In this document: piece after piece, positions 1 to 64,000 of the stretch | Layout of the letters: every line of letters begins with the position of its first letter | How positions within the stretch are numbered: position 1 is the first letter of the stretch | Origin: an uncultured Eubacteriales bacterium | GTDB taxonomy: Bacteria; Bacillota; Clostridia; Lachnospirales; CAG-274 | Assembly (NCBI GenBank): GCA_902469905.1 | Contig: CABREJ010000004.1 | Location: 108,554-172,553, forward strand | Length of the DNA stretch: 64,000 bases | Direction of reading: 5' to 3' | Position numbers and translations under genes: made by a program | Notes under the pieces: generated by a model | The model's database searches: none | The model's input: only the letters and a program-made list of their open reading frames with translations | Told to the model about the DNA's origin: nothing

Positions 1-2551
1 AGATATTATTATTTTTGTAATACTTTTCTAAATAATTATAATATTTATCTGAAATTTTCTTTTCTTCAACTTCTTTTTTAACCCAGTCTTTCAAATCACA
101 TTGCATAATGTAATGATAAAGCTGAAAATAAGATGTAAATGTTCCTATATCATTCACATATTTTGTAGCATTTTTTATTGAATTTAAGTGGGCTATATTA
201 TTTCTATACCTAACAAATACATTAAAATTCTTATTAATTTTACTATAAATTTTCATATTTTTTTGTATATATTGATTTTTTTTACTTGTATATTCACCAA
301 AAAAATCATTTTGTAATAAATATTTAGTAAACAAAAAATATTGAGCAGGTTGTAACGGTTTATCTGGTTTAATTTTGTAAAGCTTTTCAGGTTGTTCAGG
401 TTTTAATTTTTCGTATAATTCAGTCTTATAAAGCTCTGAATCTCTCTCAATACAATGTACTGCAATAACATATCTTGAATTAACATTTACTAAATTTTTA
501 GTAAGAATGTAAAGAATAGTCAAATAAAGAGTAACTATTGCCTGTTTTTTAGCTTTATCTTCTTTCTCTTCTTTGCTTTTTGCTCTTTGCTTTACATTTA
601 AAAAGTCGCTATAGTCAATGCCAGTAATTATTTCAGAAAGCTCTCTGACCCATTCAGTTTTGCCTATTCCGTCACTTAATCCACAAGATTTATAATACCT
701 TTCAAGCTGTTTATCAGGCAAAGTACCAAGCACAAATTTTATAACATTTGTATTTGAGGCAAATTTTCTAACATTTGTAGGATTACTATATTTTATTAAA
801 TAAATAAATCTATTTGACTTGATAACATTTTTAATAATAAAATTTCTAAAATCTTTTTTTGCGTTTTTATTATCCTTTTGATAAATATAAGTATTAAAAA
901 TGACATCTATATTACTATTTTCAATGCTGGAATCTTTCATAAGTATGCTAATAGCATCTTTATACATTTCCTTTTCCACATTTTTATTGTCCAAAGGTCT
1001 TTTCATACGAGCAAAACTATGAATTTCTTTTAATCTTAAACAAATATCTTTGCTTTCATTAAAAAACTTGTATTCTTCCATAAATTCACACTTTAGGCTC
1101 ATTTCTTCCATAACCTCAATAAAACTTCTTATATTATCAAACTTATTTATAAGTGTTGTCAAAAGGTCATTTATTTCTTTTCCATCTAAAAATAAAGTGA
1201 CAAAATACATCAATTTGCAGAAATAATCAGCATTATCTTCTAATTTTTGTTCACCTATTTTTTCAAATTCAACCCCATTCCAATTTGTAATATCATTATC
1301 TTGACTAAATATTCTTCTATTAGATAATAACTTTGTCAAGGCTTTAATTTGTCTATTTAGCTTTTTCCAAACCCAATCTGCCTCAGCCTTATATATATCA
1401 TCTTTTTTATAGTCATATATAGCCCCACGCAATTTACTTACAATATCATCTATTCTATCCTTTTCCTTGTTTACATATAAATCATATATAATAAAATCAA
1501 TAAGTGTAAATAACTTTGAACGCACTGAGTCATATCCCTGTTCTTTTATATAGCTTGCATAATCAATATCAAGTATATATTCTCTTATTTTCTTAATAGA
1601 AAATCCCATATTTTTATGATTTTTAGATATAAGGAAATTGTAATAGTCCTGTACTAATTTATTTTTATCTAATTTTAAATCATTACATAATATTTGAATA
1701 TTAACTTTGTTTTTTTCTATAAAATTTCCATTTATATCTTCAATTTTTTCATTATAAAAGCTATCTAAAGTTGATTTAAATTCATTATGTAATTGGCTTA
1801 GGTTATATAACCAAGAATTAGAAATTTGCTCTACACCTTCAAATTTAGCTCCTTTAAAATGAAAACAAAATTGTCTTAAACTGCCCAATAAGCAGAGCAT
1901 ATCAAAAATATCTTTTTTATCTTTTAATTCATTTTTATTCTTATAAAAAACATTTCCAAAATATCCTAATCTATTTCCGTTTTCTATAAATTTATCTATA
2001 TTTTCATTTTGTTTTACTAAATTTTTATTAATAAAGTCCTCATAGCTATTTAGTGTTGATGCATAACCTATTAAGTCCTTTTCATCATCACTATTATCTC
2101 TTTCAAGATTGCCTAAGGCATATACAATATTGTTGACATACACTGACAATATTTTTTCAATATCAAGTATGTTATATATTAGCTGAATATGAATATTATC
2201 ATTAAAGTTTTCATTAAAAAATACTTTTTCTAATTTATCTTTACGCTGAATTAAATCCATACCCATTCGTTTTTGAGATACTTGAGTATTTGCATATTGT
2301 TTCTTTTTATTAATAGTATTGATTCCTCTCTTGGTACCTACTACATTAATTATGCCAGTTTCTTTTTCAACACCTACAACATCATAGACCGGCTTATCTA
2401 TATTAATATTTTGAACTTCATTGTTTTTAATTATCTTTTCAACAACAGCATCATTTCCTCTACCAAATGATGTCATTATTACATCATCATCTTTTAAAAA
2501 AGCTGACTTAACCCCTAATGCCTTTGCTCGTGATTTTCTTTTTTCAGTCAT
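1..2551 (-). CDS. cas13d: Cas13d (type VI-D CRISPR effector), C-terminus beyond window start; ORF-track missed it because no in-window stop
   Basis: Own translation from ATG at 2551 (RBS GGAGTG upstream) gives MTEKRKSRAKALGVKSAFLKDDD... continuous to window edge; recognisable Cas13d blocks: HEPN1 RxxxxH (LRQFCFH), KLMYFVTLFLDGKEINDLLTTLINKFDNIRSF (near-identical to RfxCas13d from memory), HEPN2 RNNIAHLN then SYFQLYHYIMQ near position ~150. Confidence 0.85.
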   Translation of the reverse strand, partial: MTEKRKSRAKALGVKSAFLKDDDVIMTSFGRGNDAVVEKIIKNNEVQNINIDKPVYDVVGVEKETGIINVVGTKRGINTINKKKQYANTQVSQKRMGMDLIQRKDKLEKVFFNENFNDNIHIQLIYNILDIEKILSVYVNNIVYALGNLERDNSDDEKDLIGYASTLNSYEDFINKNLVKQNENIDKFIENGNRLGYFGNVFYKNKNELKDKKDIFDMLCLLGSLRQFCFHFKGAKFEGVEQISNSWLYNLSQLHNEFKSTLDSFYNEKIEDINGNFIEKNKVNIQILCNDLKLDKNKLVQDYYNFLISKNHKNMGFSIKKIREYILDIDYASYIKEQGYDSVRSKLFTLIDFIIYDLYVNKEKDRIDDIVSKLRGAIYDYKKDDIYKAEADWVWKKLNRQIKALTKLLSNRRIFSQDNDITNWNGVEFEKIGEQKLEDNADYFCKLMYFVTLFLDGKEINDLLTTLINKFDNIRSFIEVMEEMSLKCEFMEEYKFFNESKDICLRLKEIHSFARMKRPLDNKNVEKEMYKDAISILMKDSSIENSNIDVIFNTYIYQKDNKNAKKDFRNFIIKNVIKSNRFIYLIKYSNPTNVRKFASNTNVIKFVLGTLPDKQLERYYKSCGLSDGIGKTEWVRELSEIITGIDYSDFLNVKQRAKSKEEKEDKAKKQAIVTLYLTILYILTKNLVNVNSRYVIAVHCIERDSELYKTELYEKLKPEQPEKLYKIKPDKPLQPAQYFLFTKYLLQNDFFGEYTSKKNQYIQKNMKIYSKINKNFNVFVRYRNNIAHLNSIKNATKYVNDIGTFTSYFQLYHYIMQCDLKDWVKKEVEEKKISDKYYNYLEKYYKNNNI

Positions 2552-2830
2552 TATAATCACTCCTCTACTTCCCATTATATTTTATACATAACACCTTCAA
2601 CATTAATTTCGTCATAAAACATTTATTATTACTATTTAATTGTATTTTAATACATTTTATCAATTATTTCAATATATTTTTTGTTTTTTCAAGTTTTTAT
2701 TTACATATCAAACAGTCAACATATTAACTAATTTTTTGCACAAAAAAAGAGCCTAAAAAAGCTCATTTTTTCTAATTCCAATTATATGACAAGTCATCTT
2801 CAACCTCAATAGAAACGGTTTGTCTGTATA

Positions 2831-2933
2831 GAACTACACCCATGCTATTTAACAAGGGTGTAGTTCTTATCAACTACATCAGATTAAAGAGGGTTGAGTT
2901 TTAGACCCATGTTATTTAACAAGGGTGTAGTTC
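2831..2933 (-). CRISPR. Mini CRISPR array: canonical 36-nt DR (2898-2933), 31-nt spacer (2867-2897), degenerate terminal DR (2831-2866); transcribed toward cas13d
   Basis: Minus-strand DR GAACTACACCCTTGTTAAATAACATGGGTCTAAAAC has the Cas13d-type ends GAACTACACCC...GGGTCTAAAAC; second copy GAACTACACCCTTGTTAAATAGCATGGGTGTAGTTC differs in last 8 nt. Confidence 0.75.
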
Positions 2934-3077
2934 CTCAAACTGCACAAAGGACAGCTTGAATTAATTAAATTATATATCACTTTTTAACAGAAGTCAACAT
3001 TTTTTAGCATCAACTAAACAATTTAAGTTTTGTTAAGTTTTTTCTTTTCAATATTCACCCACTACTGTTTTAAATAA

Positions 3078-3100
3078 GGACGAGCAATACTCGCCCCTAC
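3078..3100. repeat. Degenerate member of dispersed palindromic GGACGAGC-loop-GCTCGCCCCTAC repeat family, in CRISPR leader-side region
   Basis: aataaggacgagcaatactcgcccctacaat matches 30450-30474 copy. Confidence 0.5.
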
Positions 3101-3120
3101 AATATTAATATACATACAAA

Positions 3121-3155
3121 AGACTGCTGCAATTGCAACAGTCTTTTACTTTAAA
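3121..3155. terminator. Hairpin terminator between array region and pgi 3' end
   Basis: aagactgctgcaattgcaacagtctttt stem-loop with T-tract; RC has T-tract too. Confidence 0.5.
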
Positions 3156-3163
3156 CATTTTTA

Positions 3164-4504
3164 TTATTTTAATCTAGCCTCAAGTTCAGCCTTTCTTTCT
3201 TCATATCCAGGCTTACCTAAAAGAGCAAACATATTCTTCTTATAAGCCTCAACACCTGGCTGGTCAAATGGATTAACACCTAACATATAGCCACTAATAG
3301 CAAGAGCCTTTTCAAAGAAATAAACAAGCTGACCAAAATGATAAGCATCAGCCTTTTCAATTTCAATAACCATAGTAGGTACGCCACCGTCAATATGAGC
3401 AAGATATGTACCACCATAAGCCTTAGAATTAACATACTGAATACTCTTGTCAGCAAGGAAATTAAGACCATCAAGATTTTCAGCATCAGCCTCAATCACA
3501 ATATCCTTCTTAGCCTTATCAACCCACAAAACAGTTTCAAAAAGGTTTCTTGAGCCGTCCTGAATAAACTGACCAATAGAATGTAAATCAGTTGAGAAAT
3601 TAGCACTTACAGGGAAAATACCTTTCTGGTCCTTACCCTCTGACTCAGCATAAAGCTGCTTGTACCACTCGCCAAACATAGTAAGAGAAGGCTCATAGTT
3701 TGCAAGTATTTCAATAGCCTTGCCCTTTCTATATAATATATTTCTTAAAGCTGCATACTTTAAGCAATCATTATTCATAAGGTCATCATTTTTGTACTGA
3801 GTTGCAGCATCAGCAGCACCCTGCATAACAGCATCAACATCAATGCCAGCAGCAGCCATAAGAAGAATACCTACAGGAGTAAGTACAGAAAATCTACCGC
3901 CAATGTCATCAGTAATTACAAATGTTTCATAACCTTCCTTGTCAGCAAGGGACTTCAAAGCACCTCTTGCCTTGTCAGTTGTTGCAAAAATTCTTTCCTT
4001 AGCACCCTCTTTGCCGTACTTATCTTCAATCATCTTTTTGAAAATTCTAAAAGCAATAGCTGGTTCAGTAGTTGTACCAGACTTAGAAATAACATTAATA
4101 GAAAAATCTCTATCCCCAATCATTTCAATAATGTCACTTAAATAATCTGAACTAATGCTGTTACCAACAAAATAAATATCAGGTAAACCTGGGTGCTTTT
4201 TGTTGTTGTAATTATTGCCGTTAATAAAGTCAAGAGCAGCTCTGCCACCAAGATAAGAGCCACCAATACCAATAACAACAAGAACTTCACTATTAGACTG
4301 AATTTTCTTAGCAGCAGCCTTCATTCTAGCAAATTCTTCCTTGTCATAGTCAAAAGGAAGATTAACCCAGCCAATAAAGTCGTTGCCAGCCCCCTTGCCA
4401 GAATATAAAAGCTCACTAGCCATTTTAACAGCAGGTTCAATCTTAGGAAGTTCGTCCTCTCTAACAAAATTGTTTACACCGTTTAATTTTAATGTAATGC
4501 CCAT
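3164..4504 (-). CDS. pgi: Glucose-6-phosphate isomerase
   Basis: 446 aa, typical Firmicutes-size PGI, conserved GIGGS/LGG motifs region recognisable. Confidence 0.9.
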
Positions 4505-4652
4505 TTTATGTATACCTCCATTATATAATTTATTTACTTAATACAAGTATACCACAGCTTAGCAATATTTTCCATACATTTTTAACAATTTTTATAAGTT
4601 TTTTATCAAATATTTATACAATTTTTGCAAATATGTGTATTATTTTGTCATT

Positions 4653-5315
4653 TTATCTGTTATTTTCTCTTTCCATCTTGCTATAAACACAGCCACAATA
4701 GTCCTGTCTGTATAAATTATATAACCTTGATAGTTCTATTGACCTTTTGTAACCGTTCTTCTTTTTAAAGTCAGATATTAAATATTCCACACCATATTCC
4801 TTGCCAAGGCGTGTACCAATTTCATTTAACCAGTCTGCATTTTTATATGGACTAATAGATAGTGATGTTGTGTAATAGTCAAACTTGTTTTGTGAGGCAT
4901 AAATGGCAGCCTCTTTCAATCTTAACTCATAACAGCTATAACATCTTTCCCCGCCCTCTGGCAAGCTCTCCCTGCCCTTTGCCATAGCATAAAAACTTTC
5001 AGGGTCATACTTGCCCTCTACAAATTTGACAGCATTGTTTAAAGGAAAGGCTTTTAAAAATTTCAATTCCTCATTTACTCTTTTTTTATACTCATCTTCA
5101 TAAGAAATATTAGGATTGTAAAAAAACACAGTAATGTCAAAATAATCATTTAAGTATTCTAATACATAAGAATTGCAAGGAGCACAACAAATATGCAAAA
5201 GCAAACTAGGTCTTTTGTTATCTTTCTTCAACTGTTCTAGCAATTTATCTAATTGTTTTTGATAATTAATTTTGTTCATATTATCACCTTTATTTACACT
5301 AAAAAACTGCCCCAT
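4653..5315 (-). CDS. queH: Epoxyqueuosine reductase QueH (DUF208)
   Basis: LLLHICCAPCNSY and C-terminal CYSCYELRL Cys motifs; ~210 aa. Confidence 0.7.
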   Translation of the reverse strand: MGQFFSVNKGDNMNKINYQKQLDKLLEQLKKDNKRPSLLLHICCAPCNSYVLEYLNDYFDITVFFYNPNISYEDEYKKRVNEELKFLKAFPLNNAVKFVEGKYDPESFYAMAKGRESLPEGGERCYSCYELRLKEAAIYASQNKFDYYTTSLSISPYKNADWLNEIGTRLGKEYGVEYLISDFKKKNGYKRSIELSRLYNLYRQDYCGCVYSKMERENNR

Positions 5316-5337
5316 ATAGGACAGTTTTTATTTTATA

Positions 5338-6741
5338 TTATACTGGATAAACCTTGTTATTTACATCAGCTAAATTTGGGTCAATACCAAACTTCTGAGC
5401 CTGTCTAAACTTAAAGAAGTCTAAAGCCTGCTGAGGGAAAAGAGCATAACTTAATACATCTTCTTCCTTCTCCTTGTAGTCCTTCATTTCAGCCTCAATC
5501 TTTTCAAGCTCTGGAGCAATATTGTCAGCTGGTCTGCAAGTAATAGGTTCTTCATCACCTATTATCTTCTTTCTTATTTCTTCAGAAATAGCAACAGGAG
5601 TTCTGCCGTACATACCTCTTACAATATCCTTAGTTTCCTTAGGAACCATTTTGTATCTTTCACCCATAAGCACATTTAAAACAGCCTGAGTACCTACAAT
5701 CTGGCTAGAAGGAGTAACAAGTGGAGGATAACCAAGGTCAGCTCTAACTCTAGGGATTTCCTTAAGAACCTCGTCATACTTATCTTCAGCCTTAGCAGCC
5801 TTTAACTGGCTAACAAGGTTAGAAAGCATACCACCAGGAACCTGATAAAGGAGAGTAGCAATATCAACAGCAAGCATCTTAGGGCTTAAAAGACCACTTT
5901 CAATAGCTTCTTCTCTAATTGGCTTAAAGTAATCTGAAATTTCCTTTAAAAGGTTTTCATCAAGACCTGTGTCATATTCAGTACCCTTTAAAGCAGCAAC
6001 CATAACTTCTGTAGCTGGCTGAGCAGTACCCATACTAAGAGGTGACATATCTGTATCAATAATATCAGCACCAGCCTCAATAGCCTTCATATAAGTCATT
6101 GATGCAACACCACTAGTATAGTGACTGTGAACCTGAATAGGAAGGTCAACTTCTTCCTTAATAGCCTTAACTAAGTCATAAGCTGGCTGAGGAAGTAAAA
6201 GACCAGCCATATCCTTAATACAAATAGAGTCAGCACCTAAATCTCTGTAAGTCTTAGCTAAATTAACATAATATTCAAGAGTATGAACATCACTTAAAGT
6301 GTAGCTAATAGCAAGCTGAGCGTGAGCACCATCTTCCTTTTTAACAGCCTTAACAGCAGTTTCAAGATTTCTTGCATCATTAAGAGCATCAAATATTCTT
6401 AAAATATCAATACCGTTTTCAATACTTTTTCTAACAAATGTATCAACAACATCATCTGCATAATGTCTGTAACCTAAAATATTCTGACCTCTTAAAAGCA
6501 TCTGAAGTTTAGTGTTTTTAAAAGCTGAACGGAACTTTCTAAGTCTTTCCCAAGGGTCTTCCTTAAGGTATCTAAGGCAAGAGTCAAAAGTAGCACCGCC
6601 CCAAACTTCCATAGCACCAAAACCAACTTTATCCATTTTATCTAAAATAGGGAGCATATCCTCTATTCTCATTCTTGTAGCAATTAATGACTGCTGACCA
6701 TCTCTTAATGTACAGTCACAAATTTTAATAGGCTTTGCCAT
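5338..6741 (-). CDS. Oxaloacetate decarboxylase alpha-like / transcarboxylase 5S-type carboxyltransferase subunit (no biotinyl domain)
   Basis: N-term KICDCTLRDGQQS pyruvate-carboxyltransferase (TIM barrel) signature. Confidence 0.8.
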   Translation of the reverse strand: MAKPIKICDCTLRDGQQSLIATRMRIEDMLPILDKMDKVGFGAMEVWGGATFDSCLRYLKEDPWERLRKFRSAFKNTKLQMLLRGQNILGYRHYADDVVDTFVRKSIENGIDILRIFDALNDARNLETAVKAVKKEDGAHAQLAISYTLSDVHTLEYYVNLAKTYRDLGADSICIKDMAGLLLPQPAYDLVKAIKEEVDLPIQVHSHYTSGVASMTYMKAIEAGADIIDTDMSPLSMGTAQPATEVMVAALKGTEYDTGLDENLLKEISDYFKPIREEAIESGLLSPKMLAVDIATLLYQVPGGMLSNLVSQLKAAKAEDKYDEVLKEIPRVRADLGYPPLVTPSSQIVGTQAVLNVLMGERYKMVPKETKDIVRGMYGRTPVAISEEIRKKIIGDEEPITCRPADNIAPELEKIEAEMKDYKEKEEDVLSYALFPQQALDFFKFRQAQKFGIDPNLADVNNKVYPV

Positions 6742-6756
6742 TTATATAACCTCCCT

Positions 6757-7983
6757 TTATCTATAAAGTGATAAGAAAATACCAGATGCAATAGCTGAAC
6801 CAATTACACCAGCAACATTAGGACCCATTGCGTGCATAAGAAGGTAGTTGTTAGGATTTTCTTCCTGACCAACCTTCTGGGCAACTCTAGCAGCCATAGG
6901 CACTGCTGAAACACCTGCCGCACCAATAAGTGGATTAACCTTACCACCTGATAACTTACACATAATCTTACCAAATACTAAACCTGCTGCAGTTGAGAAA
7001 GCAAAAGCAGCAAGACCAAGAACTAAAACCTTAATAGTTTCAAGCTGTAAGAACTGGTCTGCTCTAGTAGTAGCACCAACACTAACACCAATGAAAATAC
7101 TAATAATATACATCATAGCCTCTGATGCGTGAGTAGCAAGTTTCTGAGTTACGCCTGACTCTCTAAAAAGATTACCTAACATAAGCATACCAATAAGTGA
7201 TGCAGTATCAGGAAGAATAAGAATAACAAGCATAGCTGTAATAATAGGGAAAAGAATTTTTTCTCTTTGAGATACAGTTCTTAACTGCTCCATTTTAATC
7301 ATTCTTTCCTCTTTAGTTGTAAGAGCTTTCATAATAGGTGGCTGAATAATAGGTATAAGAGCCATATATGAATAAGCTGCAACAGTTACTCTTGATAAAA
7401 GATGAGGAGCAAGCTGTGTAGTAGTAAATATAGCAGTTGGACCATCAGCACCACCAATGATACCAATTGAGGCAGCCTCTTGAGGAGTAAAGCCTAAAGC
7501 TAAAGCACCAAGAAAGGCAGCAAAAATACCAAACTGAGCAGCAGCACCTAAAAGTAAACTCTTAGGATTAGCAATAAGAGGACCAAAGTCAGTTAAAGCA
7601 CCAACACCCATAAAAATAAGTGGAGGGAAAATACCTAACTCATCACCCTGAAAAATATACCAAAGCAAGCCACCGTTTGAAGTAGTTTCACCAGAAACCT
7701 GTGCTAAGTATGGCATCTGAGATGATGGGTCAACACCAATTACATTTATTAATTCCTTAACAGGCTCAGCCATAAGTCCACTGTTTGGCAAGTTTGCAAG
7801 GAGCATACCAAAGGAAATAGGCAAAAGCAAAAGTGGCTCAAACTTTTTAGCAATAGCAAGATACATAAAAAACAATGATACTGCTATCATAATAAGGAAT
7901 TTATAATTATCTCCAACAAAGAACTGTGCAAAGCCTGAATTGGCGAAGAAATTAAGCACAGCCTCTCTTAACATATCCAACAT
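6757..7983 (-). CDS. Na+-translocating decarboxylase beta subunit (OadB/GcdB/MmdB family)
   Basis: 408 aa polytopic membrane protein with conserved beta-subunit layout. Confidence 0.85.
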   Translation of the reverse strand: MLDMLREAVLNFFANSGFAQFFVGDNYKFLIMIAVSLFFMYLAIAKKFEPLLLLPISFGMLLANLPNSGLMAEPVKELINVIGVDPSSQMPYLAQVSGETTSNGGLLWYIFQGDELGIFPPLIFMGVGALTDFGPLIANPKSLLLGAAAQFGIFAAFLGALALGFTPQEAASIGIIGGADGPTAIFTTTQLAPHLLSRVTVAAYSYMALIPIIQPPIMKALTTKEERMIKMEQLRTVSQREKILFPIITAMLVILILPDTASLIGMLMLGNLFRESGVTQKLATHASEAMMYIISIFIGVSVGATTRADQFLQLETIKVLVLGLAAFAFSTAAGLVFGKIMCKLSGGKVNPLIGAAGVSAVPMAARVAQKVGQEENPNNYLLMHAMGPNVAGVIGSAIASGIFLSLYR

Positions 7984-8003
7984 AATTTATGCCTCCTAAG
8001 AGA

Positions 8004-8393
8004 TTATTTAGCAACAGTAATAAGTACATCACCTGAATTAACAGCCTGACCCTTAGTTACATTAATTGCTGTAACTGTACCAGCAACAGGAGTTACAATG
8101 TCGTTTTCCATCTTCATAGCCTCTAAAACAACTACAACCTGATTAGCAGCAACGCTGTCACCAACATTAACCTTAATATCTAAAATATTACCAGGCATTG
8201 GAGCAGTAACCTTTTCTCCTTCACCAGTTGCAGCAGGAGCTGAAGCCTGAGGAGCTGGAGCAGGTGTTGCTGGAGTTGCAGCAGGAGCTGAAGCCTGAGG
8301 AGCTGCTGGAGCTACAGGAGCTTGAGATGCACCTAATTCCTCAACCTGAACATCGTAAGTATTGCCATTTACTGTTATTCTATAATTTTTCAT
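8004..8393 (-). CDS. Biotin carboxyl carrier subunit
   Basis: Ala/Pro-rich linker and C-terminal EAMKMEN biotinylation motif. Confidence 0.8.
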   Translation of the reverse strand: MKNYRITVNGNTYDVQVEELGASQAPVAPAAPQASAPAATPATPAPAPQASAPAATGEGEKVTAPMPGNILDIKVNVGDSVAANQVVVVLEAMKMENDIVTPVAGTVTAINVTKGQAVNSGDVLITVAK

Positions 8394-8405
8394 TTTAAAT
8401 TCCTC

Positions 8406-8774
8406 CTATAAAATACTACCATTTTGCTGTTCGTTAATTGCTTCCTTGTTCCAAGAGCTAACTCTCTTTAATCGTCTTACAACAAGCTTATCAGGGCCAA
8501 TATTGTTGCCCTTAGCACACTCACTAGCTGCAATAGCTGCTGTAATAACTGCAATTAATTCAGCATCATCATTTACCTTAACTTCTTCTACTGCCTTAGG
8601 CTCTACAGCAGGTGTTGTATTAACAACAGGCTTTTCAACCTCTGCCTTTTTGCTACTTGCCACCTTACCAAAAATAAAGAGAACAAAAGATATAAAGATA
8701 AGCACAGCAAATACAGTACAAAAGCCTAAAATAGTAACCATTAAACCTTCAGCTAACCATTCCATATATATCAC
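8406..8774 (-). CDS. Decarboxylase gamma subunit (OadG-like)
   Basis: N-terminal single TM (LMVTILGFCTVFAVLIFISFVLF) then Ala/Glu-rich region typical of OadG. Confidence 0.6.
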   Translation of the reverse strand: MIYMEWLAEGLMVTILGFCTVFAVLIFISFVLFIFGKVASSKKAEVEKPVVNTTPAVEPKAVEEVKVNDDAELIAVITAAIAASECAKGNNIGPDKLVVRRLKRVSSWNKEAINEQQNGSIL

Positions 8775-8777
8775 CTC

Positions 8778-10157
8778 TTAGAATTCAATGCTTGCGTGCT
8801 TTTTAGCAACAGTGTTTTCTCTCTTTGTTAAAAGCATTTCAAGAGCAATTAAAATTCTCTTTCTAGTAGTTGCTGGAATAATAATACCATCAATATAACC
8901 GTCACTAGCAATCTGATAAGGAGCAGAAACCTTGTTGTACTCATTTTCGTCATAACCCATAACCTTAGTAGCAGCGTCTTTGCTTAAAAGAGCAATATTA
9001 GCTGATGGCCAAGAGTAAACAATATCTGCACCAATATGCTTAGAGTTCATAAGAAGATAAGCATTGCCAATACAATTTCTAACAATTACATTTATCTTAG
9101 GTACAGTAGCATTAGCAAAGGCAAAAGCAAGCTTAGCACTATACTTAATAATATCGCTCTGGTCATTAATGTGAAGTGTACTATAACCTTCAACATCAGT
9201 GAATGTAATTATAGGAATATTAAAAGCATCACAAATATTAATAAATTCACCAGTCTTTTTAATACCGTCAATATCAATAAGACCACAATTTGCAATTACA
9301 CCAGTTGTAATACCGTCAAGTCTAACAAAACCAGAAATAATGTTTTTAGCATAATTTTCACTAACTTCTGTAAACTTAAAGTTATCAGCAATTGATATAA
9401 TAATCTTTCTCATATCAATTTCAGTTACATTGTCTTCTGGAACTACAGTATTAAGAGCCTCATCAATTCTGTTTAAGTCATCAGTTGATGTAACAGCATT
9501 ATAGTCCTCAAGGTTGTTAGAAGGCATTAAATCAACAATTTCCTGAGCCTTAACAAAGCAATCATTGTCAGTTTCACACTCAAAGTGAGCAAGACCCTTT
9601 TGAGAAAGTGCATCTGCACCACCAATTGTTTCATAAGTTGACGCCTTACCATCTAAGCCAGCATAAACAGATGGACTTAATAAGAACATCTTAGCATTTT
9701 CCTTAGACATAATAACAAAATCAGATAAAGAAGGTAAAAAGGCACTAACGCCAATACAATCACCTAACACAATGCTAATCTGAGGAATAACACCACTAGC
9801 TGCTGCCTGACTTTTAAACATAACACCGTAAGCATCAAATGTGTCAAGACCATCTTCAAGGGCAACACCCTTAGAATCCATAATCGCTACTACAGGACAG
9901 CCCATTTTAAGAGCAAGCTCGTAAACATTAGCAATTTTATTAGCGTGCTTAGTATTAACTACACCTTCCTGAGAGAAAGCATAGACAAGCTTTCCATTAA
10001 TAGTACCGTAGCCTGTAACAACGCCGGCATCTGTATTAAATGCACCAAGCTCTACAAAGCTGTTTTCGTCAAAAAGCTTTTCAAGTCTTTCCTTAGCTAA
10101 AGAAGGAGCTTCCTGCATTTTGGCAATAAGCTCGTTGATTTCATCAAATCTGCTCAT
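8778..10157 (-). CDS. Acyl-CoA carboxyltransferase (12S / MmdA-GcdA-type alpha subunit)
   Basis: 459 aa carboxyl transferase domain architecture, operonic with beta/gamma/biotin carrier. Confidence 0.8.
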   Translation of the reverse strand: MSRFDEINELIAKMQEAPSLAKERLEKLFDENSFVELGAFNTDAGVVTGYGTINGKLVYAFSQEGVVNTKHANKIANVYELALKMGCPVVAIMDSKGVALEDGLDTFDAYGVMFKSQAAASGVIPQISIVLGDCIGVSAFLPSLSDFVIMSKENAKMFLLSPSVYAGLDGKASTYETIGGADALSQKGLAHFECETDNDCFVKAQEIVDLMPSNNLEDYNAVTSTDDLNRIDEALNTVVPEDNVTEIDMRKIIISIADNFKFTEVSENYAKNIISGFVRLDGITTGVIANCGLIDIDGIKKTGEFINICDAFNIPIITFTDVEGYSTLHINDQSDIIKYSAKLAFAFANATVPKINVIVRNCIGNAYLLMNSKHIGADIVYSWPSANIALLSKDAATKVMGYDENEYNKVSAPYQIASDGYIDGIIIPATTRKRILIALEMLLTKRENTVAKKHASIEF

Positions 10158-10305
10158 TTTACTTCTACCTCCTACAAAATTTTCAAAAAATTTCGATAAT
10201 TTACTTGTAATTATATATAATTTATTGTACTATAAAGACAAAATAATTTAAAATATTATTTATGATATACTAATTATAAGCCTTTCCCTATAAGGAGGAA
10301 TTTTA

Positions 10306-11211
10306 ATGGATTTAAAGGAATTTGAGTATGTTCTCGCTATAAATGAGGAGCGAAGTTTTTCAAAGGCAGCTAAGAAACTTTTTATATCTCAGCCATCTTT
10401 GAGCCAGTATATTAATAGACTTGAAGGTCAGCTAGGTGTTACAATTTTTGATAGAAACACTATACCTCTTTCACTTACATTTGAAGGAGAGCTTTATATT
10501 AATTCTGTAAAGTCAATTATGAATATTGTCACAAATATGCGTAAGAGCTTTGAAGATATTTCTAACTTAAAAATAGGTAGAGTTAATATTGGTCTTACAC
10601 CATCTAAGGCAAACAATCCTTTGCCTGCTATTTTACCAGTTTTTAAGGAAACATATCCTGGTGTTGAGCTTATTATTACTGAAAGAACATCATCAGAGCT
10701 TGAAGATATGCTTACTAGAGGTCAAGTTGATGTCTGTATGCTTAATTTGCCAATAAAGTCAAAGGGTATTGAGTATGAGCCAATTATGAAAGAAAATATT
10801 TATATTGCTGCTCCTCCAGACTATTGCCCACCAAATGGCGTTGACACAAGTGCTAGATACCCTCAGCTTGATATAAACGATATTGCTAATGAGCAGTTTA
10901 TCCTTCTTCACCCTAGTCAGAGATTAAGACAAATTGCTGATACAATGTTTAACAACGACAATATTAAACCAAAGATTTTACTTGAAACTGCAAGTATCGA
11001 AACTTCTCTAAGACTTTCTGCTGCTGGTATGGGCTTTAGCTTTGTTCCAGAGTCTGCAGTTAGATTTGCTGGATTGACTAATCCACCTAAATATTACAGA
11101 TTGCCACACGACTTAAATTGGACTCTTGTAATTGCTTACAGAGAAGGTGCTTACAAAACAAAAGCAGTAAAAGCCTTTGCAGAAATTGCTAAAAAGGTTA
11201 TTACAGAATAG
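10306..11211 (+). CDS. LysR family transcriptional regulator, divergent from decarboxylase operon
   Basis: N-terminal HTH (FSKAAKKLFISQPSLSQYI) plus LysR substrate-binding domain. Confidence 0.85.
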   Translation: MDLKEFEYVLAINEERSFSKAAKKLFISQPSLSQYINRLEGQLGVTIFDRNTIPLSLTFEGELYINSVKSIMNIVTNMRKSFEDISNLKIGRVNIGLTPSKANNPLPAILPVFKETYPGVELIITERTSSELEDMLTRGQVDVCMLNLPIKSKGIEYEPIMKENIYIAAPPDYCPPNGVDTSARYPQLDINDIANEQFILLHPSQRLRQIADTMFNNDNIKPKILLETASIETSLRLSAAGMGFSFVPESAVRFAGLTNPPKYYRLPHDLNWTLVIAYREGAYKTKAVKAFAEIAKKVITE

Positions 11212-11219
11212 GAGTATTT

Positions 11220-11822
11220 ATGTTGACCGTTCTTGATTTAGAATTTAATCAAGCCTATGATTTTGGAGATGACAGCAGTCAGGCTGAACCAAACCCAAAG
11301 TGTAGATTTGAAATTATACAAATAGGTGCTGTAAAAGTTGACGACAATTTTAAGGTTCACGATAAATTTAATATTTATATTAAACCAACCCTCTACCCTA
11401 GAATACACCCTTATGTTGAAAAAATAACTGGGTTTAAAACAGAGGATTTCAGCTTTTCTCCACGATTTAAAGAGGCTTATTCAAAGTTTAGATATTTTTT
11501 AGGCAATGATACAGTCCTCGGTACTTGGGGCTATAGTGATATTAAAGCCCTTTTTAGAAATATTACTTTTAACGATATTATGGAACCACCTATTATTATA
11601 AATTATGTGGATATTCAGAAAATTGCTACTAAGTATCTTAAGTACAATAGAGGTGGTGCTATTGGTCTTAAAAATGCTGTTGACGCACTTAATATAACTA
11701 TTGATGAAAATAAACATTTTCATAATGCTTTAGGTGATGCTTACTATACAGCTAAAGTCCTTGAAGCAATTAATCCTAAGGAATTGCCTGTTAGAATATT
11801 TAATTCTAAACATATAAAATAA
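11220..11822 (+). CDS. DEDDh 3'-5' exonuclease (DnaQ-like)
   Basis: LDLEFNQ (Exo I) and HNALGDAYYTA (Exo III H-x4-D) motifs. Confidence 0.7.
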   Translation: MLTVLDLEFNQAYDFGDDSSQAEPNPKCRFEIIQIGAVKVDDNFKVHDKFNIYIKPTLYPRIHPYVEKITGFKTEDFSFSPRFKEAYSKFRYFLGNDTVLGTWGYSDIKALFRNITFNDIMEPPIIINYVDIQKIATKYLKYNRGGAIGLKNAVDALNITIDENKHFHNALGDAYYTAKVLEAINPKELPVRIFNSKHIK

Positions 11823-11853
11823 CCGTTAGTATTTGCACTAACGGTTATTTTTG
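11821..11853 (+). terminator. Rho-independent terminator of exonuclease gene
   Basis: aaccgttagtatttgcactaacggtt then ATTTTTG. Confidence 0.6.
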
Positions 11854-11859
11854 TTTAAG

Positions 11860-11890
11860 CACAAAAAAGAGGTGCATTTCTGCACCTCTA
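11860..11890 (-). terminator. Rho-independent terminator of 11898..12452 gene
   Basis: agaggtgcatttctgcacctct hairpin; RC followed by TTTTTT. Confidence 0.6.
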
Positions 11891-11897
11891 ATATTAT

Positions 11898-12452
11898 TTA
11901 CACTTCTTCACCATTAATTTCAATATAAAATTCATCAAAATTAACACTTACACCATTAGTTCCTGTTCCTTCTAAGTAAACCCCCAAAGTCAACTTACCA
12001 GCAGTTTCTTCTGTAATTTCAACTTCTTTATGTTGATAAGCACTATTCCAACCCAATACTACAGAACCAGCGTTTAATATAGTATTTCCATTTTCATCTT
12101 TTAAAAATGCTCCACAAGCAGAAACTGCCTCTTCAACACGATTTTTGTCACCACCACAACTAGCTGCAAAACTAATTGAAACTACATCGCCCGGTTCCAC
12201 ATCAAAGTCTGATACAAAAGTACAAGACTCACTATGCTGACCATCGGCAGTTATATTTAAACAAGAAACATTCTCTAAAACTTGTCCTACAGTAAATTTT
12301 GTCCTGCTTTCTTGAGTACAAGTCCAACTACCCAAACTATTTGCAAAAGCACTGCTAAACATTGAAATTACTAAAATAATAGTTAAAATTAAAAATCCTA
12401 AACACTTTTTATTTTTCATAGGCTTTACCTCCTCAACACAAAACAAATACAT
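11898..12452 (-). CDS. Secreted hypothetical protein (signal peptide)
   Basis: N-terminal KKCLGFLILTIILVISMFSSAFA signal-like. Confidence 0.5.
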   Translation of the reverse strand: MYLFCVEEVKPMKNKKCLGFLILTIILVISMFSSAFANSLGSWTCTQESRTKFTVGQVLENVSCLNITADGQHSESCTFVSDFDVEPGDVVSISFAASCGGDKNRVEEAVSACGAFLKDENGNTILNAGSVVLGWNSAYQHKEVEITEETAGKLTLGVYLEGTGTNGVSVNFDEFYIEINGEEV

Positions 12453-12809
12453 TTATTGTTACATATACATTAAGTGCACCTTTTGTATACTGTAAGTATA
12501 ACAGATTTTATGTATAAAATCTATAGACAAATTCTATTATATTTCGACAAAAAATGCACCTTTTGTGATAATTTTACCTAAAATCAAAAACTTACTTGCT
12601 ATATTTTCAATTATTTGTTTTATAAATAATAAGTTTTTTGCTTAAAACACAAAAATATTATTATGTTTGTATTTTGTATTGCAAAACTTAATATATAATT
12701 AGCTACATATTCTCTTGTTTGCATTAATACTGTTTATCTTTTTTATATATTTTAATTAATCAGAATAATTAAAGACAGCTTTAAGGACGAACAGCTAAGA
12801 ACTATCAAT

Positions 12810-12856
12810 TTAGCTCCACTTGTAGGGGAGCTGGCACGAAGTGACTGAGGGGTTTC
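12810..12856 (+). repeat. Copy of ~45-nt dispersed element TAGCTCCACTTGTAGGGGAGCTGGCACGAAGTGACTGAGGGGTTT
   Basis: Near-identical to 35912-35957 (+) and RC of 30373-30418. Confidence 0.6.
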
Positions 12857-12934
12857 TACAAGTAATAAGTAATAGATAATATGTAATGCTATATTTTATA
12901 TTTAATAATATTATAAATTGAATATTAAGTAATA

Positions 12935-12968
12935 AATAAAAAAACTGAGGGCCTTAGACCCTCAGTCA
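12935..12968 (-). terminator. Terminator of lrgB
   Basis: ctgagggccttagaccctcag hairpin; RC followed by TTTTTTT. Confidence 0.6.
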
Positions 12969-12970
12969 AA

Positions 12971-13657
12971 TTAAACAAAAAGCTGAATTGCAACAACAGT
13001 TATAATACCAGCAACAGCTATTGAAAGACTACTCATTGCTCCTTCAACCTCGCCAATTTCAAAAGCCTTTGAAGTACCAACGGCGTGGGAAGAAGTACCA
13101 ATAGCTATACCCACAGCTACAGGGTGAGTAATTTTAAATATTTTACACACACTCTTACAAAATACATTACCAACTATACCAGTAATAATAATTGCAGCAG
13201 CAGCTACAGTATCAATACCACCTAATTCATCAGCAAGACCCATACCAATAGCAGTAGTAATGGACTTAGGCAAAAGTGAAATTCTTAAGTCTGTCTGAAA
13301 ATTAAACAAAATACAAAGAGCAAAAACACTAATAAGGCTAGTAAATACGCCAGCAACAATACCACCTAAAACAGCCTTATAATTATCCTTTAAAAGGCTT
13401 AACTGCTCATAAAGGGGAATTGCAAGACAGACAGTTGCAGGAGTAAGCAACCAGCTTAACATTTCAGAGCTTGTCTTAAACTTGTCATAATCAATATGGA
13501 AACAAAGCAAAACAAGTATAACAAATACTATAGAAATCAACAAAGGATTTACAAATCCGTTCTTTAACTTTTTATTTAAAAATACACCTATTGCATATCC
13601 TACAATACTTACGGCTATGCCCCAATAAGCACTTAAGGATAATATATTATTTACCAT
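12971..13657 (-). CDS. lrgB: LrgB family murein hydrolase modulator
   Basis: Polytopic, GTSSHAVGTSKAFEIGEVEGAMSSLSIAVAGIIT motif region typical of LrgB. Confidence 0.75.
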   Translation of the reverse strand: MVNNILSLSAYWGIAVSIVGYAIGVFLNKKLKNGFVNPLLISIVFVILVLLCFHIDYDKFKTSSEMLSWLLTPATVCLAIPLYEQLSLLKDNYKAVLGGIVAGVFTSLISVFALCILFNFQTDLRISLLPKSITTAIGMGLADELGGIDTVAAAAIIITGIVGNVFCKSVCKIFKITHPVAVGIAIGTSSHAVGTSKAFEIGEVEGAMSSLSIAVAGIITVVAIQLFV

Positions 13658-14006
13658 TTTTTTCGTCCCTCTTTATTATAAATTGTGTTACTCTACCTGA
13701 AACTACCATAACCATAATGGTTGTAAAAAATAATACAAAAATTAATGGTACAATGACAGGTATAATATTGTCAGCAACAGTAATAAGTTTAGCACCAGCA
13801 GGAATAAACATAAGAGGCATAACTGCAATAAGGTACTTTCCACTTTCATTTACCCATTCAAGTTTAATGACCTTAGTAATAAGCAAAATAAGCATAATAG
13901 CTAAGCCATAAATGCTTGCAGGAATTGGCAAAGGCACATAATTATAAATAAGCTCTGCCACAAATGTAATTGTAAGAATTACACCAAACTGAAATACATA
14001 CTTCAT
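13647..14006 (-). CDS. lrgA: LrgA/CidA holin-like protein
   Basis: 119 aa, 4 TM, VPLPIPASIYGLAIMLILL...FIPAGAKLI pattern; overlaps lrgB start. Confidence 0.7.
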   Translation of the reverse strand: MKYVFQFGVILTITFVAELIYNYVPLPIPASIYGLAIMLILLITKVIKLEWVNESGKYLIAVMPLMFIPAGAKLITVADNIIPVIVPLIFVLFFTTIMVMVVSGRVTQFIIKRDEKNGK

Positions 14007-14087
14007 AATACATCATCTCCTAAATTTTTACAATAAACATAGTATACTCCAGTAATTGCTATTTTTCAAGAGAAATTTCCATTAAAA

Positions 14088-14130
14088 ATAGACCCATTTC
14101 AGGGTCTATTTTAGTTTATTTTTATATACT
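14088..14130 (-). terminator. Terminator of 14155..15597 gene
   Basis: tagacccatttcagggtcta hairpin with T-tract on minus strand. Confidence 0.55.
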
Positions 14131-14154
14131 ATTCACAAAAAATTCTTATTCTTT

Positions 14155-15597
14155 TTATGCAACACTTACACCATTTGCAATTTCACAGCCAGGCTGTTTA
14201 TCACAGTTTTCGTCACCTTCATAAAAATCGTGTACAAAGCCACATTCATTGCAGTAACGGCTGTCAATATAACTAAATGTTTCTCCACATACTGGGCAAG
14301 TGTAATCCTCAACCATTGAATAGCTATAGCTATCATTTTGAGGCATAGCGTTATTTAATTCTTCCATACCAATTGCACTATTAACATCAATATCAGCAAA
14401 GTTATAACTATCAACAGGACTTAATGTTATATCAGCACTATAAACAAGAGCTGACTTGTTTTTATAAGAACAGTTTAATGCTATTTTTCTATTAGTTCCA
14501 TCATTATTAATATCATCAGTGTATGTAATATTTAATGTTCTAAAAATAGCTAAAAACTCCTTAGAATTTACCATAGATTTTAAGCCGTCCATAGCCTCCA
14601 TAACTTCTTCACTAGTTATGTTAGTGCCATAAATATCAGTATCATTTGGTGAAATAACATTGCCATACATAGCATTTGTTACAGAATTAATCATTAACAC
14701 ATAGTTATTAATAAGTTTTGTACTTTCTTCACTATGCTGTCTAATATAAGAGGCAAATCTATCACCTACATTAACAAAGTCAAAAGGCTTAAGCTCAAAT
14801 CTTGTGCCAGTTTCAGTTTTCTTAACACAGCCTGTGTCAAAATTCTTCAATATATCCTTTGCATCATTGTAATACTCAATACTCATATCATTAATATTAT
14901 TAACAATTGTGCTATTAGCTAATGATGAAGTAAAGTTTAACTGACCTAAAACATCACTATTGTAATCCAAAACTACATATTTTTTATCACCAAAGACATT
15001 ATCCAAAGCACTGTAATAATCTGACAAAGTGTCTGTATCATATAAGTAACCTAAAGCACCTAAAGTATACATAAGTTTCTTATCCATATAGGTTTTATTA
15101 TCTCTTACATAACAATTACCAACATCTAATGTTAAGCTATTAAACTTGCAAGTAATAGCCTCATCGGCTGTCATATTATCATAATTAACAGTGCCAGTTA
15201 CACCAATTTCCATATTAAATTGTTTATTTTCATCTAAGGCTATTCTCATTTCCTTTACTATTTCATCAATGAGTTCCTCTGCATCTTCATCAGTAATTTC
15301 AATGTTATCATAGTCCTCATCTTCATTATTTTCAGCATTTATATTAGAAAGCTGACTATAAACATCAATAATACCTTTACCAAATACAGTTGGGTCAATA
15401 GAAATCTTTACAGTTTCATTAATTGTGTTGATACCCTTAATATCGGCATAAATGGACTTATCAAAATGCTCCTTTTCTAAATCACTACAGCCAGAAAAGC
15501 CTAAAACAAGCATAACAGCCATTAATAAAGCAATTAATCTTTTCATATTTATCACTCCTCCTTTAAATATATAAATAAATATACCACAAGTAAACAA
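14155..15597 (-). CDS. Putative lipoprotein with C-terminal zinc-ribbon; true start probably internal Met (MKRLIALLMAVMLVLGFSGC)
   Basis: Lipobox LGFSGC; C-term CPVCGETFSYIDSRYCNECG. Confidence 0.5.
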   Translation of the reverse strand: MFTCGIFIYIFKGGVINMKRLIALLMAVMLVLGFSGCSDLEKEHFDKSIYADIKGINTINETVKISIDPTVFGKGIIDVYSQLSNINAENNEDEDYDNIEITDEDAEELIDEIVKEMRIALDENKQFNMEIGVTGTVNYDNMTADEAITCKFNSLTLDVGNCYVRDNKTYMDKKLMYTLGALGYLYDTDTLSDYYSALDNVFGDKKYVVLDYNSDVLGQLNFTSSLANSTIVNNINDMSIEYYNDAKDILKNFDTGCVKKTETGTRFELKPFDFVNVGDRFASYIRQHSEESTKLINNYVLMINSVTNAMYGNVISPNDTDIYGTNITSEEVMEAMDGLKSMVNSKEFLAIFRTLNITYTDDINNDGTNRKIALNCSYKNKSALVYSADITLSPVDSYNFADIDVNSAIGMEELNNAMPQNDSYSYSMVEDYTCPVCGETFSYIDSRYCNECGFVHDFYEGDENCDKQPGCEIANGVSVA

Positions 15598-15672
15598 AAA
15601 AAGAAACCGTTTTATAAAAAACAGTTCCTTTTTAGTATAATTTCACATATTATAATAAATATTTTTGGTAAA

Positions 15673-16908
15673 TTAGTATAAAGGATACTTAGAAACGAGC
15701 TTCTTAACTCTGTCAGCAGCCTCTGCCTTATTACCCTCATAATCCTTAGCAATTAAAGTGATAATATCAGCAATTTCAACCATATCTTCTTCAACCATAC
15801 CTCTTGAAGTTACAGCTGGAGTACCAAGTCTGATACCACTTGCAATACCAGGCTTTTCTGGGTCAAATGGGATAGCATTCTTGTTACAAGTTACGCCAAC
15901 TTCATCAAGTCTAGCCTCTAATTCCTTACCAGTAATGTGCATTGGTCTTAAATCAACAAGCATAAGGTGATTATCAGTACCACCAGATACAATGTTGAAG
16001 CCGTTTTCAATAAGTCTTTCACTAAGAACCTTAGCATTAGCAACAACCTGCTTAGCATATTCCTTAAACTCTGGCTTTAATGCCTCGCCTAAGCAAACAG
16101 CCTTAGCAGCAATAACGTGCATTAAAGGACCACCCTGAATACCAGGGAAAATAGCCTTGTCAATAATCTTTGCGTGTTCTTCCTTGCAAAGAATTAAACC
16201 ACCTCTAGGACCTCTTAAAGTCTTGTGAGTAGTTGTTGTAACAAAATCAGCATAAGGCACTGGGCTTGGGTGTAAACCAGCAGCTACAAGACCAGCAATA
16301 TGTGCCATATCTACCATAAGATAAGCACCAACTTCCTTAGCTACATCGTGGAAGAACTTGAAATCAATAACTCTTGAATAAGCACTAGCACCAGCAATAA
16401 TTAACTTTGGCTTATGCTCAAGAGCTAATCTTCTTACTTCTTCATAGTCAATAGTACCGTCAGACTCCTTAACACCATAAGGAATAACATTGTACTGCTT
16501 ACCACTCATATTAACAGGTGAACCGTGAGTTAAGTGACCACCGTGAGCAAGGTTCATACCAAGTACAGTATCACCAGGCTTTAATACAGCAAAGAATACA
16601 GCCATATTAGCCTGAGCACCTGAGTGAGGCTGAACATTAGCGTGTTCTGCACCAAAAAGCTTGCAAGCTCTCTCTCTTGCTAAATCCTCAACAATATCAA
16701 CCTTTCCACAGCCACCATAGTATCTCTTACCAGGGTAACCTTCTGCATACTTATTAGTTAATGGTGAACCCATTGCAGCCATAACAGCCTTAGAAACAAA
16801 GTTCTCTGATGCAATAAGCTCAATATTATTTCTCTGTCTTGTAAGCTCGCCGTCAATAGCTTCTGCAACAGCTGGGTCTACATTCTTAATTTCTTCAAAA
16901 TCATACAT
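15673..16908 (-). CDS. glyA: Serine hydroxymethyltransferase
   Basis: 411 aa; [17 protein letters not shown]-lysine region. Confidence 0.9.
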
Positions 16909-17046
16909 TATGTAAGTACCTCCTTATTGGAAAAAATATTAAATATATAATATACCAATTTTTAAATAATGTCAAACATTTTAGATATTTATTTTTTTAT
17001 GATTTTTTTATTTAATTCTTAATTATATTTACTTATTGTATTTGCT

Positions 17047-17439
17047 TTATTTTAAATTTTTAACATACTTTATTAGTGCATACTTATTATAATCATCTTT
17101 AGACAAATTATCATTATCAAGCTCTGGACTATATATATAATCATCACTCATACCAAAATAATCACAAATAGTTATATTATTTAGGCTTTCAGATGAATTG
17201 TTATTTTTTACATAATCCCTGACATATTCCCAGCCTAAATCACACTTTACAACCTTTTCACCTATTATATGAGGTACATACACATCAGACCATTCAACCT
17301 TTGTCTTTTTGTATATATCACAGTTTTCTGGCAAATTAATACTATCTATATGATTATGTACAGGTATTTTAAAAGCATTAATACAAAGCAAAAAAATTAA
17401 AGCTATAATTACAATAAGAGTTATTTTAATTTTTTTCAT
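17047..17439 (-). CDS. Small secreted hypothetical protein
   Basis: N-terminal hydrophobic signal; no recognisable domain. Confidence 0.35.
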   Translation of the reverse strand: MKKIKITLIVIIALIFLLCINAFKIPVHNHIDSINLPENCDIYKKTKVEWSDVYVPHIIGEKVVKCDLGWEYVRDYVKNNNSSESLNNITICDYFGMSDDYIYSPELDNDNLSKDDYNKYALIKYVKNLK

Positions 17440-17457
17440 TTTCTCCCCCTAAAGCTA

Positions 17458-18027
17458 CTACTTAGCCTCAGTTATAGCCCCAATTTCAGCTTCTGCCTCA
17501 ATTCTAAGCTGTTCCAAATCTGTGTTGCTAACAGGCAAATTGTTTAAAGAATTAAAGCCAAAATATCTTAAAAATTCATCACTTGTTCCAAACAAAATAG
17601 GCTTACCTGGTGCGTCAAGTCTGCCCTCCTCCTTAACAAGTCCATATTCAACAAGTCGATTAACAGCGTGGTCAGCACTTACGCCTCGTATTTCCTCAAT
17701 TTGCCCCTTAGTAACAGGCTGTTTATAAGCTATTATGGCAAGGGTTTCAAGCAAGGTAGTTGAAAGCACCTTTCTAACAGGGGCTTGATACAGCTTTTTG
17801 ATATAATTAAAATATTCAGCATTAGTACACATTTGGTAACCATCTTCAACTTGTATTATTCTAATACCTCTATTTTCAACTTTATATTTGTCAATCATAT
17901 TGCTTATTACAGTTTTAATAGTTTTTTCGTCTTGCTCTGTTGCATAAGCAATGCTTTTAACACTTACTATTTCTCCAGAGGCAAAAAGTATAGCCTCAAC
18001 AACGGATTCAAGCTCTTTTATAGTCAT
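17458..18027 (-). CDS. scpB: Segregation and condensation protein B
   Basis: 189 aa winged-helix ScpB pattern, downstream of scpA with overlapping stop/start. Confidence 0.85.
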   Translation of the reverse strand: MTIKELESVVEAILFASGEIVSVKSIAYATEQDEKTIKTVISNMIDKYKVENRGIRIIQVEDGYQMCTNAEYFNYIKKLYQAPVRKVLSTTLLETLAIIAYKQPVTKGQIEEIRGVSADHAVNRLVEYGLVKEEGRLDAPGKPILFGTSDEFLRYFGFNSLNNLPVSNTDLEQLRIEAEAEIGAITEAK

Positions 18028-18788
18028 CAGACTACCTCCTCGTAAGTAGTAATTGTAATATCATCAAATATTTCCTCTTGAATAATCTTGATTTTCTTTT
18101 CCTTAATAAGCTGAAGCATAGCAAGAAAAGTAGTGACTATCTCGTTTTTGCTACTCGCTCTATTAAAAATATTAAAAAAGCTAAATCTTCTCTTAGTATT
18201 AATAAGGCTAGTAAGCTGTTCAACCTTTTCCTCAAGAGTAAATTCATCGTGCTGAACTGAATTAAAGCCACTTCTTATTTTATCAGTTCTTAATTCCTGC
18301 CTTTTTAAAACCTCTTGAAAAGCCTTAAAAAGCATATCGGCAGTAGCTCCATTTAAAATATCGCTTATTTCCTTTGGCACATCTTTTCTTATTTGCTTTA
18401 TAAGCTCCTTGTCACTATCCTTGTAATAACAATAGCCTGCACTTTTTTGCATTACATTAAATTCTTGAGCAATACCCTTAAACTTTTTGTACTCTATAAG
18501 TCGTTTAACAAGTTCTTCTCTAGGGTCAATTTCTTCATTATTTTCGTCTACCTCTTTAGGCAAAAGAAGTCTTGACTTAATCTCAATAAGAGTAGCTGCC
18601 ATAATAAGAAACTCGCTTATATTTTCCATATTGTACTTGCCCATTTCATTAATATATGCCAAATATTGCTCTGTAATAAGGGCTATAGGAATGTCATAAA
18701 TATCAATTTTGTTTTTAACAATTAAGCTATACAAAAGGTCCATTGGCCCTTCAAATTTTTCAAGTTTAATTTCCATATCTAAATTCAT
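18027..18788 (-). CDS. scpA: Segregation and condensation protein A
   Basis: 253 aa kleisin-like ScpA. Confidence 0.85.
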   Translation of the reverse strand: MNLDMEIKLEKFEGPMDLLYSLIVKNKIDIYDIPIALITEQYLAYINEMGKYNMENISEFLIMAATLIEIKSRLLLPKEVDENNEEIDPREELVKRLIEYKKFKGIAQEFNVMQKSAGYCYYKDSDKELIKQIRKDVPKEISDILNGATADMLFKAFQEVLKRQELRTDKIRSGFNSVQHDEFTLEEKVEQLTSLINTKRRFSFFNIFNRASSKNEIVTTFLAMLQLIKEKKIKIIQEEIFDDITITTYEEVV

Positions 18789-18802
18789 AGCTTAACCTGC
18801 CT

Positions 18803-19432
18803 TTAAACAATAATATCAACAACAAAATTAAGAATAGGTGTTATCCAGCCAAGCAAAATAAAGAATATAACTGCTATTTGCAATGGCTTTTCATACTGAC
18901 AATATTTAATGGCAGCATTAGGACTTAAAAAGCATCTCAATATCCAACTGCCACTCATTGGGTAAACTGGCAAAATATTAAATACAGCTATTGCAGCAAA
19001 ATTTCTGGCTAAATAATAAATGGCTGTGTATACATAAGATAAAGCTCCATTATCTGGCACTAAAGTATATACAAACTTAAAAACCAAAGCCAATACCACT
19101 GATATTACAATAGGTGCTGAATAAGTAACTACAGTGCCTATTTTTCTATCCTTATAATTTCTGCTTGATGTTTCTGTTGGATTTGCCCAGCCGTAACCAG
19201 TAAACAAAAATAGCAAAAAGCCAATAGGCTCAAAGGACTTAGCTGGGTTTAATGTCAACTTACCTTGATTTTTAGGCACAGTGTCACCTTGAATTGTAGA
19301 CACACTAGCCTTTATAAATTCAAACAGTGTTGTAACTATTATTATAGTAACTGCATTAATTAAGTAATAAATAATTATATCCATTAAATCTCCCCTAGTC
19401 TTGAATACGCTTGAACTTCTTTTCAAGCTCAT
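18803..19432 (-). CDS. Hypothetical membrane protein (start probably internal MDIIIYY)
   Basis: Multiple TM helices; ORF 5' end overlaps mutL 3' end. Confidence 0.4.
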   Translation of the reverse strand: MSLKRSSSVFKTRGDLMDIIIYYLINAVTIIIVTTLFEFIKASVSTIQGDTVPKNQGKLTLNPAKSFEPIGFLLFLFTGYGWANPTETSSRNYKDRKIGTVVTYSAPIVISVVLALVFKFVYTLVPDNGALSYVYTAIYYLARNFAAIAVFNILPVYPMSGSWILRCFLSPNAAIKYCQYEKPLQIAVIFFILLGWITPILNFVVDIIV

Positions 19433-21329
19433 ATTTTGTCATTTCTATTATAGTTGGTCTGCCGTGAGGACAAGTAAATGGGTCTTGAAGGCTCAAAAGT
19501 CGCTGAATAAGCTCTTGTGCCTCACTATAGCTTAATCTATCATTGCCCTTAACAGCAGCCTTACAGCTCATCATAGCAATAGCGTCTTCCTTTGTATCAT
19601 ATATACTCTTTAAATTTTTATCAGCCAAAGTATCTACAATATCCATAAAAAAGCTAACATTACTTGGTGAATTAAAAACATAAGGCACTGCCCTTATAGC
19701 ATAAGTTCTTGCTCCAAATTCCTCAATTTCAAAGCCAAAACTTTCTAAAAGCTCCATATTTTCTTCAACAATTACTTTTTCACCCTCACTTAAGTTGACA
19801 GCAATAGGCTGCAAAAGCTGTTGACTAGATATTTGAGAATTTTTAAACTTTTCTGTAAAATCTTCATACAAAGCTCTTTCGTGGGCTGCGTGTTGGTCAA
19901 TTAAATACATACAGTTGTTTTGCTCAACAATCCAATAAGTTGCAAAAAGCTGACCTACTATTCTATAATTATTAAAGAAAGGTTTTCTTTTTTCTTCCTT
20001 TTGTTCATTTAATATAGGCTTTTCTTCTGGCTTTTCACTAATATTTTCTGTTTCTGCTGGCTTTTCTATTGGTTTTTCTTCATTACAATAAGGTTCTTGA
20101 TACACCTTATTTATTGCATTTAACACAGGATTTTTAGGCTCTGGGGCTTTTTCTGCAACAGATTGGTTAGAAAATATAGGCTTGTCATCGTATTTAAAAT
20201 CATTTTCAACAACAGCCTTTGTTTCAATATTTTCTGCCTTTTTTTCAACAGTATTATTAAAGGCTATATCCTCTAAAGTGCCTTGAACATTATCTGATTT
20301 TACTTTTTTAGGCTTATCCCAAGTTACCTCAGGTATAAGCTCTGTCTTTTTTAATGCCTTTAAAACAGCATTATACATAATGTCATATATTAAATTGTCA
20401 TCAGAAAACCTTACTTCAAGTTTAGTTGGGTGAACATTAACATCAACAGTATTAGCTGGCACTTTAAGATTAAGAGCAAAAACAGGGAATTTGCCAACCA
20501 TTAATTTGCCCTTATAAGCCTCCTCAACAGCATTTTGAACTATATTACTTTTTATATATCTTCCATTTATAAAGAAGTTTTCATAGTTTCTATTGCCTCT
20601 TGAAAGCTCTGGCTTTGCTATAAGTCCCTCAACAGTAAAACCATCTTTGCTATAAGATGTTTCAATCATTTGTGACGCCATCTGTCTGCCATAAATATAA
20701 AGCACAACAGATTTAACATCACCACTACCATTAGTCTGCATAATAGTGTTGCCATTATTTATATATTTTATAGCAATTTCTGGGTGACCTAAGGCTATTC
20801 TATTGACAACCTCTGACACATAGCCACCCTCTGTAGCTGGCTTTTTAAGAAACTTTCTTCTAGCTGGTGTGTTGTAAAAAAGGTTCTTCATTGCGAAAAC
20901 TGTACCATTGTTTCCTGCTGACTCCTCCTCCTTTTCTACTACTCCACCATTTATAACTATTTTGTGACCAACTTGACTATCTTTTGTCTTTGTAATCATT
21001 TCAACCTGTGCAACAGAGGCAATACTTGACAAAGCCTCACCTCTAAAGCCTAAGGTCATTATATCTTCCAAATCATCAAGTGTTCTTAACTTGCTTGTAG
21101 CGTGACGAAGAAAGGCTGTTTTAAGCTCCTCCTTAGGTATACCCTTGCCATTGTCAGTTATTTTGATTAAAGAAATGCCTCCCTCTTTAATCTCAACAGT
21201 AATGGAAGTAGCTCCAGCATCTATTGAATTTTCCATCAACTCTTTTACAACAGATGCAGGTCTTTCAACAACCTCACCAGCCGCAATCTTGTTAATAAGA
21301 TTATTATCAAGTAAACGAATATTATTCAT
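19395..21329 (-). CDS. mutL: DNA mismatch repair protein MutL
   Basis: GHKL N-terminus (AAGEVVERPASVVKELMENSIDAGA), C-terminal dimerisation domain. Confidence 0.9.
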   Translation of the reverse strand: MNNIRLLDNNLINKIAAGEVVERPASVVKELMENSIDAGATSITVEIKEGGISLIKITDNGKGIPKEELKTAFLRHATSKLRTLDDLEDIMTLGFRGEALSSIASVAQVEMITKTKDSQVGHKIVINGGVVEKEEESAGNNGTVFAMKNLFYNTPARRKFLKKPATEGGYVSEVVNRIALGHPEIAIKYINNGNTIMQTNGSGDVKSVVLYIYGRQMASQMIETSYSKDGFTVEGLIAKPELSRGNRNYENFFINGRYIKSNIVQNAVEEAYKGKLMVGKFPVFALNLKVPANTVDVNVHPTKLEVRFSDDNLIYDIMYNAVLKALKKTELIPEVTWDKPKKVKSDNVQGTLEDIAFNNTVEKKAENIETKAVVENDFKYDDKPIFSNQSVAEKAPEPKNPVLNAINKVYQEPYCNEEKPIEKPAETENISEKPEEKPILNEQKEEKRKPFFNNYRIVGQLFATYWIVEQNNCMYLIDQHAAHERALYEDFTEKFKNSQISSQQLLQPIAVNLSEGEKVIVEENMELLESFGFEIEEFGARTYAIRAVPYVFNSPSNVSFFMDIVDTLADKNLKSIYDTKEDAIAMMSCKAAVKGNDRLSYSEAQELIQRLLSLQDPFTCPHGRPTIIEMTKYELEKKFKRIQD

Positions 21330-21339
21330 TTATATACCT

Positions 21340-23937
21340 CTATTCATCTATACTATTTAATCCACTTAACTTTTCCTTAATATCATAAAGTTGCTTCATA
21401 GCCTCAAAAGGAGTAATGTTATTTAAGTCAATGCTACCTACACTGTCAGATATTTCTCTTAATACTTCAACCTTTCTAGCTATAGGTTCATCATCATAGC
21501 TAAAGTCATCAATATCAACATTGACAGTTTTATCCTCTGTGGCAAGAAGTTTTAATATAGTATTTGCTCTTTTAACAACACTTCTAGGCACACCAGCTAT
21601 TTTAGCTACGTGAACACCGTAACTTCTATCTGTGCCACCTTCAATAATCTTTCTTAAGAATATAATATCCTCGCCCTGCTCCTTAACACTGACACAATAG
21701 TTTTTGACGCCCTTTACCTTGCCTTCAAGCTCAGTAAGTTCGTGATAATGAGTGGCAAAGAGTGTTCTTGCTCCAATTTTATTGGCTATATATTCAAGTA
21801 CAGCCCAAGCAATACTTAAGCCGTCAAAAGTTGAAGTACCTCTACCTATTTCATCAAGTATGAGAAGACTATTTTTAGTAGCATTATTAAGAATGTTAGC
21901 AACCTCAACCATTTCCACCATAAATGTTGACTGACCTGTTGCAAGGTCGTCAGATGCACCAACTCTAGTAAATATTCTATCTGTTATGCCAATTTCAGCA
22001 CTTTCAGCCGGTACAAAGCTACCCATTTGAGCCATAAGCACAAGCAAAGCTGTTTGACGCATATATGTAGACTTACCAGCCATATTAGGACCAGTGATTA
22101 TTGCTAAAGACTCATTGTCATTAAGATAAGTGTCATTAGGAATAAAACTTTCTTTACTTACTTTTTCTACTACGGGGTGTCTGCCTGCCTTAATATCAAT
22201 AACACTAGTATTATTGACAACAGGCTTAACATAATTGTTTTTGTCTGCTACATCGCCTAAGGATTGAAGAACATCAATAACAGATAAATAATAAGCTGTA
22301 GACTGTATTCTCTCTACCTTTTGTGCTATTTGACTTCTTATATTACTAAATAGGTCATATTCAAGTGCCACAACCTTTTCATCAGCACCTAATATTGTAT
22401 CTTCTATTTCCTTTAACTCTGGTGTAATATATCTTTCAGCATTAGTCAATGTTTGCTTTCTTATATATCTATCTGGCACTTGGTCTTTATATGAATTAGT
22501 TACTTCAATATAATAGCCAAAAACCTTGTTATACTTTATTCTAAGTTTAGGTATATTAGTTGCCTCTTTTTCCTTTGCCTCAAGTTCAGTAAGCCAGCCT
22601 GCACCCTCTGTTTTTGCACTTCTTAATTTATCAACTTCCTCATTATAGCCTGCCTTAATTATGCCGCCCTCTCTTACACTAAAAGGAGCTTCGTCAGATA
22701 TACTTTCATTTATAAGATTATATATATCCTCAAGGCAATCAAAATTGTTATATATTTCTTTGACATAATTAGAATTGTAAGAAGAAATATTGTTTTTGAT
22801 TTGAGGAAGATAAGCAAATGAATTTTTAAGAGCTATTAAGTCCTTACCATTAGCTGTGGCATAAACAACCTTACCCATTAAACGCTCAATGTCATAAATT
22901 GTGTTAAGCATTTCCTTTAAATCCTCTCTTTCAAAAGGAGAATTTTTAAATGCCTCTACTGCATCAAGCCTTTTGTTTATTTCTTCACCGTCAATTAAAG
23001 GCTGTTCAAGCCATTTTCTCAAAAGTCTAGCACCCATTGCAGTTTTAGTATTATCTAATACCCACAAAAGTGAGCCTTTTTTCGACTTATCTCTTATAGT
23101 TTGAGTAAGCTCCAAATTTCGTCTTGAACTTATGTCAAGAACCATATATTTGTTTGAAGAATACTTTTTAATAGAAGAAATATGTGACAAATTATTCTTC
23201 TGTGTTTCAATAAGGTATTCAAGCAATGCACCAGCAGAAATTACACAAGGTCTATCATCTTCAAGTCCAAAACCTGCAAGATTAAGGGTCTTAAAGTGGT
23301 TACAAAGGCAAATATTAGCATTTTGATAGTCAAATGCCCAATTATTATATTGACTAACCTTAATATCAAAAATGTTGTTTATCTGTTCGCTTAATTCAAT
23401 TTCACCATTGCATATAATTTCTGACGGATTAAATCTAGCAATTTCATCAATTACCTTATTATCTAAATCACTTGGAACTGATGTTACTTGAAATTCACCA
23501 GTTGACACATCACAGCTTGCCACTCCATAGCCGTCAACATTTTTGTAGATACACATTATATAATTATTTTTGCTTTCATCAAGAACATTTGTGTCAAGTA
23601 CAGTACCAGGTGTTACAATTCTTATAACCTCTCTCTTTACAATACCTACAGCCTTTTTAGGGTCCTCTGTTTGCTCACATATTGCCACCTTGTAGCCTTT
23701 TTCAACAAGTTTTGCAATATATCCGTCAGCAGAGTGAAAAGGGACACCACACATAGGTGCCCTCTCCTCTTGACCACAATTTTTGCCTGTAAGTGTAAGC
23801 TCCAATTCCTTTGAAGCAATAATAGCATCATCATAAAAAAGCTCATAAAAATCCCCTAATCTATAAAATAAAAGGCAATATTTATATTCCTCTTTAATCT
23901 GCATATATTGCTCCATCATAGGTGTTAGCTTAGCCAT
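21340..23937 (-). CDS. mutS: DNA mismatch repair protein MutS
   Basis: 865 aa, Walker A GPNMAGKST and MutS domains. Confidence 0.9.
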   Translation of the reverse strand: MAKLTPMMEQYMQIKEEYKYCLLFYRLGDFYELFYDDAIIASKELELTLTGKNCGQEERAPMCGVPFHSADGYIAKLVEKGYKVAICEQTEDPKKAVGIVKREVIRIVTPGTVLDTNVLDESKNNYIMCIYKNVDGYGVASCDVSTGEFQVTSVPSDLDNKVIDEIARFNPSEIICNGEIELSEQINNIFDIKVSQYNNWAFDYQNANICLCNHFKTLNLAGFGLEDDRPCVISAGALLEYLIETQKNNLSHISSIKKYSSNKYMVLDISSRRNLELTQTIRDKSKKGSLLWVLDNTKTAMGARLLRKWLEQPLIDGEEINKRLDAVEAFKNSPFEREDLKEMLNTIYDIERLMGKVVYATANGKDLIALKNSFAYLPQIKNNISSYNSNYVKEIYNNFDCLEDIYNLINESISDEAPFSVREGGIIKAGYNEEVDKLRSAKTEGAGWLTELEAKEKEATNIPKLRIKYNKVFGYYIEVTNSYKDQVPDRYIRKQTLTNAERYITPELKEIEDTILGADEKVVALEYDLFSNIRSQIAQKVERIQSTAYYLSVIDVLQSLGDVADKNNYVKPVVNNTSVIDIKAGRHPVVEKVSKESFIPNDTYLNDNESLAIITGPNMAGKSTYMRQTALLVLMAQMGSFVPAESAEIGITDRIFTRVGASDDLATGQSTFMVEMVEVANILNNATKNSLLILDEIGRGTSTFDGLSIAWAVLEYIANKIGARTLFATHYHELTELEGKVKGVKNYCVSVKEQGEDIIFLRKIIEGGTDRSYGVHVAKIAGVPRSVVKRANTILKLLATEDKTVNVDIDDFSYDDEPIARKVEVLREISDSVGSIDLNNITPFEAMKQLYDIKEKLSGLNSIDE

Positions 23938-23952
23938 AAATAATCACCCTAA

Positions 23953-24354
23953 TTAGTGACAACCACTACAACTACTGCAACTACCTGTGCAGCCACCAGC
24001 CTCGTCTTCGCACTCACCAGTGATAGTAGCCTGAAAAATTGACATAACCTTGTTAATAACAGCGTTAAATTCGCTTTCAGCCTGTACCATATCATTAATA
24101 ATTTGATTTTTCTTTAAATCATTAATCATTTCTGTCAATTTAGAACCTTCAGCCTTTAAATCTTCCTGAGAAATACTGCCTTCCTGAACTCTCATATTAA
24201 CAGCCTCTCTGTAAGTGTTGTAGTTTAAAAGCTGTTGTCTAGCTTCTTCATTGTTATCAAACATATATCTTGTTTCAGCAACCTTCTTGCCCTCATCTGA
24301 TGCAAGTACAGCATAAGCAAGTTCTCTAGCCTGTTCAAAAATTGAATTTTCCAT
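23953..24354 (-). CDS. YlbF/YmcA-like regulator with C-terminal Cys-rich tail
   Basis: Helical ~115 aa body followed by CEDEAGGCTGSCSSCSGCH. Confidence 0.45.
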   Translation of the reverse strand: MENSIFEQARELAYAVLASDEGKKVAETRYMFDNNEEARQQLLNYNTYREAVNMRVQEGSISQEDLKAEGSKLTEMINDLKKNQIINDMVQAESEFNAVINKVMSIFQATITGECEDEAGGCTGSCSSCSGCH

Positions 24355-24748
24355 TTTATAGCCTCATTTCTATTAATTTTTTTCATAACATTTCAATGTA
24401 TAGTATAACATATTACGACTATATTTTCAATTATAATATTTTAAACAATAAAAAAAGAGCAGCACATTTAACAAAAACTTATTGCTACTTTAAAACGGTA
24501 TCAAATTGTTACTATTATATATAGACAAAAACCTCTAAGCCTTAAAACCAGCCTAGAGGTTTATAAAATTAAACATATACCTACAAAATTTATTAAAAAA
24601 ATTCCCCAATTAAGTAAGTTCCTTTTCCCACAAAGAACTTTTGCGTGCTAATATTAAAGCACCTTATAAACTAATATTCCCCTTCCAATATTTGTTTAAT
24701 AATTATATATTTATAATATCACAAATAAATGATTTAGAATGAATTTTG

Positions 24749-24778
24749 CCTGAAATGTCATTTTATCGCCCTGAAATG
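24749..24778 (+). promoter_or_regulatory. Putative LytTR box: two CCTGAAATG 9-mers separated by 12 bp, upstream of LytTR regulator gene
   Basis: Direct 9-bp repeats with 12-bp spacer is the canonical AgrA/ComE-type geometry. Confidence 0.45.
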
Positions 24779-24845
24779 CACATCTAAATGATTGAAATTA
24801 TTTTATTTTATGATATATTAGTAATAAGATAAATGTTGAAATGGG

Positions 24846-25583
24846 GTGACGGTGATGATTAAAATTGCAGTATGTGACGATGATATTCAAGAGCTTAAAA
24901 AGATTTTAAACATACTATCAGAATATCAAAGTATTAATAAAATATCATTTAAAATTGATTTTTATTCAAGTGGTGATGAGCTAATAAGTGCATTAGAATA
25001 TAATAATTATCAAATACTTATTTTAGATATACTTATGCCTGGAATAAATGGAATAGAAACAGCAAAGGAAATACGCAGTTTTGACTCGGAAGTTGACATT
25101 GTTTTTTTAACATCATCGCCAGAATTTGCAATAGACGGATATTCAGTAAAGGCATTTAATTATCTTATAAAACCAGCTTCATCTGAAACATTATTCCCTA
25201 TTATTAATGAACTAGTGCATAAAACTGCAAAAAGTGAAGATATGCTTATACTAAATTCGCCTTTAGAAACTGTTAAAATACCATTTTCTCACATAGAATT
25301 TTTGGAAATATTTAATAAAAAAATATCATTAAACTTAGATGACGGCAGTGTAAAGGGAATAAGTGGCACATTGTCTGATTTTGAAAAGAAACTTACAACC
25401 CGTAAAGAATTTATAAAAGTGCACCGTTCCTATATTGTAAATATGGATTGTATTCTTTCTCTTAAGAAAAGTGAAATAATAACATACAACAACAAAAAAG
25501 TTCCTGTATCAAGGCTGTTATATAACGATATAAAGCAAAAATATGTAGAATATCTCTTTGGTGATGGAGGCAAAAGTTTATGA
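24846..25583 (+). CDS. LytTR-family response regulator (receiver + LytTR DNA-binding domain)
   Basis: IAVCDDD receiver N-term; C-terminal LytTR (FIKVHRSYIVN). Confidence 0.8.
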   Translation: MTVMIKIAVCDDDIQELKKILNILSEYQSINKISFKIDFYSSGDELISALEYNNYQILILDILMPGINGIETAKEIRSFDSEVDIVFLTSSPEFAIDGYSVKAFNYLIKPASSETLFPIINELVHKTAKSEDMLILNSPLETVKIPFSHIEFLEIFNKKISLNLDDGSVKGISGTLSDFEKKLTTRKEFIKVHRSYIVNMDCILSLKKSEIITYNNKKVPVSRLLYNDIKQKYVEYLFGDGGKSL

Positions 25584-26863
25584 TAAATTTTTTAAAAATA
25601 CTTGAATTAATAAACTATGGACTTGTTACAACATACGGTTTTCTTCTTAGTATTGCTTTTTCTGGTGGGTACAAAAGCATAAAGCAAAAAAATTTGTCTA
25701 TTTACCTACTAGTTATTTTTATACTTATTCAAACACCTCTTAGGTTTATAATGGGTGTTGATTTTACTAAGCAAATATACCCTATTATAGTACATTTGCC
25801 TCTTGTTTTGGTTTTAGTGTTTGCTTTAAAAAAGCCTGTTGGTGTTTCAATTGTTAGTGTATTTACAGCTTATTCCTGCTGTCAATTACCTAGAATGGTA
25901 TCAATTATCGTTCTTTTTATTACTTCATCACCTCTTATTAGTGAAATACTATATACTCTTGCAATTGTGCCAATATTTATTTTGCTTTATAAATATTTTG
26001 CCAAATTTGCTTATACTGCTATGACTTACTCAAGGAATTCTTTGTTTTTGTTTGGCATTTTACCAACAGCCTATTACATATTTGACTTTGCAACTACAAT
26101 TTACACAAAGCTGTTATATTCAGGCATTTATGCTATAAACGAGGCTTTGCCTACAGTCTGCATAATATTTTACATTGGTTTTATAACTTTGTACCACGCA
26201 GATGTGCAAAAAATAAACAAGGCGGAATTTGAAAAATCTACCCTTTCATTAGAATTAAAGCAAGCTGAAACAGAAATAACTGCAATGAAAATAATGAGAG
26301 AACAAAATGCTGTATTTAGACACGATTTAAGACACCATATAAATCTGCTTTCAGCATATCTTGAAAATAACGATGTTAAATCTGCAACAGATTATATTAA
26401 ACAAATGAATACAGATATAGACAAAATTACACCAACTCTGTATTCTGAAAACAACATAGTAAACTTTACATTATCATATTTTAAGTTTAAAGCTAAAGAA
26501 AAAGGAGTTAAACTAAATTGTGAAGTAAATGTGCCACAAGAAATTAATATTCCTGAAACTGACTTAAGTGCTGTTTTGTCAAACACAATAGAAAATGCTA
26601 TTAATGCTGCTACTTGCTGTGATAACTCAATAGATAAAACTGTAAATGTTAATTTACAGGTTAAGAAAAACAAGCTATTAATATCTGTTAAAAATCCTTA
26701 CACTGGATTGATTGAGGTAAAAGATGAACTTCCAACAAATATAGCTGATGGTCACGGCTTTGGTATAAAGAGTATTAAAACAATAGTTGAACATCATAAT
26801 GGTATATACTCCTTTGACTGGGATAATAATATATTTAAAACCCGTATTGTTATGAATATTTAG
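25580..26863 (+). CDS. AgrC/ComD-like sensor histidine kinase (HPK10, GHKL)
   Basis: 6-7 TM N-terminus, RHDLRHHINLL H-box, C-terminal ATPase (DGHGFGIKSI). Confidence 0.75.
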   Translation: MINFLKILELINYGLVTTYGFLLSIAFSGGYKSIKQKNLSIYLLVIFILIQTPLRFIMGVDFTKQIYPIIVHLPLVLVLVFALKKPVGVSIVSVFTAYSCCQLPRMVSIIVLFITSSPLISEILYTLAIVPIFILLYKYFAKFAYTAMTYSRNSLFLFGILPTAYYIFDFATTIYTKLLYSGIYAINEALPTVCIIFYIGFITLYHADVQKINKAEFEKSTLSLELKQAETEITAMKIMREQNAVFRHDLRHHINLLSAYLENNDVKSATDYIKQMNTDIDKITPTLYSENNIVNFTLSYFKFKAKEKGVKLNCEVNVPQEINIPETDLSAVLSNTIENAINAATCCDNSIDKTVNVNLQVKKNKLLISVKNPYTGLIEVKDELPTNIADGHGFGIKSIKTIVEHHNGIYSFDWDNNIFKTRIVMNI

Positions 26864-26938
26864 TGTGATTGTGCTAATAAATTGCAATTTTTTATCAATT
26901 CATAGACCTTATATATAAAACTCACAACCCCTCCCAAA

Positions 26939-26985
26939 TTGATATGTACCCTCTTTACTGGACACCCAGTAAGGAGGGTACATAT
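26939..26985. other. Long near-perfect hairpin (21-bp stem, 5-nt loop) downstream of kinase gene, no U-tract
   Basis: gatatgtaccctctttactgg acacc cagtaaggagggtacatatc. Confidence 0.4.
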
Positions 26986-27337
26986 CACACTGTGTCGATG
27001 TTCAGCTTATAATACTCCAATAAATAATATATAACCTAATTTTTTTGAAAAGGACCAAAATAATTAAAATATGATAAGCGAATTATGAAGAATAGATAAG
27101 TAAAATAATTCCTTTGTCAACTGGTGTTATTTTATAGAAATCACACTACACAAGGTCAAAATTTCAATATTCTCACTGCCAACATATATTTTCTTGTATC
27201 CTTTTATATTTACAAAAAATTTCAATGTAACTCCTTATCATTAATCACCCTTATGCTATTATAACAAACAGCTTAGAACTAACAATTAACAAATAATTAT
27301 TAATCGTACAACTCACCCTTTGCATAATTTGTAAGGG

Positions 27338-28198
27338 GTGATTTTTTTGAGCAGAACAAAATTTGCGATTATAGGAGGAGATTACAGGTACAAACTACTT
27401 AAGGAGTTACTTGAAAAGGACGGCTACATTGTATCCATATATGGCAACATATATTGCGAAAGCACCAATGATATAGACAGCACCATTTCAAATTCAAAGG
27501 CAGTAATAGCACCAATACCAATAACAAAAGACGACAAAAAAGTATATATGAGCGAAAACTTTCAATTAACAGTTGACGACCTTTTAAACTCAATGTCAAG
27601 CAACAATGTTAAGGTATTAATAGGTGGGGTTATTTCAGAAAAGCTCAAAAACATAGCCAATATATACAACATAAAGGCTATTGACTTATTCTCATTAGAG
27701 GAAGTTGCTATAAACAACGCCATACCTACAGCAGAGGGTGCTATAATGACAGCCATACAAGAAAGCGACAAAGTCCTTTTTAAAAGCAAAAGTTTAGTTT
27801 TAGGCTTTGGCAGATGTGGCAAGGTATTAGCCAATATGTTAAAAGGCATAGGAGCAAATGTGTATGTAACATACAGAAAGAAAAGTGATGAAGCCTATAT
27901 AAATTCAATAAGCTGTACACCAATTAGCTTTAATGGATATGACAGAAATATATCAGACTATGACTTTATATTCAACACAATACCAGCACCTATACTCAAT
28001 CAAGAAATATTAAAAAGAATAAGAAAAGACACACCAATAATCGACATAGCACAAGCCCCAGGAGGCTTAGACTACAACTATGCTAGAAAATTAAATTTAA
28101 AAGCAATATATTGCCCAGGCTTGCCAGGCAGAGTTGCACCCTACTCTGCTGCACAAATACTAAAATCATCAATTATTGATATTGTTCTTGACAGCTAA
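27338..28198 (+). CDS. dpaA: Dipicolinate synthase subunit A (start may be TTG at 27347)
   Basis: Block-wise match to B. subtilis DpaA from memory: AIIGGDYR, NAIPTAEGAIMTAIQ, FNTIPAPILNQ, PGGLDY, CPGLPGRVAP. Confidence 0.8.
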   Translation: MIFLSRTKFAIIGGDYRYKLLKELLEKDGYIVSIYGNIYCESTNDIDSTISNSKAVIAPIPITKDDKKVYMSENFQLTVDDLLNSMSSNNVKVLIGGVISEKLKNIANIYNIKAIDLFSLEEVAINNAIPTAEGAIMTAIQESDKVLFKSKSLVLGFGRCGKVLANMLKGIGANVYVTYRKKSDEAYINSISCTPISFNGYDRNISDYDFIFNTIPAPILNQEILKRIRKDTPIIDIAQAPGGLDYNYARKLNLKAIYCPGLPGRVAPYSAAQILKSSIIDIVLDS

Positions 28199-28247
28199 CT
28201 CACCACAAGTCGCCATTAATCATACTATACAAAAGGAGGTGATACAA

Positions 28248-28826
28248 ATGGACCTACAGGGAATAAATCTGGGTTTATGTATGTGTGGCTCTTTTTGTAC
28301 TTTTAGTGAGGTGCTTAAGGAAGTAACAGCTCTAAGCAAAAGAAATATAAATATATACCCTATTTTAAGCTACAACGCTGACAGCATAAACACAAGGTTT
28401 GGAGCTGTAGAGGATTTTAGAGATAAGCTGTATGATATTAGTGGCAACAATATAATATCAACAATAAAGGACGCTGAACCCATAGGTCCTCAAAAGCTGT
28501 TAGATATAATGCTTGTAGCACCTTGCACAGGCAACACACTTGCAAAGCTAAACAACGGAATTACAGACACACCTGTTACAATGGCTTGCAAGGCTCACTT
28601 AAGAAATAATAAACCTCTTGTTATAGCTTTAGCCACAAATGACGCTTTAGGCATAAGCCTTAAGAATATAGGTGGCTTAATAACAAGAAAAAATATATAC
28701 TTTGTTCCATTTTCACAAGATAACCCTGAAAAAAAGCCATTATCAATGATAGCGGATTTTAGCAAAATATATGATACCTTAGCCCTTGCAATAGAGGGAA
28801 AACAAATACAACCAATTATTTTTTAG
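28248..28826 (+). CDS. dpaB: Dipicolinate synthase subunit B (ORF-track start 28176 is an over-extension; ATG at 28248 has AAAGGAGGTGA RBS)
   Basis: LGLCMCGSFCTF, NTRFG, AEPIGP, APCTGNTLAKL, ATNDALG blocks match DpaB. Confidence 0.8.
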   Translation: MDLQGINLGLCMCGSFCTFSEVLKEVTALSKRNINIYPILSYNADSINTRFGAVEDFRDKLYDISGNNIISTIKDAEPIGPQKLLDIMLVAPCTGNTLAKLNNGITDTPVTMACKAHLRNNKPLVIALATNDALGISLKNIGGLITRKNIYFVPFSQDNPEKKPLSMIADFSKIYDTLALAIEGKQIQPIIF

Positions 28827-28844
28827 TAAATATTACTAAATCAC

Positions 28845-28878
28845 AAGCACTTCAGCATAGTTCTGAGGTGCTTTTTGC
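28845..28878 (+). terminator. Terminator after dpaB
   Basis: gcacttcagcatagttctgaggtgc hairpin then TTTTT. Confidence 0.5.
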
Positions 28879-29017
28879 ATAATAAATAAAATATCAAATA
28901 CTAATAGTTTTGCTACATATTTATACTTTTTAGCAATAATATAGTTTTATTTGTCACAAAGTTGTTACGAAAATATTTCAAAAATCGCAAATAATTTTTA
29001 GTTTTTATGCAATTCAC

Positions 29018-29046
29018 TTGACAAATATTGGATATTATTATAGAAT
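29018..29046 (+). promoter_or_regulatory. Sigma-A-type promoter TTGACA-17-TAGAAT for NlpC/P60 gene, followed by tandem CGTAACA repeat (29052-29072)
   Basis: Exact TTGACA, 17-nt spacer, TAGAAT; ~70 nt upstream of ATG. Confidence 0.45.
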
Positions 29047-29117
29047 AGCACTCGTAACATTTGCGTAACATTTTTAATATTTATGATTAATTGTGAAACA
29101 AATTTAGGAGTGATATT

Positions 29118-29870
29118 ATGAAATTATTAAATAAGTTAAATTCAATTATTATTTTAAGCTGTTTCTTTACCATTGCTGGTGCTATGACAGCAAATGCTAG
29201 TGAAGGAGTTTTTTCTGACCTTGTAACTAGTAACAAAATTGTTGACGCTATGCCAACTAAAAATACTAATAACAATATTTATGTTACTTGCAAAACATCT
29301 ATTGATATGAAATCAAACTCATCAAACAATTCAAGACAAATAAGATTGTTGCCAGAGGGCTATAACTTAACTGTGTTAGGTGCTGAATACGGCTGGGTAA
29401 ATGTTAAAGATGATGATGGCAATATTGGTTATGTGTATAGTGGTAATGTTGATTTTAAAAATGGTACAATGCCAGCAAATGTTGACCCATTAGAAGAAAA
29501 AGGCAAAGATATAGTTGATTTTTCAAAGCAATATTTAGGCACACCTTATGTGTGGGGTGGCACAAGCCTTACTTCTGGCGTTGATTGCTCAGGCTTTGTT
29601 TATAGTGTTTATAAAAACTTTGGCATTACATTAAACCGTAGCTCAAAGGGTATGTATTCATCAAATGGCGTAGCTGTGGCTAAGTCAGACTTAATGCCTG
29701 GTGATTTGTTATTCTTTAATACTAGTGGTAGTGGTGTATCTCACGTTGGTATGTATATTGGTAATAATCAGTACATTCACGCCGCATCTACTGATGTTAA
29801 AATATCTAACTTAAATGATAGCTACTCTTTAAGAACATATATTGGGGCTAAAAGAGTGTTGGCGTGTTAA
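29118..29870 (+). CDS. Secreted NlpC/P60 family peptidoglycan hydrolase with SH3-like N-domain
   Basis: Signal peptide; GTPYVWGGTSLTSGVDCSGFV catalytic Cys block; HVGMYIG His. Confidence 0.85.
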   Translation: MKLLNKLNSIIILSCFFTIAGAMTANASEGVFSDLVTSNKIVDAMPTKNTNNNIYVTCKTSIDMKSNSSNNSRQIRLLPEGYNLTVLGAEYGWVNVKDDDGNIGYVYSGNVDFKNGTMPANVDPLEEKGKDIVDFSKQYLGTPYVWGGTSLTSGVDCSGFVYSVYKNFGITLNRSSKGMYSSNGVAVAKSDLMPGDLLFFNTSGSGVSHVGMYIGNNQYIHAASTDVKISNLNDSYSLRTYIGAKRVLAC

Positions 29871-29875
29871 GAGAA

Positions 29876-30480
29876 CCTCCTCATCAGTTACTGCGTGACA
29901 GTTCTCCTCGGAGTGGAGTTAGGTGGCTAATAATTACTTTTATTTATAGTGAACAGGTATATTGTAGGGGCGATTACTAATCGCCCGTTGATTAATTATT
30001 GGTAATAGTTACATCGGGCGAACATTGTTCGCCCCTACAGAAAATCCGTTAATTTTACTTATTACTCAATACTTAATTTATAATATTATTAAATATAACA
30101 TTACATATAATAAACAGTTTATTTGTAGGGGCGACCAGTGGTCGTCCTTTTGTGTTTTTTGAGAACAGGTATACTGTAGATATACACCCTTAAATATTAA
30201 ATATACAGCATACATATAGTGAACAGGTATATTGTAGGGGCGATTACTAATCGCCCGTTGATTAATTATTGGTAATAGTTACATCGGGCGAACATTGTTC
30301 GCCCCTACAAGCAAACAGTAACTATTACATATAACCTATTAACTATTATTTATTACTTATTACCTAAAAATAAAAACCCCTCAGTCACTTCGTGACAGCT
30401 CCCCTACAAGTGGAGCTAAATTATTACCATTACTTATATAATAAAATAAGGACGAGCAATGCTCGCCCCTACAAATGATA
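29876..30480. repeat. Cluster of mosaic intergenic repeats: ~95-bp exact direct repeat (29946-30040 / 30216-30310) each holding a composite palindrome TGTAGGGGCGATTACTAATCGCCC...GGGCGAACATTGTTCGCCCCTACA, plus single hairpin units (30124-30147, 30450-30474) and two minus-orientation copies of the 45-nt element (29885-29926, 30373-30418)
   Basis: Read directly; arms GGGCGATT/AATCGCCC, GGGCGAAC/GTTCGCCC, outer TGTAGGGG/CCCCTACA are reverse complements. Confidence 0.7.
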
Positions 30481-30602
30481 TAACTTTGTCTAATATCTAT
30501 CACACGCATTTTGCTACGCAAAACAAATCTTTCGGTGCAATATGTTCTCTCCTACAAGTAACAATAACTATTATCTATTAATTATTATTTCTTACCTACT
30601 AT

Positions 30603-31634
30603 TTATCTACTCATTTCTTCCTGAGGACCAGATGACATATGTGACTTAATTACGCTCTGAATTTCCTCCAAAGATGCAGCTGGCATATCACCATTAGTTG
30701 TACATTTAACAGCTGACATTGCATTACCATATCTTACAGCCTGCATAGGGTCATCAGTTGTTAAAAGAGCATATAAAGCACCAGCAACATAAGCATCACC
30801 AGAACCAATTCTATCAATAACCTCAATATTTTCATAAGCAGGTTCTTCATAGAAGCAACCGTTGTAATAAAGTTTTGAGCTAAAGTTATGCTTAGTTGGG
30901 CTAACAACTTCTCTCTTAGTAGTAGCAACTACCTTACAGCCATATTCATCACAATAGCTCTTCATAATTTCCTCAAGAGTACCAGTTTTCTGCATCATCT
31001 TTCTTGAAGTTTCCTCTGATACAAAGAGAATATCTATGTAAGGGAGGATTGAAGTAATAGCCTCTCTAGCTTCTTCTTCTGACCAAAGTTTAGCTCTATA
31101 GTTACAGTCAAAGCTAATAGATGCACCAGCCTCTTTAAACTTCTTAACAATCTCAATAGTAGTTTCCTTTAAGTTAGAGTTAAGGGCCATAGTAATACCA
31201 CTAACGTGGAATAATCTAGTGTTAGTATAAACAGAAGGGTCAATTTCCTCCTTCTTTAAATAACACATTGAAGAATGAGCTCTATCATAAACTACAGATG
31301 ACTTTCTTGGATAAGCACCTGCCTCATAATAATAAATACCAAGTCTTGCATTTTTAGAATCATCATAAATAAGATAATCATCAGATACATTACCGTATCT
31401 AATCTTGTACTTAGCAAATCTACCAACCTTGTTATCAGGGAGTCTAGTGATAATGGCTGAACGAACGCCTAAGAAAGCAGCACCAGAGGCAACATTTAAT
31501 TCAGAACCACCAGCCTGTTTTTCAAAACTTTCACTTCTGGAAATCTTTTCCTTATTATGTGGTGAAAGTCTTAACATAACTTCGCCAAAGCCAACCATAT
31601 CAAACTTTTTGTCTTTCATTGGTATAATACTCAT
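30603..31634 (-). CDS. PfkB-family sugar kinase (KdgK-like)
   Basis: 343 aa; C-terminal GSGDAYVAGALYALL / DTTGAGD-like anion hole region. Confidence 0.7.
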   Translation of the reverse strand: MSIIPMKDKKFDMVGFGEVMLRLSPHNKEKISRSESFEKQAGGSELNVASGAAFLGVRSAIITRLPDNKVGRFAKYKIRYGNVSDDYLIYDDSKNARLGIYYYEAGAYPRKSSVVYDRAHSSMCYLKKEEIDPSVYTNTRLFHVSGITMALNSNLKETTIEIVKKFKEAGASISFDCNYRAKLWSEEEAREAITSILPYIDILFVSEETSRKMMQKTGTLEEIMKSYCDEYGCKVVATTKREVVSPTKHNFSSKLYYNGCFYEEPAYENIEVIDRIGSGDAYVAGALYALLTTDDPMQAVRYGNAMSAVKCTTNGDMPAASLEEIQSVIKSHMSSGPQEEMSR

Positions 31635-31676
31635 AATAATTCTCCTTTTTTATTTCTTTTGTTCTTTTTTCTTTTT

Positions 31677-32684
31677 TTATTTGTAAATAGGATAGCCGAC
31701 TTTCTTCTTAACCTTTGTTAAAGTCTTGTTAGCAATATAAGAAGCCTTGTCTGCACCGTCCTTCATTACCTTTTCCAAATAAGCCTTGTCAGATGAATAT
31801 TCCTTAAACTTCTTCTGAATAGGCTCAAGCTCTGCAACGACAGCCTCTCCCACTGCTGCCTTAAAGTCGCCATAACCAACACCCTTAAACTCATTTACAG
31901 CCTCATCAATAGTCTTGCCTGTAACAGATGAGTAAATATTAAGAAGGTTGCTTACGCCTGGCTTATCTTCGCCATATCTTACCTCTGTATCAGAGTCAGT
32001 TACAGCTCTTTTAATCTTGTTTCTAATTACATTAGGCTCATCTAAAATGTAGATAACATTGTTCATATTGTCACTTTCAGACTTGCTCATTTTCTTTTCT
32101 GGGTTTTGAAGTCCCATTATTCTAGCTCCCACCTTTGGAATATAAGGGTCAGGAATTTTGAATACATCACCATAAATGCTGTTAAATCTGCCAGCAATAT
32201 CTCTACAAATTTCAAGATGCTGTTTCTGGTCAGCACCAACTGGCACTAAGTCACTCTGATAAAGAAGAATATCACCAGCCATTAACACTGGATAAGTGAA
32301 AAGACCAGCATTAATATTGTCAGCGTGTTTAGCAGACTTATCCTTAAACTGTGTCATTCTGCTAAGCTCACCCATATATGTGTAACAATTTAAAATCCAA
32401 GCAAGCTCTGCGTGAGCCTTAACATCAGACTGAACATAGATAATATGCTCCTCTGGATTAAGACCAATTGATAAGAATAATGCAACTAAATCTTTAGTTC
32501 TTTTTCTCAATTCAGTTGGGTCCTGTCTAACAGTAATAGCGTGCATATTTGCAACACCAAATATACAGTTATATTCATCTTGAAGATTTTTCCAATTCTT
32601 TAAAGCACCAATGTAGTTGCCAAGAGATGGTATACCTGATGGTTGCATTGCACTATATATAACTTTTTTCTTTTCTTCTGCCAT
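31677..32684 (-). CDS. trpS: Tryptophan--tRNA ligase
   Basis: 335 aa class I; GIPSLGNYIGAL (HIGH-like) and KMSKS (KMSKSESDNMN). Confidence 0.9.
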   Translation of the reverse strand: MAEEKKKVIYSAMQPSGIPSLGNYIGALKNWKNLQDEYNCIFGVANMHAITVRQDPTELRKRTKDLVALFLSIGLNPEEHIIYVQSDVKAHAELAWILNCYTYMGELSRMTQFKDKSAKHADNINAGLFTYPVLMAGDILLYQSDLVPVGADQKQHLEICRDIAGRFNSIYGDVFKIPDPYIPKVGARIMGLQNPEKKMSKSESDNMNNVIYILDEPNVIRNKIKRAVTDSDTEVRYGEDKPGVSNLLNIYSSVTGKTIDEAVNEFKGVGYGDFKAAVGEAVVAELEPIQKKFKEYSSDKAYLEKVMKDGADKASYIANKTLTKVKKKVGYPIYK

Positions 32685-32706
32685 TTTAATTCACTCCAGT
32701 TTCTAA

Positions 32707-33696
32707 TTATAATGTAGCATACATAACAGCCTTGATTGTATGCATTCTGTTTTCAGCCTCATCAAAGACAACAGACTGAGAAGACTCAAATACTTCGTCA
32801 GTAACTTCCATTTCGCTTATGCCAAATTTGTTGTTAATTTCCTTGCCAATCTTAGTGTTAAGGTCGTGGAAAGCTGGTAAACAGTGCATAAATATAGCCT
32901 TTTCACCTGCATTATCCATAACAGCCTTATTTACCTGATATGGTGAAAGCTCCTTAATTCTCTCTGTCCAAACCTCGTCTGGCTCACCCATAGATACCCA
33001 AACATCTGTGTAAATAACATCAGCATTCTTAGTACCCTCTGTTACATCTTCTGTCAATGTAATTGTTGAACCATTAGCTTCAGCAATCTTTTTGCACTCC
33101 TCCACAAGTTTAGCATCTGGGAAATACTTTTTAGGAGCACAAGCAGTAAAGTTCATACCCATTTTAGCACAGCCAGCCATAAGAGAATTACCCATATTGT
33201 AACGAGCATCGCCCATATAAACAAAGTTGACACCCTTAAGTTTGCCTAAATGCTCTCTAATAGTTAAAAAGTCAGCTAAAATCTGAGTTGGGTGAGATTC
33301 ATTAGTAAGACCATTCCAAACAGGAACTCCAGCATACTTAGCAAGCTCCTCAACAATTTCCTGACCAAAGCCTCTATATTCAATACCGTCAAACATTCTG
33401 CCTAATACTCTTGCAGTATCAGCAATGCTTTCTTTCTTGCCAATCTGTGAACCAGTTGGGTCAAGATATGTAGAACCCATACCTAAATCAGATGCAGCCA
33501 CCTCAAAGGCACATCTTGTTCTTGTACTTGTTTTTTCAAATATAAGAGCAACATTTTTTCCTCTATAAATATCAACAGGTGTACCTGCCTTTTTCTTAGC
33601 CTTTAAATCAGCAGCTAAGTCTAAAAAATATTCAAGTTCTTCTGTTGTAAAATCTAAAATTTTAAGAAAATTTCTTCCTTTTAAATTAACACTCAT
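32707..33696 (-). CDS. argF: Ornithine carbamoyltransferase
   Basis: STRTR carbamoyl-phosphate motif, HCLP motif (FMHCLPAFH). Confidence 0.85.
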
Positions 33697-33836
33697 ACTT
33701 AATCCTCCTAAAAACCATTTAATCTAATTATACAACAAAATTTTTTAATTGTATACAATAAATATTTAATTTACATAAATTTTATTTTAACAATGTATAA
33801 ACATTACATTTAAGGACAATAATAGGATTAGGAGGT

Positions 33837-34568
33837 GTGAGAATGGATAAAAATGAAAATTACAACAAAAAAGGCTTTTATACTGTACTTTACACATTGG
33901 CAGCTGTATTTATTATAATCGCCTTTGGCATTTCTATTCTTAATAGTGGCAACAAACCTAACAACAACGAGGCAAATTTAGAGGAAAACATATCCCCTGT
34001 TGACAAATCTAATGTTAAGCCACTTGCAACAACAGAAGCTACAACAGAAATAAAGGCTGAAGCCCCAACTGAGGCTGTGACTACGGCTGAAAAACCACAG
34101 TCAGCAAATAACGAAACTATTGACAACGGCGAACTAAGCCTATTTGATGATAGTCAGGAAATGTCTTGGCCTGTTTCTGGTCAAATTGTAATGGACTATA
34201 GTGCTGATACTGGCATTTACGACAGAACTCTTGAACAGTACAGAACAAATAATTCTGTATGTATATCTGCTGATGTTGGTACTAATGTGTGTGCGTCTGC
34301 TGACGGCATAATTACTTCAATAACTAATGATAAGGTTTCTGGTGTAACAGTCAAGGTAGACCACGGCAATGGCTGGTGCTCTACATACAGTCAGTTAGAT
34401 GAAAACTTGGCTGTATCTGAAGGTGAAGCTGTTCACAAAGGTGATAAAATAGGCACAGTTGCTAACCCTACTAACTATAGCACAGCTTTAGGTCCTCACT
34501 TGGAATTTTCTGTGTTAAATGATGATACCCCAACTGACCCAAAACTTGTTCTTGCACAAGCTGAATAA
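33837..34568 (+). CDS. M23 family metallopeptidase with N-terminal TM anchor
   Basis: C-terminal GVTVKVDHGNGWCSTYSQL ... GPHLEFSV LytM-type motifs. Confidence 0.8.
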   Translation: MRMDKNENYNKKGFYTVLYTLAAVFIIIAFGISILNSGNKPNNNEANLEENISPVDKSNVKPLATTEATTEIKAEAPTEAVTTAEKPQSANNETIDNGELSLFDDSQEMSWPVSGQIVMDYSADTGIYDRTLEQYRTNNSVCISADVGTNVCASADGIITSITNDKVSGVTVKVDHGNGWCSTYSQLDENLAVSEGEAVHKGDKIGTVANPTNYSTALGPHLEFSVLNDDTPTDPKLVLAQAE

Positions 34569-34577
34569 TTTGATATG

Positions 34578-34612
34578 ACTATTGCGTGGCATAATAACAC
34601 GCAATAGTTGTT
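34578..34612 (+). terminator. Perfect hairpin after M23 gene (weak U-tract)
   Basis: ctattgcgtggcataataacacgcaatag. Confidence 0.4.
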
Positions 34613-34664
34613 GTACATATATTATAATGCATTAAATGCTCTAGTATCAAACATTTAAACAGCA

Positions 34665-35510
34665 GGTGTAATTAAGGTGTTGTTTAGGTGTTGTTTTTTT
34701 ATAAATTTGTCACCCTATTTTTTGGCTTAAATACTAGAGTTTCAATATATAGGGTGTCAAAAGTGCAAATATTTTTCACTTCTTGAAATGTTATAATATT
34801 TTATATTTTTCAATTATTTTTACCAACCAAAAAAATCGACACTTTTAACACCCTGTTATTTTTTATGTTTATTATATATTTTTCTTTATTATTATAAAAG
34901 TAAGTAAATAAGCCATTAATTGAACATTGTTAAGCAATAAATAATACTAAAAATTAATTATAAATATTAATGTTAATGTACTAATTTTAACACCCAAATC
35001 GACACCCAAACAACACCCTAGCAATATATCTAATTAAAGTAATACTAATATACAGTAAATTAATTATAAAAATAAAATCCATAAGTGTAAAAAGCTCTAA
35101 TATTAAGATTTAACTTAGGGTGCAATTTATGGTGCAGTTTGGGTGCAAGTTTATTGCATATTTTGCACCCCATTTTTTGGCTTAAATACTAGGGTTTCGG
35201 AGTGTATGGTGCAGAATGGTGCATATTTTTTGCACTTACTAAAATGTTTAATAATATTTTTGATTTTCAACTTTTTTGCCAACTAAAAAAACCTGCACCA
35301 TTTTGCACCCCGTTAAAATTTTTATTTAATACTTTATGTATTTTAGTGTAAAAAACATAGTAAATAAGCCATTAATTGAACATTATCAAGCAACAAATAA
35401 TACTAAAAATCAATTATAATGTTAATATTAATGTATTTATTTCTGCACCATATTTTGCACCATAACTTGCACCCTAATTTAAACTATATAAATATAATTG
35501 ATTAAAGTAT
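34665..35510. repeat. Two tandem ~450-bp noncoding modules (unit1 ~34665-35120, unit2 ~35121-35510) with conserved AT-rich backbone but systematically swapped word arrays (GGTGTT/AACACCC in unit1 vs GGTGCA/TGCACCC in unit2)
   Basis: Aligned by eye: caccctattttttggcttaaatactag (34711) vs caccccattttttggcttaaatactag (35167); taagccattaattgaacatt... block conserved; no ORF >60 aa. Confidence 0.65.
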
Positions 35511-35544
35511 AGAAAAAATTAATAGGTAATGTTGGAAAATATTC

Positions 35545-36320
35545 TGTCAACCTACTCTGTGAGGGACGGTAAATGGCATTCCCCACCATACATAAAAATT
35601 AAAAGTAATAGTTATAAAGTACAGCTTGCTTGTAGGGGCGAGCATTGCTCGTCCATAGTAAAACGCGGATATTCGCCCTTAGTTATTCACAAATAGTTAC
35701 ATCGGGCGATTAATAATCGCCCCTACAAATAAACTGTTCTTTATATTTAAAAACACAACTAAAGAATAACAATATAGCTCCACTCTTAGGGACGGTAATG
35801 TGGTGTATCTCTATAGTAGCCTGTTTTAAAAAATGAAAAAGGACGACCACTGGTCGCCCCTACAAATAACCCGTTCATTATATTTAAAAGCACAACAGAG
35901 GAATAACCCTTTAGCTCCACTCTTAGGGGAGCTGGCACGAAGTGACTGAGGGGTTTTATTTAGGTAATAAGTAATAAGTAATAAATAATAGTTAATAGGC
36001 TATATGTAATAGTTACTGTTTGCTTGTAGGGGCGAGCATTGCTCGTCCTTAGTTATAGATAATATCAGAAACCCTTCCGTCAACCTACGGTTGCCACCTT
36101 CCCTATAAGGGACGGTAATGGGTATGTACCCACATATAATTATTAAACAAAAGTACAACTTAATTGTAGGGGCGAACAGTGTTCGCCCGCAGGTATTTAC
36201 AAATAGTTACATTAGGCAAACATCAGCATTTTTGCTACGCAAAACAAATCTTTTAATAAATCTAATTTTCATACAATCTAATTGATATTAAACATTAAAA
36301 AGGTCGACCACTGGTCACGC
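35545..36320. repeat. Second cluster of the same mosaic repeat families: hairpin units at 35631-35654, 35700-35727, 35841-35864, 36025-36048, 36165-36190, degenerate 36302-36320; 45-nt element 35912-35957; GGGACGGTAATGG-type units 35545-35584, 35775-35810, 36076-36132
   Basis: Direct reading; units share GTAGGGGCGA / TCGCCCCTAC arms with variable 4-10 nt cores. Confidence 0.7.
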
Positions 36321-36321
36321 G

Positions 36322-36771
36322 TCAATTTATACTATCCATAATTTTATCAACGAGCATAACATCTGCCGGAAGCCACTGAACATCATATAAACTATCCTTT
36401 GTCAGCCACTTTGCCGCTTCAGCCTCCAGCAATTTCAATTCACCGTCAATAACCTCACACCAGAAGCAATCCATAGATAAATGAAATGTTGGATAATCAT
36501 ATTCAATAGTATCTATCAAATCACCTACTATGATTGTTGCTTCCAATTCTTCTTTTATTTCTCTAACAAGGGCCTCTCGTGGTGTCTCACCAGTTTCTAT
36601 TTTTCCTCCTGGAAATTCCCACTGTCCTTTAAATTCTCCATATCCTCTAGCTGTTGCAAATATTCGTTTCTTTTCCTGTATTGAATCGCAAATAACAGCA
36701 GCTACAACTCTTATAGTTTTCATATCTGTCCTAAATAAATTCAAGCATTTTCTTTTCAATGCAGAATTCAT
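36322..36771 (-). CDS. Nudix hydrolase
   Basis: Nudix box GGKIETGETPREALVREIKEELEA (GX5EX7REUXEEXGU). Confidence 0.8.
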   Translation of the reverse strand: MNSALKRKCLNLFRTDMKTIRVVAAVICDSIQEKKRIFATARGYGEFKGQWEFPGGKIETGETPREALVREIKEELEATIIVGDLIDTIEYDYPTFHLSMDCFWCEVIDGELKLLEAEAAKWLTKDSLYDVQWLPADVMLVDKIMDSIN

Positions 36772-37408
36772 ATCCCATCTTTTTTAATCCAACTTTGCCA
36801 AAGTCTACCGCAATAGATGTTCCTTCGATTGAAGCAATAGTTCCAGTTCCAAATGTCTTATGTTTTACTTGCTTACCCACAATATCAGCAGGAATAACAA
36901 CGGGTGGTTTTGGCTCTGGCTTAGGAATAACTGGTGGAACATACGTAGATTTGCTACCCGTCTTTTTCTTAGCAGTAACCATCTTCATATACTGTTCATC
37001 CACATCTTTACCACGTGCTTTGAAATCTTCAATATCCTTAAATACAAACATATCTGGTTTCTTTACATCATTATCAGGCACCGGGCGAATAGGGAACATC
37101 CACACCTTTCTTGGCACTCCGTCCTCACCTGGTTGAGTTTCTGTATATGGCTTATCAACCAGTTCAATTCTTCCGCAGTAAATATATTCACCTGCGTCCA
37201 TTACTTCAAATAGGTGAACATCAACACCGTTATATCCACATTCCGCAAGAGTAGAATTTTGTGCCCAGTTAATATCCTGGTCTCCATTTTTTCCCATTCC
37301 TGTGTAATGAAGAACGCCACCTATCCATTTGTCATGATATATTCCTTTTGTATAATCAGACACAATAACCAGAGTATTCGTTGTCTTTGAGCGGCACATA
37401 CCGCTCAT
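36731..37408 (-). CDS. SRA (YDG)-domain protein, modified-cytosine binding-like, with Pro-rich linker and small C-terminal domain; overlaps Nudix gene start by ~40 bp
   Basis: HYTGMGKNGDQD ~ UHRF1 YTGSGGRD; NSTLAEC ~ NRALALNC; EYIYCGRIELV ~ YDGIYKVV; RKVWMFPIRP ~ GFLVWRYLLRR (from memory of SRA fold motifs). Confidence 0.55.
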   Translation of the reverse strand: MSGMCRSKTTNTLVIVSDYTKGIYHDKWIGGVLHYTGMGKNGDQDINWAQNSTLAECGYNGVDVHLFEVMDAGEYIYCGRIELVDKPYTETQPGEDGVPRKVWMFPIRPVPDNDVKKPDMFVFKDIEDFKARGKDVDEQYMKMVTAKKKTGSKSTYVPPVIPKPEPKPPVVIPADIVGKQVKHKTFGTGTIASIEGTSIAVDFGKVGLKKMGYEFCIEKKMLEFI

Positions 37409-37886
37409 ATTTCCACACTTAAATGTATCTACAAATCAGCATTTTTCAAAACTTGTCCTATTTCTAATCTAGGATTAAACATAAATACGCCTCCAATTTT
37501 ATAACACCTAACTTACTCACTCAATTTATGACATCTATTTCAAACTCACAACCCTATCACATTTTACGACGGATATGTTTCCGTAAAGAAAATTGGGTCA
37601 ATTAAAAAATTAGTATTTTACTCCCAACTTCTGAAATCGCCCATAAATAAACCCTTTTCAAGCTACAATTATCTCACCTTTGACATCAACACCACAGTCT
37701 CCACATGGCATAGAAGATGTTTCGCATACTAAATAGCGAAAATAAGCCTATTTTAAGCAAAGGGGGTTATTTTTGGAATTAACCCCCTATATTCAAGCAA
37801 TATAACCAAATTATATATATTATTTTTAAGTTAAATAAAATCACTTAAAAATTATAAGCATGCAATTACATTAAAATTAAGTAACA

Positions 37887-39149
37887 CTACATAAAAAATC
37901 TAAAATCATATGGTCTATCATATATAGCAATCTCCTGTTTTGCCATCTTAGATAGTTTTTTTGAGAAATCTAACGTAACCGGCAACACTTTATAAAAGCT
38001 ATCTCCGCTATTCCAATTCATTTTTGTTAACATCATTATTTCATCAACTAATGTTTTACCATCCGCATTTCCTAAAAAACGTTTTATATATAATGGTACA
38101 GGTATTTCCCTGCCATTTTTATAGTAATTCCTATTCTTTCCAGCTAATTCATCATGTTGAACTGCTCCATGTGTCCACAACAAGAAACTATTATCATCTA
38201 TAGGTATCACTGTTCCTCTAGATATAGGAAATGCTGAGGCCTTTGATTTAAAATCATTACTATCAAATCTAATTGCCCTCCATTGATTAAATTCTTGAAT
38301 TTGAATCAACTCAATGTCTTCAACTCCAACTAATCCGGCCTGTATTCCTTCTATTTCCTCTTTGGTAAAGAATGTAGTCTTATGAATTACTATTCTTTTT
38401 AAACTGTATGTGGGAACAGAATTATCATATAAATCTTTCAGTTTGCTCATTAATAATCTTGCATCATCTTTTCTCATAAATGGATTTTTATTAATAAATT
38501 GTGGATTTTTTATAGGACGAAGAAATAATCTCATTCCATTACCTTGTGCATCAAACAATTGGCTGCATCCGATCAGAATTTCTTTCTTACCTGCCATAGC
38601 TTGTACATAACTTAACCCAACATATGCTGTATCAATCCTATAATTTTCAGGAGTCCATAATTTACCTATTGCTTTTGTATAAATTGCCGTAGATAAACCC
38701 CACATAATTTTAGCCAAATCATTATATCTGTTTTGCACAACAGAACGTGCTTCTATAAACTGAGTTTTAATTTCCTTTTGTGCACAGTATAACTTTATGG
38801 AATCATGCAAGTCAAAATATTCTTTATCATTTTTTAACTCCCTATATTTTTTAAACTCAAACGGAATATAAATTACAAGCATATCAAATTCTGATACATT
38901 CTCATATAAACTATCAATATACTTAAGCAATCCCCTAAAAAATTGTTTGATATTACAGTTAAGTGCCTTACTCATAGAATAACCTTTATATCTCATACTG
39001 TCATTTTTATAAGGAATATCTATAGCACATCTAAAAATAATATTAAACCCATCATATTCCGGCAAAAAACATTTTTCATTACTATAGTTGGAAACCGCTC
39101 TATTATTTAATTTATGTGTCAAGACAGACCTCCGTCCCCTGTCTTGCAT
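37887..39149 (-). CDS. Short prokaryotic Argonaute (MID-PIWI), catalytically inactive; annotated ATG lies inside an IS inverted repeat so true start is probably a downstream Met (e.g. MRYKGYSM)
   Basis: PIWI landmarks in order: KAIGKLW (pAgo KxGGxPW-like), TAYVGLSYV (GxDVxH position, D->S), RIVIHKTT (RDG position -> KTT), QIQEFNQWRAIRF (~VVQKRHHTRLF), IPVPLYIKRFLG (~IPAPAYYAHLVA); MID-like DMLVIYIP...YRELK...EIKTQFIE. Confidence 0.6.
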   Translation of the reverse strand: MQDRGRRSVLTHKLNNRAVSNYSNEKCFLPEYDGFNIIFRCAIDIPYKNDSMRYKGYSMSKALNCNIKQFFRGLLKYIDSLYENVSEFDMLVIYIPFEFKKYRELKNDKEYFDLHDSIKLYCAQKEIKTQFIEARSVVQNRYNDLAKIMWGLSTAIYTKAIGKLWTPENYRIDTAYVGLSYVQAMAGKKEILIGCSQLFDAQGNGMRLFLRPIKNPQFINKNPFMRKDDARLLMSKLKDLYDNSVPTYSLKRIVIHKTTFFTKEEIEGIQAGLVGVEDIELIQIQEFNQWRAIRFDSNDFKSKASAFPISRGTVIPIDDNSFLLWTHGAVQHDELAGKNRNYYKNGREIPVPLYIKRFLGNADGKTLVDEIMMLTKMNWNSGDSFYKVLPVTLDFSKKLSKMAKQEIAIYDRPYDFRFFM

Positions 39150-39222
39150 TTTGGAAATCCGTTAAAAACAGCTTAAAATGGGTACTTTTTCAGTGGTTTT
39201 GAACCGTCCACTGTCTTGTCCT
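39119..39222. mobile_element. ~104-bp MITE-like deletion derivative of an IS: left IR tcaagacagacctccgtcccctgtcttgc joined to right-end segment gttaaaaacagcttaaaatggg...cagtggttttgaaccgtccactgtcttg
   Basis: Left IR matches 40784-40811; right segment matches 41057-41110. Confidence 0.55.
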
Positions 39223-39282
39223 TCATATGAACCATCACCTGTCTTTCTACTGTCTTGCTGTCTTGCTACACATCTATCATTT

Positions 39283-39780
39283 TCATTTATCATTCTTTGG
39301 ATCATATTTTACAAGTGTTATTACGCTTTCAGCAAAATCAATCCAATCAGCATTATCATCAAGACATAATAACTTTACACCTGTATAGCTATAACCTCTT
39401 TTATCCGGTAAATCTAAAGACGCATATTTACCCCATCTATCATTCCAGCCTATTTCAATCTTTTTTTTACCTTTCATTACCTTATTAAACCCCTTTATAC
39501 CATAATATACTTCCTCATAAGTTTTATTTATCCTCTGGTCATAAAGGAAATAAGGCTCCTTAATTTCTTCGCTCATAGCATACTCGATAGCATTGGCAAG
39601 TTCATTTGCTGTATATGGTGTTTTCAATTCAACAGGAACATTTACCATAAATCCCCTAAAGTCATCATCTGGCTTTATATTATCCAATTGCCCGCGTGAA
39701 AAAATTGCAATATTCTCTTTCTCATCTATTAAGATTTCGACCCTTTTATATTCCTCAAAATTAACTTTCATACAGTACAT
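39283..39780 (-). CDS. Putative immunity protein for orphan RHS toxin tip
   Basis: Small cytosolic ORF immediately downstream (4-bp gap) of the orphan toxin C-terminal module. Confidence 0.4.
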   Translation of the reverse strand: MYCMKVNFEEYKRVEILIDEKENIAIFSRGQLDNIKPDDDFRGFMVNVPVELKTPYTANELANAIEYAMSEEIKEPYFLYDQRINKTYEEVYYGIKGFNKVMKGKKKIEIGWNDRWGKYASLDLPDKRGYSYTGVKLLCLDDNADWIDFAESVITLVKYDPKNDK

Positions 39781-39783
39781 CTC

Positions 39784-40593
39784 CTATTCAACTATTCTTG
39801 TAATTACATCTATTCCCTTTTCTTTTGCATAACTCACAACTTCACTAAATACCTTTGATTGTTCCTTGCTCATTTCAACTGGAGGAATTGCTATCTCTAA
39901 AAATTTTTTTCCACCTTTATCTAAAGCGTATTGTTCCCCTAAGTATGTCTTTCTATAAAACTTAGATAAATCATCAACATATTGTATTAAAGTTCTCTTC
40001 AAAGTATTTGCATTTTTATAACTTTTAGCTGTAACATCTATACTTTTAATACTAGTAACTGATGATAACCAATGAACGCCATCCTTTTTAAATGCCTCTA
40101 CAAATTTATCTATAGTCTGGAAATTATTACACATACCTCCCAAAGCTTTTTCAATTTCCCAACCTCTATCAAATACTTTCATTGCCCATACTCCAGTTTT
40201 AACATAATCATCAGCTTTTGAAAGTATTTTTGTTCCGCTTTTTATTGTTTTTGCTACATATGATCCTGGTGCATAAGGTACAAGTAAAGCAGCAGCATCC
40301 CATGCTAAAAAGCCAAAATTAGCTAAACTAGGATCATTTACAAAGTCAACAAAACTCCATCCTAAACTAAATAAATCAATAACAGTTTCAACTGGTACTT
40401 CACCTGAAGTGTCTAAATACTTAGTAGGATTATTATAACAATAAGTATACCAATTAACCCCATCTCTAATCGGATCCTCAGTAATAAACCTACCGCTTTC
40501 ACTGTCATAATACCTATTCCTTAGATATATAAGTCCGCTCTCACTATCAAGATATTCACCACAATAGCCAAAAGGAACATCATTTACATTAGA
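39784..40593 (-). pseudogene. Orphan RHS C-terminal toxin module (no start; begins exactly at IS inverted repeat 40595-40623)
   Basis: Own translation of 40593->40183 gives SNVNDVPFGYCGEYLDSESGLIYLRNRYYDSESGRFITEDPIRDGVNWYTYC..., near-identical to RHS 41637..43679 residues around PxxxxDPxGL, continuing in frame into ORF 39784..40182 with a different toxin tip. Confidence 0.65.
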
Positions 40594-40594
40594 C

Positions 40595-40623
40595 GCAAGA
40601 CAGGGGACGGTTCTCTGTCTTGC
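40595..40623. repeat. Solo IS inverted repeat (gcaagacaggggacggttctctgtcttgc), inverted relative to 40784-40811
   Basis: Exact reverse complement of caagacagagaaccgtcccctgtcttgc. Confidence 0.6.
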
Positions 40624-40783
40624 TAAATATTATTTATCTAATTCTTTAATTTTAGTATACAATAATAAAGTATATAAATCAACAATAAGTTTATGTTGAA
40701 TTATATCTATTTTATATTATTTTATAATAACAAATTTTTTAATAAAAAGACACTTTAACAAAAAACAATACCATTTAAGCAAA

Positions 40784-41110
40784 CAAGACAGAGAACCGTC
40801 CCCTGTCTTGCTTCCTAAAAAGCGTGCCCCTATTGAGGGCAAAAATGCAGAAATGAAAAGATTTCATGGTCTAGCTCGTGCCAGAGGGTACGGGCTTAGA
40901 AGTGTTGCACTTCAAACTAAATTTACTGCAATCGCAGTAAATTTAAAGAGGATAACAAAGCTGTTATCCTCTCAAAAAGCAAATATTTTAGCAAAGCTGC
41001 AAGTAACTATTTTTAATTTTTCAATTTCCTTGTTTTTGAAATTTCAAATACGTTAAAAACAGCTTAAAATGGGGACTTTTTCAGTGGTCTCGAACCATCC
41101 CATTGTCTAC
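40784..41110 (+). mobile_element. Internally deleted IS remnant (IS5/IS1182-like): left IR, C-terminal transposase fragment (40808..41056), degenerate right end
   Basis: ORF KRFHGLARARGYGLRSVALQTKFTAIAVNLKRITKLL resembles DDE transposase C-terminus; IR at 40784-40811; right-end segment shared with 39170-39222. Confidence 0.55.
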
Positions 41111-41133
41111 AATTAATCCCAATTTCACTATTT

Positions 41134-41640
41134 CTAGTTTTCAACAATAGAAAGTGATTCTGGATTATATTTTAAATCAAAAATTATTCGTTCATTCTTA
41201 TTAGTTAGGTATATAAATATTTTATTATTATAATAATTTTTATCAAAATAAGCTCTACTTGTACCTTTATCCATAGGCAAGTATGGAAATCTTTGTTCTT
41301 TTACATGAATTAATTTATTTATTTTTCTACCCTGAGATATAACAACATTGTATCTATTAAAGTCAATTTCAGAAAAATCAATTTCATCCAACGAAAAAGT
41401 AGGACTATTTAATGGATTTGGTTTTTCATCAGCATAGTGCAAAACATCCCACCAAACATATGGTATTTTATCATTAGAAAAATTGATATTATATTCAATA
41501 GATTTATATTCAAGAAGTTTTACTTGATATTCTTTATATTTAAGAAAATGATCTATTATTATAAAAGCCACTATAATTATAATTATTACTATACATAAGA
41601 TAATAGAACATATAAACCTATTTGGCTTTACTGTAATCAT
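41134..41640 (-). CDS. Putative membrane-anchored immunity protein of RHS toxin
   Basis: Starts 4 bp inside RHS stop; N-terminal TM helix; position typical for RhsI. Confidence 0.45.
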   Translation of the reverse strand: MITVKPNRFICSIILCIVIIIIIVAFIIIDHFLKYKEYQVKLLEYKSIEYNINFSNDKIPYVWWDVLHYADEKPNPLNSPTFSLDEIDFSEIDFNRYNVVISQGRKINKLIHVKEQRFPYLPMDKGTSRAYFDKNYYNNKIFIYLTNKNERIIFDLKYNPESLSIVEN

Positions 41641-43679
41641 GCTACTCCCTCCGTTTTTTCATAATATATAGGTTTTCCATTCAGGTCATACGCATTTAAA
41701 AGTCTATAATTATTAATATTTTTTAAATCATTTACATTTAACGTTTGACCATCTATATTTGAATATACAGTAATAGTATCCATACTCTTTGTATATTTAA
41801 TAAAACCCAGCTCACTTCTTTTTCCATTTCTTAACCATGAAGCAAAATAATCTGTACCAGAATTTAAAATTGGCTTGCCTGTTAATACTGACCATCTCAT
41901 ACTACCATCCCAGCCATACACATTTTTAACATTTTGGTATTTAGCAAACTCAAAAGCTAAATTTTCAGTACTATAATCTTGGTGTGCAGAATTACAAGAA
42001 TTTAATATAATTGTATTGATATTTTTTTCTTTTAAATCTTTGACATGTACACAATCTCCCTGATAATTACGACTTTCAGTAACTAATGGTTCACCATTCA
42101 TAATAATTGCTTGTGGATTAGCATGAAAAAATAATTCTACTAATTCTATTTCTGAACCTTTATTGTCCATATTATCCCATTCTTCTTTAAACTGTTTAGC
42201 ATTTGAAATCATTTTTATATATACAGTTTTTCCCTCAAGTTCAAGTTCTTTTTTCCTTTTATAAGCTCTATCCCCCAAAGAAGCATTGTTTTTATCTGCT
42301 TCATTATAAAAAATATATACATCCTCTAGTCCCAATAAATCCCAAAACATCACAGGATTACCACCACAATAACTATACCAATTAACCCCATCTCTAATCG
42401 GGTCCTCAGTAATAAACATGCCGCTTTCACTGTCATAGTACCTATTCCTAAGATAAATCAATCCACTTTCACTATCAAGATATTCACCACAATAGCCAAA
42501 AGGAACATCATTTACATTAGAGCTTTCAACCTTATTGCCATAAGCATCATACCTAGTAATATTTTCAGCTACAGTTCCCCTGTTTTGTTGAACAAGGTTA
42601 CCATGACCATCATACATATATGCTCGTCTGTCATCATCTGTTAACAACTGATGTCCTCTTGTATAGCCTCTTAATATTGTATTAGACGAATTTGCCTCTG
42701 CAACTATATTGTCAACGTCCCATATCTGCTGAGTGAGTACTCCGTCCACAGTCTTTGACATTCTGTAATGATTTGGTAAATAAGCATAAGTCGCAGTTGT
42801 ACCATTACTTTTTTTATATTCTGTCAGCTCATTAAGTCTGTCATAAGTAAATATTTCATAACTCGTGCTATCGTCTGTATTAGCATCATTAATACTTATA
42901 GTGAACTTATTGTCAATATTCTGATTATACTTAGCCTTACTTATCTGATTACCGTTATTATCATAGCTATATTCGGTTATTGTATAATTAACTAAATCCG
43001 ATATTTCATTGGATTTATCTATACTGTAATTCTCTCTTTTTTCTTTAAGTAATCTGTTATTTTTATCATAAGTATATTTAACATAATAATCATCATAGCC
43101 ATCTTCGCTGCTATATACATCAGTTCTGTTTCCAAATATATTGTAATAATAACTGGTATAATACTCTATGCCACTTTCATTTCTGCGTTCACCTGTCAAT
43201 TGGTTAGATGAATTATACTCATATCTTACAATCCTGCCATTTGTATCAGTAGCCTTGTTAATATTACCATCATAGTTATAAACATAACTGTACTTTGTAT
43301 CTAAACTGCCACTGCCGTCATTATTTATCACAGTAAGCATATTGGCATTATTGTATGTATATGTTCTTGTACAGTTATTATCCTCTACCTTAGTAATATT
43401 ACTGTTATTGTCATAGGTGTAATTAGCAGTAAATTTAGTTGTACTATCTCCTTCGGAGCTGACGGAAAGTAGTCTGCTAAGTCCGTCATAGGTATACTTT
43501 TGAATTTTATATGTAGTATTACCCTTTTTATATACATTTTGGGTATTTCTGCCCCATGTATCGTATATTCTCGCTATACTGAAATTTCCTGTTGTTTCAG
43601 TTGCTACAAGACCTAAATTGTTGTATGTATAGCTTTGACTTACATTGCTGTTTACTGATGTCTTTACTCCTCCTGTCAT
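41637..43679 (-). CDS. RHS/YD-repeat protein, 5'-truncated (680 aa), with C-terminal polymorphic toxin domain
   Basis: YD repeats (YTYDNNSNITKV, YTYNNANMLTV, YEYNSSNQLTGE...), core-end motif FITEDPIRDGVNWYSYCGGNPVMFWDLLGL, then ~225-aa variable tip. Confidence 0.8.
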   Translation of the reverse strand: MTGGVKTSVNSNVSQSYTYNNLGLVATETTGNFSIARIYDTWGRNTQNVYKKGNTTYKIQKYTYDGLSRLLSVSSEGDSTTKFTANYTYDNNSNITKVEDNNCTRTYTYNNANMLTVINNDGSGSLDTKYSYVYNYDGNINKATDTNGRIVRYEYNSSNQLTGERRNESGIEYYTSYYYNIFGNRTDVYSSEDGYDDYYVKYTYDKNNRLLKEKRENYSIDKSNEISDLVNYTITEYSYDNNGNQISKAKYNQNIDNKFTISINDANTDDSTSYEIFTYDRLNELTEYKKSNGTTATYAYLPNHYRMSKTVDGVLTQQIWDVDNIVAEANSSNTILRGYTRGHQLLTDDDRRAYMYDGHGNLVQQNRGTVAENITRYDAYGNKVESSNVNDVPFGYCGEYLDSESGLIYLRNRYYDSESGMFITEDPIRDGVNWYSYCGGNPVMFWDLLGLEDVYIFYNEADKNNASLGDRAYKRKKELELEGKTVYIKMISNAKQFKEEWDNMDNKGSEIELVELFFHANPQAIIMNGEPLVTESRNYQGDCVHVKDLKEKNINTIILNSCNSAHQDYSTENLAFEFAKYQNVKNVYGWDGSMRWSVLTGKPILNSGTDYFASWLRNGKRSELGFIKYTKSMDTITVYSNIDGQTLNVNDLKNINNYRLLNAYDLNGKPIYYEKTEGVA

Positions 43680-43709
43680 GTTATAGATTTCAAACCGTTC
43701 CTTGTATTA

Positions 43710-44321
43710 TTAAAGACCAAAAGAAATATGTATTTCTGTAATTATATTTTCATCGTTAAATTTAAAGTATATATAATAACTACCTATAACATATCCAAAT
43801 TCATTTTCTTCCTGCGGTATATCCTTTATCGATAATTCATCCTGATAGTATTTCATAGCATATTCCTTAGTTGAACCAATTTTCGGCTTGCCTCCTGAAA
43901 ACTTATATTCTGAATCTGTAAAAATAAGAGAATATAACCTAGTATCACCCTCACTTCCATTATGAGTTCTATATTCATCTTTGAGAACTAAAACGCTAAA
44001 ACTACCATAATCTAATATATAAAGTTGTTCACTATAATCCTTTATACTTATTGGTCTACCATATACCTTTTTAATACTTGACAATTTAAGGTCAGATGAT
44101 ATTTTTAAATCATTCAAATAAGAGTTCCCCTCATTATACTTATTTCTATCAAAATATAATTTTCCAATATACACTAGTAAAAATAAAAAACCTAATATAA
44201 ATAAAACCACAAATTTACACCCGCTCTTCCTTTTATTCATCCAAAAGACCCCCTCTATAAATAACTTTACCTTTAGGTTTTGTCTTACGTGCAACTGATT
44301 TTGAAGACTTTGTGGCTTCAT
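43710..44321 (-). CDS. Hypothetical membrane-anchored protein (start probably internal MNKRKSG)
   Basis: N-terminal TM FVVLFILGFLFLLVYIG; no known domain. Confidence 0.4.
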   Translation of the reverse strand: MKPQSLQNQLHVRQNLKVKLFIEGVFWMNKRKSGCKFVVLFILGFLFLLVYIGKLYFDRNKYNEGNSYLNDLKISSDLKLSSIKKVYGRPISIKDYSEQLYILDYGSFSVLVLKDEYRTHNGSEGDTRLYSLIFTDSEYKFSGGKPKIGSTKEYAMKYYQDELSIKDIPQEENEFGYVIGSYYIYFKFNDENIITEIHISFGL

Positions 44322-44532
44322 TTATTTCATAATATTTTGTTTGTTCCTTATCTGTTGATAGTCTGGATTCATATTGTGACAATTTTTGTTCCGAATTACC
44401 TGTAATTTTACTTTTAGCTTTATTTATAGCAATTTCTGTTTCTGAACCGAATGAAACATTTCCGTCATAAGCATATACAGTTCCTTTAGCTATCTTAGAA
44501 AAGTTACTTGCTGGAGCTGCGATTTTGCAAAA
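44241..44532 (-). pseudogene. Start-less ORF remnant (…KIAAPASNFSKIAKGTVYAYDGNVSFGSETEIAINKAK…GGLLDE*)
   Basis: Own translation; upstream in-frame stop with no Met; stop overlaps next gene start. Confidence 0.3.
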
Positions 44533-44590
44533 TCACACCATTTGACAAAGAAAAAAATATCGGATATGATTTTTGTAATCACAACAAATA

Positions 44591-45145
44591 TTATATAACT
44601 GTAGTGGTATGACACACTGCTCTAAATATCAACATCTGGTCCAAATCAGCATCTTCAATAGAACAAGGGGCACCACCACGCAAAGCTGTTTCCAGATGAT
44701 AAAATAGCATACATTGTTTTATGTGTCCAAGTAGTAGCTGTGACCTTCGTTTATAACCATACTGTTTGAGAAGTGTTCTAAGTTTGATTCTCACATAATT
44801 GTTTCCATTTCCATATAAAATCCGAATCCTTATACTTTTGAAAAACAAATCTAAATTAGAAAAGTCACTAGTTAATTGTTCAGTAGACAAAGTCCTATTT
44901 GAATATGCCAAATCCTTTTGTATTGCAGGAAACTCTTTATCAATAACGGTTTTATTATAGAAGTACTGCATCCAATAATATGTATCTAAAATAAATTTCC
45001 GTTGATTTTTCCTATATGGAATATCTAAAAATGATTTCTCGCCTTCCCATATCAAGTCAAGTATTCTTATTTCATCTCGACATCCGAGTTGCATACGGCT
45101 GACAATGACAGCAATATCCAGTGCAGTATAATATAACCCTTGCAT
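44591..45145 (-). CDS. Hypothetical protein co-operonic with helicase-HNH (ATGA overlap)
   Basis: 184 aa, no recognisable domain. Confidence 0.4.
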   Translation of the reverse strand: MQGLYYTALDIAVIVSRMQLGCRDEIRILDLIWEGEKSFLDIPYRKNQRKFILDTYYWMQYFYNKTVIDKEFPAIQKDLAYSNRTLSTEQLTSDFSNLDLFFKSIRIRILYGNGNNYVRIKLRTLLKQYGYKRRSQLLLGHIKQCMLFYHLETALRGGAPCSIEDADLDQMLIFRAVCHTTTVI

Positions 45146-47457
45146 TATTTATCACCCTTCGTTCCGTTACACTTGCGACAAAGAATCTGTAAATTTTCTG
45201 CAACACTTTTGCCTCCATTGTTCATTGGAATTATATGGTCAACTTGAAAATAGATACGCGACTTGTCTGCAACGCCACAGCACGCACAATGGTAATTTCC
45301 ATTTATATCTTTTGCTTTTTCAAAAGCTTGATTTCTTAAGCTCTTTTCCAGTGTAGGATTGATTTTTCCAATTTCATACAGTGACAAATCTTCCAATGCT
45401 CTAGTTCCATACTTTATATTGTTTTCTTCATTATAAATATCTGGATGAGATAATTTCATCAATTCAATACTCAACTGACGGAGGAAGTAAAGTTTTCTAC
45501 CAAAGAACAAACGAAGCATATTGTCATCACTGGATTCCCAAAGAGAATCAATATATTCTGTTCTTTTGCGTTCACCCATATCTTCATCCCAAATATGTTG
45601 AGCAATTTTGCTTACATCGAGCTTACTTCTATCGACTTCATCAAATGTATAAAATTTAGGAACAGCTTCATATTGAGCATAATATTTCAAAATATTCAAA
45701 ATATCCTTTCGTTCGTAAGGTGGAATCATTTCTCCACAGAAGAACGAATTTCTGCACTGTGCTTCCATTTCATCAATCTGTGTTTCCGTTAAATATTCTT
45801 CAGTTGCACCAAAAGACTTAAATAGTGAAGGAAGTGCATCCATTAAATTTTTATAGGCATCTTGGGTACTATCATAAACCATTACCTGATAAGAATGATC
45901 CATTCCATTTTCTTCAAGATATGTAAAAGCATACATTCCAACAGGGATTCTTTTTTCAAAAGGAACTTTTTCCAACGCAGTAGTATCAACTGCATCATCT
46001 AAAATAGCAGCAAATTCCTCTATTTTAGAAATGGCAATCATTCGCAAATCTCGTTTTGCTCGTTCAAAGTCATTATCCTGGAAGTCATTATTTCCATCAA
46101 ATAAGCTTTCTGGATTAACCCACGCAATGTGTTCGTTCCAGTAATCAACAAACGAAACAATGTATGCAATTGAAGTACCACCAGCTGCTGTACCACGCAA
46201 TGCACGACCAACCATCTGGGTCATCAAAATTGAAGACACAGTAGGTCTTGCTAAAAACACGGTTTTAGTTTTTGGCAAATCGACACCTTCGGTCAAAATA
46301 TTGACATTGATTAAAACCTGCAATTTTCCATTTCGGTAATTATCAAGCTTTATTTCGTTATCTTCTCGGCTGATAGTCACACCAGTAATAGCATCTTTGA
46401 CTGAAGATACAATAAAGTCCGCTTTGATACCAGCTTTTTTGAAAAGAGATGTTAATTGAATTGCATGAACCACATTAACAGCAAACAGGATTGTTTGACC
46501 ATATTCATCCTGCTTTGCCTTATATGTTTCAACAATCAGTTTGTTACGGGCAGCACTATCTGCCATCTGCTGTGCAACTTCATCGGGCAAAACATCCAAA
46601 TGCTGAATACTTTCCCAAGCATCAAAGCCAAGCGAATCACCATATTCTTCATCTGTATAAAAACTTTCAAATATCGGCTTTGCAAGAATCTGTCTGTTAA
46701 TCAGCTCTTTAAGTCCAATTTGGTATGTAATTCCTACATCACTATGAACAACTTGTCCATTACTGATTCCATCGGTATAAATTTTTGCCAAAAGCCCCTG
46801 TTCTTCTTCAGCAGTACGAAACGGAGTTGCAGTCAACCCAATTAGCTTTAAGTTAGGAATCTTTGCCTTTACATAATCAATAACTTTTCTGTAGGTTTTT
46901 GCAGTTGAATGGTGTGCTTCATCCACAATTAGATACAGCTCTTTTTCACCTTTGAGCCAACAATCCAGTCGCTCAATATTTCTTCCAATACTATCTTTAC
47001 TGACAATCAACAAATTGTCGCTTGAGCGAATATCACTGGTTCTGTCATGACTGGATGCACCAGATACAATTCTGAAACAGAAAGAAGAAATGTGAGGAAC
47101 AACTTCTGTATAAGCAAACTTTTGGAATGATTCAGCAGCCTGATTTAACAGCATCTGACGGTGGGCAATCCAAAGAATTTTCTTTTTCTTATCAATCGCA
47201 TTTTTTAAAAGCCACATAGAAGCAGTATATGTCTTACCACCACCAGTTGGAAGAACCACCAATGTATTGTAAGATGGTTCCTGATTCATCTTATCTAATG
47301 CTTCCATAGCTTTTTTCTGATGTTCGTAAGGCGTTCTAGTATTTGTGCCTTTTTTGGGAAAAATATCACCAAATGATTTAACTTCAATATAATTTGTAAA
47401 GTTTTGTTTGTCTATTTCTTTCATTATTTTTTCCTGTTCCTCTCTATATTGAACCAT
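45145..47457 (-). CDS. SF2 helicase (DEAH, type III res-like) fused to C-terminal HNH endonuclease
   Basis: Motif I LPTGGGKT, II VDEAHH, III LTATP, VI QMVGRALRG; C-term CACCGVADKSRIYFQVDHIIPMNNGGKSVAENLQILCRKCN. Confidence 0.75.
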   Translation of the reverse strand: MVQYREEQEKIMKEIDKQNFTNYIEVKSFGDIFPKKGTNTRTPYEHQKKAMEALDKMNQEPSYNTLVVLPTGGGKTYTASMWLLKNAIDKKKKILWIAHRQMLLNQAAESFQKFAYTEVVPHISSFCFRIVSGASSHDRTSDIRSSDNLLIVSKDSIGRNIERLDCWLKGEKELYLIVDEAHHSTAKTYRKVIDYVKAKIPNLKLIGLTATPFRTAEEEQGLLAKIYTDGISNGQVVHSDVGITYQIGLKELINRQILAKPIFESFYTDEEYGDSLGFDAWESIQHLDVLPDEVAQQMADSAARNKLIVETYKAKQDEYGQTILFAVNVVHAIQLTSLFKKAGIKADFIVSSVKDAITGVTISREDNEIKLDNYRNGKLQVLINVNILTEGVDLPKTKTVFLARPTVSSILMTQMVGRALRGTAAGGTSIAYIVSFVDYWNEHIAWVNPESLFDGNNDFQDNDFERAKRDLRMIAISKIEEFAAILDDAVDTTALEKVPFEKRIPVGMYAFTYLEENGMDHSYQVMVYDSTQDAYKNLMDALPSLFKSFGATEEYLTETQIDEMEAQCRNSFFCGEMIPPYERKDILNILKYYAQYEAVPKFYTFDEVDRSKLDVSKIAQHIWDEDMGERKRTEYIDSLWESSDDNMLRLFFGRKLYFLRQLSIELMKLSHPDIYNEENNIKYGTRALEDLSLYEIGKINPTLEKSLRNQAFEKAKDINGNYHCACCGVADKSRIYFQVDHIIPMNNGGKSVAENLQILCRKCNGTKGDK

Positions 47458-47644
47458 TTTCTTGTAATGACTTCAAATAAAACATATATATTACCTTTAT
47501 CTATTTTGGTAATAACATATATCACTCTTCCCTTTGAAAATATCAAGTAATAAATAATACAAATATCGGCTAGATTATCATCCAATAATTTTGTTAATTA
47601 TGATTTTTAGAACTATAGATTTAGAAACATATTCCATCTTATGC

Positions 47645-48511
47645 TTAATTTACCTCAATTTCCTTCAAACTTCTACCATCTTTTGTTTTCCATTTTTGAG
47701 GTCCACTAACATTATAGCCAAGTACAAACTTTGCCGCAGCTGACGAACTGGAAAACAAAATATCGTCCTTAGTTATATAGTTATCAACCTTATCTGATTC
47801 CAGAAGTTTTTGTTTCAACATCTTCATACCTTCACTTAAAGAATCAGCAGAATCTCTTTTATCAATATTAGCTCCGGCAAACACTACAAACCCTTCTGCT
47901 GTAACTTTACCTTTAGCATTAACAGAACCCGATGAAATATATAAAATCTCATCATCAACAGTTGTATTTACAATATCCTTTTGAACCAAAGGTTCTAAAA
48001 CCTTATAACCAAGTGAATTAATAAGAATCTTTACATTATCAATAAATTCTTCCATTACAGCTATTTGTGATTTCTTCATAACTGTATTGCTATATGTGTT
48101 CTTTGTAAGCACAAGATACCTTTTATTCTCTCTTGCAATTTCAACAAAACGATTTTCCAAATATCTAATAAGTGCCTTGCTCAAATCTCTGCCAATAAAG
48201 ATAACAGCTGTATTCCAATAATACTTTTCTTTTTCAGACTGATAATCTCTCAAGTGCTGAACAAGTCTATCTTTAACATTTTCTGCTTCTCCAATGTAAA
48301 CAGAGTCAGAGCCGTCATCTTCCTTACAAAAAAGGAAGTATACTCCTGCCTGAGTAATATCGTCACTGTTACAAGAAGAAACCTCAATACGAGGAATTTT
48401 TATTGCCTTACCATTCCAATTTGATAACTCTGCAATAATCAGACTGTCTGCTGTTCCATTTACAAGAAACAATTCTATCACTTTTCCATAAGCCATTTTA
48501 AATTTCTCCAT
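47645..48511 (-). CDS. GIY-YIG nuclease family protein with DUF4357-like C-terminal domain
   Basis: GVYFLF...VYIGEAENVKDRLVQH GIY-YIG core. Confidence 0.65.
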   Translation of the reverse strand: MEKFKMAYGKVIELFLVNGTADSLIIAELSNWNGKAIKIPRIEVSSCNSDDITQAGVYFLFCKEDDGSDSVYIGEAENVKDRLVQHLRDYQSEKEKYYWNTAVIFIGRDLSKALIRYLENRFVEIARENKRYLVLTKNTYSNTVMKKSQIAVMEEFIDNVKILINSLGYKVLEPLVQKDIVNTTVDDEILYISSGSVNAKGKVTAEGFVVFAGANIDKRDSADSLSEGMKMLKQKLLESDKVDNYITKDDILFSSSSAAAKFVLGYNVSGPQKWKTKDGRSLKEIEVN

Positions 48512-48845
48512 TCGATATTTTTATCTCACCTTTGACATCAACACCACCGTCTCAACGTGGCACGATACGTCCTGATTGATGTCGCCATATCGGAACATTT
48601 CTCCCGATTTTGAGCTATAATCCAATAGTTCTCGGAAACATATCTATCGGCACATTTTGCCATTATCCAATACGCAACCTAAACCCTGTTCGTTGTAGGA
48701 AACATATCGAGTTTTTCTTGTTGCTACTATATATAAGCAGCATATCTTCCACCACTGCCTCAAGCCAGAACTAGCCTTTTAGGAAATTGGTCATCGTAGA
48801 ACTATTCCCGCATAAAAGGCATTGTCTCGCCCCGAAATCAACGCT

Positions 48846-49922
48846 TTATTTCTTTGCATTTTCTTCTAATTCCAACATATATTTATCAAAGTCAGACATA
48901 AATAATCTGTCCTGAACAACTCGATATTTTTCAAATTCAGTTTCAGCTTTTGCCTTGGCAATCTCTGCTGTGATTTTGCCTGCATCCTGAAGAACCTCCC
49001 TGTCATCAGCCATCAGGAATAAATCAAGGCGCTTTGACCAATCTTCCATTGTCATTGGAATATGGCGTTCTGCACGGTCTTCGGCCAAATCCAAATAAGC
49101 GGATACAATACGCTCTAATGAACGCATTTCTTGCTCACTAAGATAATTCTTCGCAACACCCACATCACTTTTTACAATCTTACCTTCCGGTGCTGCTGCC
49201 CATGTAGTTAATCCCATGTGTGGCTTATCTGCATCTGCTCGCTCATAAATCAACTCTGCAGCTGTACGCCCATGTATTGCATAATGCATCTTGTTTTGAA
49301 CCTTTGCAAAAAACTGCTTAGTTGTTTTTGCAGTACGGTCATAATCAAGAGCTGTCGCATAGATGTCTGTTATCTTCTGGTAAAACCTACGCTCAGACAA
49401 ACGGATTTCTCTAATCTGCTCAAGCAAACGTTCGAAATATTCTGTTGTAAGTATTGAACCACCATTCTTCAAACGCTCATCATCAATGACCCAGCCTTTG
49501 ATGGTGTAGTCCTTGACAATGCCGTTAGACCACTTGCGAAACTGCACAGCTCTCTCATTATTCACCTTGAATCCAACAGCAATAATCATTTGAAGATTAT
49601 AATGCTTGGTGTCACGAGTAACCTGACGGGAACCTTCCGTTTGAACTATCCGGAAATTCCGGATAGTTGAATCTTCCTCAAGTTCTGAATCTGAATAAAT
49701 TTTTTTAATATGGTCGTTGATTGTACGAACATCCACATCATATAATGTAGCCATCATCTTCTGTGTCAGCCATATATTCTCATCCTCATAGCGCATTTCA
49801 AAACTGTCCTGCTGGTCGCCGACAGTGGCAACATAGGTCAAATATTCTGCTGCGCTGGAACGGATGGTTACTTCATCTTTTTTCTTTTTCAAATAGGAGG
49901 CCTCCTTCTGGTTATTTCTCAT
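48846..49922 (-). CDS. RhuM-family protein (virulence protein RhuM / putative DNA-binding)
   Basis: ENIWLTQKMMATLYDV...HYNLQMIIAVGFKVNNERAVQFRKWSNGIVKDYTIKGW matches RhuM consensus from memory. Confidence 0.6.
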   Translation of the reverse strand: MRNNQKEASYLKKKKDEVTIRSSAAEYLTYVATVGDQQDSFEMRYEDENIWLTQKMMATLYDVDVRTINDHIKKIYSDSELEEDSTIRNFRIVQTEGSRQVTRDTKHYNLQMIIAVGFKVNNERAVQFRKWSNGIVKDYTIKGWVIDDERLKNGGSILTTEYFERLLEQIREIRLSERRFYQKITDIYATALDYDRTAKTTKQFFAKVQNKMHYAIHGRTAAELIYERADADKPHMGLTTWAAAPEGKIVKSDVGVAKNYLSEQEMRSLERIVSAYLDLAEDRAERHIPMTMEDWSKRLDLFLMADDREVLQDAGKITAEIAKAKAETEFEKYRVVQDRLFMSDFDKYMLELEENAKK

Positions 49923-50051
49923 CCATATTAAAACGTCTTTACCATAACAGTTATATCGATTGAATCATAATCTTTGATACATTAAAATTATCAAAAAAGA
50001 ATTTTCATTAGGCTTTTCTCAGAATAAAATTTCATTTTAATGTCTTATCAT

Positions 50052-50810
50052 TCAATAATAACTCACCAATTGTTCAAAAGATACTACTATGCCTATCTGT
50101 TTTAATAATTCCTTTCTTTGAACATACAACTCATGTAACACTTCTTTGTATGAGGCGCCATAATGCAACATATTATGGCAATTACTACAAAGTGACACAA
50201 TATTTTGCTCTCTGTCCAAATCAATTCCTGGGAAATCACGATACGCCGATAATGGGATCAAATGATGTGGCTCTGTATAATTATCAGAACTATTTCTTCG
50301 TTTAAAAACAAAATGTGAATTATCTACTTCGCACAAATACTGTGCTCGCCTCAAAGCATTCTTCGACTCATTTTGTTTTCGTGGATATATGTATTGTGTT
50401 CTCTCCGCAATCAAAGGAGCCTCCCTTAAAGTAGTGTCATATTGAATTTCTTGATTGAAATGTTCGATAAATTGTCGTTCCTCTGTACTCTCCGTTTGGA
50501 AATCTTCTCTAATAATTTCTTTAGCCAAAATATGTTTAGCTTTTTCTCTTGCTTTTAGGTCTACGCGTTTGCTTTCTATGATAATACGTAATGCTTCCTT
50601 CTCCTGTCCCAACTCAAATATATGTCGAGCTCTTGGAATACGAAAGTTTTGACTTTCTGACTTCGATCCCGGATTTTCCAATAGGATCTTTTTGGCCAAT
50701 TCATCTTTTGAAATGGACGAATCTTTGAAATCATAATAAAAATTTACAAATACAGCTTTTCCAACTGCTGCTAACGTTTTATTTAAATCTTCATACTTTG
50801 TATCCTTCAA
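50052..50810 (-). CDS. HNH endonuclease domain protein with unknown N-domain
   Basis: C-term EPHHLIPLSAY...NIVSLCSNCHNMLHYG. Confidence 0.6.
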   Translation of the reverse strand: MKDTKYEDLNKTLAAVGKAVFVNFYYDFKDSSISKDELAKKILLENPGSKSESQNFRIPRARHIFELGQEKEALRIIIESKRVDLKAREKAKHILAKEIIREDFQTESTEERQFIEHFNQEIQYDTTLREAPLIAERTQYIYPRKQNESKNALRRAQYLCEVDNSHFVFKRRNSSDNYTEPHHLIPLSAYRDFPGIDLDREQNIVSLCSNCHNMLHYGASYKEVLHELYVQRKELLKQIGIVVSFEQLVSYY

Positions 50811-50821
50811 AACATCACCCC

Positions 50822-52780
50822 TCAGACTACTTCCATTCCAGTACTCTTCAAATATTGGAAAATTCTATCATAATATTCCCTGTTCCTTGACGGATCTTCA
50901 TCTGAACCTTCAGGAACATATATAATCAATCCCTGTCTTGCTCTTGTTAATAAAACTCTATAAGCATTTTTTAGATATCTCTGTCTTTGTTCCTGATTAA
51001 CATGGTTCCATTTCGTACCCCTGAACTTAAAATAATCAAAACCATCTCTCGTATACCTGAAATCTGCATCCCAGGCTAATACTGCATAATCGACCTCTAA
51101 ACCTTGCACTTTAAATTCAGACGCTGCCACTTCTAAATAATACGATGAGTCAACATTATCCTTTCCATTCAAAAACCACCCTACATGATTTATATCTGAT
51201 GGAACCCATATTCCTTCAGCTCGCAGTCTTTTCCCTTCTGAGCTTGCTAAAAGCCCATACCTTTCTGTCCCACGAGCCTTATCTTTTACCCATTTTTTTG
51301 CAATTTCAAAATTCCTTGTCAAAAAAATCGGATATGTTTGTTTAAGCTCATAATAAACACTTTTGGCATCATCTGCCCTTTCATCTAACAGCAATTTCAC
51401 GAAAAGAGCTAATTTTTCACTTCTGAATGAGCGTAGTGAAACTCCTAAATGCAAATCTGAAATGCAATGGTACTCTCGTCCATTCAATAATGTTGGGATG
51501 TCTGATTTCCCTACATATTCTGTATCTGTAATTTTATCCGACAGATAAATCTTCCAATCGGGATAATTATTTGCTAAAGTTTCAAACCAATCCTGAATTC
51601 CTGCTTCTCCGTTATATATTTCTTGTCCACCACCCACAAGACAAACTATAACGGCCCAATCTTCATGTCGGTCCATAATGCTAATCAAAAATTCAGGTTC
51701 TGACTGATTAAAATCGGGAATCCCTTTTTTTCGCCTCATAAAATCAGCAAGCGACTCTTTGTTCCATGCTCTTTGAGCCTCATCAAAAATAGCTACTTTC
51801 TCTACTGGTGCCATATCTGTTGTTAAAGCATCATCTCTAAATTTATGAATAATTTGAATAAAGGCTTTCGTTTCTCGAAGAGCATTTTTCTTAGTTATGC
51901 CTTCTCTCTCCGCGCGATCTATTGCAAGCGCATTTTGCAAAACATCAACTAGTGGACCATTTCCTGAAAGAAAAACAGCATGTTCATCTTCATTAAAATG
52001 ATGACGTTCGTTTGCTATATTCAAGCCTGCTAGAGTTTTTCCAGCACCAGGTACTCCTGTAACAAAGCATATAGCTTTTTTGCTATTTTTCTTACACTGA
52101 TCAATTATATTGGAAATTGCCTCTGTCGTTATTGTTAAATTCTTTGCACCAGCATCATTCCTAGAAATATCCTCGACATCATGTTTTCTATACAAAGCCT
52201 GCGCAGCTTCAATGATAGTCGATGTTGGAGCATATCTTGAATTTATCCACTCCAGTGCAGATAACGACGTATCATTAATTCTCGAAATGCTCTCTCGAAT
52301 AATACTGCCAATATTGTCTTCATTACAAAAAAGTGTGTTATGAATATTATCTGGCATACAATAATATTCATTCTGTTTTTCTACCGCCTTTGTTGAAACA
52401 TTGATCGGGACAAGATGCCTAGTCCTACTTTTATCATGAAAGTATTTCAAATCCAATGCATAATCCATCACCTGCTCTGTAGTAGATTTCTTATACTCTT
52501 TATCTCCAACCTTAAACTCTAAGAGAAAAATAATTCCTTCTATTATGCATATCACATCTACTCTGTGTCCCATTCTTGGTATGGTATATTCGAAAATAAT
52601 ATCACCTTGAGAAAATTCAGCTAATTGTTCCTTTAAAATTTGAATTTCCGATCTCCAAGCCATCTTTTGGAGATCGGTAGTCTCAAACTCGTCATTAATC
52701 AATAATTGGCCGAGAACAAGCTCATCATCCTCTAATATGAAGTTGTTTATAGAATTAAAATAGTATGCTCTTCGGCTCAT
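50822..52780 (-). CDS. DUF2075-like P-loop NTPase with N-terminal NERD/PD-(D/E)xK-like domain
   Basis: GHRVDVICII...LLEFK (D..ExK), Walker A GVPGAGKT, Walker B-like VAIFDEAQ, C-term LLTRARQGLIIYV. Confidence 0.55.
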   Translation of the reverse strand: MSRRAYYFNSINNFILEDDELVLGQLLINDEFETTDLQKMAWRSEIQILKEQLAEFSQGDIIFEYTIPRMGHRVDVICIIEGIIFLLEFKVGDKEYKKSTTEQVMDYALDLKYFHDKSRTRHLVPINVSTKAVEKQNEYYCMPDNIHNTLFCNEDNIGSIIRESISRINDTSLSALEWINSRYAPTSTIIEAAQALYRKHDVEDISRNDAGAKNLTITTEAISNIIDQCKKNSKKAICFVTGVPGAGKTLAGLNIANERHHFNEDEHAVFLSGNGPLVDVLQNALAIDRAEREGITKKNALRETKAFIQIIHKFRDDALTTDMAPVEKVAIFDEAQRAWNKESLADFMRRKKGIPDFNQSEPEFLISIMDRHEDWAVIVCLVGGGQEIYNGEAGIQDWFETLANNYPDWKIYLSDKITDTEYVGKSDIPTLLNGREYHCISDLHLGVSLRSFRSEKLALFVKLLLDERADDAKSVYYELKQTYPIFLTRNFEIAKKWVKDKARGTERYGLLASSEGKRLRAEGIWVPSDINHVGWFLNGKDNVDSSYYLEVAASEFKVQGLEVDYAVLAWDADFRYTRDGFDYFKFRGTKWNHVNQEQRQRYLKNAYRVLLTRARQGLIIYVPEGSDEDPSRNREYYDRIFQYLKSTGMEVV

Positions 52781-52790
52781 ATGTATCTCC

Positions 52791-54401
52791 TTATTTCTGC
52801 GATAATGCTTTATTAAGCTGACTAGCCAATTTCTTTGCTATAGCCTTTGCCATTATAGGTGGCACTGCATTTCCTACCTGCTGATATTGCTTGTCCTTTG
52901 TCCCACAAAAAACGAAGCTATCCGGAAAAGTTTGCAAACGAGCTGCTTCTCTTATACTTACTGCTCTGTCTTTTGTCGGATGTACCCACATTGATTTACG
53001 CACATTTACTACAGTACCAGACGGCTCATCATATTTTAAGCGAAGATAGATCGTATTCTGCGTTCTTGTAACATCTGTATACGTGTTTGTTTTCATTTCC
53101 TCAGATAAGGAATGAAAATTTTGTCCCTGATCTAATGCTTTAAAACGCGCCATAGCTGTTGGTGTCGTTTTAGTTATAATATGATTGTGCAATATCTCTG
53201 AGTCACGAAGTGTCAGTGCCAACTCACTCAAGCCAGTTTTAGCTTGTAGCTTTATGCCACTTTTATCATCAGATACATTATAGACCGGCTCAACATCTTC
53301 TAAATCTTTAATAGCGTCCTCAACTGTCCTATATGGACCGTCTTTATATTTTCCTTCTGGAAGTTTAACTACATCTGCAATATCTTTTCGAATACCAATT
53401 ATTACAAAACGCATTCTTTTTTGTGGAGCTCCAAATTGTGTAGCAGATAGAACATCAGCCGAAATAGCATATCCGTCGTCATCTTTGTCCCCCTGGAGCT
53501 TTGCCTTTAAATAATCAAAAACGGCATATGAACGTATGTTAGCAATCAGTCCTTTATTGTCGGTATAGCTATCAACCACAATATCATTTTCAAATATCTC
53601 CTGTGCCTTACTTATCATTCTTTGGTACATAATTGCTGGTTCAATTAATGCCTTGATCTGGGATTCTTTTATTTTCCCAGCGTAAAAATCTAATATTGCA
53701 TTAAACGCAATCCTATCAGCAACAATGATGGAATCATCCTCATCACCCTCTGTGTGCTTCTCTGATATTTTAATTAAGCGCGATCTGTGTTTTTCTAATA
53801 CATCTTTAAACTTAGTTGCATTCTTAGATGCTTTATAGATAACGTTCAATTCGAGATAATCGAAATCATCCCATTTATGTTGTTCTAGTTCTTGCTCAGA
53901 CTGCACAATATTAATTGCTCCATCAAACATAAACTCTGTATCAAGTAAAGGCAACTCTGTATTAGAAGTTTCAATCACATTGCTATCCACTAATTCTCGA
54001 TCATCTTCACATAAATAAAATCTATGAACATCTGATCTAAGCATACTCACATTTTCCATTACGAATGCTTTTGGTCTTAATTCCAGGATTGCTCTAATAT
54101 ACTGTTTCACCAGGGAATTATTCTGACTAATTGCATGATTCTTTTGCCTATTTGCATTAGAAAATCCCTGGCAAGGCGGTCCTCCAATCACAACATCAAT
54201 ATCGCCATATTTTTCTTTTATTTCTGCATAGTTAGCATCTCTAACATCACCAAATACAGCTACTCCCGGATGATTTTTCTTATAGGTTTCCTGCATTGCA
54301 GGATTAAATTCATATGCAACTTTTATATCGAATTTTTTTGTTTGCATAAATCCCAGGCTCAATCCCCCGGCACCTGCAAACAAATCTATTGTATTAAACA
54401 T
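52791..54401 (-). CDS. dcm: DNA (cytosine-5)-methyltransferase
   Basis: Motif I DLFAGAGG, IV GGPPCQGFS, VI ENV, VIII QKRMRF, X GNAVPP; large variable TRD. Confidence 0.9.
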   Translation of the reverse strand: MFNTIDLFAGAGGLSLGFMQTKKFDIKVAYEFNPAMQETYKKNHPGVAVFGDVRDANYAEIKEKYGDIDVVIGGPPCQGFSNANRQKNHAISQNNSLVKQYIRAILELRPKAFVMENVSMLRSDVHRFYLCEDDRELVDSNVIETSNTELPLLDTEFMFDGAINIVQSEQELEQHKWDDFDYLELNVIYKASKNATKFKDVLEKHRSRLIKISEKHTEGDEDDSIIVADRIAFNAILDFYAGKIKESQIKALIEPAIMYQRMISKAQEIFENDIVVDSYTDNKGLIANIRSYAVFDYLKAKLQGDKDDDGYAISADVLSATQFGAPQKRMRFVIIGIRKDIADVVKLPEGKYKDGPYRTVEDAIKDLEDVEPVYNVSDDKSGIKLQAKTGLSELALTLRDSEILHNHIITKTTPTAMARFKALDQGQNFHSLSEEMKTNTYTDVTRTQNTIYLRLKYDEPSGTVVNVRKSMWVHPTKDRAVSIREAARLQTFPDSFVFCGTKDKQYQQVGNAVPPIMAKAIAKKLASQLNKALSQK

Positions 54402-54413
54402 AGTTCCTCCATC

Positions 54414-56495
54414 TTACGCTTCAGTATTAAAGCCTTCTTCGGAGGCTTTGCGCAACAGTGCAAGTAAGCGTTTGCATTGATATGTATTTGGTATTTTAGC
54501 AGGCATTTTACATGCAATCGCTAATGCAGACACATCTGTAGGTGTAACCATATGATTTCTAACAACAAACTCCGATAATCGCATCCACATTTCTACAGGA
54601 CAATTAACAACCGTTGTCTGTGCCTGAATTTCATTTACAACCTTTTGCTCTTTCTTAGCGGATTTCTGTGCAGCCTTCTGTTCATCGATAGTAATTAAAC
54701 AATTCTCAATATCTTCAGGAATATCAATATGTATCTTCTTTACATCTTCCCAACAATCATTTCTCTTACACCACTGAGTAACGTTTGCGACTTTTCTTGA
54801 CAGATCAGTTATTCGCAGAAGGACCAACTCTGCCAATGCTATTAAAACTGTACCCACTTGTTCGGGCACACTCTGCCTATTCCATATCAACATCAAATCA
54901 AGTTCTTGTCCTTGATATTGGCTATGTAACAATCTTCTAAATTGTGCCAATGTGTAATATATGATATTTGCACGGTATCCACCCTCGTACCAAGGCTGTT
55001 TTGGTATAGTCTTCTCTAAATATTGGAACAAAAGAATCAAGGCTGCAGTAGTTTGGAAATATCTCTCATTAAACTGCTCCTCATTTGCATTCCATTGCTC
55101 ATCAATGTACTCTGCAAACGAATTAAAATTGGTCTGCGCACCCTTACTTACAACCTGAGGGAATCCTCTCCATGTATTCTGAACCTTTGCAAGATCTGTT
55201 TTCTTAATTACCTTATTTTTAGGATGTTGCAACTCAAATTGTTTTTTCTTTGCAGGTGTCAAGCGCATTTGTTCTTGCAGATATTGTCCTCTTGCTCTTT
55301 CATAAAACCATTTCGTTTCATACTGTGCGCCTTCAGATGCCGGTGCAAATAAGTGTCTTGATATTTGTTCCATACGACGATGAAATGGATGAGATGCAAA
55401 AAAGTCTGCATCACTAACCTTATTCTGACTGTTTGATGATCTAGAAATATTTCTGATCAACTCGTCTGACTCTTCTGGTGTTGATTCATCAATTGAAGTC
55501 AATTTCATTTGCACAAAAATAGATGACAAATCTGCTTTGTCTTTATATCTTGCATTTGAAATAGAGGCCGTTGTCTGTCCACCATTAATAATCTGAAAAT
55601 CTCTAACAAAGGTGATAAATCTTCCATGGTTTGTATCCTCTATCTCAACATCCATTGCAGTTGCTGATATACCGTTATTAAACGCAAAAAACATCTGCGG
55701 ATTGTTCAAGATAGTCCCTCTTATTTTCTTATTGACCGCCACTTTAGTAGATAAGAATGATCTGACATTTCCCTCTAAAAGTTTACTTCCATACTTGTCA
55801 TATATATCAGCCAAAACAGTTCCAGGAATTACTCCCAGATAGCTACTGTACTGTTCTGTAGACGCTGAGCTAGCTTCTATACACGGAATACCTTCACCAC
55901 AATATTTCTTAAAGTCAATCTCAATAATCTGACGGCCTTGCTCTGAACAACAGACTCTGAACAAACGATCAATATCCCATATCTGACCTTCTACCGGAAT
56001 AGAATTATAGTCATCAATTTCTACGGTCTTTATAGCAGCACTCATATCTGCATCGGTAAATACAAGAAAACGATATTTACGAATCGCCTTTTTGTTATAC
56101 CTTAAAAGATCTACTAAGTCTGCACATGGTGTACTCATCTCTATTTCTTGATATAAATTAGTTGTCAATGCTACATCAAGAAATTTCATAAGCAAGCCAA
56201 AATCCTTATTCGCAGCTGTTCCGGTAAGTCGGCGTTCCAAATCATTACCATCAAAATCCGCAATAATAAGATTCATCGTATTATCGAATTCATCGTATAC
56301 ATAACCGTCTACTCTATAATTACTACGCCCACTTTTGCCTTTATAAAAAGACGGTGTGAAATCTGATAACGCCTCAGCATCAATTAAATACTGAGCCATA
56401 TTATCTACAAAAGATGCACATGATCCTTCTCCAGTAACTGCTGCTGCAGTTTTTATACTCTCTATAAAATCTTTTTTAAATTCAGTAGAATCCAT
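54414..56495 (-). CDS. AIPR (abortive infection phage resistance) family protein
   Basis: 693 aa; FAFNNGISATA...INGGQTT motif block. Confidence 0.65.
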   Translation of the reverse strand: MDSTEFKKDFIESIKTAAAVTGEGSCASFVDNMAQYLIDAEALSDFTPSFYKGKSGRSNYRVDGYVYDEFDNTMNLIIADFDGNDLERRLTGTAANKDFGLLMKFLDVALTTNLYQEIEMSTPCADLVDLLRYNKKAIRKYRFLVFTDADMSAAIKTVEIDDYNSIPVEGQIWDIDRLFRVCCSEQGRQIIEIDFKKYCGEGIPCIEASSASTEQYSSYLGVIPGTVLADIYDKYGSKLLEGNVRSFLSTKVAVNKKIRGTILNNPQMFFAFNNGISATAMDVEIEDTNHGRFITFVRDFQIINGGQTTASISNARYKDKADLSSIFVQMKLTSIDESTPEESDELIRNISRSSNSQNKVSDADFFASHPFHRRMEQISRHLFAPASEGAQYETKWFYERARGQYLQEQMRLTPAKKKQFELQHPKNKVIKKTDLAKVQNTWRGFPQVVSKGAQTNFNSFAEYIDEQWNANEEQFNERYFQTTAALILLFQYLEKTIPKQPWYEGGYRANIIYYTLAQFRRLLHSQYQGQELDLMLIWNRQSVPEQVGTVLIALAELVLLRITDLSRKVANVTQWCKRNDCWEDVKKIHIDIPEDIENCLITIDEQKAAQKSAKKEQKVVNEIQAQTTVVNCPVEMWMRLSEFVVRNHMVTPTDVSALAIACKMPAKIPNTYQCKRLLALLRKASEEGFNTEA

Positions 56496-56516
56496 GTTAA
56501 CATCCTCCCATTTTTA

Positions 56517-57449
56517 TTACTTCTCCCAGCTTTTTATGCTAGGGATATCTATCTGATAAACAGCATTCGTTATTTCTGTCGGAACATCAACTCTCCGTAT
56601 TCTCGGAAATGATTCATTTACAGTGTATACTTGCTTTGAGGACACACTAAAATGCTGTTTATCATATTCTTTCATGTCAATATAACCTGCGGCACCAAGT
56701 TTTAATATTAGCTCATCTGGATTTTCGCCGTGTCGTGAAATCAACTCTATTACCTCATGAACCAATCCATATAACGTGAATGATTTTGGTTGATCCGGTG
56801 CACATTTATCGATACGATAAATAACCAATTCTCCTTCATCATTTCTATCTAATTGCTCAACAGAAGAAATTGATATTTCTGAAGATGAAGCACCTGTAGA
56901 TTTAATCTCATGCCAACAATCTGCATATACAAAATCTTGATCTGCTCCTTCTGAACCAACCCAACCTGCTAAAGCAACAGACGGTAGCATTCCATTTTCT
57001 ATTTTTTCCTTCAGGAACAACAACTCTCCAATGAGACCTTTCTGTGTATTACTACCTAATACCGCATTGCTTTTATGGTCTAATAGTTTTAACCATGCGT
57101 TATATCTGCACAATACTTTAAGCAATGCAATATCATCAGTTTCTACATTTGAATACTCGATAATATCTCCTGCCATTGTTATGAAAACATCTTCCTGTTT
57201 TCGATCCATCAATGTAAAGGAAATTGCATATTTTCCATCCTTCCTCTGATTGCATGAAGCATCGATACATTTTGACGAATCTATTTTTTTAATTGCCTTT
57301 TGGCTCACTATTACGACAGACTTATGCTCCGGTGTTGCATATCGAACATACCACTCAAGCGGATGTTTTACAGATAATTTCAATGCTCCACCAGAATAGT
57401 AATTAATAGTATTCCACTTTTCTCTTAATTCATTTTCTTTACCACTCAT
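56517..57449 (-). CDS. PD-(D/E)xK motif nuclease-like protein
   Basis: GELLFL...DQDFVYAD...WHEIKST arrangement (E...D...EIK). Confidence 0.5.
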   Translation of the reverse strand: MSGKENELREKWNTINYYSGGALKLSVKHPLEWYVRYATPEHKSVVIVSQKAIKKIDSSKCIDASCNQRKDGKYAISFTLMDRKQEDVFITMAGDIIEYSNVETDDIALLKVLCRYNAWLKLLDHKSNAVLGSNTQKGLIGELLFLKEKIENGMLPSVALAGWVGSEGADQDFVYADCWHEIKSTGASSSEISISSVEQLDRNDEGELVIYRIDKCAPDQPKSFTLYGLVHEVIELISRHGENPDELILKLGAAGYIDMKEYDKQHFSVSSKQVYTVNESFPRIRRVDVPTEITNAVYQIDIPSIKSWEK

Positions 57450-60196
57450 TATATATCCTCATCGTCATCATAATTGTCATAAAAGTCCACCCAATTTCGC
57501 AACTCAATTAAGTTAACCTTATAATTTGCAGTTTCAGTGGAGCCACTAGTTTTAGGAAATCCCACTCCTAACGCGAATAAAAATTCAGGTAAATCTTTAT
57601 TCTCAGACTTTGAATAATCGGCTTGTATTATATGTAGCATTAAAATTGGATTTCTATTGGCGATCAGATATGCTTTGTCCGGAATATTTTTCTTATTCTC
57701 ATTTCCAGGTATAGATCTATATACTTTTTCCGCATCTTGAATCTCGTCTTTGGATAATCCAATTCGTGTACATCCACCAGCTCCAACACGCAACTTAGTG
57801 CCACTCACACTGATCATTTTTTTATCAGCTAAAATTTTTCTTTTTTCTGTTCCTTCAATCTCCAGCATTTCATCACCGCACTTCAACGGTTCATTGAGCG
57901 GAATACCTGTTCCTGTTTTTATTAATACTACATCCCATCCATTGCTCCAATGATGGCTCTCTATAAATTCCGCAAGTGCTCTACCATTGAAACTCAAATG
58001 CCATGGATTTGTCTCGAAATCCAGCAACAATTGAGCCACATTATCTCCAGGAACATTTTTCCAATAATAATGTCCCTTCGTACGTTCTTCATCAAAAAAT
58101 CTGTCTCCAATACTACTCAACGAATTCACAAAATTCTTGAATGCAATCTCATTTGAAGCCAAAATATTTTTTGATGCTTTTAATCTAGGTGTCTCAAGTA
58201 AATTACCAGACACTGTAACAGGACATGTCAAATCAGTTGCTGTACGCATCTTGTTTCGTGCAGTCACAATTAATGCGCCAGGATCTTGTCGAACTTTTAG
58301 GCCAAAGTCTCTAGGAGTTTGATTTGCATTTCTCATTTTCGAGATTTCTTCCTTAAGTTCAGCTGTAGCTCTAGTAATTTGTCCATACCAATCGATAGCC
58401 TCTGGTGTCATCCATACCTTTGCAACATCTCCGTAATTTGGTCTATATCCAAACCAACGCCCCATCTGTAACAAAGTATCGTACATCTTTGTATTACGAT
58501 GAAAATATGTTACGCCAAGGCCCTCTAAGGTCAAACCTCTCGACATACTATTTCCACCTACAGCAATTACACGCAAACCATCATTCTTATGATTAAAATA
58601 ATCTAAACTTGCTGCACCAGTTTTCATATTTACTGCACGAACTTCAATAGGAGAAATTCCCTTGTGCAAATAATTTTTTAGTAAGTCTTCCCATTCTATT
58701 CCAACAATCCCACTCAAATGATATTTGTCCCAAACAACATGCATCGCTTTTATATTTTTTATTTTTTCACTTTGAGAAAGTGATAATTTAGCGTAGTTTC
58801 GAACATCCGATTTCACCTGATCTAACCACACATTCAGCATTTCTTGTATCTGATTTTGAACATTGGTATAAAGGCTTATATGTACCATCATAGATCTATG
58901 TTCTGTAAGATCACCTCTATAGTCGCGAATTGCATTTAATAACAAGAAATAATATGTAGCTTCATATAAATCCTCAGGTAAATCTTCTACCACAAAGTCT
59001 TTTTTATGTTTTGGAGGAAAGCACGCTTCTAACTCTTCTATATCAATCTCCTGAAGCATGTGATCACTATCAGAATTTTCTCCAAATATTCTATCAGCCC
59101 CAATATAATTAGTTGGAGCAGATAGTGCATAGATAAAATCTGCCGGAAAGAGATCATCGTCTTTTTCCGGATCGATAAATATATTTGCAAAAGGCGTCGC
59201 AGTAATACCTAAATACGTAGTTTTACTGAATAGATTCAACAAACGTCTAATACAGTCATTAATTGCTGCAGGCTGAGAATCTTCGTCTTTTGTATTAACT
59301 GATGCGTTATCAGCCTCATCATCAATTAGCATGAGAGGAATATCAATCTGTCCAGCGGCATTTTGCGTGTTATTATCTGATAGCCACTTGATCAAATTAT
59401 TTAAAATTCTTTTATTCTTCTTCACCACTAAAATAACAGGGCAATTAACGTTTTCGATACCCAAATTATTGTTTCTAAGAATACCGCTATCAAAATCTTT
59501 GGTCACGGAAGTAAATGCAACGATTTTTTTATCTGTTCCGTATCTTCCTACACCAACCGGCTGATTCTTTATACCCTGTTCGGCTTTAGGATCCAGATAA
59601 TATTCGCTCTTTCTTCCGGTACATTCAGCATCCAATCTTTCTTGTGTTTGCTTACGCAAATTCTCCTGCATACCAGCTAAGACAATAATAATTCGATAAC
59701 CCGTGTCCGCTGCTTTATTACAAATGGCTGTGTAGTTAGCAGTTTTGCCTGACTGCACATCTCCTAGCACCAGACCTTTTATTGCAAAATGATCTTCTGA
59801 CGGATCACCACATAAATCTAATATTTCATCAGAAACTTTTCCAAGATTTGTTGTAACTCTCGGATTCCAATGTTTAATTTCTTCCAGATACTTCTTATAT
59901 CTGTTCCAAAAGAAGAAGTCGAAGTCGGCTCTCTTTGAAGGTAACCATGACTGATACCCGTTATTACGATCGTTAATATATACCCCAATATCCATCTGGA
60001 TTACTAATGATTGCTTGAGTCTAGAAATTATCTCTGCAAATTCATCATCAGAAACCGGCATAATAGGCGCATTTGCATTTCTTAACAAAGTGGCTTTCTC
60101 CAAAAATTCTTCTTCTGTAGGTGGAACTTCCTTATAAATATTGTTAACAAATGCGGAGATTATATTTTCTAATTGTTCAACATATGGATTAATCAT
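57449..60196 (-). CDS. Z1 domain protein (P-loop)
   Basis: 915 aa; GDVQSGKTANYTA Walker A, DDEADNAS Walker B-like. Confidence 0.65.
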   Translation of the reverse strand: MINPYVEQLENIISAFVNNIYKEVPPTEEEFLEKATLLRNANAPIMPVSDDEFAEIISRLKQSLVIQMDIGVYINDRNNGYQSWLPSKRADFDFFFWNRYKKYLEEIKHWNPRVTTNLGKVSDEILDLCGDPSEDHFAIKGLVLGDVQSGKTANYTAICNKAADTGYRIIIVLAGMQENLRKQTQERLDAECTGRKSEYYLDPKAEQGIKNQPVGVGRYGTDKKIVAFTSVTKDFDSGILRNNNLGIENVNCPVILVVKKNKRILNNLIKWLSDNNTQNAAGQIDIPLMLIDDEADNASVNTKDEDSQPAAINDCIRRLLNLFSKTTYLGITATPFANIFIDPEKDDDLFPADFIYALSAPTNYIGADRIFGENSDSDHMLQEIDIEELEACFPPKHKKDFVVEDLPEDLYEATYYFLLLNAIRDYRGDLTEHRSMMVHISLYTNVQNQIQEMLNVWLDQVKSDVRNYAKLSLSQSEKIKNIKAMHVVWDKYHLSGIVGIEWEDLLKNYLHKGISPIEVRAVNMKTGAASLDYFNHKNDGLRVIAVGGNSMSRGLTLEGLGVTYFHRNTKMYDTLLQMGRWFGYRPNYGDVAKVWMTPEAIDWYGQITRATAELKEEISKMRNANQTPRDFGLKVRQDPGALIVTARNKMRTATDLTCPVTVSGNLLETPRLKASKNILASNEIAFKNFVNSLSSIGDRFFDEERTKGHYYWKNVPGDNVAQLLLDFETNPWHLSFNGRALAEFIESHHWSNGWDVVLIKTGTGIPLNEPLKCGDEMLEIEGTEKRKILADKKMISVSGTKLRVGAGGCTRIGLSKDEIQDAEKVYRSIPGNENKKNIPDKAYLIANRNPILMLHIIQADYSKSENKDLPEFLFALGVGFPKTSGSTETANYKVNLIELRNWVDFYDNYDDDEDI

Positions 60197-61655
60197 TATT
60201 CAAAATATCCTCCTTAATTTTTTCTACTATATCATGATGTGCCGAATATGGTTCAATACAAGCAATAGCGTCAAGTAGATTACATTTTTCTTGTATGTCA
60301 ACACACATTGTAATCATTTCCTGTAGTGATTTTACTATTTCCACATCTGACAGTTCATTATCATTGGTTATTTGCTCATCATTATTCAGATCCACATATA
60401 ATTGATTAAGTGGCAAACCCATCTCAATTTGTTGTAACAACGCATTTAGCGACACCTCTATATCAGGATTCACTTTTATCATTTGTTGCACAATCGGATG
60501 TTTACGATTAACTTCATAATAAAATCCGCCCTGTTTATTTTTCATGCGATTCCACACGTGAGTTTCGGTATCGCTTACCTCTTTTTTCCCTCTAAAGGTC
60601 CAAGTTCTTTTACTCCGCTCGGCAATTTGATTAATAATTACCTCCAAGTTCTTTCTAACTTCTGCTGGAGGTAATGCGGACGATTTTTTTATGTCCAAAG
60701 TCCACAGATCATCTAACGTGTTTGGAATATCAACACGAATTCTGGCAAGTTTTGATAAATCTCCTTGCCGCATCATTCTGAACCAAGTACCCCAAACCAA
60801 CAATCTTTTGTTTCTATATACATAAAACCCTTGCTGTTTTCGAAGTCCATCCTTTCCACCAAGCATTTTAATTTCATCTGATGTAAGCTTGGATATGTGA
60901 GGAAGAATATAAGGTCGTACTAATATTTTATTGCCCTGAATAACTAATGTTTCATCATCCATAGCTTGAACGCTTTTCTCCGTCAAAAATGGATCAATTC
61001 CTTTTATTTTTTCTCCATTAATTGACAGTTTAAGTTTTGTGATCCCTGATTCACCTGTTAAATATCGGTGGTAAACAAGAGAAAGATGATCTCTGACTCT
61101 ATCAATTTTACGTCCTAATGATAGTTCAAAATTTATTTCTCCAGACTTGAGACGATCTAGTTTTTGCCAGACTACTAATGTTCCTGATTCGTTTTTTATC
61201 AATTCGCCAAATTGAGGTATTTGCTGAATATCTTCTTCATCAAGAACGTTTAAAGACCAATCTCCTACTTCTGTAACATGATCTATATCCCATTGACGTC
61301 CCTCCAAATTATCCCCTTGCTTAGAAATAACAGTCAGACATCTACACTGAGATAAAGACGCTGTTTTTAATCCCAAACCAAAACGTCCTAAATCTTTTTT
61401 ATCCCTTTCTTCTGTCGGATTTTTACTTCCGTATTGCATAGCAATATCGATTTCTTCCTGTGCCATTCCTTTACCATTATCGAGAATTGCAATATATGCA
61501 CCATCTATCGGGAAAAAATATATATCAACATTTTTTGCGTTTGCGGCGATACTGTTATCAATAATATCTGCCACTGCAGCCTCAAGAGAATATCCAATAG
61601 CCCTTGTTGACTCAATTAAAGTAGGCGCATAGGGTGGCAAGCTTTTTGTTTTCAT
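60189..61655 (-). CDS. GHKL/HATPase_c ATP-binding protein (MORC/MutL-like)
   Basis: N-box ADIIDNSIAANA, G1 DNGKGM, G2 GRFGLGLKTAS. Confidence 0.7.
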   Translation of the reverse strand: MKTKSLPPYAPTLIESTRAIGYSLEAAVADIIDNSIAANAKNVDIYFFPIDGAYIAILDNGKGMAQEEIDIAMQYGSKNPTEERDKKDLGRFGLGLKTASLSQCRCLTVISKQGDNLEGRQWDIDHVTEVGDWSLNVLDEEDIQQIPQFGELIKNESGTLVVWQKLDRLKSGEINFELSLGRKIDRVRDHLSLVYHRYLTGESGITKLKLSINGEKIKGIDPFLTEKSVQAMDDETLVIQGNKILVRPYILPHISKLTSDEIKMLGGKDGLRKQQGFYVYRNKRLLVWGTWFRMMRQGDLSKLARIRVDIPNTLDDLWTLDIKKSSALPPAEVRKNLEVIINQIAERSKRTWTFRGKKEVSDTETHVWNRMKNKQGGFYYEVNRKHPIVQQMIKVNPDIEVSLNALLQQIEMGLPLNQLYVDLNNDEQITNDNELSDVEIVKSLQEMITMCVDIQEKCNLLDAIACIEPYSAHHDIVEKIKEDILNND

Positions 61656-61686
61656 TTGCAGATCCCTTCCTTAGCTAAACGAGCGT

Positions 61687-61899
61687 TTATTCATTTTCAT
61701 CCGGTATGAATTCCATAATATCCCCGACATCACATTTGAGTTCGTTACAGATTTTTGCTAATACTTCTGTAGTAACATTTTCATCTTTACCTAGTTTTGC
61801 AAGTGAAGATGAACTGATTCCTGCATTCTTTCTCAAATCTGATTTTTTCATATTTTTATCAATCAGTAACTTCCATAATTTGTTATAACTCATCTTCAT
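61687..61899 (-). CDS. XRE-family HTH transcriptional regulator, first gene of the cluster
   Basis: 70 aa; KKSDLRKNAGISSSSLAKLGKDENVTTEVLAKICNEL HTH. Confidence 0.7.
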   Translation of the reverse strand: MKMSYNKLWKLLIDKNMKKSDLRKNAGISSSSLAKLGKDENVTTEVLAKICNELKCDVGDIMEFIPDENE

Positions 61900-62014
61900 A
61901 CTGGTTTTACTCCTCTATATTCCATGACCTTCCATACAGTTCACAATTATCATTTGAAAGACGAAGAACACAATTCCTCTCTAGAATATCCCTAGTCTCC
62001 GGTCTGCAATCACC

Positions 62015-63544
62015 CTACTTGTCATAAGCAATAAACACTTGTTTCTTTGTGCTATTATAGATTTTTATAATTCCATCCTCGACATTCTTTTCGAGATTTT
62101 TAAACAACAACGAATCATGTGCCAACGCCGGAAGTGCTGTAGAAAAAAGCATCGCCAGATCATAAACTATCATTCCTTTATAATTTGATCCTGTTCCCGT
62201 ATCCATAGGCGTTTCAAATTTATAACTATCATAACGATTGAAGTGGATATACGGTGGCTTACGCTGAGTCGAAAACAAGGAATCATTAAACTCTTTCATT
62301 TTATCGTTCAGAGTTACTTCAATTTCTCTCAAGATATCTTCAATGCTACGTCTTAAAACTTCATCCGCATTGGCCTTTGCTTCCTGCAATTCTTTTTGCT
62401 TTAAGAACGCCTGATTCTGGGTTCTCAATGCATTTATTTCTCCTGTGATAGCAGAATGTTTATCCAAAAATTCTTTAGAAATATTACCGACAAATCCAAA
62501 TTCTTTTATTTGGGTGTTTACTATTTCCAATTGTTCTTTTATGATATCAATTTCACCCTTTATAGCATTCTGTTCACTTTTAAACTGTCCGTCTAATATT
62601 TTTGCTAATTTCCGATGGTACTGCTCCACTTCATATAGCTTTCGAAGATTCACTGTCGGAAAGTATTGTTGTAATGCAGCTATATCTGCCTCTGTCGGAT
62701 ACAACCCATATTCCAAGCTCATATTAACAAGTCTGAGTCGCATTTCTTTTGATTGTAGCAGTGTCTCTAAATTAAGCTTTATGTTGTTAATTCCGCTTTG
62801 CGTTTATTTTTCTCAATTTCTTCATCAGTATGACCTTTTTCTGCAACCTCCATTAAAGTTCCCAATTCCTGTTCTAACGCGCGAATTTCCTGAAGATTTT
62901 CTTCATACTTCTTTTTTCCACCGACTAAATTGGAGATAAACTCATATTTTCTTGCAGTATTGTAGGTAGCAAGTCTATTTTTATGTTCATCAACGCTCTG
63001 TTTGAACACTTCGATATCCTTATACTTATCAAAAAGCGTCAAAATAACATTGATAGATTTTTCCATATTTTGACCCGGAATTCCTTGTAGCGGATTAAGT
63101 TCATAATGGTTCTTCTTTCCATAGATTCTGAAGAAACTACTAAGAGCTTTCCTAAATGATATTCCGGCAAAATCCATGTTGTAGTTAACCTTTAACCAGT
63201 TCGCAAACTCTGTTTTCATATAAGTCTTATCAGTTCTACGATAATGATTGTCACAAATAATAGAAGGTATCACTATCACCGGTATTTCTCTCAAAATAAT
63301 ATCTGATACCATTAAACTCAAATGCAAAGAATATTGAGTGATTACCTTCCTGTTTAACGCCATCACTTTTAACATAAGTACCTCCACCGAATACAAAATC
63401 AATTGCCAGTAACGCTGAAGACTTACCTATTGACATAGCTCCATCGTTCTTACCCAGAATTACATTTAAGCCTTCCCTAAATATGATAGGAAGTCGTTCC
63501 TTACCCTTTTCCTTAAACGCTGGAGACTTCATTTCTATAAGCAT
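62015..63544 (-). pseudogene. ABC/SMC-type AAA ATPase broken into three ORFs (63251..63544, 62779..63402, 62015..62743) by a frameshift and a stop
   Basis: N-fragment has Walker A GKNDGAMSIGKSS; middle is coiled-coil; last has signature/Walker B/D-loop-like DTGTGSNYKGMIVYDLAMLF and QVFIAYDK. Confidence 0.45.
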
Positions 63545-63783
63545 ATGAACACCTCTCCCTCATCATTTATGTCTGTAGCTCCTAAAGCATACAGATAATC
63601 CATAACAGACATAAAATCTGTTGCATCATCCAGTAACGGTCTGATTTGCTTGTACAAATCAACAACCGGTACTGGTCCATTCTTAATTGCGTCAAGTACA
63701 ATTGGAATCTGTGCTAACGTACTCTTTTTATATGAATATAATTTATTAGGTAATTGCATCGAATACCTCACAGCTCTGAACAA
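63535..63783 (-). CDS. Small hypothetical protein upstream of broken ATPase
   Basis: 82 aa ORF, overlaps neighbours; no domain recognised. Confidence 0.3.
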   Translation of the reverse strand: MFRAVRYSMQLPNKLYSYKKSTLAQIPIVLDAIKNGPVPVVDLYKQIRPLLDDATDFMSVMDYLYALGATDINDEGEVFICL

Positions 63784-64000
63784 AGTACGATACTACAATC
63801 TGGCACAAAATCTCATCTATCAGACTAACCTTATTGATTTTCTGTGCGATTTCATTAAAAATATCGACCTTCGACTTCTTTGCTTTCTTTAATTTCTTAT
63901 ACATAGCATGTATTTGGTCTTGCACTTCATCATAATCAATCTCACCACGCTTGTCTGCATTTGTCATAATCTCCCTAATGCGAACATAATACGCATTTAC
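63746..64000 (-). CDS. Hypothetical protein, 5' end probably beyond window (frame stays open to window edge)
   Basis: RC of 63968-64000 translates in frame with no stop. Confidence 0.3.
   Translation of the reverse strand, partial: VNAYYVRIREIMTNADKRGEIDYDEVQDQIHAMYKKLKKAKKSKVDIFNEIAQKINKVSLIDEILCQIVVSYFVQSCEVFDAIT

Follow-up and report, generated by a model that had tools for sequence, protein, structure and literature searches.

The 64,000-nucleotide stretch of DNA analysed here (the window) carries at its left end a cas13d gene, read on the minus strand and preceded by a promoter, a leader and a short CRISPR array (Table 1). As the sequence-only reading had pointed out, the list of open reading frames omits this gene because its frame runs off the window end; translation of the minus strand from 2551 to 1 gives 850 stop-free codons. 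Extension of the contig leftward (L001, 100% identical to window positions 1-12551) recovered an intact 895-aa ORF ending in a stop codon, with no frameshift or stop in the HEPN2 region and with both HEPN motifs placed. The window gene product is 100% identical to this 895-aa protein (P0001) and to L001 positions 10001-12688. Further upstream, at 2575, stands another ATG in the same frame; it lacks a ribosome-binding site, and strains L003, L057 and L058 do not have it. The candidate promoters of cas13d are no better than chance, promoter-like sites around the gene being no more numerous than in shuffles.

Table 1. Features of the cas13d locus in the window, with the sequence or residues concerned and the basis of each assignment.
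Feature	Position	Strand	Basis or remark
cas13d CDS, codons 1-850 of 895	1..2551	(-)	last 45 codons and stop beyond left window edge
HEPN2 catalytic motif R783-N-N-I-A-H788	188..205	(-)	aligns to EsCas13d R849/H854
Family-wide conserved block KLMYFVTLFLDGKEINDLLTTLINKFDNIRSF, aa 446-477	1121..1216	(-)	28/32 identical to CasRx
HEPN1 catalytic motif R226-Q-F-C-F-H231	1859..1876	(-)	aligns to EsCas13d R295/H300
Ribosome-binding site GAGGAG	2560..2565	(-)	8 nt upstream of ATG at 2551; read from sequence
Candidate sigma-70 promoters of cas13d: TTGAAA-18-AATAAT with TG extension; TTGAAA-17-TAAAAT	2644..2692	(-)	consensus scan only
Intrinsic terminator GAGCTTTTTTAGGCTC then T-run, between array and cas13d	2739..2764	(-)	terminator scan
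Terminal (second) repeat GAACTACACCCTTGTTAAATAGCATGGGTGTAGTTC	2831..2866	(-)	5 mismatches to repeat 1
Single 31-nt spacer TCAACCCTCTTTAATCTGATGTAGTTGATAA	2867..2897	(-)	read from sequence
36-nt direct repeat, functional type, GAACTACACCCTTGTTAAATAACATGGGTCTAAAAC	2898..2933	(-)	0 chance matches in 100 shuffles
Array promoter (-35 TTGACT 2997-2992; -10 TATAAT 2974-2969) and transcribed leader	2934..2997	(-)	11/12 consensus positions match
Island right end, including terminator-like hairpin 3096-3082	2998..3105	(-)	empty site (L053) vs occupied site (L054); scan

The assignment of the protein to Cas13d, already made in the sequence-only reading, was confirmed by a family profile, two HEPN motifs, compact size and the adjacent 36-nt repeat array. 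The NCBIfam equivalog model NF038189 (VI_Cas13d) scored 1032.8 bits against a cutoff of 150 and covered profile positions 1-849 of 882, and the PADLOC Cas13d profile gave 806.7 bits for the window protein. Consistent with these scores, the best-matching solved structure was EsCas13d (6e9e, E=1e-151), and DjCas13d was also among the PDB matches (E=6e-133). A Pfam search of the protein returned 0 matches and is uninformative, since Pfam has no Cas13d model. At 895 aa, the protein compares with a median of 928 aa for Cas13d, a family that is compact relative to Cas13a-c (PMC5935466). Both R-x4-H motifs that had been noticed, RQFCFH at residues 226-231 and RNNIAH at residues 783-788, align to the catalytic residues of EsCas13d as numbered in bioRxiv 10.1101/314401. 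In a 10-sequence clade alignment, R226 and H231 of HEPN1 and R783, N784 and H788 of HEPN2 are invariant, as are residues D456-F471 of the conserved block, whose near-identity to RfxCas13d (CasRx, KLMYALTMFLDGKEINDLLTTLINKFDNIQSF) had likewise been noticed. Between strains, the dN/dS of cas13d is 0.31-0.52, which is below neutrality, and the gene is under purifying selection.

Upstream of cas13d lies, as described before, a 36-nt repeat with Es-type ends. They are identical to the ends of the Es-type repeat GAACTACACCCGTGCAAAAATGCAGGGGTCTAAAAC, as read from a locus with a Cas13d 99% identical to EsCas13d, and the predicted fold of repeat 1 has the same dot-bracket form as the Es repeat: a stem of 9 positions, interrupted by one mismatch, between 7-nt flanks that are single-stranded. 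Its last 8 nt (TCTAAAAC) are the majority consensus of 12 functional VI-D repeats, among which the last four nucleotides (AAAC) and T29 are invariant, and the 3' terminal 8 nt of the repeat are read base-specifically by Cas13d (bioRxiv 10.1101/314401). The earlier description of a one-spacer mini array holds insofar as one 31-nt spacer lies between two repeats on the cas13d strand, but the array is one of two at the locus: a second promoter-leader-mini-array follows cas13d just beyond the left window edge, and in all strains, as in sister clades, each of the two arrays is preceded by this same promoter and leader. The leader end, ...GCAGTTTGAG, adjoins the first repeat and resembles in sequence the type II-A leader-anchoring motif ATTTGAG (defined in PMC5382924), of which its AGTTTGAG matches 6/7 positions; the upstream arrays of sister clades carry ATTTGAG exactly, a likeness of sequence alone, and the VI-D Cas1 belongs to the II-A clade (PMC5935466). 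A scan for intrinsic terminators found 4 sites against 0.2 expected, and the one between array and cas13d is kept in L003, L057 and L058. An Rfam scan of 2400-3300 gave sub-threshold chance matches only, and the repeat sequence was not found in JGI metagenomes or IMG/VR.

The terminal repeat, whose divergence the sequence-only reading overlooked, has 5 differences from repeat 1 over 36 positions, and 4 of these fall within the last 8 nt, where GGGTGTAGTTC replaces GGGTCTAAAAC; the last repeat is accordingly mutated at nuclease-recognition positions. Its 3' handle is the complement of its own 5' end, so that the repeat is predicted to form a fully closed hairpin, with a predicted folding energy of -21.1 kcal/mol compared with -8.0 for repeat 1 (z = -6.7). 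The closed form is also present in L003, L057 and L058.

Compared with the EsCas13d system ([Eubacterium] siraeum; PDB 6e9e/6e9f), the locus shares family, domain order and aligned HEPN dyads at 39% protein identity, as well as identical repeat ends (GAACTACACCC...GGGTCTAAAAC) and a self-closing last repeat in the array. It differs in that the protein is 59 aa shorter, mostly at the N terminus (query residue 5 aligns to Es 58), in the loop and stem sequence of the repeat (TTGTTAAATAACAT rather than GTGCAAAAATGCAG) and in having two one-spacer arrays rather than one nine-spacer array downstream. Similarly, RfxCas13d/CasRx (Ruminococcus sp. XPD3002; PDB 9m31, 9lzt) belongs to the same family at 34% identity, shares the block KLMY..T.FLDGKEINDLLTTLINKFDNI.SF and has a self-closing last repeat in its native array (CAAGTAAACC...GGTTACTTGT), although the window protein is 72 aa shorter and the CasRx repeat is different (CAAGTAAACCCCTACCAACTGGTCGGGGTTTGAAAC). 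A sister VI-D clade consists of unnamed metagenomic Cas13d proteins (P0003, P0004 and P0006; loci L063, L065 and L066), which are 53-56% identical and have the same two-array layout, the same promoter-leader before each array, distinct upstream and downstream repeat variants and self-closing terminal repeats. Unlike the window strain, this clade has kept cas1-cas2 directly after cas13d and hicAB upstream.

In a gut Lachnospirales/Anaerotignaceae genome, the locus forms a 3.77-kb low-GC island flanked by pgi and a DAHP-synthase gene. Window positions 1-3105 hold about 3.1 kb of it, and the junction with the host pgi 3' region is at about 3105-3114. The three 1-kb bins of 1-3000 have a GC content of 24-27%, with 24% over cas13d, compared with 32-38% in the nine bins of 3001-12000. 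The island is strain-variable: exactly the same pgi protein stands next to an empty site in L053, L055, L056 and 9 more genomes, next to this island in L054 and next to larger islands in L057 and L058. The only candidate for a target-site duplication, the short AT-rich TATATTAAT at both junctions, was too weak and was rejected. The locus can be described as a minimal, mobile-looking cassette in which a promoter and a single spacer stand on either side of the effector, set between housekeeping genes at a site that sibling strains have empty.

The sequence-only reading had raised cas1, cas2 and WYL as possible accessory genes; none was found within about 71 kb, the called genes of the window and of 10 kb beyond its left end giving no PF01867, PF09827 or WYL Pfam match. 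For Cas1 and Cas2, the exclusion comes from the Pfam tables for the whole window, as a PADLOC ORF scan giving the top 25 families could not exclude them. Such a locus is usual for the subtype, as cas1/cas2 lie close to just 19% of cas13d genes (PMC5935466). The spacers were searched for targets in several collections. The window spacer, as an exact 31-mer and as a 22-mer, had no match in IMG/VR or JGI metagenomes, nor had five other spacers from sibling strains in IMG/VR; the IMG/VR search thus covered 6 of 13 spacers as exact 22-31-mers, and the JGI search the window spacer alone. When all 13 spacers from four strains were compared by blastn with 50,697 phage records, only chance-level AT-rich matches were obtained (E >= 0.1).

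Taken together, these data make it very probable that window positions 1-3105 are part of a stand-alone type VI-D island that encodes an intact dual-HEPN Cas13d, the published GL_4153, and descends from an ancestor with adaptation genes. A strong sigma-70 promoter and the leader come before the repeat, the 31-nt spacer and the terminal repeat, and an intrinsic terminator separates this array from cas13d, which has its own ribosome-binding site. By homology to EsCas13d and CasRx, Cas13d would bind the repeat stem-loop and the 3' ...GGGTCTAAAAC handle and trim about 6 nt from the 5' end, leaving a crRNA with 30 nt of repeat and a spacer part of about 22 nt. Once this guide has paired with a complementary transcript from a phage or plasmid, the HEPN1/HEPN2 site (R226/H231 and R783/H788) would cleave target and bystander RNA. 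The comparative data suggest an ancestral order of hicAB, array, cas13d, cas1, cas2 and array, from which this lineage would have lost the adaptation genes and this strain hicAB as well, while the arrays would have shrunk to one spacer each. Because the spacers differ among the four strains, turnover appears to have continued, possibly via adaptation proteins supplied in trans or via recombination.

As to the identity of the effector, P0001 matches residues 9-903 of GL_4153 at 895 of 895 positions. GL_4153 is an entry in Table S7 of Wei et al., "Deep learning and CRISPR-Cas13d ortholog discovery" (bioRxiv 10.1101/2021.09.14.460134), and one of 46 metagenome-mined orthologs that were human-codon-optimised, cloned and knockdown-screened in HEK293FT cells. 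Its published sequence starts 8 codons earlier (MGSRGVII), at the window ATG at 2575. The work reportedly appeared in Cell Systems in 2023. The Cas13d is therefore GL_4153, real but already known, and of the earlier claim of a new, distinct ortholog, distinctness stands (39% identity to EsCas13d and 34% to RfxCas13d) and novelty does not. It is hardly credible that the protein is a genuinely new, undescribed addition to the toolbox, despite its distance from these named orthologs, the mere 53-56% identity of the next protein clusters and the lack of a name on the listed members of its database cluster. JGI metagenomes and the GTDB species representatives also lack the protein; the GTDB scan, which included neither the source genome nor the 55% sister clade, gave 41% as its best match. 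Against novelty, in addition to the identity with a cloned and screened protein, the sequence is present in NCBI, ENA and Logan assemblies, and the NCBIfam equivalog model would name it automatically. A main-text literature search for the repeat or the protein N terminus found no match, and the match to GL_4153 came from a supplement. As a tool candidate the locus adds nothing, the protein having been public since 2021 and already screened; its value is the native context, which is not described in the main text and five supplementary files of Wei et al., where the repeat is absent and GL_4153 occurs only in the sequence list.

We also considered that the island might be a relic in decay, its effector stranded, its arrays vestigial, its repeats damaged and its immunity lost. 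The absence of cas1, cas2 and WYL where sister clades keep cas1-cas2, the single spacer in each array as opposed to 5+3 in strain L057, a 5-nt deletion in the first repeat of the downstream array of this strain, the loss or original absence of the island in most strains and the lack of a protospacer in the collections searched all point in that direction, and decay does occur in the lineage, given that the cas13d of the related MAG L058 is split by frameshifts. Nevertheless, such a relic is unlikely, since the reading frame is uninterrupted and retains all four catalytic residues, dN/dS indicates constraint, and the promoter, leader, terminator and first repeat are all intact and have been conserved from strain to strain. 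Moreover, a different spacer in each strain indicates recent turnover, most described VI-D loci have no cas1/cas2 nearby, and the EsCas13d locus, which is experimentally active, likewise lacks accessory genes, WYL-domain or other, within 3 kb (PMC5935466). Far less probable still is a regulatory or self-targeting use, with the lone spacer guiding Cas13d to a host or prophage transcript instead of an external invader. An array with one spacer and a mutated last repeat recalls the regulatory mini-arrays of other CRISPR types, and the failure to find an external target in the collections searched would fit such a role. However, a search allowing up to 6 mismatches found no other match to the window spacer, either in the 64-kb window or across 835 kb of related loci. 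A fixed regulatory guide would also be expected to stay the same, but this spacer changes with every strain in an otherwise conserved locus. Read as a stand-alone type VI-D island, the locus is a compact natural system for asking how such loci keep their memory current and avoid useless extra crRNA.

The latter point concerns the closed terminal repeat, which would probably block the loading of extraneous trailer-derived crRNA by Cas13d. In the repeat-then-guide layout of types VI-A, VI-C and VI-D, an extra crRNA would come from the last repeat (PMC13187072), and mutated terminal repeats that prevent extraneous crRNAs have been shown for Cas12a arrays (PMC6610086), a concept extended in PMC13187072. 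The Cas12a repeats have the same repeat-then-guide crRNA layout and are likewise mutated in the part read by the nuclease, but here the 3' handle becomes the complement of its own 5' flank and the whole repeat is sealed in a hairpin. That the self-closing repeat ending many VI-D arrays, including those of EsCas13d and CasRx, is a selected and undescribed block on trailer-derived crRNA is a proposal that we make tentatively and with considerable doubt. It would be the repeat-then-guide counterpart of the Cas13b leader-repeat hairpin shown recently. The observation itself may be new, no self-closing terminal repeat having been found described for VI-D within the searchable papers. Quasi-palindrome template switching is an established mutational mechanism that corrects an imperfect palindrome to a perfect one, and it is quite possible, albeit short of probable, that it produced the closed hairpin as a neutral, functionless by-product in a repeat no longer homogenised, which recombination then spread. 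The block of 4 substitutions that exactly mirrors the 5' end is typical of such an event; in the downstream array of L057 the terminal repeat is a hybrid in which pairing between the inherited 3' end and the new 5' end has been lost; and about half of the VI-D arrays examined have no closure. Conversely, 9 of 19 VI-D repeat families show closure, compared with ~2.4% under the null, and 5 of 8 outer pairs carry compensatory changes on both sides. Pairing reaches 85% in terminal repeats; it is 48% in the functional repeats from these arrays, and sliding the partner gives no more than 48%. The 8 nt lost through the change are precisely those read base-specifically by Cas13d. If functional, the closed terminal repeat would be a simple design element for synthetic Cas13d arrays. 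The window repeat at 2866-2831 is a textbook example of the self-closing form.

The sequence-only reading had claimed an unbroken Cas13d frame running off the window's left end, and positions 2551–1, translated on the minus strand, indeed yield 850 codons without a stop; the gene is missing from the mechanical ORF list because this frame runs off the window. The protein is certainly a member of the Cas13d family: it matched the NCBIfam equivalog NF038189 with 1032.8 bits (cutoff 150) over profile positions 1–849 of 882 and the PADLOC Cas13d model with 806 bits, and its best solved-structure matches were EsCas13d (6e9e, E = 1e-151), the UrCas13d-type 6iv8, DjCas13d (9m30), and CasRx (RfxCas13d; 9m31). 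The zero Pfam matches are uninformative because Pfam is without a model for this family. Both HEPN R-x4-H motifs that had been read are present and align to the catalytic residues of EsCas13d, R295/H300 and R849/H854 (bioRxiv 10.1101/314401), and 28 of 32 residues of the CasRx-like block are identical to CasRx. We then extended the contig, as the same reading had asked. On the 227-kb contig L001, which is 100% identical to window positions 1–12551, cas13d is intact and ends at a TGA stop 45 codons past the window, and HEPN2 is therefore free of stops and frameshifts. Between strains, the dN/dS of cas13d was 0.31–0.52, which is under neutrality. In the related strain L058 (GCA_037066465.1, JBAMUU010000023.1), cas13d is split at 11257–13341 into ORFs of 145, 340, and 434+ aa, therefore by two frameshifts (either the gene is a pseudogene or the assembly is wrong in A-rich runs).

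The protein had been taken for a distinct and new ortholog. It is distinct, with 39% identity to EsCas13d and 34% to CasRx, and the closest other database clusters are only 53–56% identical to the full-length protein (P0001, 895 aa), which is present as a 100% identical protein in NCBI, ENA, and Logan. However, it is not new because it has been published as GL_4153: in the supplementary material to Wei et al. ("Deep learning and CRISPR-Cas13d ortholog discovery," bioRxiv 10.1101/2021.09.14.460134), the entry ">GL_4153" in Table S7 was found to carry the N-terminus and conserved block of the window's protein, and residues 9–903 of GL_4153 are exactly identical to P0001. That study reports cloning the 46 orthologs it had mined, each with its full-length repeat, and screening them in HEK293FT cells; its main text does not discuss GL_4153. 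The published N-terminus, MGSRGVII, arises from an in-frame ATG at 2575, upstream of 2551, which is without a ribosome-binding site and missing in sibling strains. GAGGAG precedes the ATG at 2551 by 8 nt. What is described below on the native locus and on the pattern of terminal repeats is a modest addition.

The upstream array, claimed as a 36-nt repeat with a single 31-nt spacer, was found on the same strand as cas13d, 279 nt from the start codon. Its repeat ends equal those of the Es-type repeat, as had been proposed, the latter having been read off a locus that encodes a Cas13d with 99% identity to EsCas13d. A processed crRNA of ∼52 nt would begin CACCCUUGUU. All leaders, in the window locus and in the sister clades, end GCA(G/A)TTTGAG against the first repeat. 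In sequence, this end resembles the leader-anchoring motif of type II-A systems, ATTTGAG (a perfect match in the sister clades, 6/7 in the window), which fits the II-A affiliation of VI-D Cas1. The spacer search that had been asked for returned no protospacer among INPHARED phages (window's spacer and 12 sibling-strain spacers), in IMG/VR (window's spacer and 5 sibling-strain spacers), or in JGI metagenomes (window's spacer), and no self-match of the window's spacer in 835 kb of the window and related loci.

Location of features at the cas13d locus, in related loci, and in the defense/toxin island (window coordinates unless a contig is named)
Feature	Location	Strand	Details
Promoter TTGACT-17-TATAAT	2997-2969	minus	11/12 consensus match; 35 nt upstream of first repeat
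Leader end (A/G)TTTGAG	2934-2941; also L063, L065, L066 leaders		abuts first repeat; kept at both arrays, across clades
First 36-nt repeat	2933-2898	minus	GAACTACACCCTTGTTAAATAACATGGGTCTAAAAC; read from sequence
Spacer, 31 nt	2897-2867	minus	read from sequence
Second 36-nt repeat copy	2866-2831	minus	read from sequence
Intrinsic terminator	2764-2749 plus T-run	minus	between array and cas13d
HEPN motif RQFCFH	1876-1859 (aa 226-231)	minus	aligns to EsCas13d R295/H300
HEPN motif RNNIAH	205-188 (aa 783-788)	minus	aligns to EsCas13d R849/H854
Second promoter-leader and mini-array	L001 12724-12888		immediately left of window position 1
Self-closing terminal repeat, Es-type array	L067 7572-7607		GAACTACACCCGTGCAAAAATGCAGGGGTGTAGTTT
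Self-closing terminal repeat, CasRx locus array	L027 ~4550-4590		CAAGTAAACCCCTACCAACTGGTCGGGGTTACTTGT
hicA/hicB pair upstream of Cas13d array	L057 7484-8358; L058 8893-9756; L063 3125-3927; L065 3024-3953
Tandem units, ~76-90 nt	L063 3916-4119; L065 3981-4482		between hicB and upstream array
HATPase_c_3	60189-61655	minus
Z1	57449-60196	minus
DUF4420	56517-57449	minus
AIPR	54414-56495	minus
Dcm methylase	52791-54401	minus
SLFN-like helicase	50822-52780	minus
HNH	50052-50810	minus
RhuM	48846-49922	minus
DEAD/SNF2-HNH helicase	45145-47457	minus
RHS/YD-shell toxin	41637-43679	minus
CDI-toxin-like gene	39784-40182	minus
SRA-ScoMcrA	36731-37408	minus

Just outside the window, promoter and leader are duplicated 3' of the cas13d stop (91% identity over 105 nt) at a second mini-array, in which the first repeat has a 5-nt deletion (GAACTACACCCAAATAACATGGGTCTAAAAC), the one spacer is 30 nt, and the terminal repeat is self-closing and of a second repeat type (GTTTTACTACCCTGTTATTTGACAGGGTAGTAAAAT). 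Therefore, cas13d has a mini-array on both sides. Cas1, Cas2, and WYL, which the sequence-only reading had wanted looked for, were absent from precomputed Pfam tables covering all genes called in the window and 10 kb to its left; absence of cas1/cas2 is common for the subtype, only 19% of cas13d genes having them nearby according to Yan et al. (PMC5935466).

The terminal repeat of the upstream array differs from the first at five positions, four of them within the last 8 nt, which before conversion read TCTAAAAC. Through these four changes, GGGTCTAAAAC has become GGGTGTAGTTC, which is exactly complementary to GAACTACACCC at the 5' end of the same repeat, and the terminal repeat RNA is predicted to fold as one closed hairpin (−21.1 versus −8.0 kcal/mol). 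In a scan of VI-D loci, the same conversion was seen in 9 of 19 repeat families, CasRx's own locus included, against a closure null of ∼2.4% per family (binomial tail 3e-6 even at the highest null value), and the terminal repeat of the Es-type locus, read separately, shows it as well. No description of a closed terminal-repeat form for VI-D was found in the literature searched.

The closed terminal repeat is probably a block on extraneous crRNA. The nucleotides changed in it are the ones Cas13d reads base-specifically (bioRxiv 10.1101/314401), and in Cas12a arrays, terminal-repeat mutations prevent extraneous crRNA (PMC6610086). The main rival explanation is that closure reflects neutral quasi-palindrome correction. 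In 15 terminal repeats, a set picked for closure, pairing in the outer 8-bp helix is 85%, with five pairs changed on both sides; sliding the partner leaves ≤48%, and the functional repeats in these arrays are 48% paired and show no compensatory change. Repeat families with GAACTAC-type ends may have a common ancestry. Pairing is lost in one hybrid terminal repeat, downstream in the related strain L057.

The host is a gut MAG labeled Lachnospirales/Anaerotignaceae, and an exact look-up of the neighboring pgi protein (MEI3163756.1) returned four kinds of contig: an empty site with pgi, 55 nt, and a DAHP-synthase gene (L053, L055, L056, and 9 more); the window's arrangement (L054); L057, where hicAB and two small ORFs precede an array of 5 spacers, a Cas13d of 900 aa, and an array of 3 spacers; and L058, with extra MerR and aldo-keto-reductase genes and the frameshifted cas13d. 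Alignment of empty versus occupied sites defined an insert of 3.77 kb with its right end at window ∼3105. GC content is 24–27% in the three 1-kb bins of 1–3000 (24% over cas13d) and 32–38% in nine bins beyond. A short AT-rich TATATTAAT is common to the island junctions (window 3105–3114, L054 11160–11180), the empty site reading TATATCAAT; microhomology and a target duplication are both possible explanations, but the sequence is too short and AT-rich to call. The single upstream spacer differs among L001 and the related strains L003 and L058, and from all five of L057; the last downstream spacer is common to L001 and L003.

Loci of the sister clades (53–56%; L063, L065, L066) are ordered hicAB, small ORFs, array, cas13d, cas1, cas2, array, with the same promoter-leader at each array and a different repeat variant per array. 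Because these clades have cas1-cas2, the window's lineage is a reduced derivative that lost both genes. Association of HicAB with VI-D is conserved in sibling strains and the 55% sister clades; the toxin-antitoxin pair is missing from the window's strain. A GGAG-ATG start is present in some of the sister-clade tandem units, and genes of 31–39 aa are called within this stretch or immediately 3' of it.

Elsewhere in the window, a large defense/toxin island occupies 36700–61700 on the minus strand. PADLOC also lists putative pAgo/SIR2-type matches, and its matches to the HATPase_c_3, Z1, DUF4420, AIPR, and Dcm set are to MzaB/MzaC.

Follow-up and report, generated by a model that had tools for sequence, protein, structure and literature searches.

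Word-switched tandem modules at the edge of a defence island as probable orphan phage-type replication origins

What kind of noncoding site keeps its backbone while its repeated short words change in concert? This question is raised by two adjacent modules in the stretch of DNA analysed here (64,000 nucleotides, referred to as the window). The original prediction likened them to protein-binding sites in paired arrays whose specificity has been switched, and offered three options: origin iterons, parS-like centromeres or a phase-variable regulatory region. Our analysis leads us to conclude, with high confidence, that the units are orphan Rep-iteron replication origins of the phage type, a judgement that concerns their identity and not their function in place.

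Layout and genomic setting of the tandem modules

The two homologous modules are located at 34665-35017 and 35119-35473, with a start-to-start spacing of 455-456 bp, and share a backbone that is identical at 209 of 285 positions (73%) outside the words. In an alignment of the units, eleven hexamer word positions fall into register, the two outermost being shifted by one base. The words are GGTGT[T/C/A]/[G/A]ACACC in unit 1 and GGTGCA/TGCACC in unit 2. Both types are strongly enriched over the rest of the window, with 7 strict matches against 0.30 expected in unit 1 (P = 3e-8) and 11 matches against 0.15 expected in unit 2 (P = 2e-17).

In both units, three direct sites, one inverted site, a conserved block and two direct sites are followed, after a central AT-rich stretch of 70 bp, by two inverted sites, a second conserved block and three inverted sites. 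Each centre is thus bordered by two direct sites on one side and two inverted sites on the other, and its AT content is 84% in unit 1 and 80% in unit 2, compared to 66.6% for the window. The features are as follows.

34665..35017, minus strand: putative orphan origin unit 1, GGTGTY/RACACC iterons; a cognate rep would be rightward, on the minus strand
34665..34692, plus strand: unit 1 outer array of three direct iterons with an 11-bp period (GGTGTA 34665, GGTGTT 34676, GGTGTT 34687)
34709..34714, plus strand: unit 1 single inverted iteron GTCACC (GACACC in strains L003 and L007)
34718..34745, plus strand: unit 1 conserved backbone block TTTTTTGGCTTAAATACTAGAGTTTCAA, present in unit 2, L054, L092, L057, L090 and L093 as GTATTTAAGCCAAAAA
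34753..34767, plus strand: unit 1 inner direct iteron pair (GGTGTC 34753, AGTGCA 34762)
34768..34837, no strand: unit 1 central AT-rich stretch, 70 bp, 84% AT, a presumed DNA-unwinding element by analogy with the SaPI ori (PMC9371898)
34838..34852, plus strand: unit 1 inner inverted iteron pair (GACACT 34838, AACACC 34847)
34903..34975, plus strand: unit 1 conserved backbone block AGTAAATAAGCCATTAATTGAAC...AAATAATACTAAAAAT, whose core GTAAATAAGCC is an inverted copy of GGCTTAAATAC
34989..35017, plus strand: unit 1 outer array of three inverted iterons with an 11-12 bp period (AACACC 34989, GACACC 35001, AACACC 35012), the rep-proximal end in phages
35119..35473, minus strand: putative orphan origin unit 2, GGTGCA/TGCACC iterons
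35119..35147, plus strand: unit 2 outer array of three direct GGTGCA (35119, 35131, 35142)
35164..35169, plus strand: unit 2 single inverted iteron TGCACC
35173..35200, plus strand: unit 2 copy of the conserved block, TTTTTTGGCTTAAATACTAGGGTTTCGG
35208..35223, plus strand: unit 2 inner direct GGTGCA pair (35208, 35218)
35224..35293, no strand: unit 2 central AT-rich stretch, 70 bp, 80% AT, with a TGCAC half-site at 35231
35294..35309, plus strand: unit 2 inner inverted TGCACC pair (35294, 35304)
35359..35431, plus strand: unit 2 copy of the conserved block AGTAAATAAGCCATTAATTGAAC...
35444..35473, plus strand: unit 2 outer array of three inverted TGCACC (35444, 35456, 35468)
35530..36320, no strand: REP-like interspersed repeat array, separate from the origins

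The two adjacent modules with a common backbone are thus present as predicted, whereas some of the finer claims need correction. The replacement had been overstated as affecting every GC-containing word, since the GC-containing blocks TTGGCTTAAATAC, AAGCCATTAATTG and CCAAC are common to both units. The count for unit 2 comes to 11-12 sites and not about 13. Nor are the words of unit 1 all of one type: three sites are imperfect (GGTGTA, GTCACC and GACACT), and the AGTGCA at 34762 is not of the unit-1 type.

An M23 peptidase gene on one side and an anti-phage defence island of at least 28 kb on the other delimit the variable intergenic hotspot that harbours the units. The ORF-free stretch announced at the island boundary spans 1753 bp between the core genes and the island (34569-36321), and its longest ORF is 55 amino acids. 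The flanking genes for the M23 peptidase and a NUDIX hydrolase converge on the region, which is therefore upstream of neither. The ATG start of the M23 gene at 33843 was matched in an exact-protein look-up, with at least 58 blocks from assemblies of the species encoding the identical M23 protein, while the GTG start was not, and the look-ups for NUDIX returned only contigs ending in the REP array.

A sister lineage has an empty site, with the M23 gene followed by LrgB 268 bp later, showing that the units are dispensable. Relative to this empty site the REP-like array was inserted together with the origins, and it also flanks the chromosomal lone-rep loci described below. Strains of the L003 type carry the units with no island next to them, and the association of the two is therefore not obligatory. 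The "empty" site of L097 contains a sequence (TTTTTAACTTAAATACTGGTGTTT) that was considered as a possible remnant of a decayed unit and rejected, as its local alignment score of 30 was not significant relative to a shuffle mean of 29.5.

Random rather than word-by-word divergence of the units at homologous loci would have spoken against the original prediction. The variants differ at 22-24 sites within the units, and yet every word is kept; one change perfects a word (GTCACC to GACACC) and none is disruptive. With about 4 hits expected and 0 disruptive changes observed, this conservation is modestly significant (P about 0.01-0.05), and it could reflect a recent common origin of the strains.

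Homologous origins and their replicases

Origin iterons, the first of the options, were borne out by homologous modules located immediately 3' of genes for primase-helicases that resemble those of the P4 family and SaPI PriRep. A backbone pattern scan identified a single GGTGCA unit in L054, directly 3' of the gene for a 725-aa protein with Toprim_2, D5_N and DUF5906 domains (Pfam), homologues of which are named "phage/plasmid primase, P4 family" in the databases. In the same gut Anaerotignaceae lineage, this layout and homologous backbone blocks recur directly 3' of genes for P4-family primase-helicases, both in prophages and at chromosomal lone-rep loci (L054, L057, L060, L061, L090-L093 and L100). 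In the prophages, the replication modules are situated between CI/Cro-Gam-AAA_24 genes and helicase/terminase genes, and the gap of 200-400 bp directly after the replicase stop codon holds this arrangement of sites.

Unit 1 shares 86.6% identity (358 bp aligned) with the origin on the 3' side of the lone rep gene of L092, and unit 2 shares 85% identity (381 bp aligned) with its counterpart in L054. In words and layout, unit 1 matches the complete phage origin at L090 4100-4470 and unit 2 the prophage origin at L057 10157-10535. Overall, the orphan units share 85-87% identity with chromosomal lone-rep origins, compared to only 66-68% with known prophage origins.

No replicase gene was found in the 64-kb window (tblastn with the replicase), and neither unit is thus immediately downstream of a rep ORF. 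Since this adjacency is absent in the window and present at the homologous loci, the window copies are orphan members of the family by homology and not complete replicons. The lone rep of the SIR2 locus is missing from the metagenome-assembled genome that is nearest to the window strain (GCA_037066465.1, L101), and the genome analysed here may have no cognate resident Rep.

The iteron word covaries with the C-terminus of the replicase. The wing motif KG[I/V]RYY pairs with GGTGCA (L054, L057/P0002 and L091/P0003, the word of the last having been predicted before its origin was inspected), xGxKYY with GGTGTY (L060/P0005, L090/P0004 and L092/P0001) and DGYSYY with AGTGAT (L061/P0006). More distant relatives carry the words AAGGGCA (L063-68), TTACGGA (L084) and AGGGAGA (L067). 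In total, seven word types pair with seven protein variants, which is a correlation.

A natural chimera was also identified. The replicases of L054 and L092/P0001 are 96% identical, and 18 of their 31 differences fall within residues 691-725. The last 35 residues and most of the origin words are swapped together, such that the first ~330 bp of the downstream origin change from GGTGCA in L054 to GGTGTY in L092. In an AlphaFold AF2 model (pLDDT 87.8), residues 679-707 form a helix and a beta-hairpin, i.e. a winged helix. The best PDB match of the replicase is the SaPI5 primase-helicase PriRep, 7OLA (Foldseek E = 5e-25, TM 0.76-0.79), a relationship also recovered by sequence (phmmer E = 3.8e-16). 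The domain swap would narrow the specificity determinant to about 30 residues, and we offer the pairing of C-terminal wing motif and iteron hexamer as a candidate specificity code.

From the homologous rep-adjacent layouts and the covariation of the words with the replicase winged helix, the modules very probably represent SaPI/P4-style iteron origins of two specificities. The prediction of paired binding arrays with switched specificity agrees with this, in that the words appear to change with the wing of the C-terminal winged helix. The origins would be of the type used by SaPI-like satellites and temperate phages with a self-loading replicase composed of Toprim, D5_N, SF3 helicase and C-terminal winged-helix domains. 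We infer by homology that the winged helix reads the hexamer iterons, which are spaced by one helical turn in the outer arrays and face opposite ways on the two sides of the 70-bp stretch of 80-84% AT. Protein hexamers assembled on the two inner pairs would then melt the AT-rich centre and self-load. Unit 1 would be the cognate site of replicase variants reading GGTGT[T/C], and unit 2 that of variants reading GGTGCA.

The concerted word switch is most likely explained by Rep-iteron coevolution elsewhere, in phage and lone-rep lineages, followed by recombination; the words probably did not drift in place. Recombination or gene conversion via the conserved backbone blocks may have set both types side by side. 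These findings describe a previously unannotated origin family for P4-family/PriRep-like primase-helicases in temperate phages of human-gut Clostridia, members of which appear to persist in bacterial chromosomes without their replicase, here with two specificities adjoining at the edge of a defence island. In annotation, arrays of this type should be labelled origins and not regulatory or centromere-like repeats.

Other sequence searches were negative. The region had no blastn match in 50,697 phage records and 72,556 plasmid records. An exact 25-mer from the backbone, within which strain L003 itself differs, had 0 matches in 185,579 species genomes, an exact 19-mer had 26 chance matches in the same set, and a blastn follow-up of the genome k-mer search extended nothing past the seed. 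Backbone 17-mers and 18-mers gave only chance matches in viral contigs.

Alternative explanations

Several other origin classes and binding proteins were considered and rejected. Classical plasmid iteron origins (RepA/pi/TrfA) combine direct iterons of 17-22 bp with DnaA boxes, whereas the sites here are hexamers with an 11-12 bp period in both orientations. No DnaA box at ≤1 mismatch was found in either unit, the sole match in 34569-36321 being near 35683 in the REP array. A chromosomal oriC or terminus was discarded as there is no DnaA box in the units and no sustained sign change of the GC skew at 34-36 kb; the cumulative skew falls near-monotonically over the 64 kb, apart from minor local rises at 25-26, 29-30 and 34-35 kb. 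A LytTR response regulator with its histidine kinase, 8 kb upstream (24846-26863), as the word-binding protein, and Spo0A boxes, suggested by TCGACA in unit 1, were both dropped given the association with Rep.

Does the host keep such orphan phage origins as decoys, or could they trigger local amplification? An unlikely alternative accepts the units as phage-type origins and holds that they are retained for work in trans. The chromosomal sites might titrate or handcuff the initiators of infecting phages, as a natural form of engineered Per resistance, or Rep might fire them, so that escape replication in situ amplifies the adjacent defence island or wrecks the chromosome of the infected cell (abortive infection). 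There would be one unit for each of two phage specificities. The position exactly at the boundary between core genes and defence island is in line with this, as are the retention of all 11 sites per unit, without a disruptive substitution in any strain, and the representation of both specificities among related prophages (GGTGCA in L057; GGTGTY in L060 and L090). There are also precedents: cloned phage origins block cognate phages in Streptococcus, according to the account of Foley et al. 1998 given in PMC6356513, cloned lambda origins do so for their cognate phage (PMC4488673, PMC3349717), and escape replication from the origins of unexcised prophages is documented (PMC2147009, PMC8008629). 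However, Per-type interference depends on copy number and each unit type is single here, the site is empty in the sister lineage, the L003-type strains have the units without the island, and the units are nearer to chromosomal lone-rep origins than to known prophage origins. We consider it more doubtful still that the host keeps the tandem origins as a sensor or decoy with two channels, directed at the replication initiators of phages. The initiator of a phage, or a resident lone Rep, of either specificity would then be titrated onto the chromosome or fire the orphan origin, over-replicating the neighbouring island or triggering abortive chromosome damage, and the locus would be a natural chromosomal counterpart of Per. 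We lean instead towards orphan origins that are a relic or a recombination product and may still be able to bind Rep.

The remaining explanations dispense with an origin altogether. Short repeats that recur every 11-12 bp and form two clusters on either side of a centre resemble R1 parC and the tubC of TubZRC, as would suit a partition site (parC/parS/tubC-like) bound by an adaptor of the ParR/ParB/TubR type. This is very improbable: no gene for ParA, ParM, TubZ or an adaptor adjoins the window units, L054, L093 or the prophage origins examined (L057, L061 and L090), which leaves the parS-like option without par genes at every locus whose flanks were inspected, and each homologous array abuts the stop codon of a primase-helicase with whose C-terminus the words covary. 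We hold it to be similarly improbable that each unit encodes a large structured noncoding RNA or forms a long hairpin of single-stranded DNA, the switch then being compensatory covariation between paired arms. The predicted folds are indeed more stable than those of shuffled sequences (-106 kcal/mol, z = -6.4 for unit 2; -68.8 kcal/mol, z = -3.3 for unit 1) and pair the outer arrays with each other, but such stability is a trivial consequence of sites arranged with dyad symmetry. Pairing does not demand a single word for all sites of a unit, direct and inverted sites are unequal in number (5 versus 6 here; 8 versus 7 in L057), promoter-like sites are not enriched and no terminator was found in a promoter/terminator scan, and the covariation of protein and word accounts directly for the switch. 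An annotated structured RNA, which would have contradicted the original prediction, was not found either: Rfam 15 at E ≤ 1 gave no match in 34569-35530, and weak matches below the gathering threshold occurred only in the REP array or the M23 gene.

Even less credit is due to non-autonomous MITE-like elements. Imperfect terminal inverted repeats of 28-36 bp with sub-terminal repeated sites could be read as several transposase-binding sites, as in the ends of Tn7 and Mu, but there are no more copies in the 64-kb window, copies elsewhere were found only abutting rep genes, and no copy is associated with a transposase. Equally implausible is a promoter under phase-variable or other regulation with the words as operators, for which an extended -10-like motif in the centre of unit 1 (TGTTATAAT, about 34789-34797) might argue. 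Conservation of the motif does not extend to unit 2 or to L003, promoter-like matches are no more common than in shuffled sequences (12 versus 9.1 +/- 3.0), there is no invertase or simple-sequence tract, and the convergence of both flanking genes on the region speaks against the phase-variable option of the original prediction.

Comparison with known systems

SaPI replication origins and their Rep/PriRep initiators were reportedly described by Ubeda and colleagues in 2007 and 2012. In the SaPI ori, 6-12 iterons of five or six nucleotides directly follow rep on its 3' side; at least two lie on each side of an AT-rich centre, in opposite directions, and the iterons are read by a C-terminal winged helix (PMC9371898). 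Likewise, the window units each have 11 hexanucleotide iterons, within the SaPI range, and an AT-rich centre with at least two oppositely pointing iterons per side. At the homologous loci the rep stop codon marks where the origin begins, the SF3 primase-helicase that acts as initiator has a predicted C-terminal winged helix and 7OLA as its best PDB match in both sequence and fold, and the iteron sequence varies between elements in a manner that appears to match the initiator variant. Unlike in SaPIs, the host is a gut Anaerotignaceae (Clostridia) and not Staphylococcus, and the carriers are full-size temperate prophages and lone rep+ori remnants rather than 15-kb PICIs. Also different are the additional outer arrays of 3-5 iterons, the two conserved non-iteron blocks (GGCTTAAATAC / GTAAATAAGCC), and the absence of a rep gene from the window copies, which are two in tandem and of different specificity.

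By database name, the homologous replicases belong to the same primase family as the alpha protein of P4. The P4 alpha primase-helicase binds short repeated words in both orientations, as proposed for the units here. P4 also has a second cis site without a gene, crr, in which two tandem repeats carry the same iterons as ori. In P4 the iterons are octamers of a single specificity common to ori and crr, two sites of the same replicon separated by 4.5 kb, whereas the window units differ in their words and have no surrounding replicon.

The Per and lambda decoys are laboratory constructs on multicopy plasmids with a copy-number-dependent effect (PMC6356513 in its citation of Foley 1998; PMC4488673; PMC3349717). 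As in Per and the ectopic lambda ori, the window units are noncoding phage-type origins detached from the replicase gene in a host that cognate phages can infect; unlike these, they are natural, chromosomal and single-copy.

In the PLE satellites of Vibrio cholerae, replication modules are swapped by joint exchange of the RepA_N domain and the ori iterons (PMC8263062). The PLE initiator is unrelated to the replicases studied here and has an N-terminal DNA-binding domain, RepA_N. Its iterons measure about 30 bp as opposed to hexamers, and the driving force in PLE is a phage nuclease that targets the origin. Common to PLE and the L054/L092 chimera is the joint exchange of the DNA-binding domain of the initiator and the iterons.

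Sequence and setting of the two units

The ORF-free stretch, predicted at 1.75 kb, was measured at 1753 bp, and the two adjacent units with switched words were found in it as described. The features of the window discussed here are:

12789-12887, 29870-30600 and 35530-36320: arrays of REP-like repeats
24846-26863: LytTR response regulator and GHKL histidine kinase genes (agr/fsr-like)
34569-36321: ORF-free stretch
34665-35017: unit 1; words in order GGTGTA, GGTGTT, GGTGTT, GTCACC, GGTGTC, AGTGCA, GACACT, AACACC, AACACC, GACACC, AACACC
35119-35473: unit 2; at the same positions five GGTGCA and six TGCACC, plus a TGCAC half-site
37887-39149, minus strand: gene for a 420-aa protein
52791-61655: cluster of C5 DNA methylase, AIPR, DUF4420 (PD-(D/E)XK), Z1 and HATPase_c_3 genes

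Repeat searches and alignment of 34665-35510 gave a start-to-start spacing of 455-456 bp, 73% ungapped identity in the backbone outside the words and 11 hexamer positions in register, the two outermost being shifted by one base in the alignment. With the rest of the window as background, the expected number of sites is 0.15 for unit 2 and 0.30 for unit 1, against 11 sites (P 2e-17) and 7 strict sites (P 3e-8) observed. The repeated words predicted for unit 2 are thus present, at 11-12 sites rather than about 13, while the claim that every GC-containing word is replaced was overstated, since the blocks TTGGCTTAAATAC, AAGCCATTAATTG and CCAAC are common to both units. Both are dyad-symmetric and consist of three direct sites with an 11-12 bp period, a single inverted site, the block GGCTTAAATAC, two direct sites, a 70-bp stretch of 80-84% AT, two inverted sites, a block with GTAAATAAGCC that is an inverted copy of the first block, and three inverted sites.

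The host is a human-gut Anaerotignaceae, with deposited names including 'Lachnospirales bacterium' MAG and 'Eubacterium sp.'. The proposed location at an island boundary was confirmed: core genes are located to the left (DpaAB, NlpC/P60, PfkB, TrpRS, OTC and M23 peptidase, and farther away MutSL, ScpAB and SHMT), and to the right REP-like interspersed repeats occupy about 800 bp, followed by a defence island that spans 28 kb or more. The island encodes NUDIX, an SRA/McrA-like protein, CDI/RHS toxins, a helicase-HNH protein, a GIY-YIG protein, RhuM, a Schlafen-type helicase, C5 methylase, AIPR, DUF4420, Z1 and HATPase_c_3. The methylase cluster, which adjoins the genes for the Schlafen-type helicase, the HNH protein and RhuM, resembles a methylase-associated restriction/abortive-infection cassette. 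The sole domain signal in the 420-aa protein, encoded between the SRA/McrA-like gene and the CDI-toxin-like genes, was a weak, sub-threshold match to Piwi_N (E 5e-4). The LytTR/GHKL pair, just upstream of the dipicolinate synthase genes, is unconnected to the origins. Cumulative GC skew falls near-monotonically across the window with no sustained sign change at 34-36 kb, and there is no DnaA box in either unit; identity with oriC or the terminus is therefore ruled out.

Homologous origins and the replicase C-terminus

Searches of phage and plasmid collections with blastn yielded no match to the region, and exact backbone k-mers yielded only chance matches in species-genome and viral collections. 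A two-anchor backbone pattern search of metagenome contigs identified the locus L054, where a single unit, with GGTGCA as its word and 85% identity to unit 2, is located directly 3' of a 725-aa ORF with Toprim_2, D5_N and DUF5906 domains, homologues of which are named 'phage/plasmid primase, P4 family'. Relative to this type of replicase gene, the window units are on the opposite strand. The best PDB match of the replicase was the SaPI5 primase-helicase 7OLA, both in the sequence search (E 3.8e-16) and in the structural comparison (E 5e-25, TM 0.76-0.79 on the target).

Inspection of the contigs of homologues located them in prophage replication modules with genes in the order serine recombinase, CI/Cro-like HTH proteins, Gam, AAA_24 and primase-helicase, then a 200-400 bp gap, more early genes and terminase. 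The gap starts at the stop codon and has the layout of the window units. The same order is kept in the three groups of viral contigs: an outer array and an inner pair precede the AT-rich centre, and an inner inverted pair and then an outer inverted array follow it.

Origin words, replicases (P) and their loci (L), identity to the L054 protein, and the motif ending in the conserved YY
GGTGCA; L054, P0002, P0003; P0002 (L057) 73%, with GGTGCA/TGCACC and backbone blocks ATGGCTTATTTAC, GTATTTAAGCCAAAAAATGGGGTGC; KGVRYY or KGIRYY
GGTGTY; P0001, P0004, P0005; P0005 and P0004 (L060, L090) 71-72%, with GGTGTT/GGTGTC/CGACACC, exactly the unit 1 words; RGTKYY or NGIKYY
AGTGAT; P0006, P0007; P0006 (L061) 70%, with AGTGAT/AACACT; DGYSYY
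AAGGGCA; viral contigs L063-68; 50%
TTACGGA; viral contig L084; 43%
AGGGAGA; viral contig L067; 28%

In a protein alignment the replicases were well conserved save for the last approximately 35 residues, where the motif preceding the conserved YY tracks the iteron word. For P0003, GGTGCA was predicted from the motif before the DNA was read; the 54 bases available 3' of the gene are GGGGTGCAATTTGGGGTGCAAAAGGGTGCA. L092 and L054 occupy one chromosomal locus and have the same right-flanking sequence, and L092 is a natural chimera. The two replicases are 96% identical, with 18 of the 31 differences within residues 691-725. The first approximately 330 bp of the L092 origin contain GGTGTY words and are 86.6% identical to unit 1, whereas the last approximately 80 bp (the distal four sites) retain the GGTGCA words of L054, which makes this a mixed-specificity origin with the crossover within the conserved block GTATTTAAGCC. 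About three quarters of the origin were thus switched together with the last approximately 35 replicase residues (L092 2423-2800 versus L054 7242-7620). An AlphaFold2 model of P0001 (40 homologues, pLDDT 87.8) contains a helix at 679-688 followed by a beta-hairpin at 693-707, a predicted winged helix with the variable residues on the wing. Together, the origins 3' of replicase genes and the words that track the replicase C-terminus support the leading interpretation of the original prediction, origin iterons with switched specificity.

Orphan status, strain variation and rearrangement

No replicase gene was found in the 64-kb window by tblastn with the replicase. The site downstream of M23 occurs in three states: M23, 268 bp and LrgB in a sister lineage (L097-99, with flanking DNA about 87% identical); M23, both units, REP repeats and LrgB in L003-type strains; and M23, both units, REP repeats and the defence island in the window and in two independent metagenome contigs (L004, L005), which are 100% identical to the window across 1753 bp.

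Lone replicase genes with their own origins are also found in core contexts in the same species, between tRNA-Val/Met with REP arrays and DUF454 (L054, L092, L100-104). The closest MAG, L101, is without one at this locus. A congener has one after rny, an identical 710-aa protein in 109 index blocks, including 1.8-2.3 Mb long-read contigs, followed by a phage-derived 98-aa ORF. These P4-family primase-helicase genes (L093-L096 6001-8841 at rny, L054 5065-7620, L100 12449-14990) are fixed among core genes and, apart from the 98-aa ORF, have no further phage genes around them. At rny, the L093 origin (8150-8530) mixes GGTGCA with GGTGTA/AGTGTA and TACACC words and may be degenerating or have broadened specificity, and the direct repeat AAATGTCACTAAATGTCACT (5937-5956) in the promoter region may be an operator for some repressor. 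A second hotspot of variation is the SIR2...DUF454 locus (L101 11844-17264; L100 16193-16669), where L101 has short ORFs, among them several for small DUF7336 proteins, in place of the lone replicase.

The orphan units are 85-87% identical to the chromosomal lone-replicase origins and 66-68% identical to prophage origins. Since the approximately 20 bp outside the outermost sites are similar between units 1 and 2, unlike L054 or the phages, sequence comparison suggests that an already orphan origin was duplicated in tandem and one copy then converted, with a family member of the opposite specificity as donor. Conversions of this kind do occur, as the L092 hybrid shows. Independent capture of two origins is a possible alternative. 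As the original prediction had proposed, the locus was compared across strains: 22-24 sites differ within the units and none of the changes disrupts a word, where about 4 word changes were expected, while one (34710 T>A) converts GTCACC to the consensus GACACC. The indication of selection on the words is suggestive but weak (P about 0.01-0.05), and recent ancestry could explain their retention.

The REP-like repeats are a species-specific interspersed family of GTAGGGGCGA...TCGCCC hairpins and a GGGGAGCTGGCACGAAGTGACTGAGGGG block, in arrays that flank both the orphan origins and the lone-replicase loci (also L054 3100-4800 and 7700-8400; L100 15100-16150), and at which short-read contigs end. 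Rfam matches in the arrays (DapZ, MicX, FourU) were weak and below threshold. Gene order in the sister lineage and L003-type strains is ...DpaAB-OTC-M23 followed by LrgB-LrgA-SHMT-ScpBA, whereas in the window an LrgB...YlbF block is located upstream of the LytTR...M23 block, with the defence island after M23 (window 12971-24354 versus 24846-34568; L003 8285-8512; L097 5727-5993). Since REP repeats are present at both junctions of the rearranged blocks, REP-mediated rearrangement at this hotspot is suggested.

Alternative readings and similarity to SaPI origins

A parS-like centromere, raised in the original prediction, is highly improbable, as partition genes were absent beside the units and beside every homologous origin with flanking genes examined. 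The units fold well as single strands (z -6.4 and -3.3) because the sites have dyad symmetry, so that the fold is no independent evidence for RNA. A structured RNA is very unlikely given that no Rfam family matches the units, that no promoter or terminator signal was found, that one word is shared by all sites of a unit and that a unit does not have as many direct as inverted sites. Nor were extra copies found, which leaves very little room for a MITE. There is scarcely more reason to consider a regulatory region, including the phase-variable one proposed, since the flanking M23 and NUDIX genes are convergent on the units.

On a conservative view, these iteron origins without a replicase are relics, or products of recombination, that lie in a hotspot and would still bind Rep. 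A more interesting reading, by analogy, is that they may affect, in trans, the initiators of infecting phages or a resident lone Rep. Many copies of ectopic phage origins block cognate phages (PMC4488673; PMC3349717; and a passage in PMC6356513 citing Foley 1998), and unexcised prophages have been documented to start 'escape replication' in situ from their origins (PMC2147009, PMC8008629). However, each unit is single-copy, the site is empty in the sister lineage and some strains have the units without the island.

According to the publication on the 7OLA structure (PMC9371898), SaPI origins comprise 6-12 iterons of five or six nucleotides directly downstream of rep and an AT-rich centre with at least two iterons per side in opposed orientation, and the iterons are read by the C-terminal winged helix of the initiator. 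By homology, the winged helices of Rep hexamers would bind the iterons, and the hexamers would melt the AT-rich centre and self-load, with unit 1 the putative target of GGTGTY-reading variants and unit 2 that of GGTGCA-reading variants. The window units share every sequence-level feature of SaPI origins save adjacency to rep, and we infer that they are new members of an already known kind, SaPI/P4-style iteron origins, which are unusual in being orphan, dual-specificity, tandem and at a defence island boundary.

What the first reader, a model, noticed from the sequence alone, without database searches (positions are those of the whole stretch)
36322..37408. SRA-domain protein coupled to a Nudix hydrolase: candidate modification-sensing two-gene module
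The 225-aa protein carries SRA/YDG-fold landmarks (YTGMGKNGDQD, NSTLAEC, EYIYCGRIEL, VWMFPIRP) and has no attached nuclease. In bacteria SRA domains are normally fused to HNH or PD-(D/E)xK nucleases in type IV restriction enzymes. Here the SRA gene overlaps a canonical Nudix hydrolase by ~40 bp, which suggests translational coupling. A modified-cytosine reader paired with a nucleotide pyrophosphatase effector is not an arrangement I can assign to a named system.
Basis: partly seen in the sequence, partly recalled or inferred. Interest (0 to 1): 0.65.

Follow-up and report, generated by a model that had tools for sequence, protein, structure and literature searches.

The report
Nuclease-free modified-cytosine reader with Nudix partner
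This is a frameshifted copy of a widespread two-gene operon in gut bacteria that pairs a DNA reader for modified cytosine (no nuclease, but a polymerase/repair-docking Tudor domain) with a small nucleotide-cleaning enzyme, a pairing also seen with several anti-phage restriction enzymes and never explained.

Summary
Both genes are real, but three details of the finding need correcting.

1. The 225-aa ORF is the remnant of a 250-aa gene. A 1-nt deletion after codon 16 creates a stop, and two near-invariant residues are also changed (G27S, R30C).
2. The "~40-bp overlap" comes from taking the longest ORF.

The SRA fold is confirmed. The AF2 model has pLDDT 90.6, and all top PDB matches are SRA domains (ScoMcrA, SUVH5, UHRF1, MspJI). 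Homologs carry Pfam SRA_ScoMcrA.

The pair is conserved in 24 of 40 SRA–Tudor loci. The same tight Nudix clade (PADLOC candidate PDC-S07) follows SauUSI-like type IV enzymes in 38 of 75 loci. It is also fused to SRA–HNH enzymes in at least 10 protein clusters.

The Nudix's second-closest PDB sequence match, the closest one with a measured substrate (3GWY), hydrolyses 5-methyl- and 5-hydroxymethyl-dCTP.

A SauUSI–Nudix link was noted in 2011–2012 and left unexplained. I found no description of the SRA–Tudor form.

Verdict: a new variant of a known kind, and probably inactive in this window. The likely mechanism is inferred, not shown.

The parts
37496..37524 (-). Promoter-like site (TTGAGT-17-TAAAAT) upstream of the original start codon
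   Evidence: Consensus scan, (9 of 12 matches). This is a pattern match only. The number of such sites in the region is not above the shuffled expectation.
37490..37494 (-). GGAGG ribosome-binding site, 7 nt before the original ATG
   Evidence: Read directly from the sequence.
37429..37482 (-).
   Evidence: DNA alignment with L004, L001, L003 and L010 shows a single-base gap. Restoring one G gives a 250-aa protein that differs from P0001 at 5 of 250 positions.
36731..37408 (-). The 225-aa ORF as listed. It is the remaining reading frame of the SRA-Tudor gene, restarting at internal Met26.
   Evidence: It carries G27S and R30C, at positions where 56 of 60 family members have G and R.
37079..37482 (-). 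SRA (SRA_ScoMcrA-type) modified-base reader domain, residues 1-135 of the restored protein. It is interrupted by the frameshift.
   Evidence: The AF2 model of the homolog P0001, which differs from the restored window protein at 5 of 250 positions, has pLDDT 90.6. The top 40 Foldseek PDB hits are all SRA-containing: ScoMcrA 5zmn (E 2e-7), SUVH5 (TM-score on the target 0.64-0.69), UHRF1, MspJI and SauUSI. Homologs carry PF26348 = SRA_ScoMcrA. D51 is invariant in the domain alignment, and Y49 and Y60 are present in at least 90% of members.
36887..37078 (-). Long helix (residues 151-174) and a Pro-rich, low-confidence linker (PPVIPKPEPKPPVVIP)
   Evidence: Secondary structure and pLDDT profile of the AF2 model (pLDDT below 50 at residues 180-185).
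36734..36886 (-). PcrA/UvrD-type Tudor domain (residues 200-250 of the restored protein)
   Evidence: PF21196, 25.0 bits against a cut-off of 23.9. phmmer match to the T. thermophilus UvrD C-terminal domain 7egt_B, E 0.003, with GLKKM aligned to GLKRL. Foldseek: 7egt_B TM-score on the target 0.83 and rmsd 1.2; 7egs_B (the complex with the RNAP beta lobe) rmsd 1.0.
36322..36723 (-). Nudix hydrolase, 133 aa, MutT/NudG type (PADLOC candidate PDC-S07).
   Evidence: PF00293 1.5e-16. PDC-S07 1.2e-47, aligned from residue 16. TIGR00586 MutT 90.7 bits, below the 97.9 cut-off. Best PDB matches are 5x1x MutT and 3gwy, E about 1e-20. The catalytic REIKEE motif is intact (read from the sequence).
36305..36317 (-). 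Terminator-like hairpin followed by a T-run, just after the Nudix stop codon
   Evidence: This is a pattern match only.

Best explanation
The locus is a copy, inactivated or at least N-terminally truncated here, of a mobile two-gene operon that is widespread in gut and rumen Firmicutes and belongs to the world of type IV (modification-dependent) restriction.

Gene 1 encodes a reader for 5-substituted cytosine. Its SRA_ScoMcrA-type domain is the one found in about 275-aa McrA-like SRA-HNH restriction enzymes. In this protein the HNH nuclease is replaced by a helix, a disordered Pro-rich linker and a PcrA/UvrD-type Tudor domain.

Gene 2 encodes a MutT/NudG-type Nudix that recurs as a partner of modified-cytosine sensors of several architectures.

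Proposed mechanism:
1. The SRA domain flips out and binds modified cytosine (5mC, 5hmC or similar) in invading DNA. This is inferred from the fold and the conserved Tyr/Asp/Tyr pocket motif.
2. Modified DNA is then either blocked for transcription or handed to host repair nucleases, with no dedicated nuclease needed. This step is inferred and is the least certain.
3. The Nudix hydrolyses 5-substituted dCTPs to monophosphates. That would starve phages that build DNA from such nucleotides, and/or stop salvaged modified dCMP from being re-incorporated into host DNA, where it would provoke self-targeting. This is inferred from homology to a biochemically characterised enzyme and from the choice of partners.

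The Nudix gene is intact.
For: Fold and domain identity:
- SRA fold and Tudor fold at high confidence.
- Pfam SRA_ScoMcrA on homologs.

The SRA clade:
- Among 74 longer relatives of this SRA module, 38 hit Pfam HNH (PF01844), 20 hit HNH_5 and 13 hit HNH_2 (overlapping counts), 11 hit Pfam SAD_SRA directly, 3 hit AspBHI_N and 2 carry NUDIX.
- The HNH of relatives is EcoKMcrA-like (6ghc, 1.3e-22).

Conservation of the pair:
- A Nudix lies directly downstream in 24 of 40 SRA-Tudor loci with room. Spacers are a few to about 50 nt (7 nt in the window, 8 nt in L001 and L143), and the flanks differ between loci, so the pair moves as a unit.
- Reciprocally, among 75 Nudix loci (71-85% identical to the window's Nudix), 38 have a SauUSI-like PLD-helicase-DUF3427 enzyme immediately upstream and 3 have an SRA protein.
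- Nudix-SRA(-HNH) fusions occur in at least 10 protein clusters, including isolates from different phyla (Gordonibacter, Marinospirillum).
- An unfused Nudix overlaps the start of an SRA-HNH gene by 8 nt in a Chromohalobacter prophage.
- The window's Nudix is 82-83% identical to both SRA-linked and SauUSI-linked copies.

Biochemistry of relatives:
- 3GWY (B. fragilis Q5LBB1) is the second-best PDB match (E 1.6e-20, aligned end to end). It hydrolyses 5-Me-dCTP, 5-hydroxymethyl-dCTP and 5-Me-CTP at 4-7 x 10^6 M-1 s-1. E. coli NudG prefers 5-methyl-dCTP (PMC5158307).
- The Tudor domain of PcrA/UvrD sits on a disordered linker and binds a motif in RNAP beta and in UvrB (PMC8318588). Its conserved lysine (UvrD K708, PMC5397179) corresponds, by my own reading of the motif, to K in GLKKM; the alignment of GLKKM to T. 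thermophilus UvrD GLKRL is.
- Expression of an SRA domain alone partially attenuated T4gt infection (PMC6765204, reported there as data not shown).

Context:
- The window region is a defence island.
Against: - No binding, hydrolysis or phage assay exists for either protein.
- The Nudix scores below the NCBIfam cut-offs for both MutT (90.7 against 97.9) and NudG (72 against 156), so an 8-oxo-dGTPase or other specificity is not excluded.
- The characterised Bacteroides enzyme sits in housekeeping contexts, not beside type IV genes.
- 34 of 75 Nudix loci have other upstream genes (Fic, NERD-helicase, unknown pairs), and 16 of 40 SRA-Tudor loci lack the Nudix. Neither gene strictly needs the other.
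- Deleting the SauUSI-linked nudix gene did not reproduce the transformable phenotype of the sauUSI deletion (PMC3312211, data not shown there), so the Nudix is not an obligatory effector.
- The Tudor partner is unknown.
Confidence: 0.55

Rival explanations
1. The adjacency is coincidental. The Nudix is a house-cleaning MutT-like gene, or a generic passenger of defence islands, that marks a hotspot where different defence cassettes land. The SRA-Tudor protein works independently of it.
For: - 34 of 75 Nudix loci have unrelated upstream genes such as Fic, NERD-helicase and unknown pairs.
- 16 of 40 SRA-Tudor loci have no adjacent Nudix.
- Close relatives of the characterised enzyme are stand-alone housekeeping-like genes.
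- Deleting nudix in S. aureus gave no restriction phenotype (PMC3312211).
Against: - Nudix-SRA-HNH fusions recur in at least 10 clusters across phyla.
- The genes are co-oriented with spacers of -1 to +34 nt for SauUSI-like partners and a few to about 50 nt for SRA-Tudor partners, two sensor families with different overall architectures.
- The pairs keep together while their flanks change.
- Nudix sequences partly co-cluster with their partner type.
Confidence: 0.17
2. The SRA-Tudor protein is an epigenetic reader and transcription factor rather than a defence protein. It reads the host's own cytosine methylation and uses the Tudor domain to recruit or stall RNA polymerase at methylated sites.
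For: - There is no nuclease.
- The Tudor domain is of the RNAP-binding PcrA/UvrD type.
- The family is very widespread and well conserved.
Against: - The gene is patchily distributed and horizontally mobile: 70-90% identity across different Firmicutes families, next to serine recombinases and at prophage ends.
- It sits in defence islands.
- It is often pseudogenised.
- No DNA cytosine methyltransferase recurs in its neighbourhood.
Confidence: 0.1
3. It is an anti-restriction or shielding factor of mobile elements. A nuclease-free SRA domain coats modified cytosines of the element's own DNA, or competes with resident SRA-type type IV enzymes, and so protects methylated mobile DNA.
For: - Nuclease-free derivative of a type IV sensor.
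- Found next to serine recombinases and at the ends of predicted prophages.
Against: - It co-occurs in an operon with the same Nudix that accompanies active type IV enzymes.
- It is found among McrBC, SLFN-helicase and other defence genes.
- Only 3 hits in 2.9 million viral contigs.
- The Tudor domain has no obvious role in shielding.
Confidence: 0.08
4. In this particular window the pair is simply a dead remnant with no current function. The reader is a pseudogene and the Nudix is an orphan survivor.
For: - A 1-nt deletion plus G27S and R30C at near-invariant sites.
- The surrounding island shows decay: a transposase fragment, a short pAgo with no detected partner, and REP-like repeats.
Against: - A sequencing or assembly error at one base cannot be excluded.
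- An internal Met26 could give an N-truncated protein. Independent loci carry comparable 5' frameshifts with the rest of the ORF intact.
- This reading is compatible with the best explanation for the family as a whole and is not really exclusive of it.
Confidence: 0.6

Closest known systems
SRA-HNH type IV modification-dependent restriction endonucleases (ScoA3IV/Sco5333, TagI, ScoMcrA; about 275-aa 'McrA'-annotated SRA_ScoMcrA-HNH proteins)
   Same: They share the SRA_ScoMcrA-type N-terminal sensor (40-60% identity over about 135 residues with many such proteins), the conserved pocket motif, and a defence-island or prophage context. Some of them also have the same Nudix fused or adjacent.
   Different: There is no HNH or other nuclease. 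The C-terminus is instead a helix, a disordered linker and a PcrA/UvrD Tudor domain.
SauUSI (S. aureus) and SauUSI-like PLD-helicase-DUF3427 type IV enzymes with their linked MutT/Nudix gene
   Same: A sensor of 5mC/5hmC encoded next to a MutT-type Nudix of the same close clade (38 of 75 loci). The linkage was noted in PMC3141236 and tested by deletion in PMC3312211. The function of the Nudix is unknown in both cases.
   Different: The sensor here is a small SRA-Tudor protein with no nuclease or ATPase. The gene order is sensor then Nudix, whereas in S. aureus the nudix gene lies upstream of sauUSI. No SauUSI-like gene is present in the window.
B. fragilis Q5LBB1 (PDB 3GWY) and E. coli NudG (Orf135): 5-substituted (d)CTP pyrophosphohydrolases
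   Same: MutT/NudG-type single-domain Nudix of about 130 aa, aligned end to end with the window's Nudix (E 1.6e-20 and 1e-12). Measured preference for 5-Me-dCTP and 5-hydroxymethyl-dCTP (PMC5158307).
   Different: They are only moderately similar to the window's Nudix, which does not reach the NudG or MutT equivalog cut-offs. These enzymes are stand-alone genes in housekeeping contexts. The specificity of the window's clade has not been measured.
[quoted passage not shown]
   Same: Same fold (rmsd 1.0-1.2 A), the same placement at the end of a disordered linker, and a conserved G-x-K motif. In the helicases it docks onto RNAP beta and UvrB (PMC8318588, PMC5397179).
   Different: It is attached to a modified-base reader rather than a helicase. 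Its binding partner has not been tested.
PADLOC candidate PDC-S07
   Same: The window's Nudix matches this model over its full length (1.2e-47), as do the Nudix parts of the fusion proteins.
   Different: PDC-S07 is a single-gene bioinformatic candidate with no assigned partner or mechanism, and I found no test of it. The SRA-Tudor partner has no PADLOC model.

Membership tests
SRA / SAD (PUA-like) modified-base reader domains | SRA beta-barrel fold | tested here: met
   AF2 model pLDDT 90.6. 39 Foldseek PDB hits at E<=1e-3, all SRA-containing structures: ScoMcrA, SUVH5, KRYPTONITE, UHRF1/2, MspJI and SauUSI.
SRA / SAD (PUA-like) modified-base reader domains | Match to a curated SRA family model | tested here: met
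   Homologs, including the one that differs from the restored window protein at 5 of 250 positions, carry precomputed PF26348 = SRA_ScoMcrA. 11 of 74 relatives also hit PF02182 SAD_SRA. The local Pfam copy lacks PF26348, so the window ORF itself gave no hit.
SRA / SAD (PUA-like) modified-base reader domains | Conserved pocket for the flipped base (aromatic pair plus Asp) | tested here: inconclusive
   D51 is invariant, and Y49 and Y60 are present in at least 90% of members. The motif aligns with ScoMcrA Y-A-D...A-Y-V-G-D-G. The profile match to ScoMcrA is weak (E 0.5), and equivalence to UHRF1 Y466/D469/Y478 rests on my recollection of that structure. No residue-level structural superposition was available.
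SRA / SAD (PUA-like) modified-base reader domains | Preferential binding of 5mC/5hmC DNA | not testable with these tools
   Requires EMSA or anisotropy with modified duplexes.
Type IV modification-dependent restriction endonuclease (SRA-HNH / McrA-like) | Nuclease domain (HNH, PD-(D/E)xK or PLD) in the same protein or operon | tested here: not met
   No nuclease domain in either gene by Pfam, NCBIfam or PADLOC or in the structure model. The operon is bounded by promoter-like and terminator-like sites.
Type IV modification-dependent restriction endonuclease (SRA-HNH / McrA-like) | Modification sensor homologous to those of proven type IV enzymes | tested here: met
Type IV modification-dependent restriction endonuclease (SRA-HNH / McrA-like) | No cognate DNA methyltransferase | tested here: met
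   No DNA methyltransferase recurs next to the pair in 48 loci. The only recurrent methyltransferase is an RNA (RlmD/TrmA-type) flank gene.
PcrA/UvrD C-terminal Tudor domain | Pfam PF21196 above the gathering score, and fold match | tested here: met
   25.0 bits against a cut-off of 23.9 for the window ORF. 7egt_B TM-score on the target 0.83 and rmsd 1.2; 7egs_B rmsd 1.0.
PcrA/UvrD C-terminal Tudor domain | Binding to the helicase-interaction motif of RNAP beta or UvrB | not testable with these tools
   The conserved lysine position (GLKKM against UvrD GLKRL) is retained (PMC5397179). Binding needs a pull-down or a complex prediction.
MutT / NudG-type Nudix (d)NTP pyrophosphohydrolase | Nudix fold and Nudix box with catalytic glutamates | tested here: met
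   PF00293 61 bits and PF14815 48 bits. GGKIETGETPREALVREIKEE is present in the sequence.
MutT / NudG-type Nudix (d)NTP pyrophosphohydrolase | Equivalog-level match to MutT (TIGR00586) or NudG (NF007834) | tested here: not met
   90.7 bits against a cut-off of 97.9, and 72.2 against 156. It is a member of the broad subfamily, but the substrate cannot be assigned by equivalog.
PADLOC PDC-S07 (candidate defence Nudix) | Full-length match to the PDC-S07 model | tested here: met
   1.2e-47, residues 16-146 on profile positions 2-130 of 135.
SauUSI-type system | PLD nuclease + SF2 helicase + DUF3427 protein next to the Nudix | tested here: not met
   None in the window. The only tblastn hit is a 24%-identical helicase segment in the unrelated helicase-HNH gene 45145..47457.

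The most novel reading that the evidence does not exclude
The intact operon is a two-pronged defence against phages with modified cytosine, and it has no nuclease of its own. The SRA-Tudor protein marks modified-cytosine DNA and uses its Tudor domain to recruit host RNA polymerase or UvrB, causing either a transcription block or incision by nucleotide excision repair. The Nudix is a dedicated 5-methyl/5-hydroxymethyl-dCTP pyrophosphatase that depletes the phage's special nucleotide and keeps it out of host DNA. The same Nudix would then be the long-unexplained 'safety and starvation' partner of SauUSI and of SRA-HNH type IV enzymes.
Probability: 0.25. Interest if true: 0.8.

Novelty: new variant of a known kind. 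Interest (0 to 1): 0.55.

Why it matters
Type IV restriction enzymes are understood as a sensor plus a nuclease. Two points here go beyond that picture.

First, there is a large family (more than 1000 sequence clusters, mostly from gut and rumen Firmicutes) in which the sensor of McrA-like enzymes has swapped its nuclease for a domain that, in helicases, docks onto RNA polymerase and UvrB. That suggests either restriction by recruiting host machinery or a purely steric, transcriptional mode of defence.

Second, one close clade of MutT-type Nudix genes accompanies at least four architectures of modified-cytosine sensors: SauUSI-like, SRA-Tudor, SRA-HNH (fused and unfused), and a protein with an unknown N-terminal domain followed by SRA.

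Together with published kinetics for a homolog (5-methyl- and 5-hydroxymethyl-dCTP hydrolysis), this turns a question left open since 2011, namely what the SauUSI-linked Nudix does, into a directly testable hypothesis. The hypothesis is that the Nudix sanitises or depletes modified dCTP, which protects the host genome from its own modification-dependent restriction and starves phages that use modified cytosine.

Tried and rejected
Structure prediction and fold search resolved this.
- **Sequence and profile searches against PDB** for the SRA domain were not decisive (best E 0.5 to ScoMcrA).
- **Rfam** over the whole window found nothing.
- **The 41-nt overlap and translational coupling** were rejected.
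- **A functional link to the neighbouring short pAgo** was rejected. No pAgo recurs near the pair in 48 + 80 loci, and a hairpin followed by T's (about 37790-37750, read by eye, not reported by the scan) lies between the genes.
- **Phage origin.** Only 3 hits in viral contigs, all at prophage ends next to serine recombinases.
- **Is the biochemically characterised Nudix (Q5LBB1) itself linked to a type IV enzyme?** No. It sits in housekeeping-like contexts.
- **Decayed neighbour genes in the ORF-poor flanks** (34.6-36.3 kb, 37.4-37.9 kb) were sought by tblastn with all neighbour proteins from related loci. None were found. That stretch consists of REP-like palindromes and a repeat of about 456 nt.
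- **Literature searches** for SRA + Nudix + restriction, and for SRA + Tudor + PcrA, returned nothing.
- **SauUSI-like remnant in the window:** none.
Full report
**What is in the window**

On the minus strand there are two co-oriented ORFs: 36731..37408 (225 aa) and 36322..36771 (149 aa). Three details differ from the finding.

First, the 225-aa ORF is truncated.
- More than 1000 homologs exist, and nearly all are about 250 aa.
- The closest homolog, P0001, begins MFNPGLEIGQVLKNADVVDTFKCGNMGGMRRSK.
- The window encodes the same N-terminus from an ATG at 37482..37480, preceded by GGAGG. After codon 16 it reads GAT-TTG-TAG.
- A DNA alignment with four homologous loci shows a single-base gap at exactly that point.
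- Restoring one G gives a 250-aa protein that differs from P0001 at only five positions.
- Two of those five differences, G27S and R30C, fall where 56 of 60 family members have G and R.
- The copy is therefore probably a pseudogene. At best it yields an N-terminally truncated product from Met26. A single-base sequencing error cannot be excluded.

Second, the 41-nt overlap is not real.
- The PADLOC and NCBIfam MutT and NudG profile matches, and every homologous locus, start at MKTIRVV.

A promoter-like site (37524 to 37496) and a terminator-like hairpin (36317 to 36305) bracket the two genes. These are pattern matches only.

An AlphaFold2 model of full-length P0001 has mean pLDDT 90.6. It shows:
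- a beta-barrel domain (residues 1-135);
- a long helix (151-174);
- a low-confidence Pro-rich linker;
- a small beta domain (200-250).

Foldseek against the PDB returned 39 hits at E<=1e-3. All contain SRA domains: ScoMcrA, SUVH5, KRYPTONITE, UHRF1/Np95, UHRF2, MspJI and SauUSI. The C-terminal domain matched the UvrD and UvrD1 Tudor domains at rmsd 1.0-1.2 A. These include the structures in which that domain is bound to the RNA polymerase beta lobe (7egs) and to UvrB (7egt).

The precomputed Pfam domain on homologs, PF26348, is labelled SRA_ScoMcrA. D51 is invariant in the domain alignment, and Y49 and Y60 are present in at least 90% of members. These residues align with ScoMcrA's Y-A-D...Y-V-G-D-G. 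Equating them with the 5mC pocket of UHRF1 is my inference from that structure.

An exhaustive search shows that the 135-residue module is mobile. Among 74 longer relatives:
- 38 hit Pfam HNH (PF01844), 20 hit HNH_5 and 13 hit HNH_2 (overlapping counts);
- 11 hit Pfam SAD_SRA;
- 3 hit AspBHI_N;
- 2 carry NUDIX.

The HNH of relatives is EcoKMcrA-like. The window protein is therefore a derivative of McrA-like SRA-HNH type IV enzymes in which the nuclease has been replaced by a tethered Tudor domain. PADLOC has no model for it. I found no paper that combines SRA with the PcrA-type Tudor domain.

**The Nudix**

It is a 133-aa MutT/NudG-type enzyme with an intact REIKEE motif.
- It matches the PADLOC candidate PDC-S07 (1.2e-47).
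- It falls just below the NCBIfam MutT cut-off and well below the NudG cut-off.
- Its best PDB relatives are a MutT (5x1x) and 3GWY, B. fragilis Q5LBB1.
- Nguyen et al. 2016 measured Q5LBB1 at 4-7 x 10^6 M-1 s-1 on 5-Me-CTP, 5-Me-dCTP and 5-hydroxymethyl-dCTP, with much lower activity on canonical NTPs. They also tabulate NudG's preference for 5-methyl-dCTP (PMC5158307).
- That characterised enzyme is not encoded next to type IV genes. The specificity is therefore an inference by homology for the window's clade.

**Is the pair conserved?**

- 43 loci carry an SRA-Tudor gene.
- 24 of the 40 with room downstream have the Nudix directly after it. Spacers range from a few to about 50 nt.
- The flanking genes differ between loci: serine recombinases, an rRNA methyltransferase, McrBC, an SLFN-type helicase, YaaC and unknown genes. 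The pair therefore moves as a unit.

From the Nudix side the picture differs. Among 80 metagenome loci whose Nudix is 71-85% identical to the window's, 75 have room upstream. Of these:
- 3 have an SRA gene upstream;
- 38 have a protein of about 1000 aa with PLD nuclease, SF2 helicase and DUF3427 domains, which is the SauUSI architecture, at -1 to +34 nt;
- 34 have other genes (Fic, NERD-helicase, unknown pairs).

Nudix sequences partly cluster by partner type. Even so, the window's Nudix is 82-83% identical to both SRA-linked and SauUSI-linked copies.

Single polypeptides also combine the domains:
- Nudix-SRA: P0202.
- Nudix-SRA-HNH: at least 10 clusters at 90% identity, including isolates Gordonibacter sp. 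28C and Marinospirillum celere.
- Their Nudix parts belong to the same PDC-S07 clade.

In a Chromohalobacter prophage, an unfused Nudix overlaps the start of an SRA-HNH gene by 8 nt. Two loci have a protein with an unknown N-terminal domain followed by SRA directly upstream of the Nudix.

**What was already known**

- Xu et al. 2011 noted that at least 60 SauUSI-like enzymes are linked to a MutT/Nudix gene "whose function remains to be examined" (PMC3141236).
- Monk et al. 2012 deleted the S. aureus nudix gene. [quoted passage not shown]
- PDC-S07 is listed only as a detected candidate.
- Lutz et al. 2019 mention that an SRA domain expressed alone partially attenuated T4gt infection (data not shown; PMC6765204).
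- The PcrA/UvrD Tudor domain, on a long disordered linker, binds a hairpin motif in RNAP beta and in UvrB (PMC8318588). Its conserved lysine matters for function (PMC5397179). The window protein aligns GLKKM to T. thermophilus UvrD GLKRL at that region.

**Most likely mechanism**

Shown:
- the folds and domain order;
- conservation of the pair;
- the fusions;
- the range of sensor partners;
- the defence-island context.

Inferred:
1. The SRA domain binds flipped 5-substituted cytosine.
3. The Nudix hydrolyses 5-substituted dCTP.

Step 3 fits the observation that the Nudix follows the sensor rather than any particular nuclease. It also fits the report that the Nudix is dispensable for restriction itself. 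Such an enzyme would act as a safeguard against re-incorporation of salvaged modified dCMP, which would otherwise cause self-restriction. It could also deplete a phage's special nucleotide.

Main rival: the Nudix is merely a frequent passenger or anchor of defence islands. About 45% of Nudix loci and 40% of reader loci lack the other partner. The recurrent fusions across phyla and the tight co-oriented spacing with two different sensor architectures argue against that.

**State of this copy, and an unexplained point**

The surrounding 36-50 kb is a conflict island. It contains:
- a short pAgo with no detected APAZ partner;
- an RHS protein with an orphan CDI-type toxin cassette;
- a transposase fragment;
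- a helicase-HNH protein;
- a GIY-YIG/DUF4357 protein (PDC-S14);
- RhuM (PDC-S05);
- REP-like repeats.

At least 7 of 43 SRA-Tudor genes in other genomes are also broken or partial.

L143 and L144, from two different samples, carry a different 1-nt deletion at codon 27. It likewise leaves an ORF of about 223 aa that restarts at an internal Met, with the Nudix intact. I could not decide whether this recurrent 5' damage reflects selection against a costly reader, switching, or a functional short isoform.

**Verdict**

- The thing is a new variant of a known kind: a type IV-related modified-cytosine sensor with the SauUSI-type Nudix partner, lacking its own nuclease.
- It is probably inactive in this window.
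- The family deserves experimental follow-up. This individual locus is of moderate interest.

Noticed in passing
window 37887-39149 (-), with 39283-39780 and 39784-40182 upstream: A short prokaryotic Argonaute (420 aa) matches PADLOC pAgo and SIR2-APAZ-pAgo models only from about profile position 61 onward. Neither upstream gene matches any APAZ or effector model, so it looks like an orphan or N-truncated short pAgo.
   Followed up: partly
window 39784-40182 (-), 39283-39780 (-), 41637-43679 (-): A 132-aa CDI_toxin_EC869-like (restriction-endonuclease-like) protein is followed by an unknown 165-aa protein. Both lie downstream of a 680-aa RHS-repeat protein. This looks like an orphan toxin/immunity cassette of an RHS system.
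   Followed up: no
window 34600-36300: A stretch of about 1.7 kb has no ORF above about 55 aa. It is built of REP-like palindromes (TTGTAGGGGCGAGCATTGCTCGTCC at 35620, 36014 and 36154, plus inverted copies) and a direct repeat unit of about 456 nt (34672/35127, 34893/35349). There is no Rfam hit.
   Followed up: partly
window 40808-41056 (+): An 82-aa ORF matches only the C-terminal end of a DDE transposase (DDE_Tnp_1_6, profile positions 79-124 of 125). It is a transposase fragment, consistent with decay of the island.
   Followed up: no
window 45145-47457 (-), 47645-48511 (-), 48846-49922 (-): Further defence-type genes: an SF2 helicase-HNH protein (PADLOC mREase_IV-like), a GIY-YIG + DUF4357 protein (PDC-S14), and a RhuM-family protein (PDC-S05).
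   Followed up: no
L143 2420-2510 and L144 (same layout): There is an independent 1-nt deletion in the SRA-Tudor gene, in the G-run at codon 27. It gives a 223-aa ORF restarting at an internal Met, with the Nudix intact. 7 of the 120 closest homolog clusters are 222-227 aa, so 5' frameshifts recur.
   Followed up: partly
L001 about 5700-7875, L003 about 6820-8880, L042, L141 3842-5692: An SLFN-group-3/DUF2075-type helicase (600-725 aa) repeatedly lies directly after SRA-Tudor(-Nudix) genes, and after an SRA-HNH gene in Sporosarcina. It may be a third component in some versions.
   Followed up: no
L001, L007, L009, L016 (upstream of SRA-Nudix); L055, L067, L074, L091 (upstream of the Nudix alone): An unannotated gene pair (about 277 aa + about 288-337 aa in the first set; about 206 + about 200 aa in the second) recurs directly upstream. 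BLASTP relates the first gene of each set, with hits to 3 members of the matching cluster. The second genes gave no hit to each other. There are no Pfam or PADLOC matches. The SRA gene appears to be optional between this pair and the Nudix.
   Followed up: partly
L054, L057, L064, L065, L070 (just downstream of the Nudix): A 351-aa protein matches PADLOC candidate PDC-S11. By eye, its sequence suggests an N-terminal PD-(D/E)xK-like motif and a C-terminal EVE/PUA-like region. If so, it would be yet another modified-base sensor architecture beside this Nudix. This has not been verified.
   Followed up: no
L004 1554-2592 and 5752-6732: One Clostridium sp. contig carries SRA-Tudor with a truncated Nudix. 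About 3.5 kb further on it carries a fragment of a SauUSI-like gene followed by a second, full-length Nudix.
   Followed up: no
L084 3235-3996 and L095 3133-3993: These proteins of 253-286 aa have the SRA module at the C-terminus, behind an unknown domain of about 115-150 aa. They lie directly upstream of the Nudix.
   Followed up: no

Follow-up and report, generated by a model that had tools for sequence, protein, structure and literature searches.

Probable remnant, most likely without function, of a SIR2-APAZ-pAgo defence gene cut short at an IS1182-family junction

The Argonaute ORF at 37887-39149 of the window, by which we mean the whole 64-kb stretch of DNA that was analysed, is very probably what remains of a SIR2-APAZ-pAgo gene (S1A, SPARSA-A), a defence system encoded by a single gene, after a recent loss of its 5' part, and most likely it no longer functions. 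The gene was broken between codons 614 and 615, the domains encoded ahead of that point are missing, and the remaining coding sequence begins at a junction of IS type. The original prediction had taken the ORF for a complete orphan short pAgo with a separate partner gene; this view had to be given up, as the ORF corresponds to codons 615-1023 of a single-gene fusion. The two features at the centre of the analysis are as follows.

37887-39149, minus strand: ORF of 420 aa, Argonaute MID-PIWI module
37887..39117, minus strand: 3' part of a SIR2-APAZ-pAgo (S1A / SPARSA-A) gene of 1023 codons, covering codons 615-1023 and the stop, with about two thirds of MID and the whole PIWI, from the L087, PDLC02420 and 8in8_C alignments

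Pfam gave no significant Piwi match to the ORF, only a sub-threshold Piwi_N match, and NCBIfam gave none. Because these collections were uninformative, we used PADLOC and PDB sequence searches. PDLC02420, a PADLOC model of 1010 positions for fused SIR2-pAgo proteins, matched the ORF with E=6.9e-177 and 588.6 bits, while the best stand-alone pAgo_I model reached 337 bits. Residues 12-420 of the ORF were matched by PDLC02420 only at model positions 610-1010 of 1010, and the match to a stand-alone short pAgo_I model opened at position 61 of 457. The solved short pAgo 8in8_C, from the Geobacter SPARSA system, was found with E=2.3e-54, with ORF residues 14-420 lying on GsAgo 71-473 of 473. Homology of the PIWI region to short pAgos extended through the C-terminal residue of the ORF. 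The PIWI alignment on which the original prediction depended therefore held, against the fused model and the solved protein alike.

The motifs within the module were largely as had been described. The MID-like segment reported ahead of PIWI is there, with the 5'-phosphate motif FDLHDSIK kept and aligned to FDLHDRIK in GsAgo, but it is incomplete, its first 60-70 residues being gone. H115, K119 and Q130 of the ORF are invariant in alignment A1. VGLSY (residues 177-181) and IHKTT (residues 255-259) have identical or near-identical counterparts in GsAgo, AYIGLSY and IHKTT. These motifs had been read as substitutions at catalytic positions, GLSY for GxDV and KTT for RDG. We compared the ORF profile by hhalign with an approximate PIWI segment of human AGO2; the result was not significant, and the sole aligned helix register put HKTT opposite YRDG. 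Since that comparison was not significant, the equivalence of GLSY with GxDV and of KTT with RDG is one that we infer and not a rigorous one. The module is probably catalytically dead, as had been predicted; all short pAgos are reported to lack the DEDX tetrad (PMC9097488).

A scan of species-representative genomes yielded 80 related loci, 56 of them with one intact ORF of 948-1101 aa, mostly 1000-1045. In these 56 intact relatives the residues preceding the point equivalent to His12 of the window ORF numbered 538-700, mostly 595-638. It is at His12 that homology to database relatives starts, and the first 11 residues, MQDRGRRSVLT, have no counterpart. Long extensions at the N-terminus and a conserved VNQLKGL..YGPIE..SIRLA.L.P block set the database homologs apart from the ORF, which lacks both; they also have about 300 residues of APAZ-region sequence before MID, of which the ORF has none. 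Full-length relatives matched PDLC02420 end to end, with Pfam SIR2_2 near the N-terminus, and stand-alone pAgo models began to match them only at about residue 537-547. One sub-lineage (L004) has a separate 324-aa SIR2 ORF, 18 nt ahead of a 695-aa APAZ-pAgo ORF. Under the classification of Koopal et al. (PMC9097488) the family is clade S1A (SPARSA-A).

In this genome-collection scan the organism of the window had no close relative; the highest identity was 64%, in Blautia producta, and synteny with an intact locus was therefore taken from metagenome contigs. The ORF's own 90%-identity cluster included an intact allele of 1023 aa, P0125, which lies on locus L087 at 2940-6011 and is annotated SIR2_2. 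Positions 4781-6081 of L087 aligned to window positions 39117-37818 with 98.9% DNA identity, and similarity ended beyond 39117, which places the break between codons 614 and 615. The part of L087 upstream of 4781 had no match anywhere in the window. Over the coding part there were 11 differences in 1231 nt (4 synonymous and 7 non-synonymous).

The front of the intact protein indicates what the window copy no longer encodes. The first 614 residues of the L087 protein matched the solved GsSir2-APAZ protein (E=3.3e-35), and its Argonaute module starts at about residue 551-556; with the break at 614/615, about 60 MID residues were thus lost together with the effector. In GsAgo, MID comprises residues 1-218 and PIWI residues 219-473 (PMC10781750), and because the ORF aligns only from residue 71, about one third of MID is missing. 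The SIR2 NADase domain is absent from the ORF and present in L087 and the relatives. The SIR2 NADase, the APAZ region and the first 60-70 residues of MID all went with codons 1-614. We also searched the 64-kb window by tblastn, using SIR2- and APAZ-bearing relatives as queries, and found no SIR2- or APAZ-like sequence anywhere in it. The earlier statement that no APAZ or effector gene is adjacent was accordingly borne out and extends to the whole window.

A stand-alone pAgo of S1B or S2 type, which has its own ORF of about 450-510 aa and an APAZ-effector gene in the operon, was also considered and rejected. The ORF is without the N-terminal 60-70 residues, the upstream ORFs are an RHS toxin and a presumed immunity gene, and APAZ is absent from the whole window.

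The sequence that took the place of codons 1-614 consists of IS1182-family debris, followed upstream by an RHS toxin cassette.

39118..39149, minus strand: IS-derived leader codons, with ATG at 39149-39147, an alternative in-frame TTG at 39122-39120 and GGAGG at 39133-39129 with 6-nt spacing (read from sequence)
39120..39146, no strand assigned: 27-nt hairpin, CAAGACAG-N11-CTGTCTTG, at the junction with the pAgo remnant (copy count, alignment A3)
39150..39266, minus strand: IS1182-family end debris, terminal repeat CAAGACAGTGGACGGTTC...CCACTGAAAAAGTACCCATTTTAAGCTGTTTTTAACG and degenerate extra copies, matching the IS end at 41046-41109
39283..39780, minus strand: presumed immunity gene of the orphan RHS toxin, directly after the toxin stop codon, assigned by position only
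39784..40622, minus strand: orphan C-terminal RHS module lacking its own start codon, toxin domain of EC869-like nuclease type, frame open from 40629 to 39784
40784..41109, minus strand: larger IS1182-family derivative, with the last ~50 transposase codons (ORF 40808-41056, plus strand) and the same terminal hairpin

The 27-nt hairpin was present in three copies in the window (39120-39146, 40596-40622 and 40784-40810), where 0.01 were expected, and a 37-nt IS end block in two copies where none were expected. The hairpin and the IS1182 end of the junction are met again 1.6-1.9 kb upstream. The larger derivative at 40784-41109 matched positions 439-488 of 488 of NCBIfam NF033551, the IS1182 transposase (E=2.3e-12, 46.6 bits against a cut-off of 270), and also gave a Pfam DDE_Tnp_1_6 match. 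The copy at the junction retains no transposase; it is colinear with the larger copy (A3), save that about 220-230 nt are deleted internally and the transposase tail with them. Both copies are non-autonomous debris of an IS1182-family element. The hairpin and IS end at the junction form a miniature, MITE-like derivative, a label which we consider right because of this colinearity with the larger copy minus the internal deletion. The original prediction had likewise described a MITE-like IS derivative upstream whose inverted repeat gives the annotated start codon, and it was correct: the hairpin supplies codons 1-11, that is, the eleven residues without counterpart in the relatives, together with the ATG, which directly abuts 39120-39146. 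No greater stability than that of shuffled sequences was seen when the RNA of the junction was folded (z=0.08). Neither an Rfam nor a tRNA scan of the window gave a hit, and the junction is thus not marked by a tRNA or another known RNA.

Further upstream, the orphan RHS module is 83% identical to part of the RHS protein at 41637-43679 (residues 386-450), and its RHS core homology starts exactly at the hairpin copy 40596-40622. Pfam CDI_toxin_EC869_like was found in the module with E=1.5e-11. An RHS immunity gene had been reported upstream, and an orphan RHS toxin followed by a presumed immunity ORF is indeed present, the immunity function being assigned by position; family-model searches gave no family match for ORF 39283-39780. 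The pAgo remnant thus adjoins an RHS toxin array strewn with IS fragments. Nothing in the window corresponds to the upstream flanks of intact alleles (a serine recombinase, an HTH gene and three small ORFs). Of the two explanations first offered for the orphan ORF, loss of a partner gene in an IS-mediated rearrangement came close, in that an effector was lost and the loss is associated with an IS; the supposed partner, though, was the first part of this very gene.

We recovered six truncated alleles (P0121, P0123, P0124, P0128, P0129 and P0001), at least 99% identical to one another, and all of them carried G126E and G348E. Glycine stands at both positions in the intact-type alleles P0125, P0126 and P0127. 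All 56 intact relatives have glycine at 348, and none of them has glutamate at 126. One allele, L086, has an extra in-frame deletion of 87 nt (29 codons) inside PIWI. The remnant is otherwise preserved: at 91 columns with 95% conservation it deviates once (G348E), which is within the range of intact genes. Because the remnant is well preserved and differs little from L087, the truncation appears to be recent. The substitutions that could be polarised to the truncated lineage were 4 non-synonymous and 1 synonymous, with 1 deletion, a sample too small for a selection test, and the intact-type alleles likewise show many non-synonymous differences.

It could be argued against a dead remnant that its 409 codons are still open and that the junction hairpin has changed in a particular way. 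The loop of this hairpin reads GGAGGT, and GGTTCT in the other two copies; it is from this difference that the in-frame GGAGG-N6-TTG start arises, so that the loop is altered exactly where a good ribosome-binding site for the TTG comes into being. A 411-aa, effector-less MID-PIWI protein might then be expressed from this IS-created start and have a residual or new role; possible ones are guide RNA binding, a dominant-negative or decoy effect, and a partnership in trans with a SIR2-APAZ protein from another locus. Other annotations do begin at the TTG (P0123, 411 aa), the truncated allele is present in many samples, and FDLHDSIK is kept. A simple scan found no terminator-like site between the RHS cassette and the pAgo ORF, and the fragment may therefore be transcribed and translated; a promoter scan returned fewer sites than shuffled sequence and is thus uninformative on any promoter. 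We nevertheless regard an expressed fragment with a role of its own as unlikely. About a third of its MID is gone by the GsAgo boundaries, an invariant glycine has been replaced (G348E), and the sister allele L086 persists although it has lost 29 PIWI codons. The near identity of the truncated alleles points to one recent event and not to long retention, and the window offers no SIR2 or APAZ sequence for it to work with. That the 411-aa fragment is both made and retained because it is useful, as a guide RNA sponge or as a natural dominant-negative or anti-toxin that poisons incoming or resident SPARSA complexes, seems quite unlikely.

The other explanation first offered was that this Ago works with its downstream neighbours. 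The features on that side are listed here.

37755..37787, minus strand: terminator-like hairpin, GGGGGTTA...TAACCCCC, then TTTGCTT, about 100 nt past the pAgo stop (read from sequence; not listed by a simple scan)
37669..37710, minus strand: 42-nt core, repeated at 48521-48562, where the pAgo 3' flank joins the SRA side (blastn, alignment A2)
36731-37408, minus strand: SRA_ScoMcrA/Tudor gene
36322-36771, minus strand: MutT-like Nudix gene, PADLOC PDC-S07

A gap of 480 bp and then an SRA gene had been noted downstream of the ORF; we measured 478 bp between the pAgo ORF and the SRA_ScoMcrA/Tudor gene, which the Nudix gene follows. A genuine orphan short pAgo acting with the SRA/Tudor and Nudix genes would agree with the position of both genes, 0.5-1.1 kb downstream on the same strand. 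In two distant genomes, L053 and L066, a PDC-S07-type Nudix gene is also the immediate neighbour of the intact fusion gene, which is a minor lead. Such a partnership is very unlikely all the same, as the ORF is demonstrably part of a larger gene. Allele L090, whose gene and 3' flank are 99.5% identical, runs on through the 42-nt core into a DUF4357 gene and not into SRA; in the window the DUF4357 gene is found about 9-10 kb upstream, behind the second core copy at 48521-48562. No SRA homolog occurred near any of the 80 related loci in the fetched flanks of up to 10 kb on each side. The terminator-like hairpin stands between the ORF and the SRA gene and is conserved in the intact allele, within a block that L087 and L090 share at 98.9-99.5% identity. 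The genes for SRA and Nudix are neighbours outside the Argonaute unit whose adjacency is not conserved, and we have dropped the idea of a joint function.

An error of metagenome assembly at the repeated IS sequence, with a gene that is really intact behind it, is extremely improbable: the break does fall exactly at a repeated element, where assemblers can jump, but the identical junction recurs in separately assembled samples of different projects (L001, Logan ERR688506; L086, ENA ERZ28662316; L088, ENA ERZ27229364; L089, ENA ERZ28575972), and the truncated alleles carry G126E and G348E as substitutions of their own. The contigs behind L088 and L089 measure 190-227 kb, and L088 agrees with the window at 100% identity over 12 kb. 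It is because the junction is common to several independent assemblies that we do not treat it as an assembly error.

We return to the truncated SIR2-APAZ-pAgo gene as the preferred reading. In the intact protein, MID-PIWI with a small guide RNA, clamped by APAZ and SIR2, would recognise invading DNA. The N-terminal SIR2 NADase would then be activated, NAD+ would be depleted and the infection aborted. For two related systems, GsSir2/Ago and PgSir2-Ago, this course of events is established. We propose guide-dependent activation of a SIR2 NADase as the ancestral mechanism because the best match is a fused model, the relatives are fusions of about 1000 aa and the 98.9% identical intact allele is itself fused. 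In the studied systems the pAgo is clamped by the SIR2 and APAZ domains (bioRxiv 10.1101/2021.12.14.472599; PMC10781750), both SIR2 and Ago are needed for defence in GsSir2/Ago, and the single-chain PgSir2-Ago protects against phage (bioRxiv 10.1101/2021.12.14.472599; PMC10781750; PMC9097488). A rearrangement associated with the miniature IS1182-family element would have removed codons 1-614 of the window's gene and joined the remaining 409 codons to the orphan RHS toxin-immunity cassette. The leftover fragment has neither an effector nor an APAZ clamp, its MID fold is incomplete, and it has presumably lost its function.

The ancestral gene can be set beside three known systems. The single-chain S1A SPARSA-A proteins, such as PgSir2-Ago of Paraburkholderia graminis, include the remnant's best match, and nearly all of the relatives are fusions of about 1000 aa; unlike them, the window copy has neither SIR2 nor APAZ, its Argonaute module lacks the first ~60 residues, and it could not work as a member. 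GsSir2/Ago of Geobacter sulfurreducens (S1B SPARSA; PDB 8IN8, 8JKZ) is the closest solved structure and shares FDLHD.IK, GLSY and IHKTT. Its effector and Argonaute are two genes, however, and its Argonaute is complete at 473 aa, whereas the window's ancestral gene was a fusion and the present copy is truncated. SPARTA (S2A, TIR-APAZ plus short pAgo) follows the same MID-PIWI sensor logic and matched the ORF weakly, with E about 1e-15, but it has a TIR effector, belongs to a different clade and is not the family of the window ORF.

Disrupted copies of the S1A gene were also found at other loci.

In-frame stops: L006 (Blautia producta DSM 2950, complete genome), L019, L064
Frameshifts: L007, L018, L024, L068, L069, L084
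5' truncations: L056, L060; also L002/L003 (context loci of homolog P0004, outside the genome scan)

Fused SIR2-Argonaute genes were disrupted in roughly one sixth of the assessable species representatives, a fraction that MAG assembly errors may inflate. Among near-identical alleles of the window's gene, L087 is intact, L090 carries Y499* and L091 has two stops; counting the truncated lineage with L090 and L091, three of the four distinct versions are disrupted. Frequent breakage would fit the idea that NAD+-depleting suicide systems are costly and are often lost in gut Lachnospirales. The defence gene type is already known, and the present case is one of ordinary gene decay. An apparent orphan Argonaute that is a pseudogene fragment should not be counted as a new stand-alone class of pAgo. 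In one of the other 5' truncations, L060, a serine-recombinase element lies within about 8 codons of the window's break point, so that the disrupting agent there is of another kind than the IS1182-derived miniature element beside the RHS array.

Fused SIR2-Argonaute genes were often found to be disrupted, whether by stop codons, frameshifts or 5' truncations. Broken copies were present at related loci L006, L007, L018, L019, L024, L056, L060, L064, L068, L069 and L084 and in the nonsense alleles L090 and L091, and the carriers included Blautia producta DSM 2950, which has a complete genome. The gene from which the pAgo remnant derives follows this pattern, with two of its three non-truncated alleles broken (L090 and L091). 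One related S1A gene (L060, 2293-3720) has likewise been 5'-truncated by a large-serine-recombinase element; this independent truncation lies about 8 codons or less from the break point in the window.

The following repeats, genes and ORF-free stretch were identified around the remnant:

39120-39146, 40596-40622 and 40784-40810: hairpin CAAGACAG-N11-CTGTCTTG, present in triplicate
37669-37710 and 48521-48562: 42-nt direct repeat; the corresponding site on contig L090 is 8721-8762
41637-43679: RHS protein, 680 aa
45145-49922: DEAD/ResIII-HNH helicase, DUF4357 protein and RhuM-like gene, upstream of the RHS protein
36731-37408: SRA_ScoMcrA/Tudor gene
36322-36771: MutT-like Nudix gene of the PADLOC candidate type PDC-S07, also at L053 11340-11705 and L066 7754-8035
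34600-36300: 1.7-kb stretch without ORFs

Each of the three hairpin copies coincides exactly with the edge of a truncated gene: one with that of the pAgo, another with that of the orphan RHS-CT, and the third with that of the IS1182 transposase. Two copies in inverted relative orientation flank the orphan toxin-immunity cassette. On a larger scale, the two 42-nt repeats in the window bound a 10.85-kb block that contains the DUF4357 gene, the DEAD/HNH helicase, the RHS array, the IS debris and the pAgo remnant. L090 harbors a hybrid junction in which the DUF4357 5' flank is fused to the pAgo 3' flank; this junction, taken with the bracketing repeat, suggests either module exchange at the 42-nt core or an island in circular or tandem form.

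At 680 aa, the RHS protein seems small for a toxin of this type. Because helicase, DUF4357 and RhuM-like genes lie upstream of it, the entire stretch looks like a defence/toxin island.

In two distant genomes (L053 and L066) the PDC-S07 Nudix gene directly adjoins an intact SIR2-APAZ-pAgo gene, while in the window it is 1.1 kb away from the remnant. This proximity could reflect defence-island co-location or a tie to NAD/ADP-ribose metabolism. The SRA_ScoMcrA/Tudor and Nudix genes overlap by 41 nt when the longest ORFs are read, and the 90% cluster of the SRA protein has 610 members, spread over many long contigs; the two genes may therefore form a small, separate defence module.

A split form of the system belongs to one sub-lineage (L004, 39-3118), where a 324-aa SIR2 ORF and a 695-aa APAZ-pAgo ORF are separated by an 18-nt gap. 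The split point differs from that of the usual S1B arrangement, SIR2-APAZ plus pAgo. Two homologs, P0049 and P0057, share the 695/696-aa start.

The ORF-free stretch, which matched nothing in Rfam and tRNA searches, is dense in 350-455-bp direct repeats and contains several GC-rich palindromes (TGTAGGGGCGAGCATTGCTCGTCC). The parent contig has comparable repeats at another position, 18.6-19.2 kb of L088.
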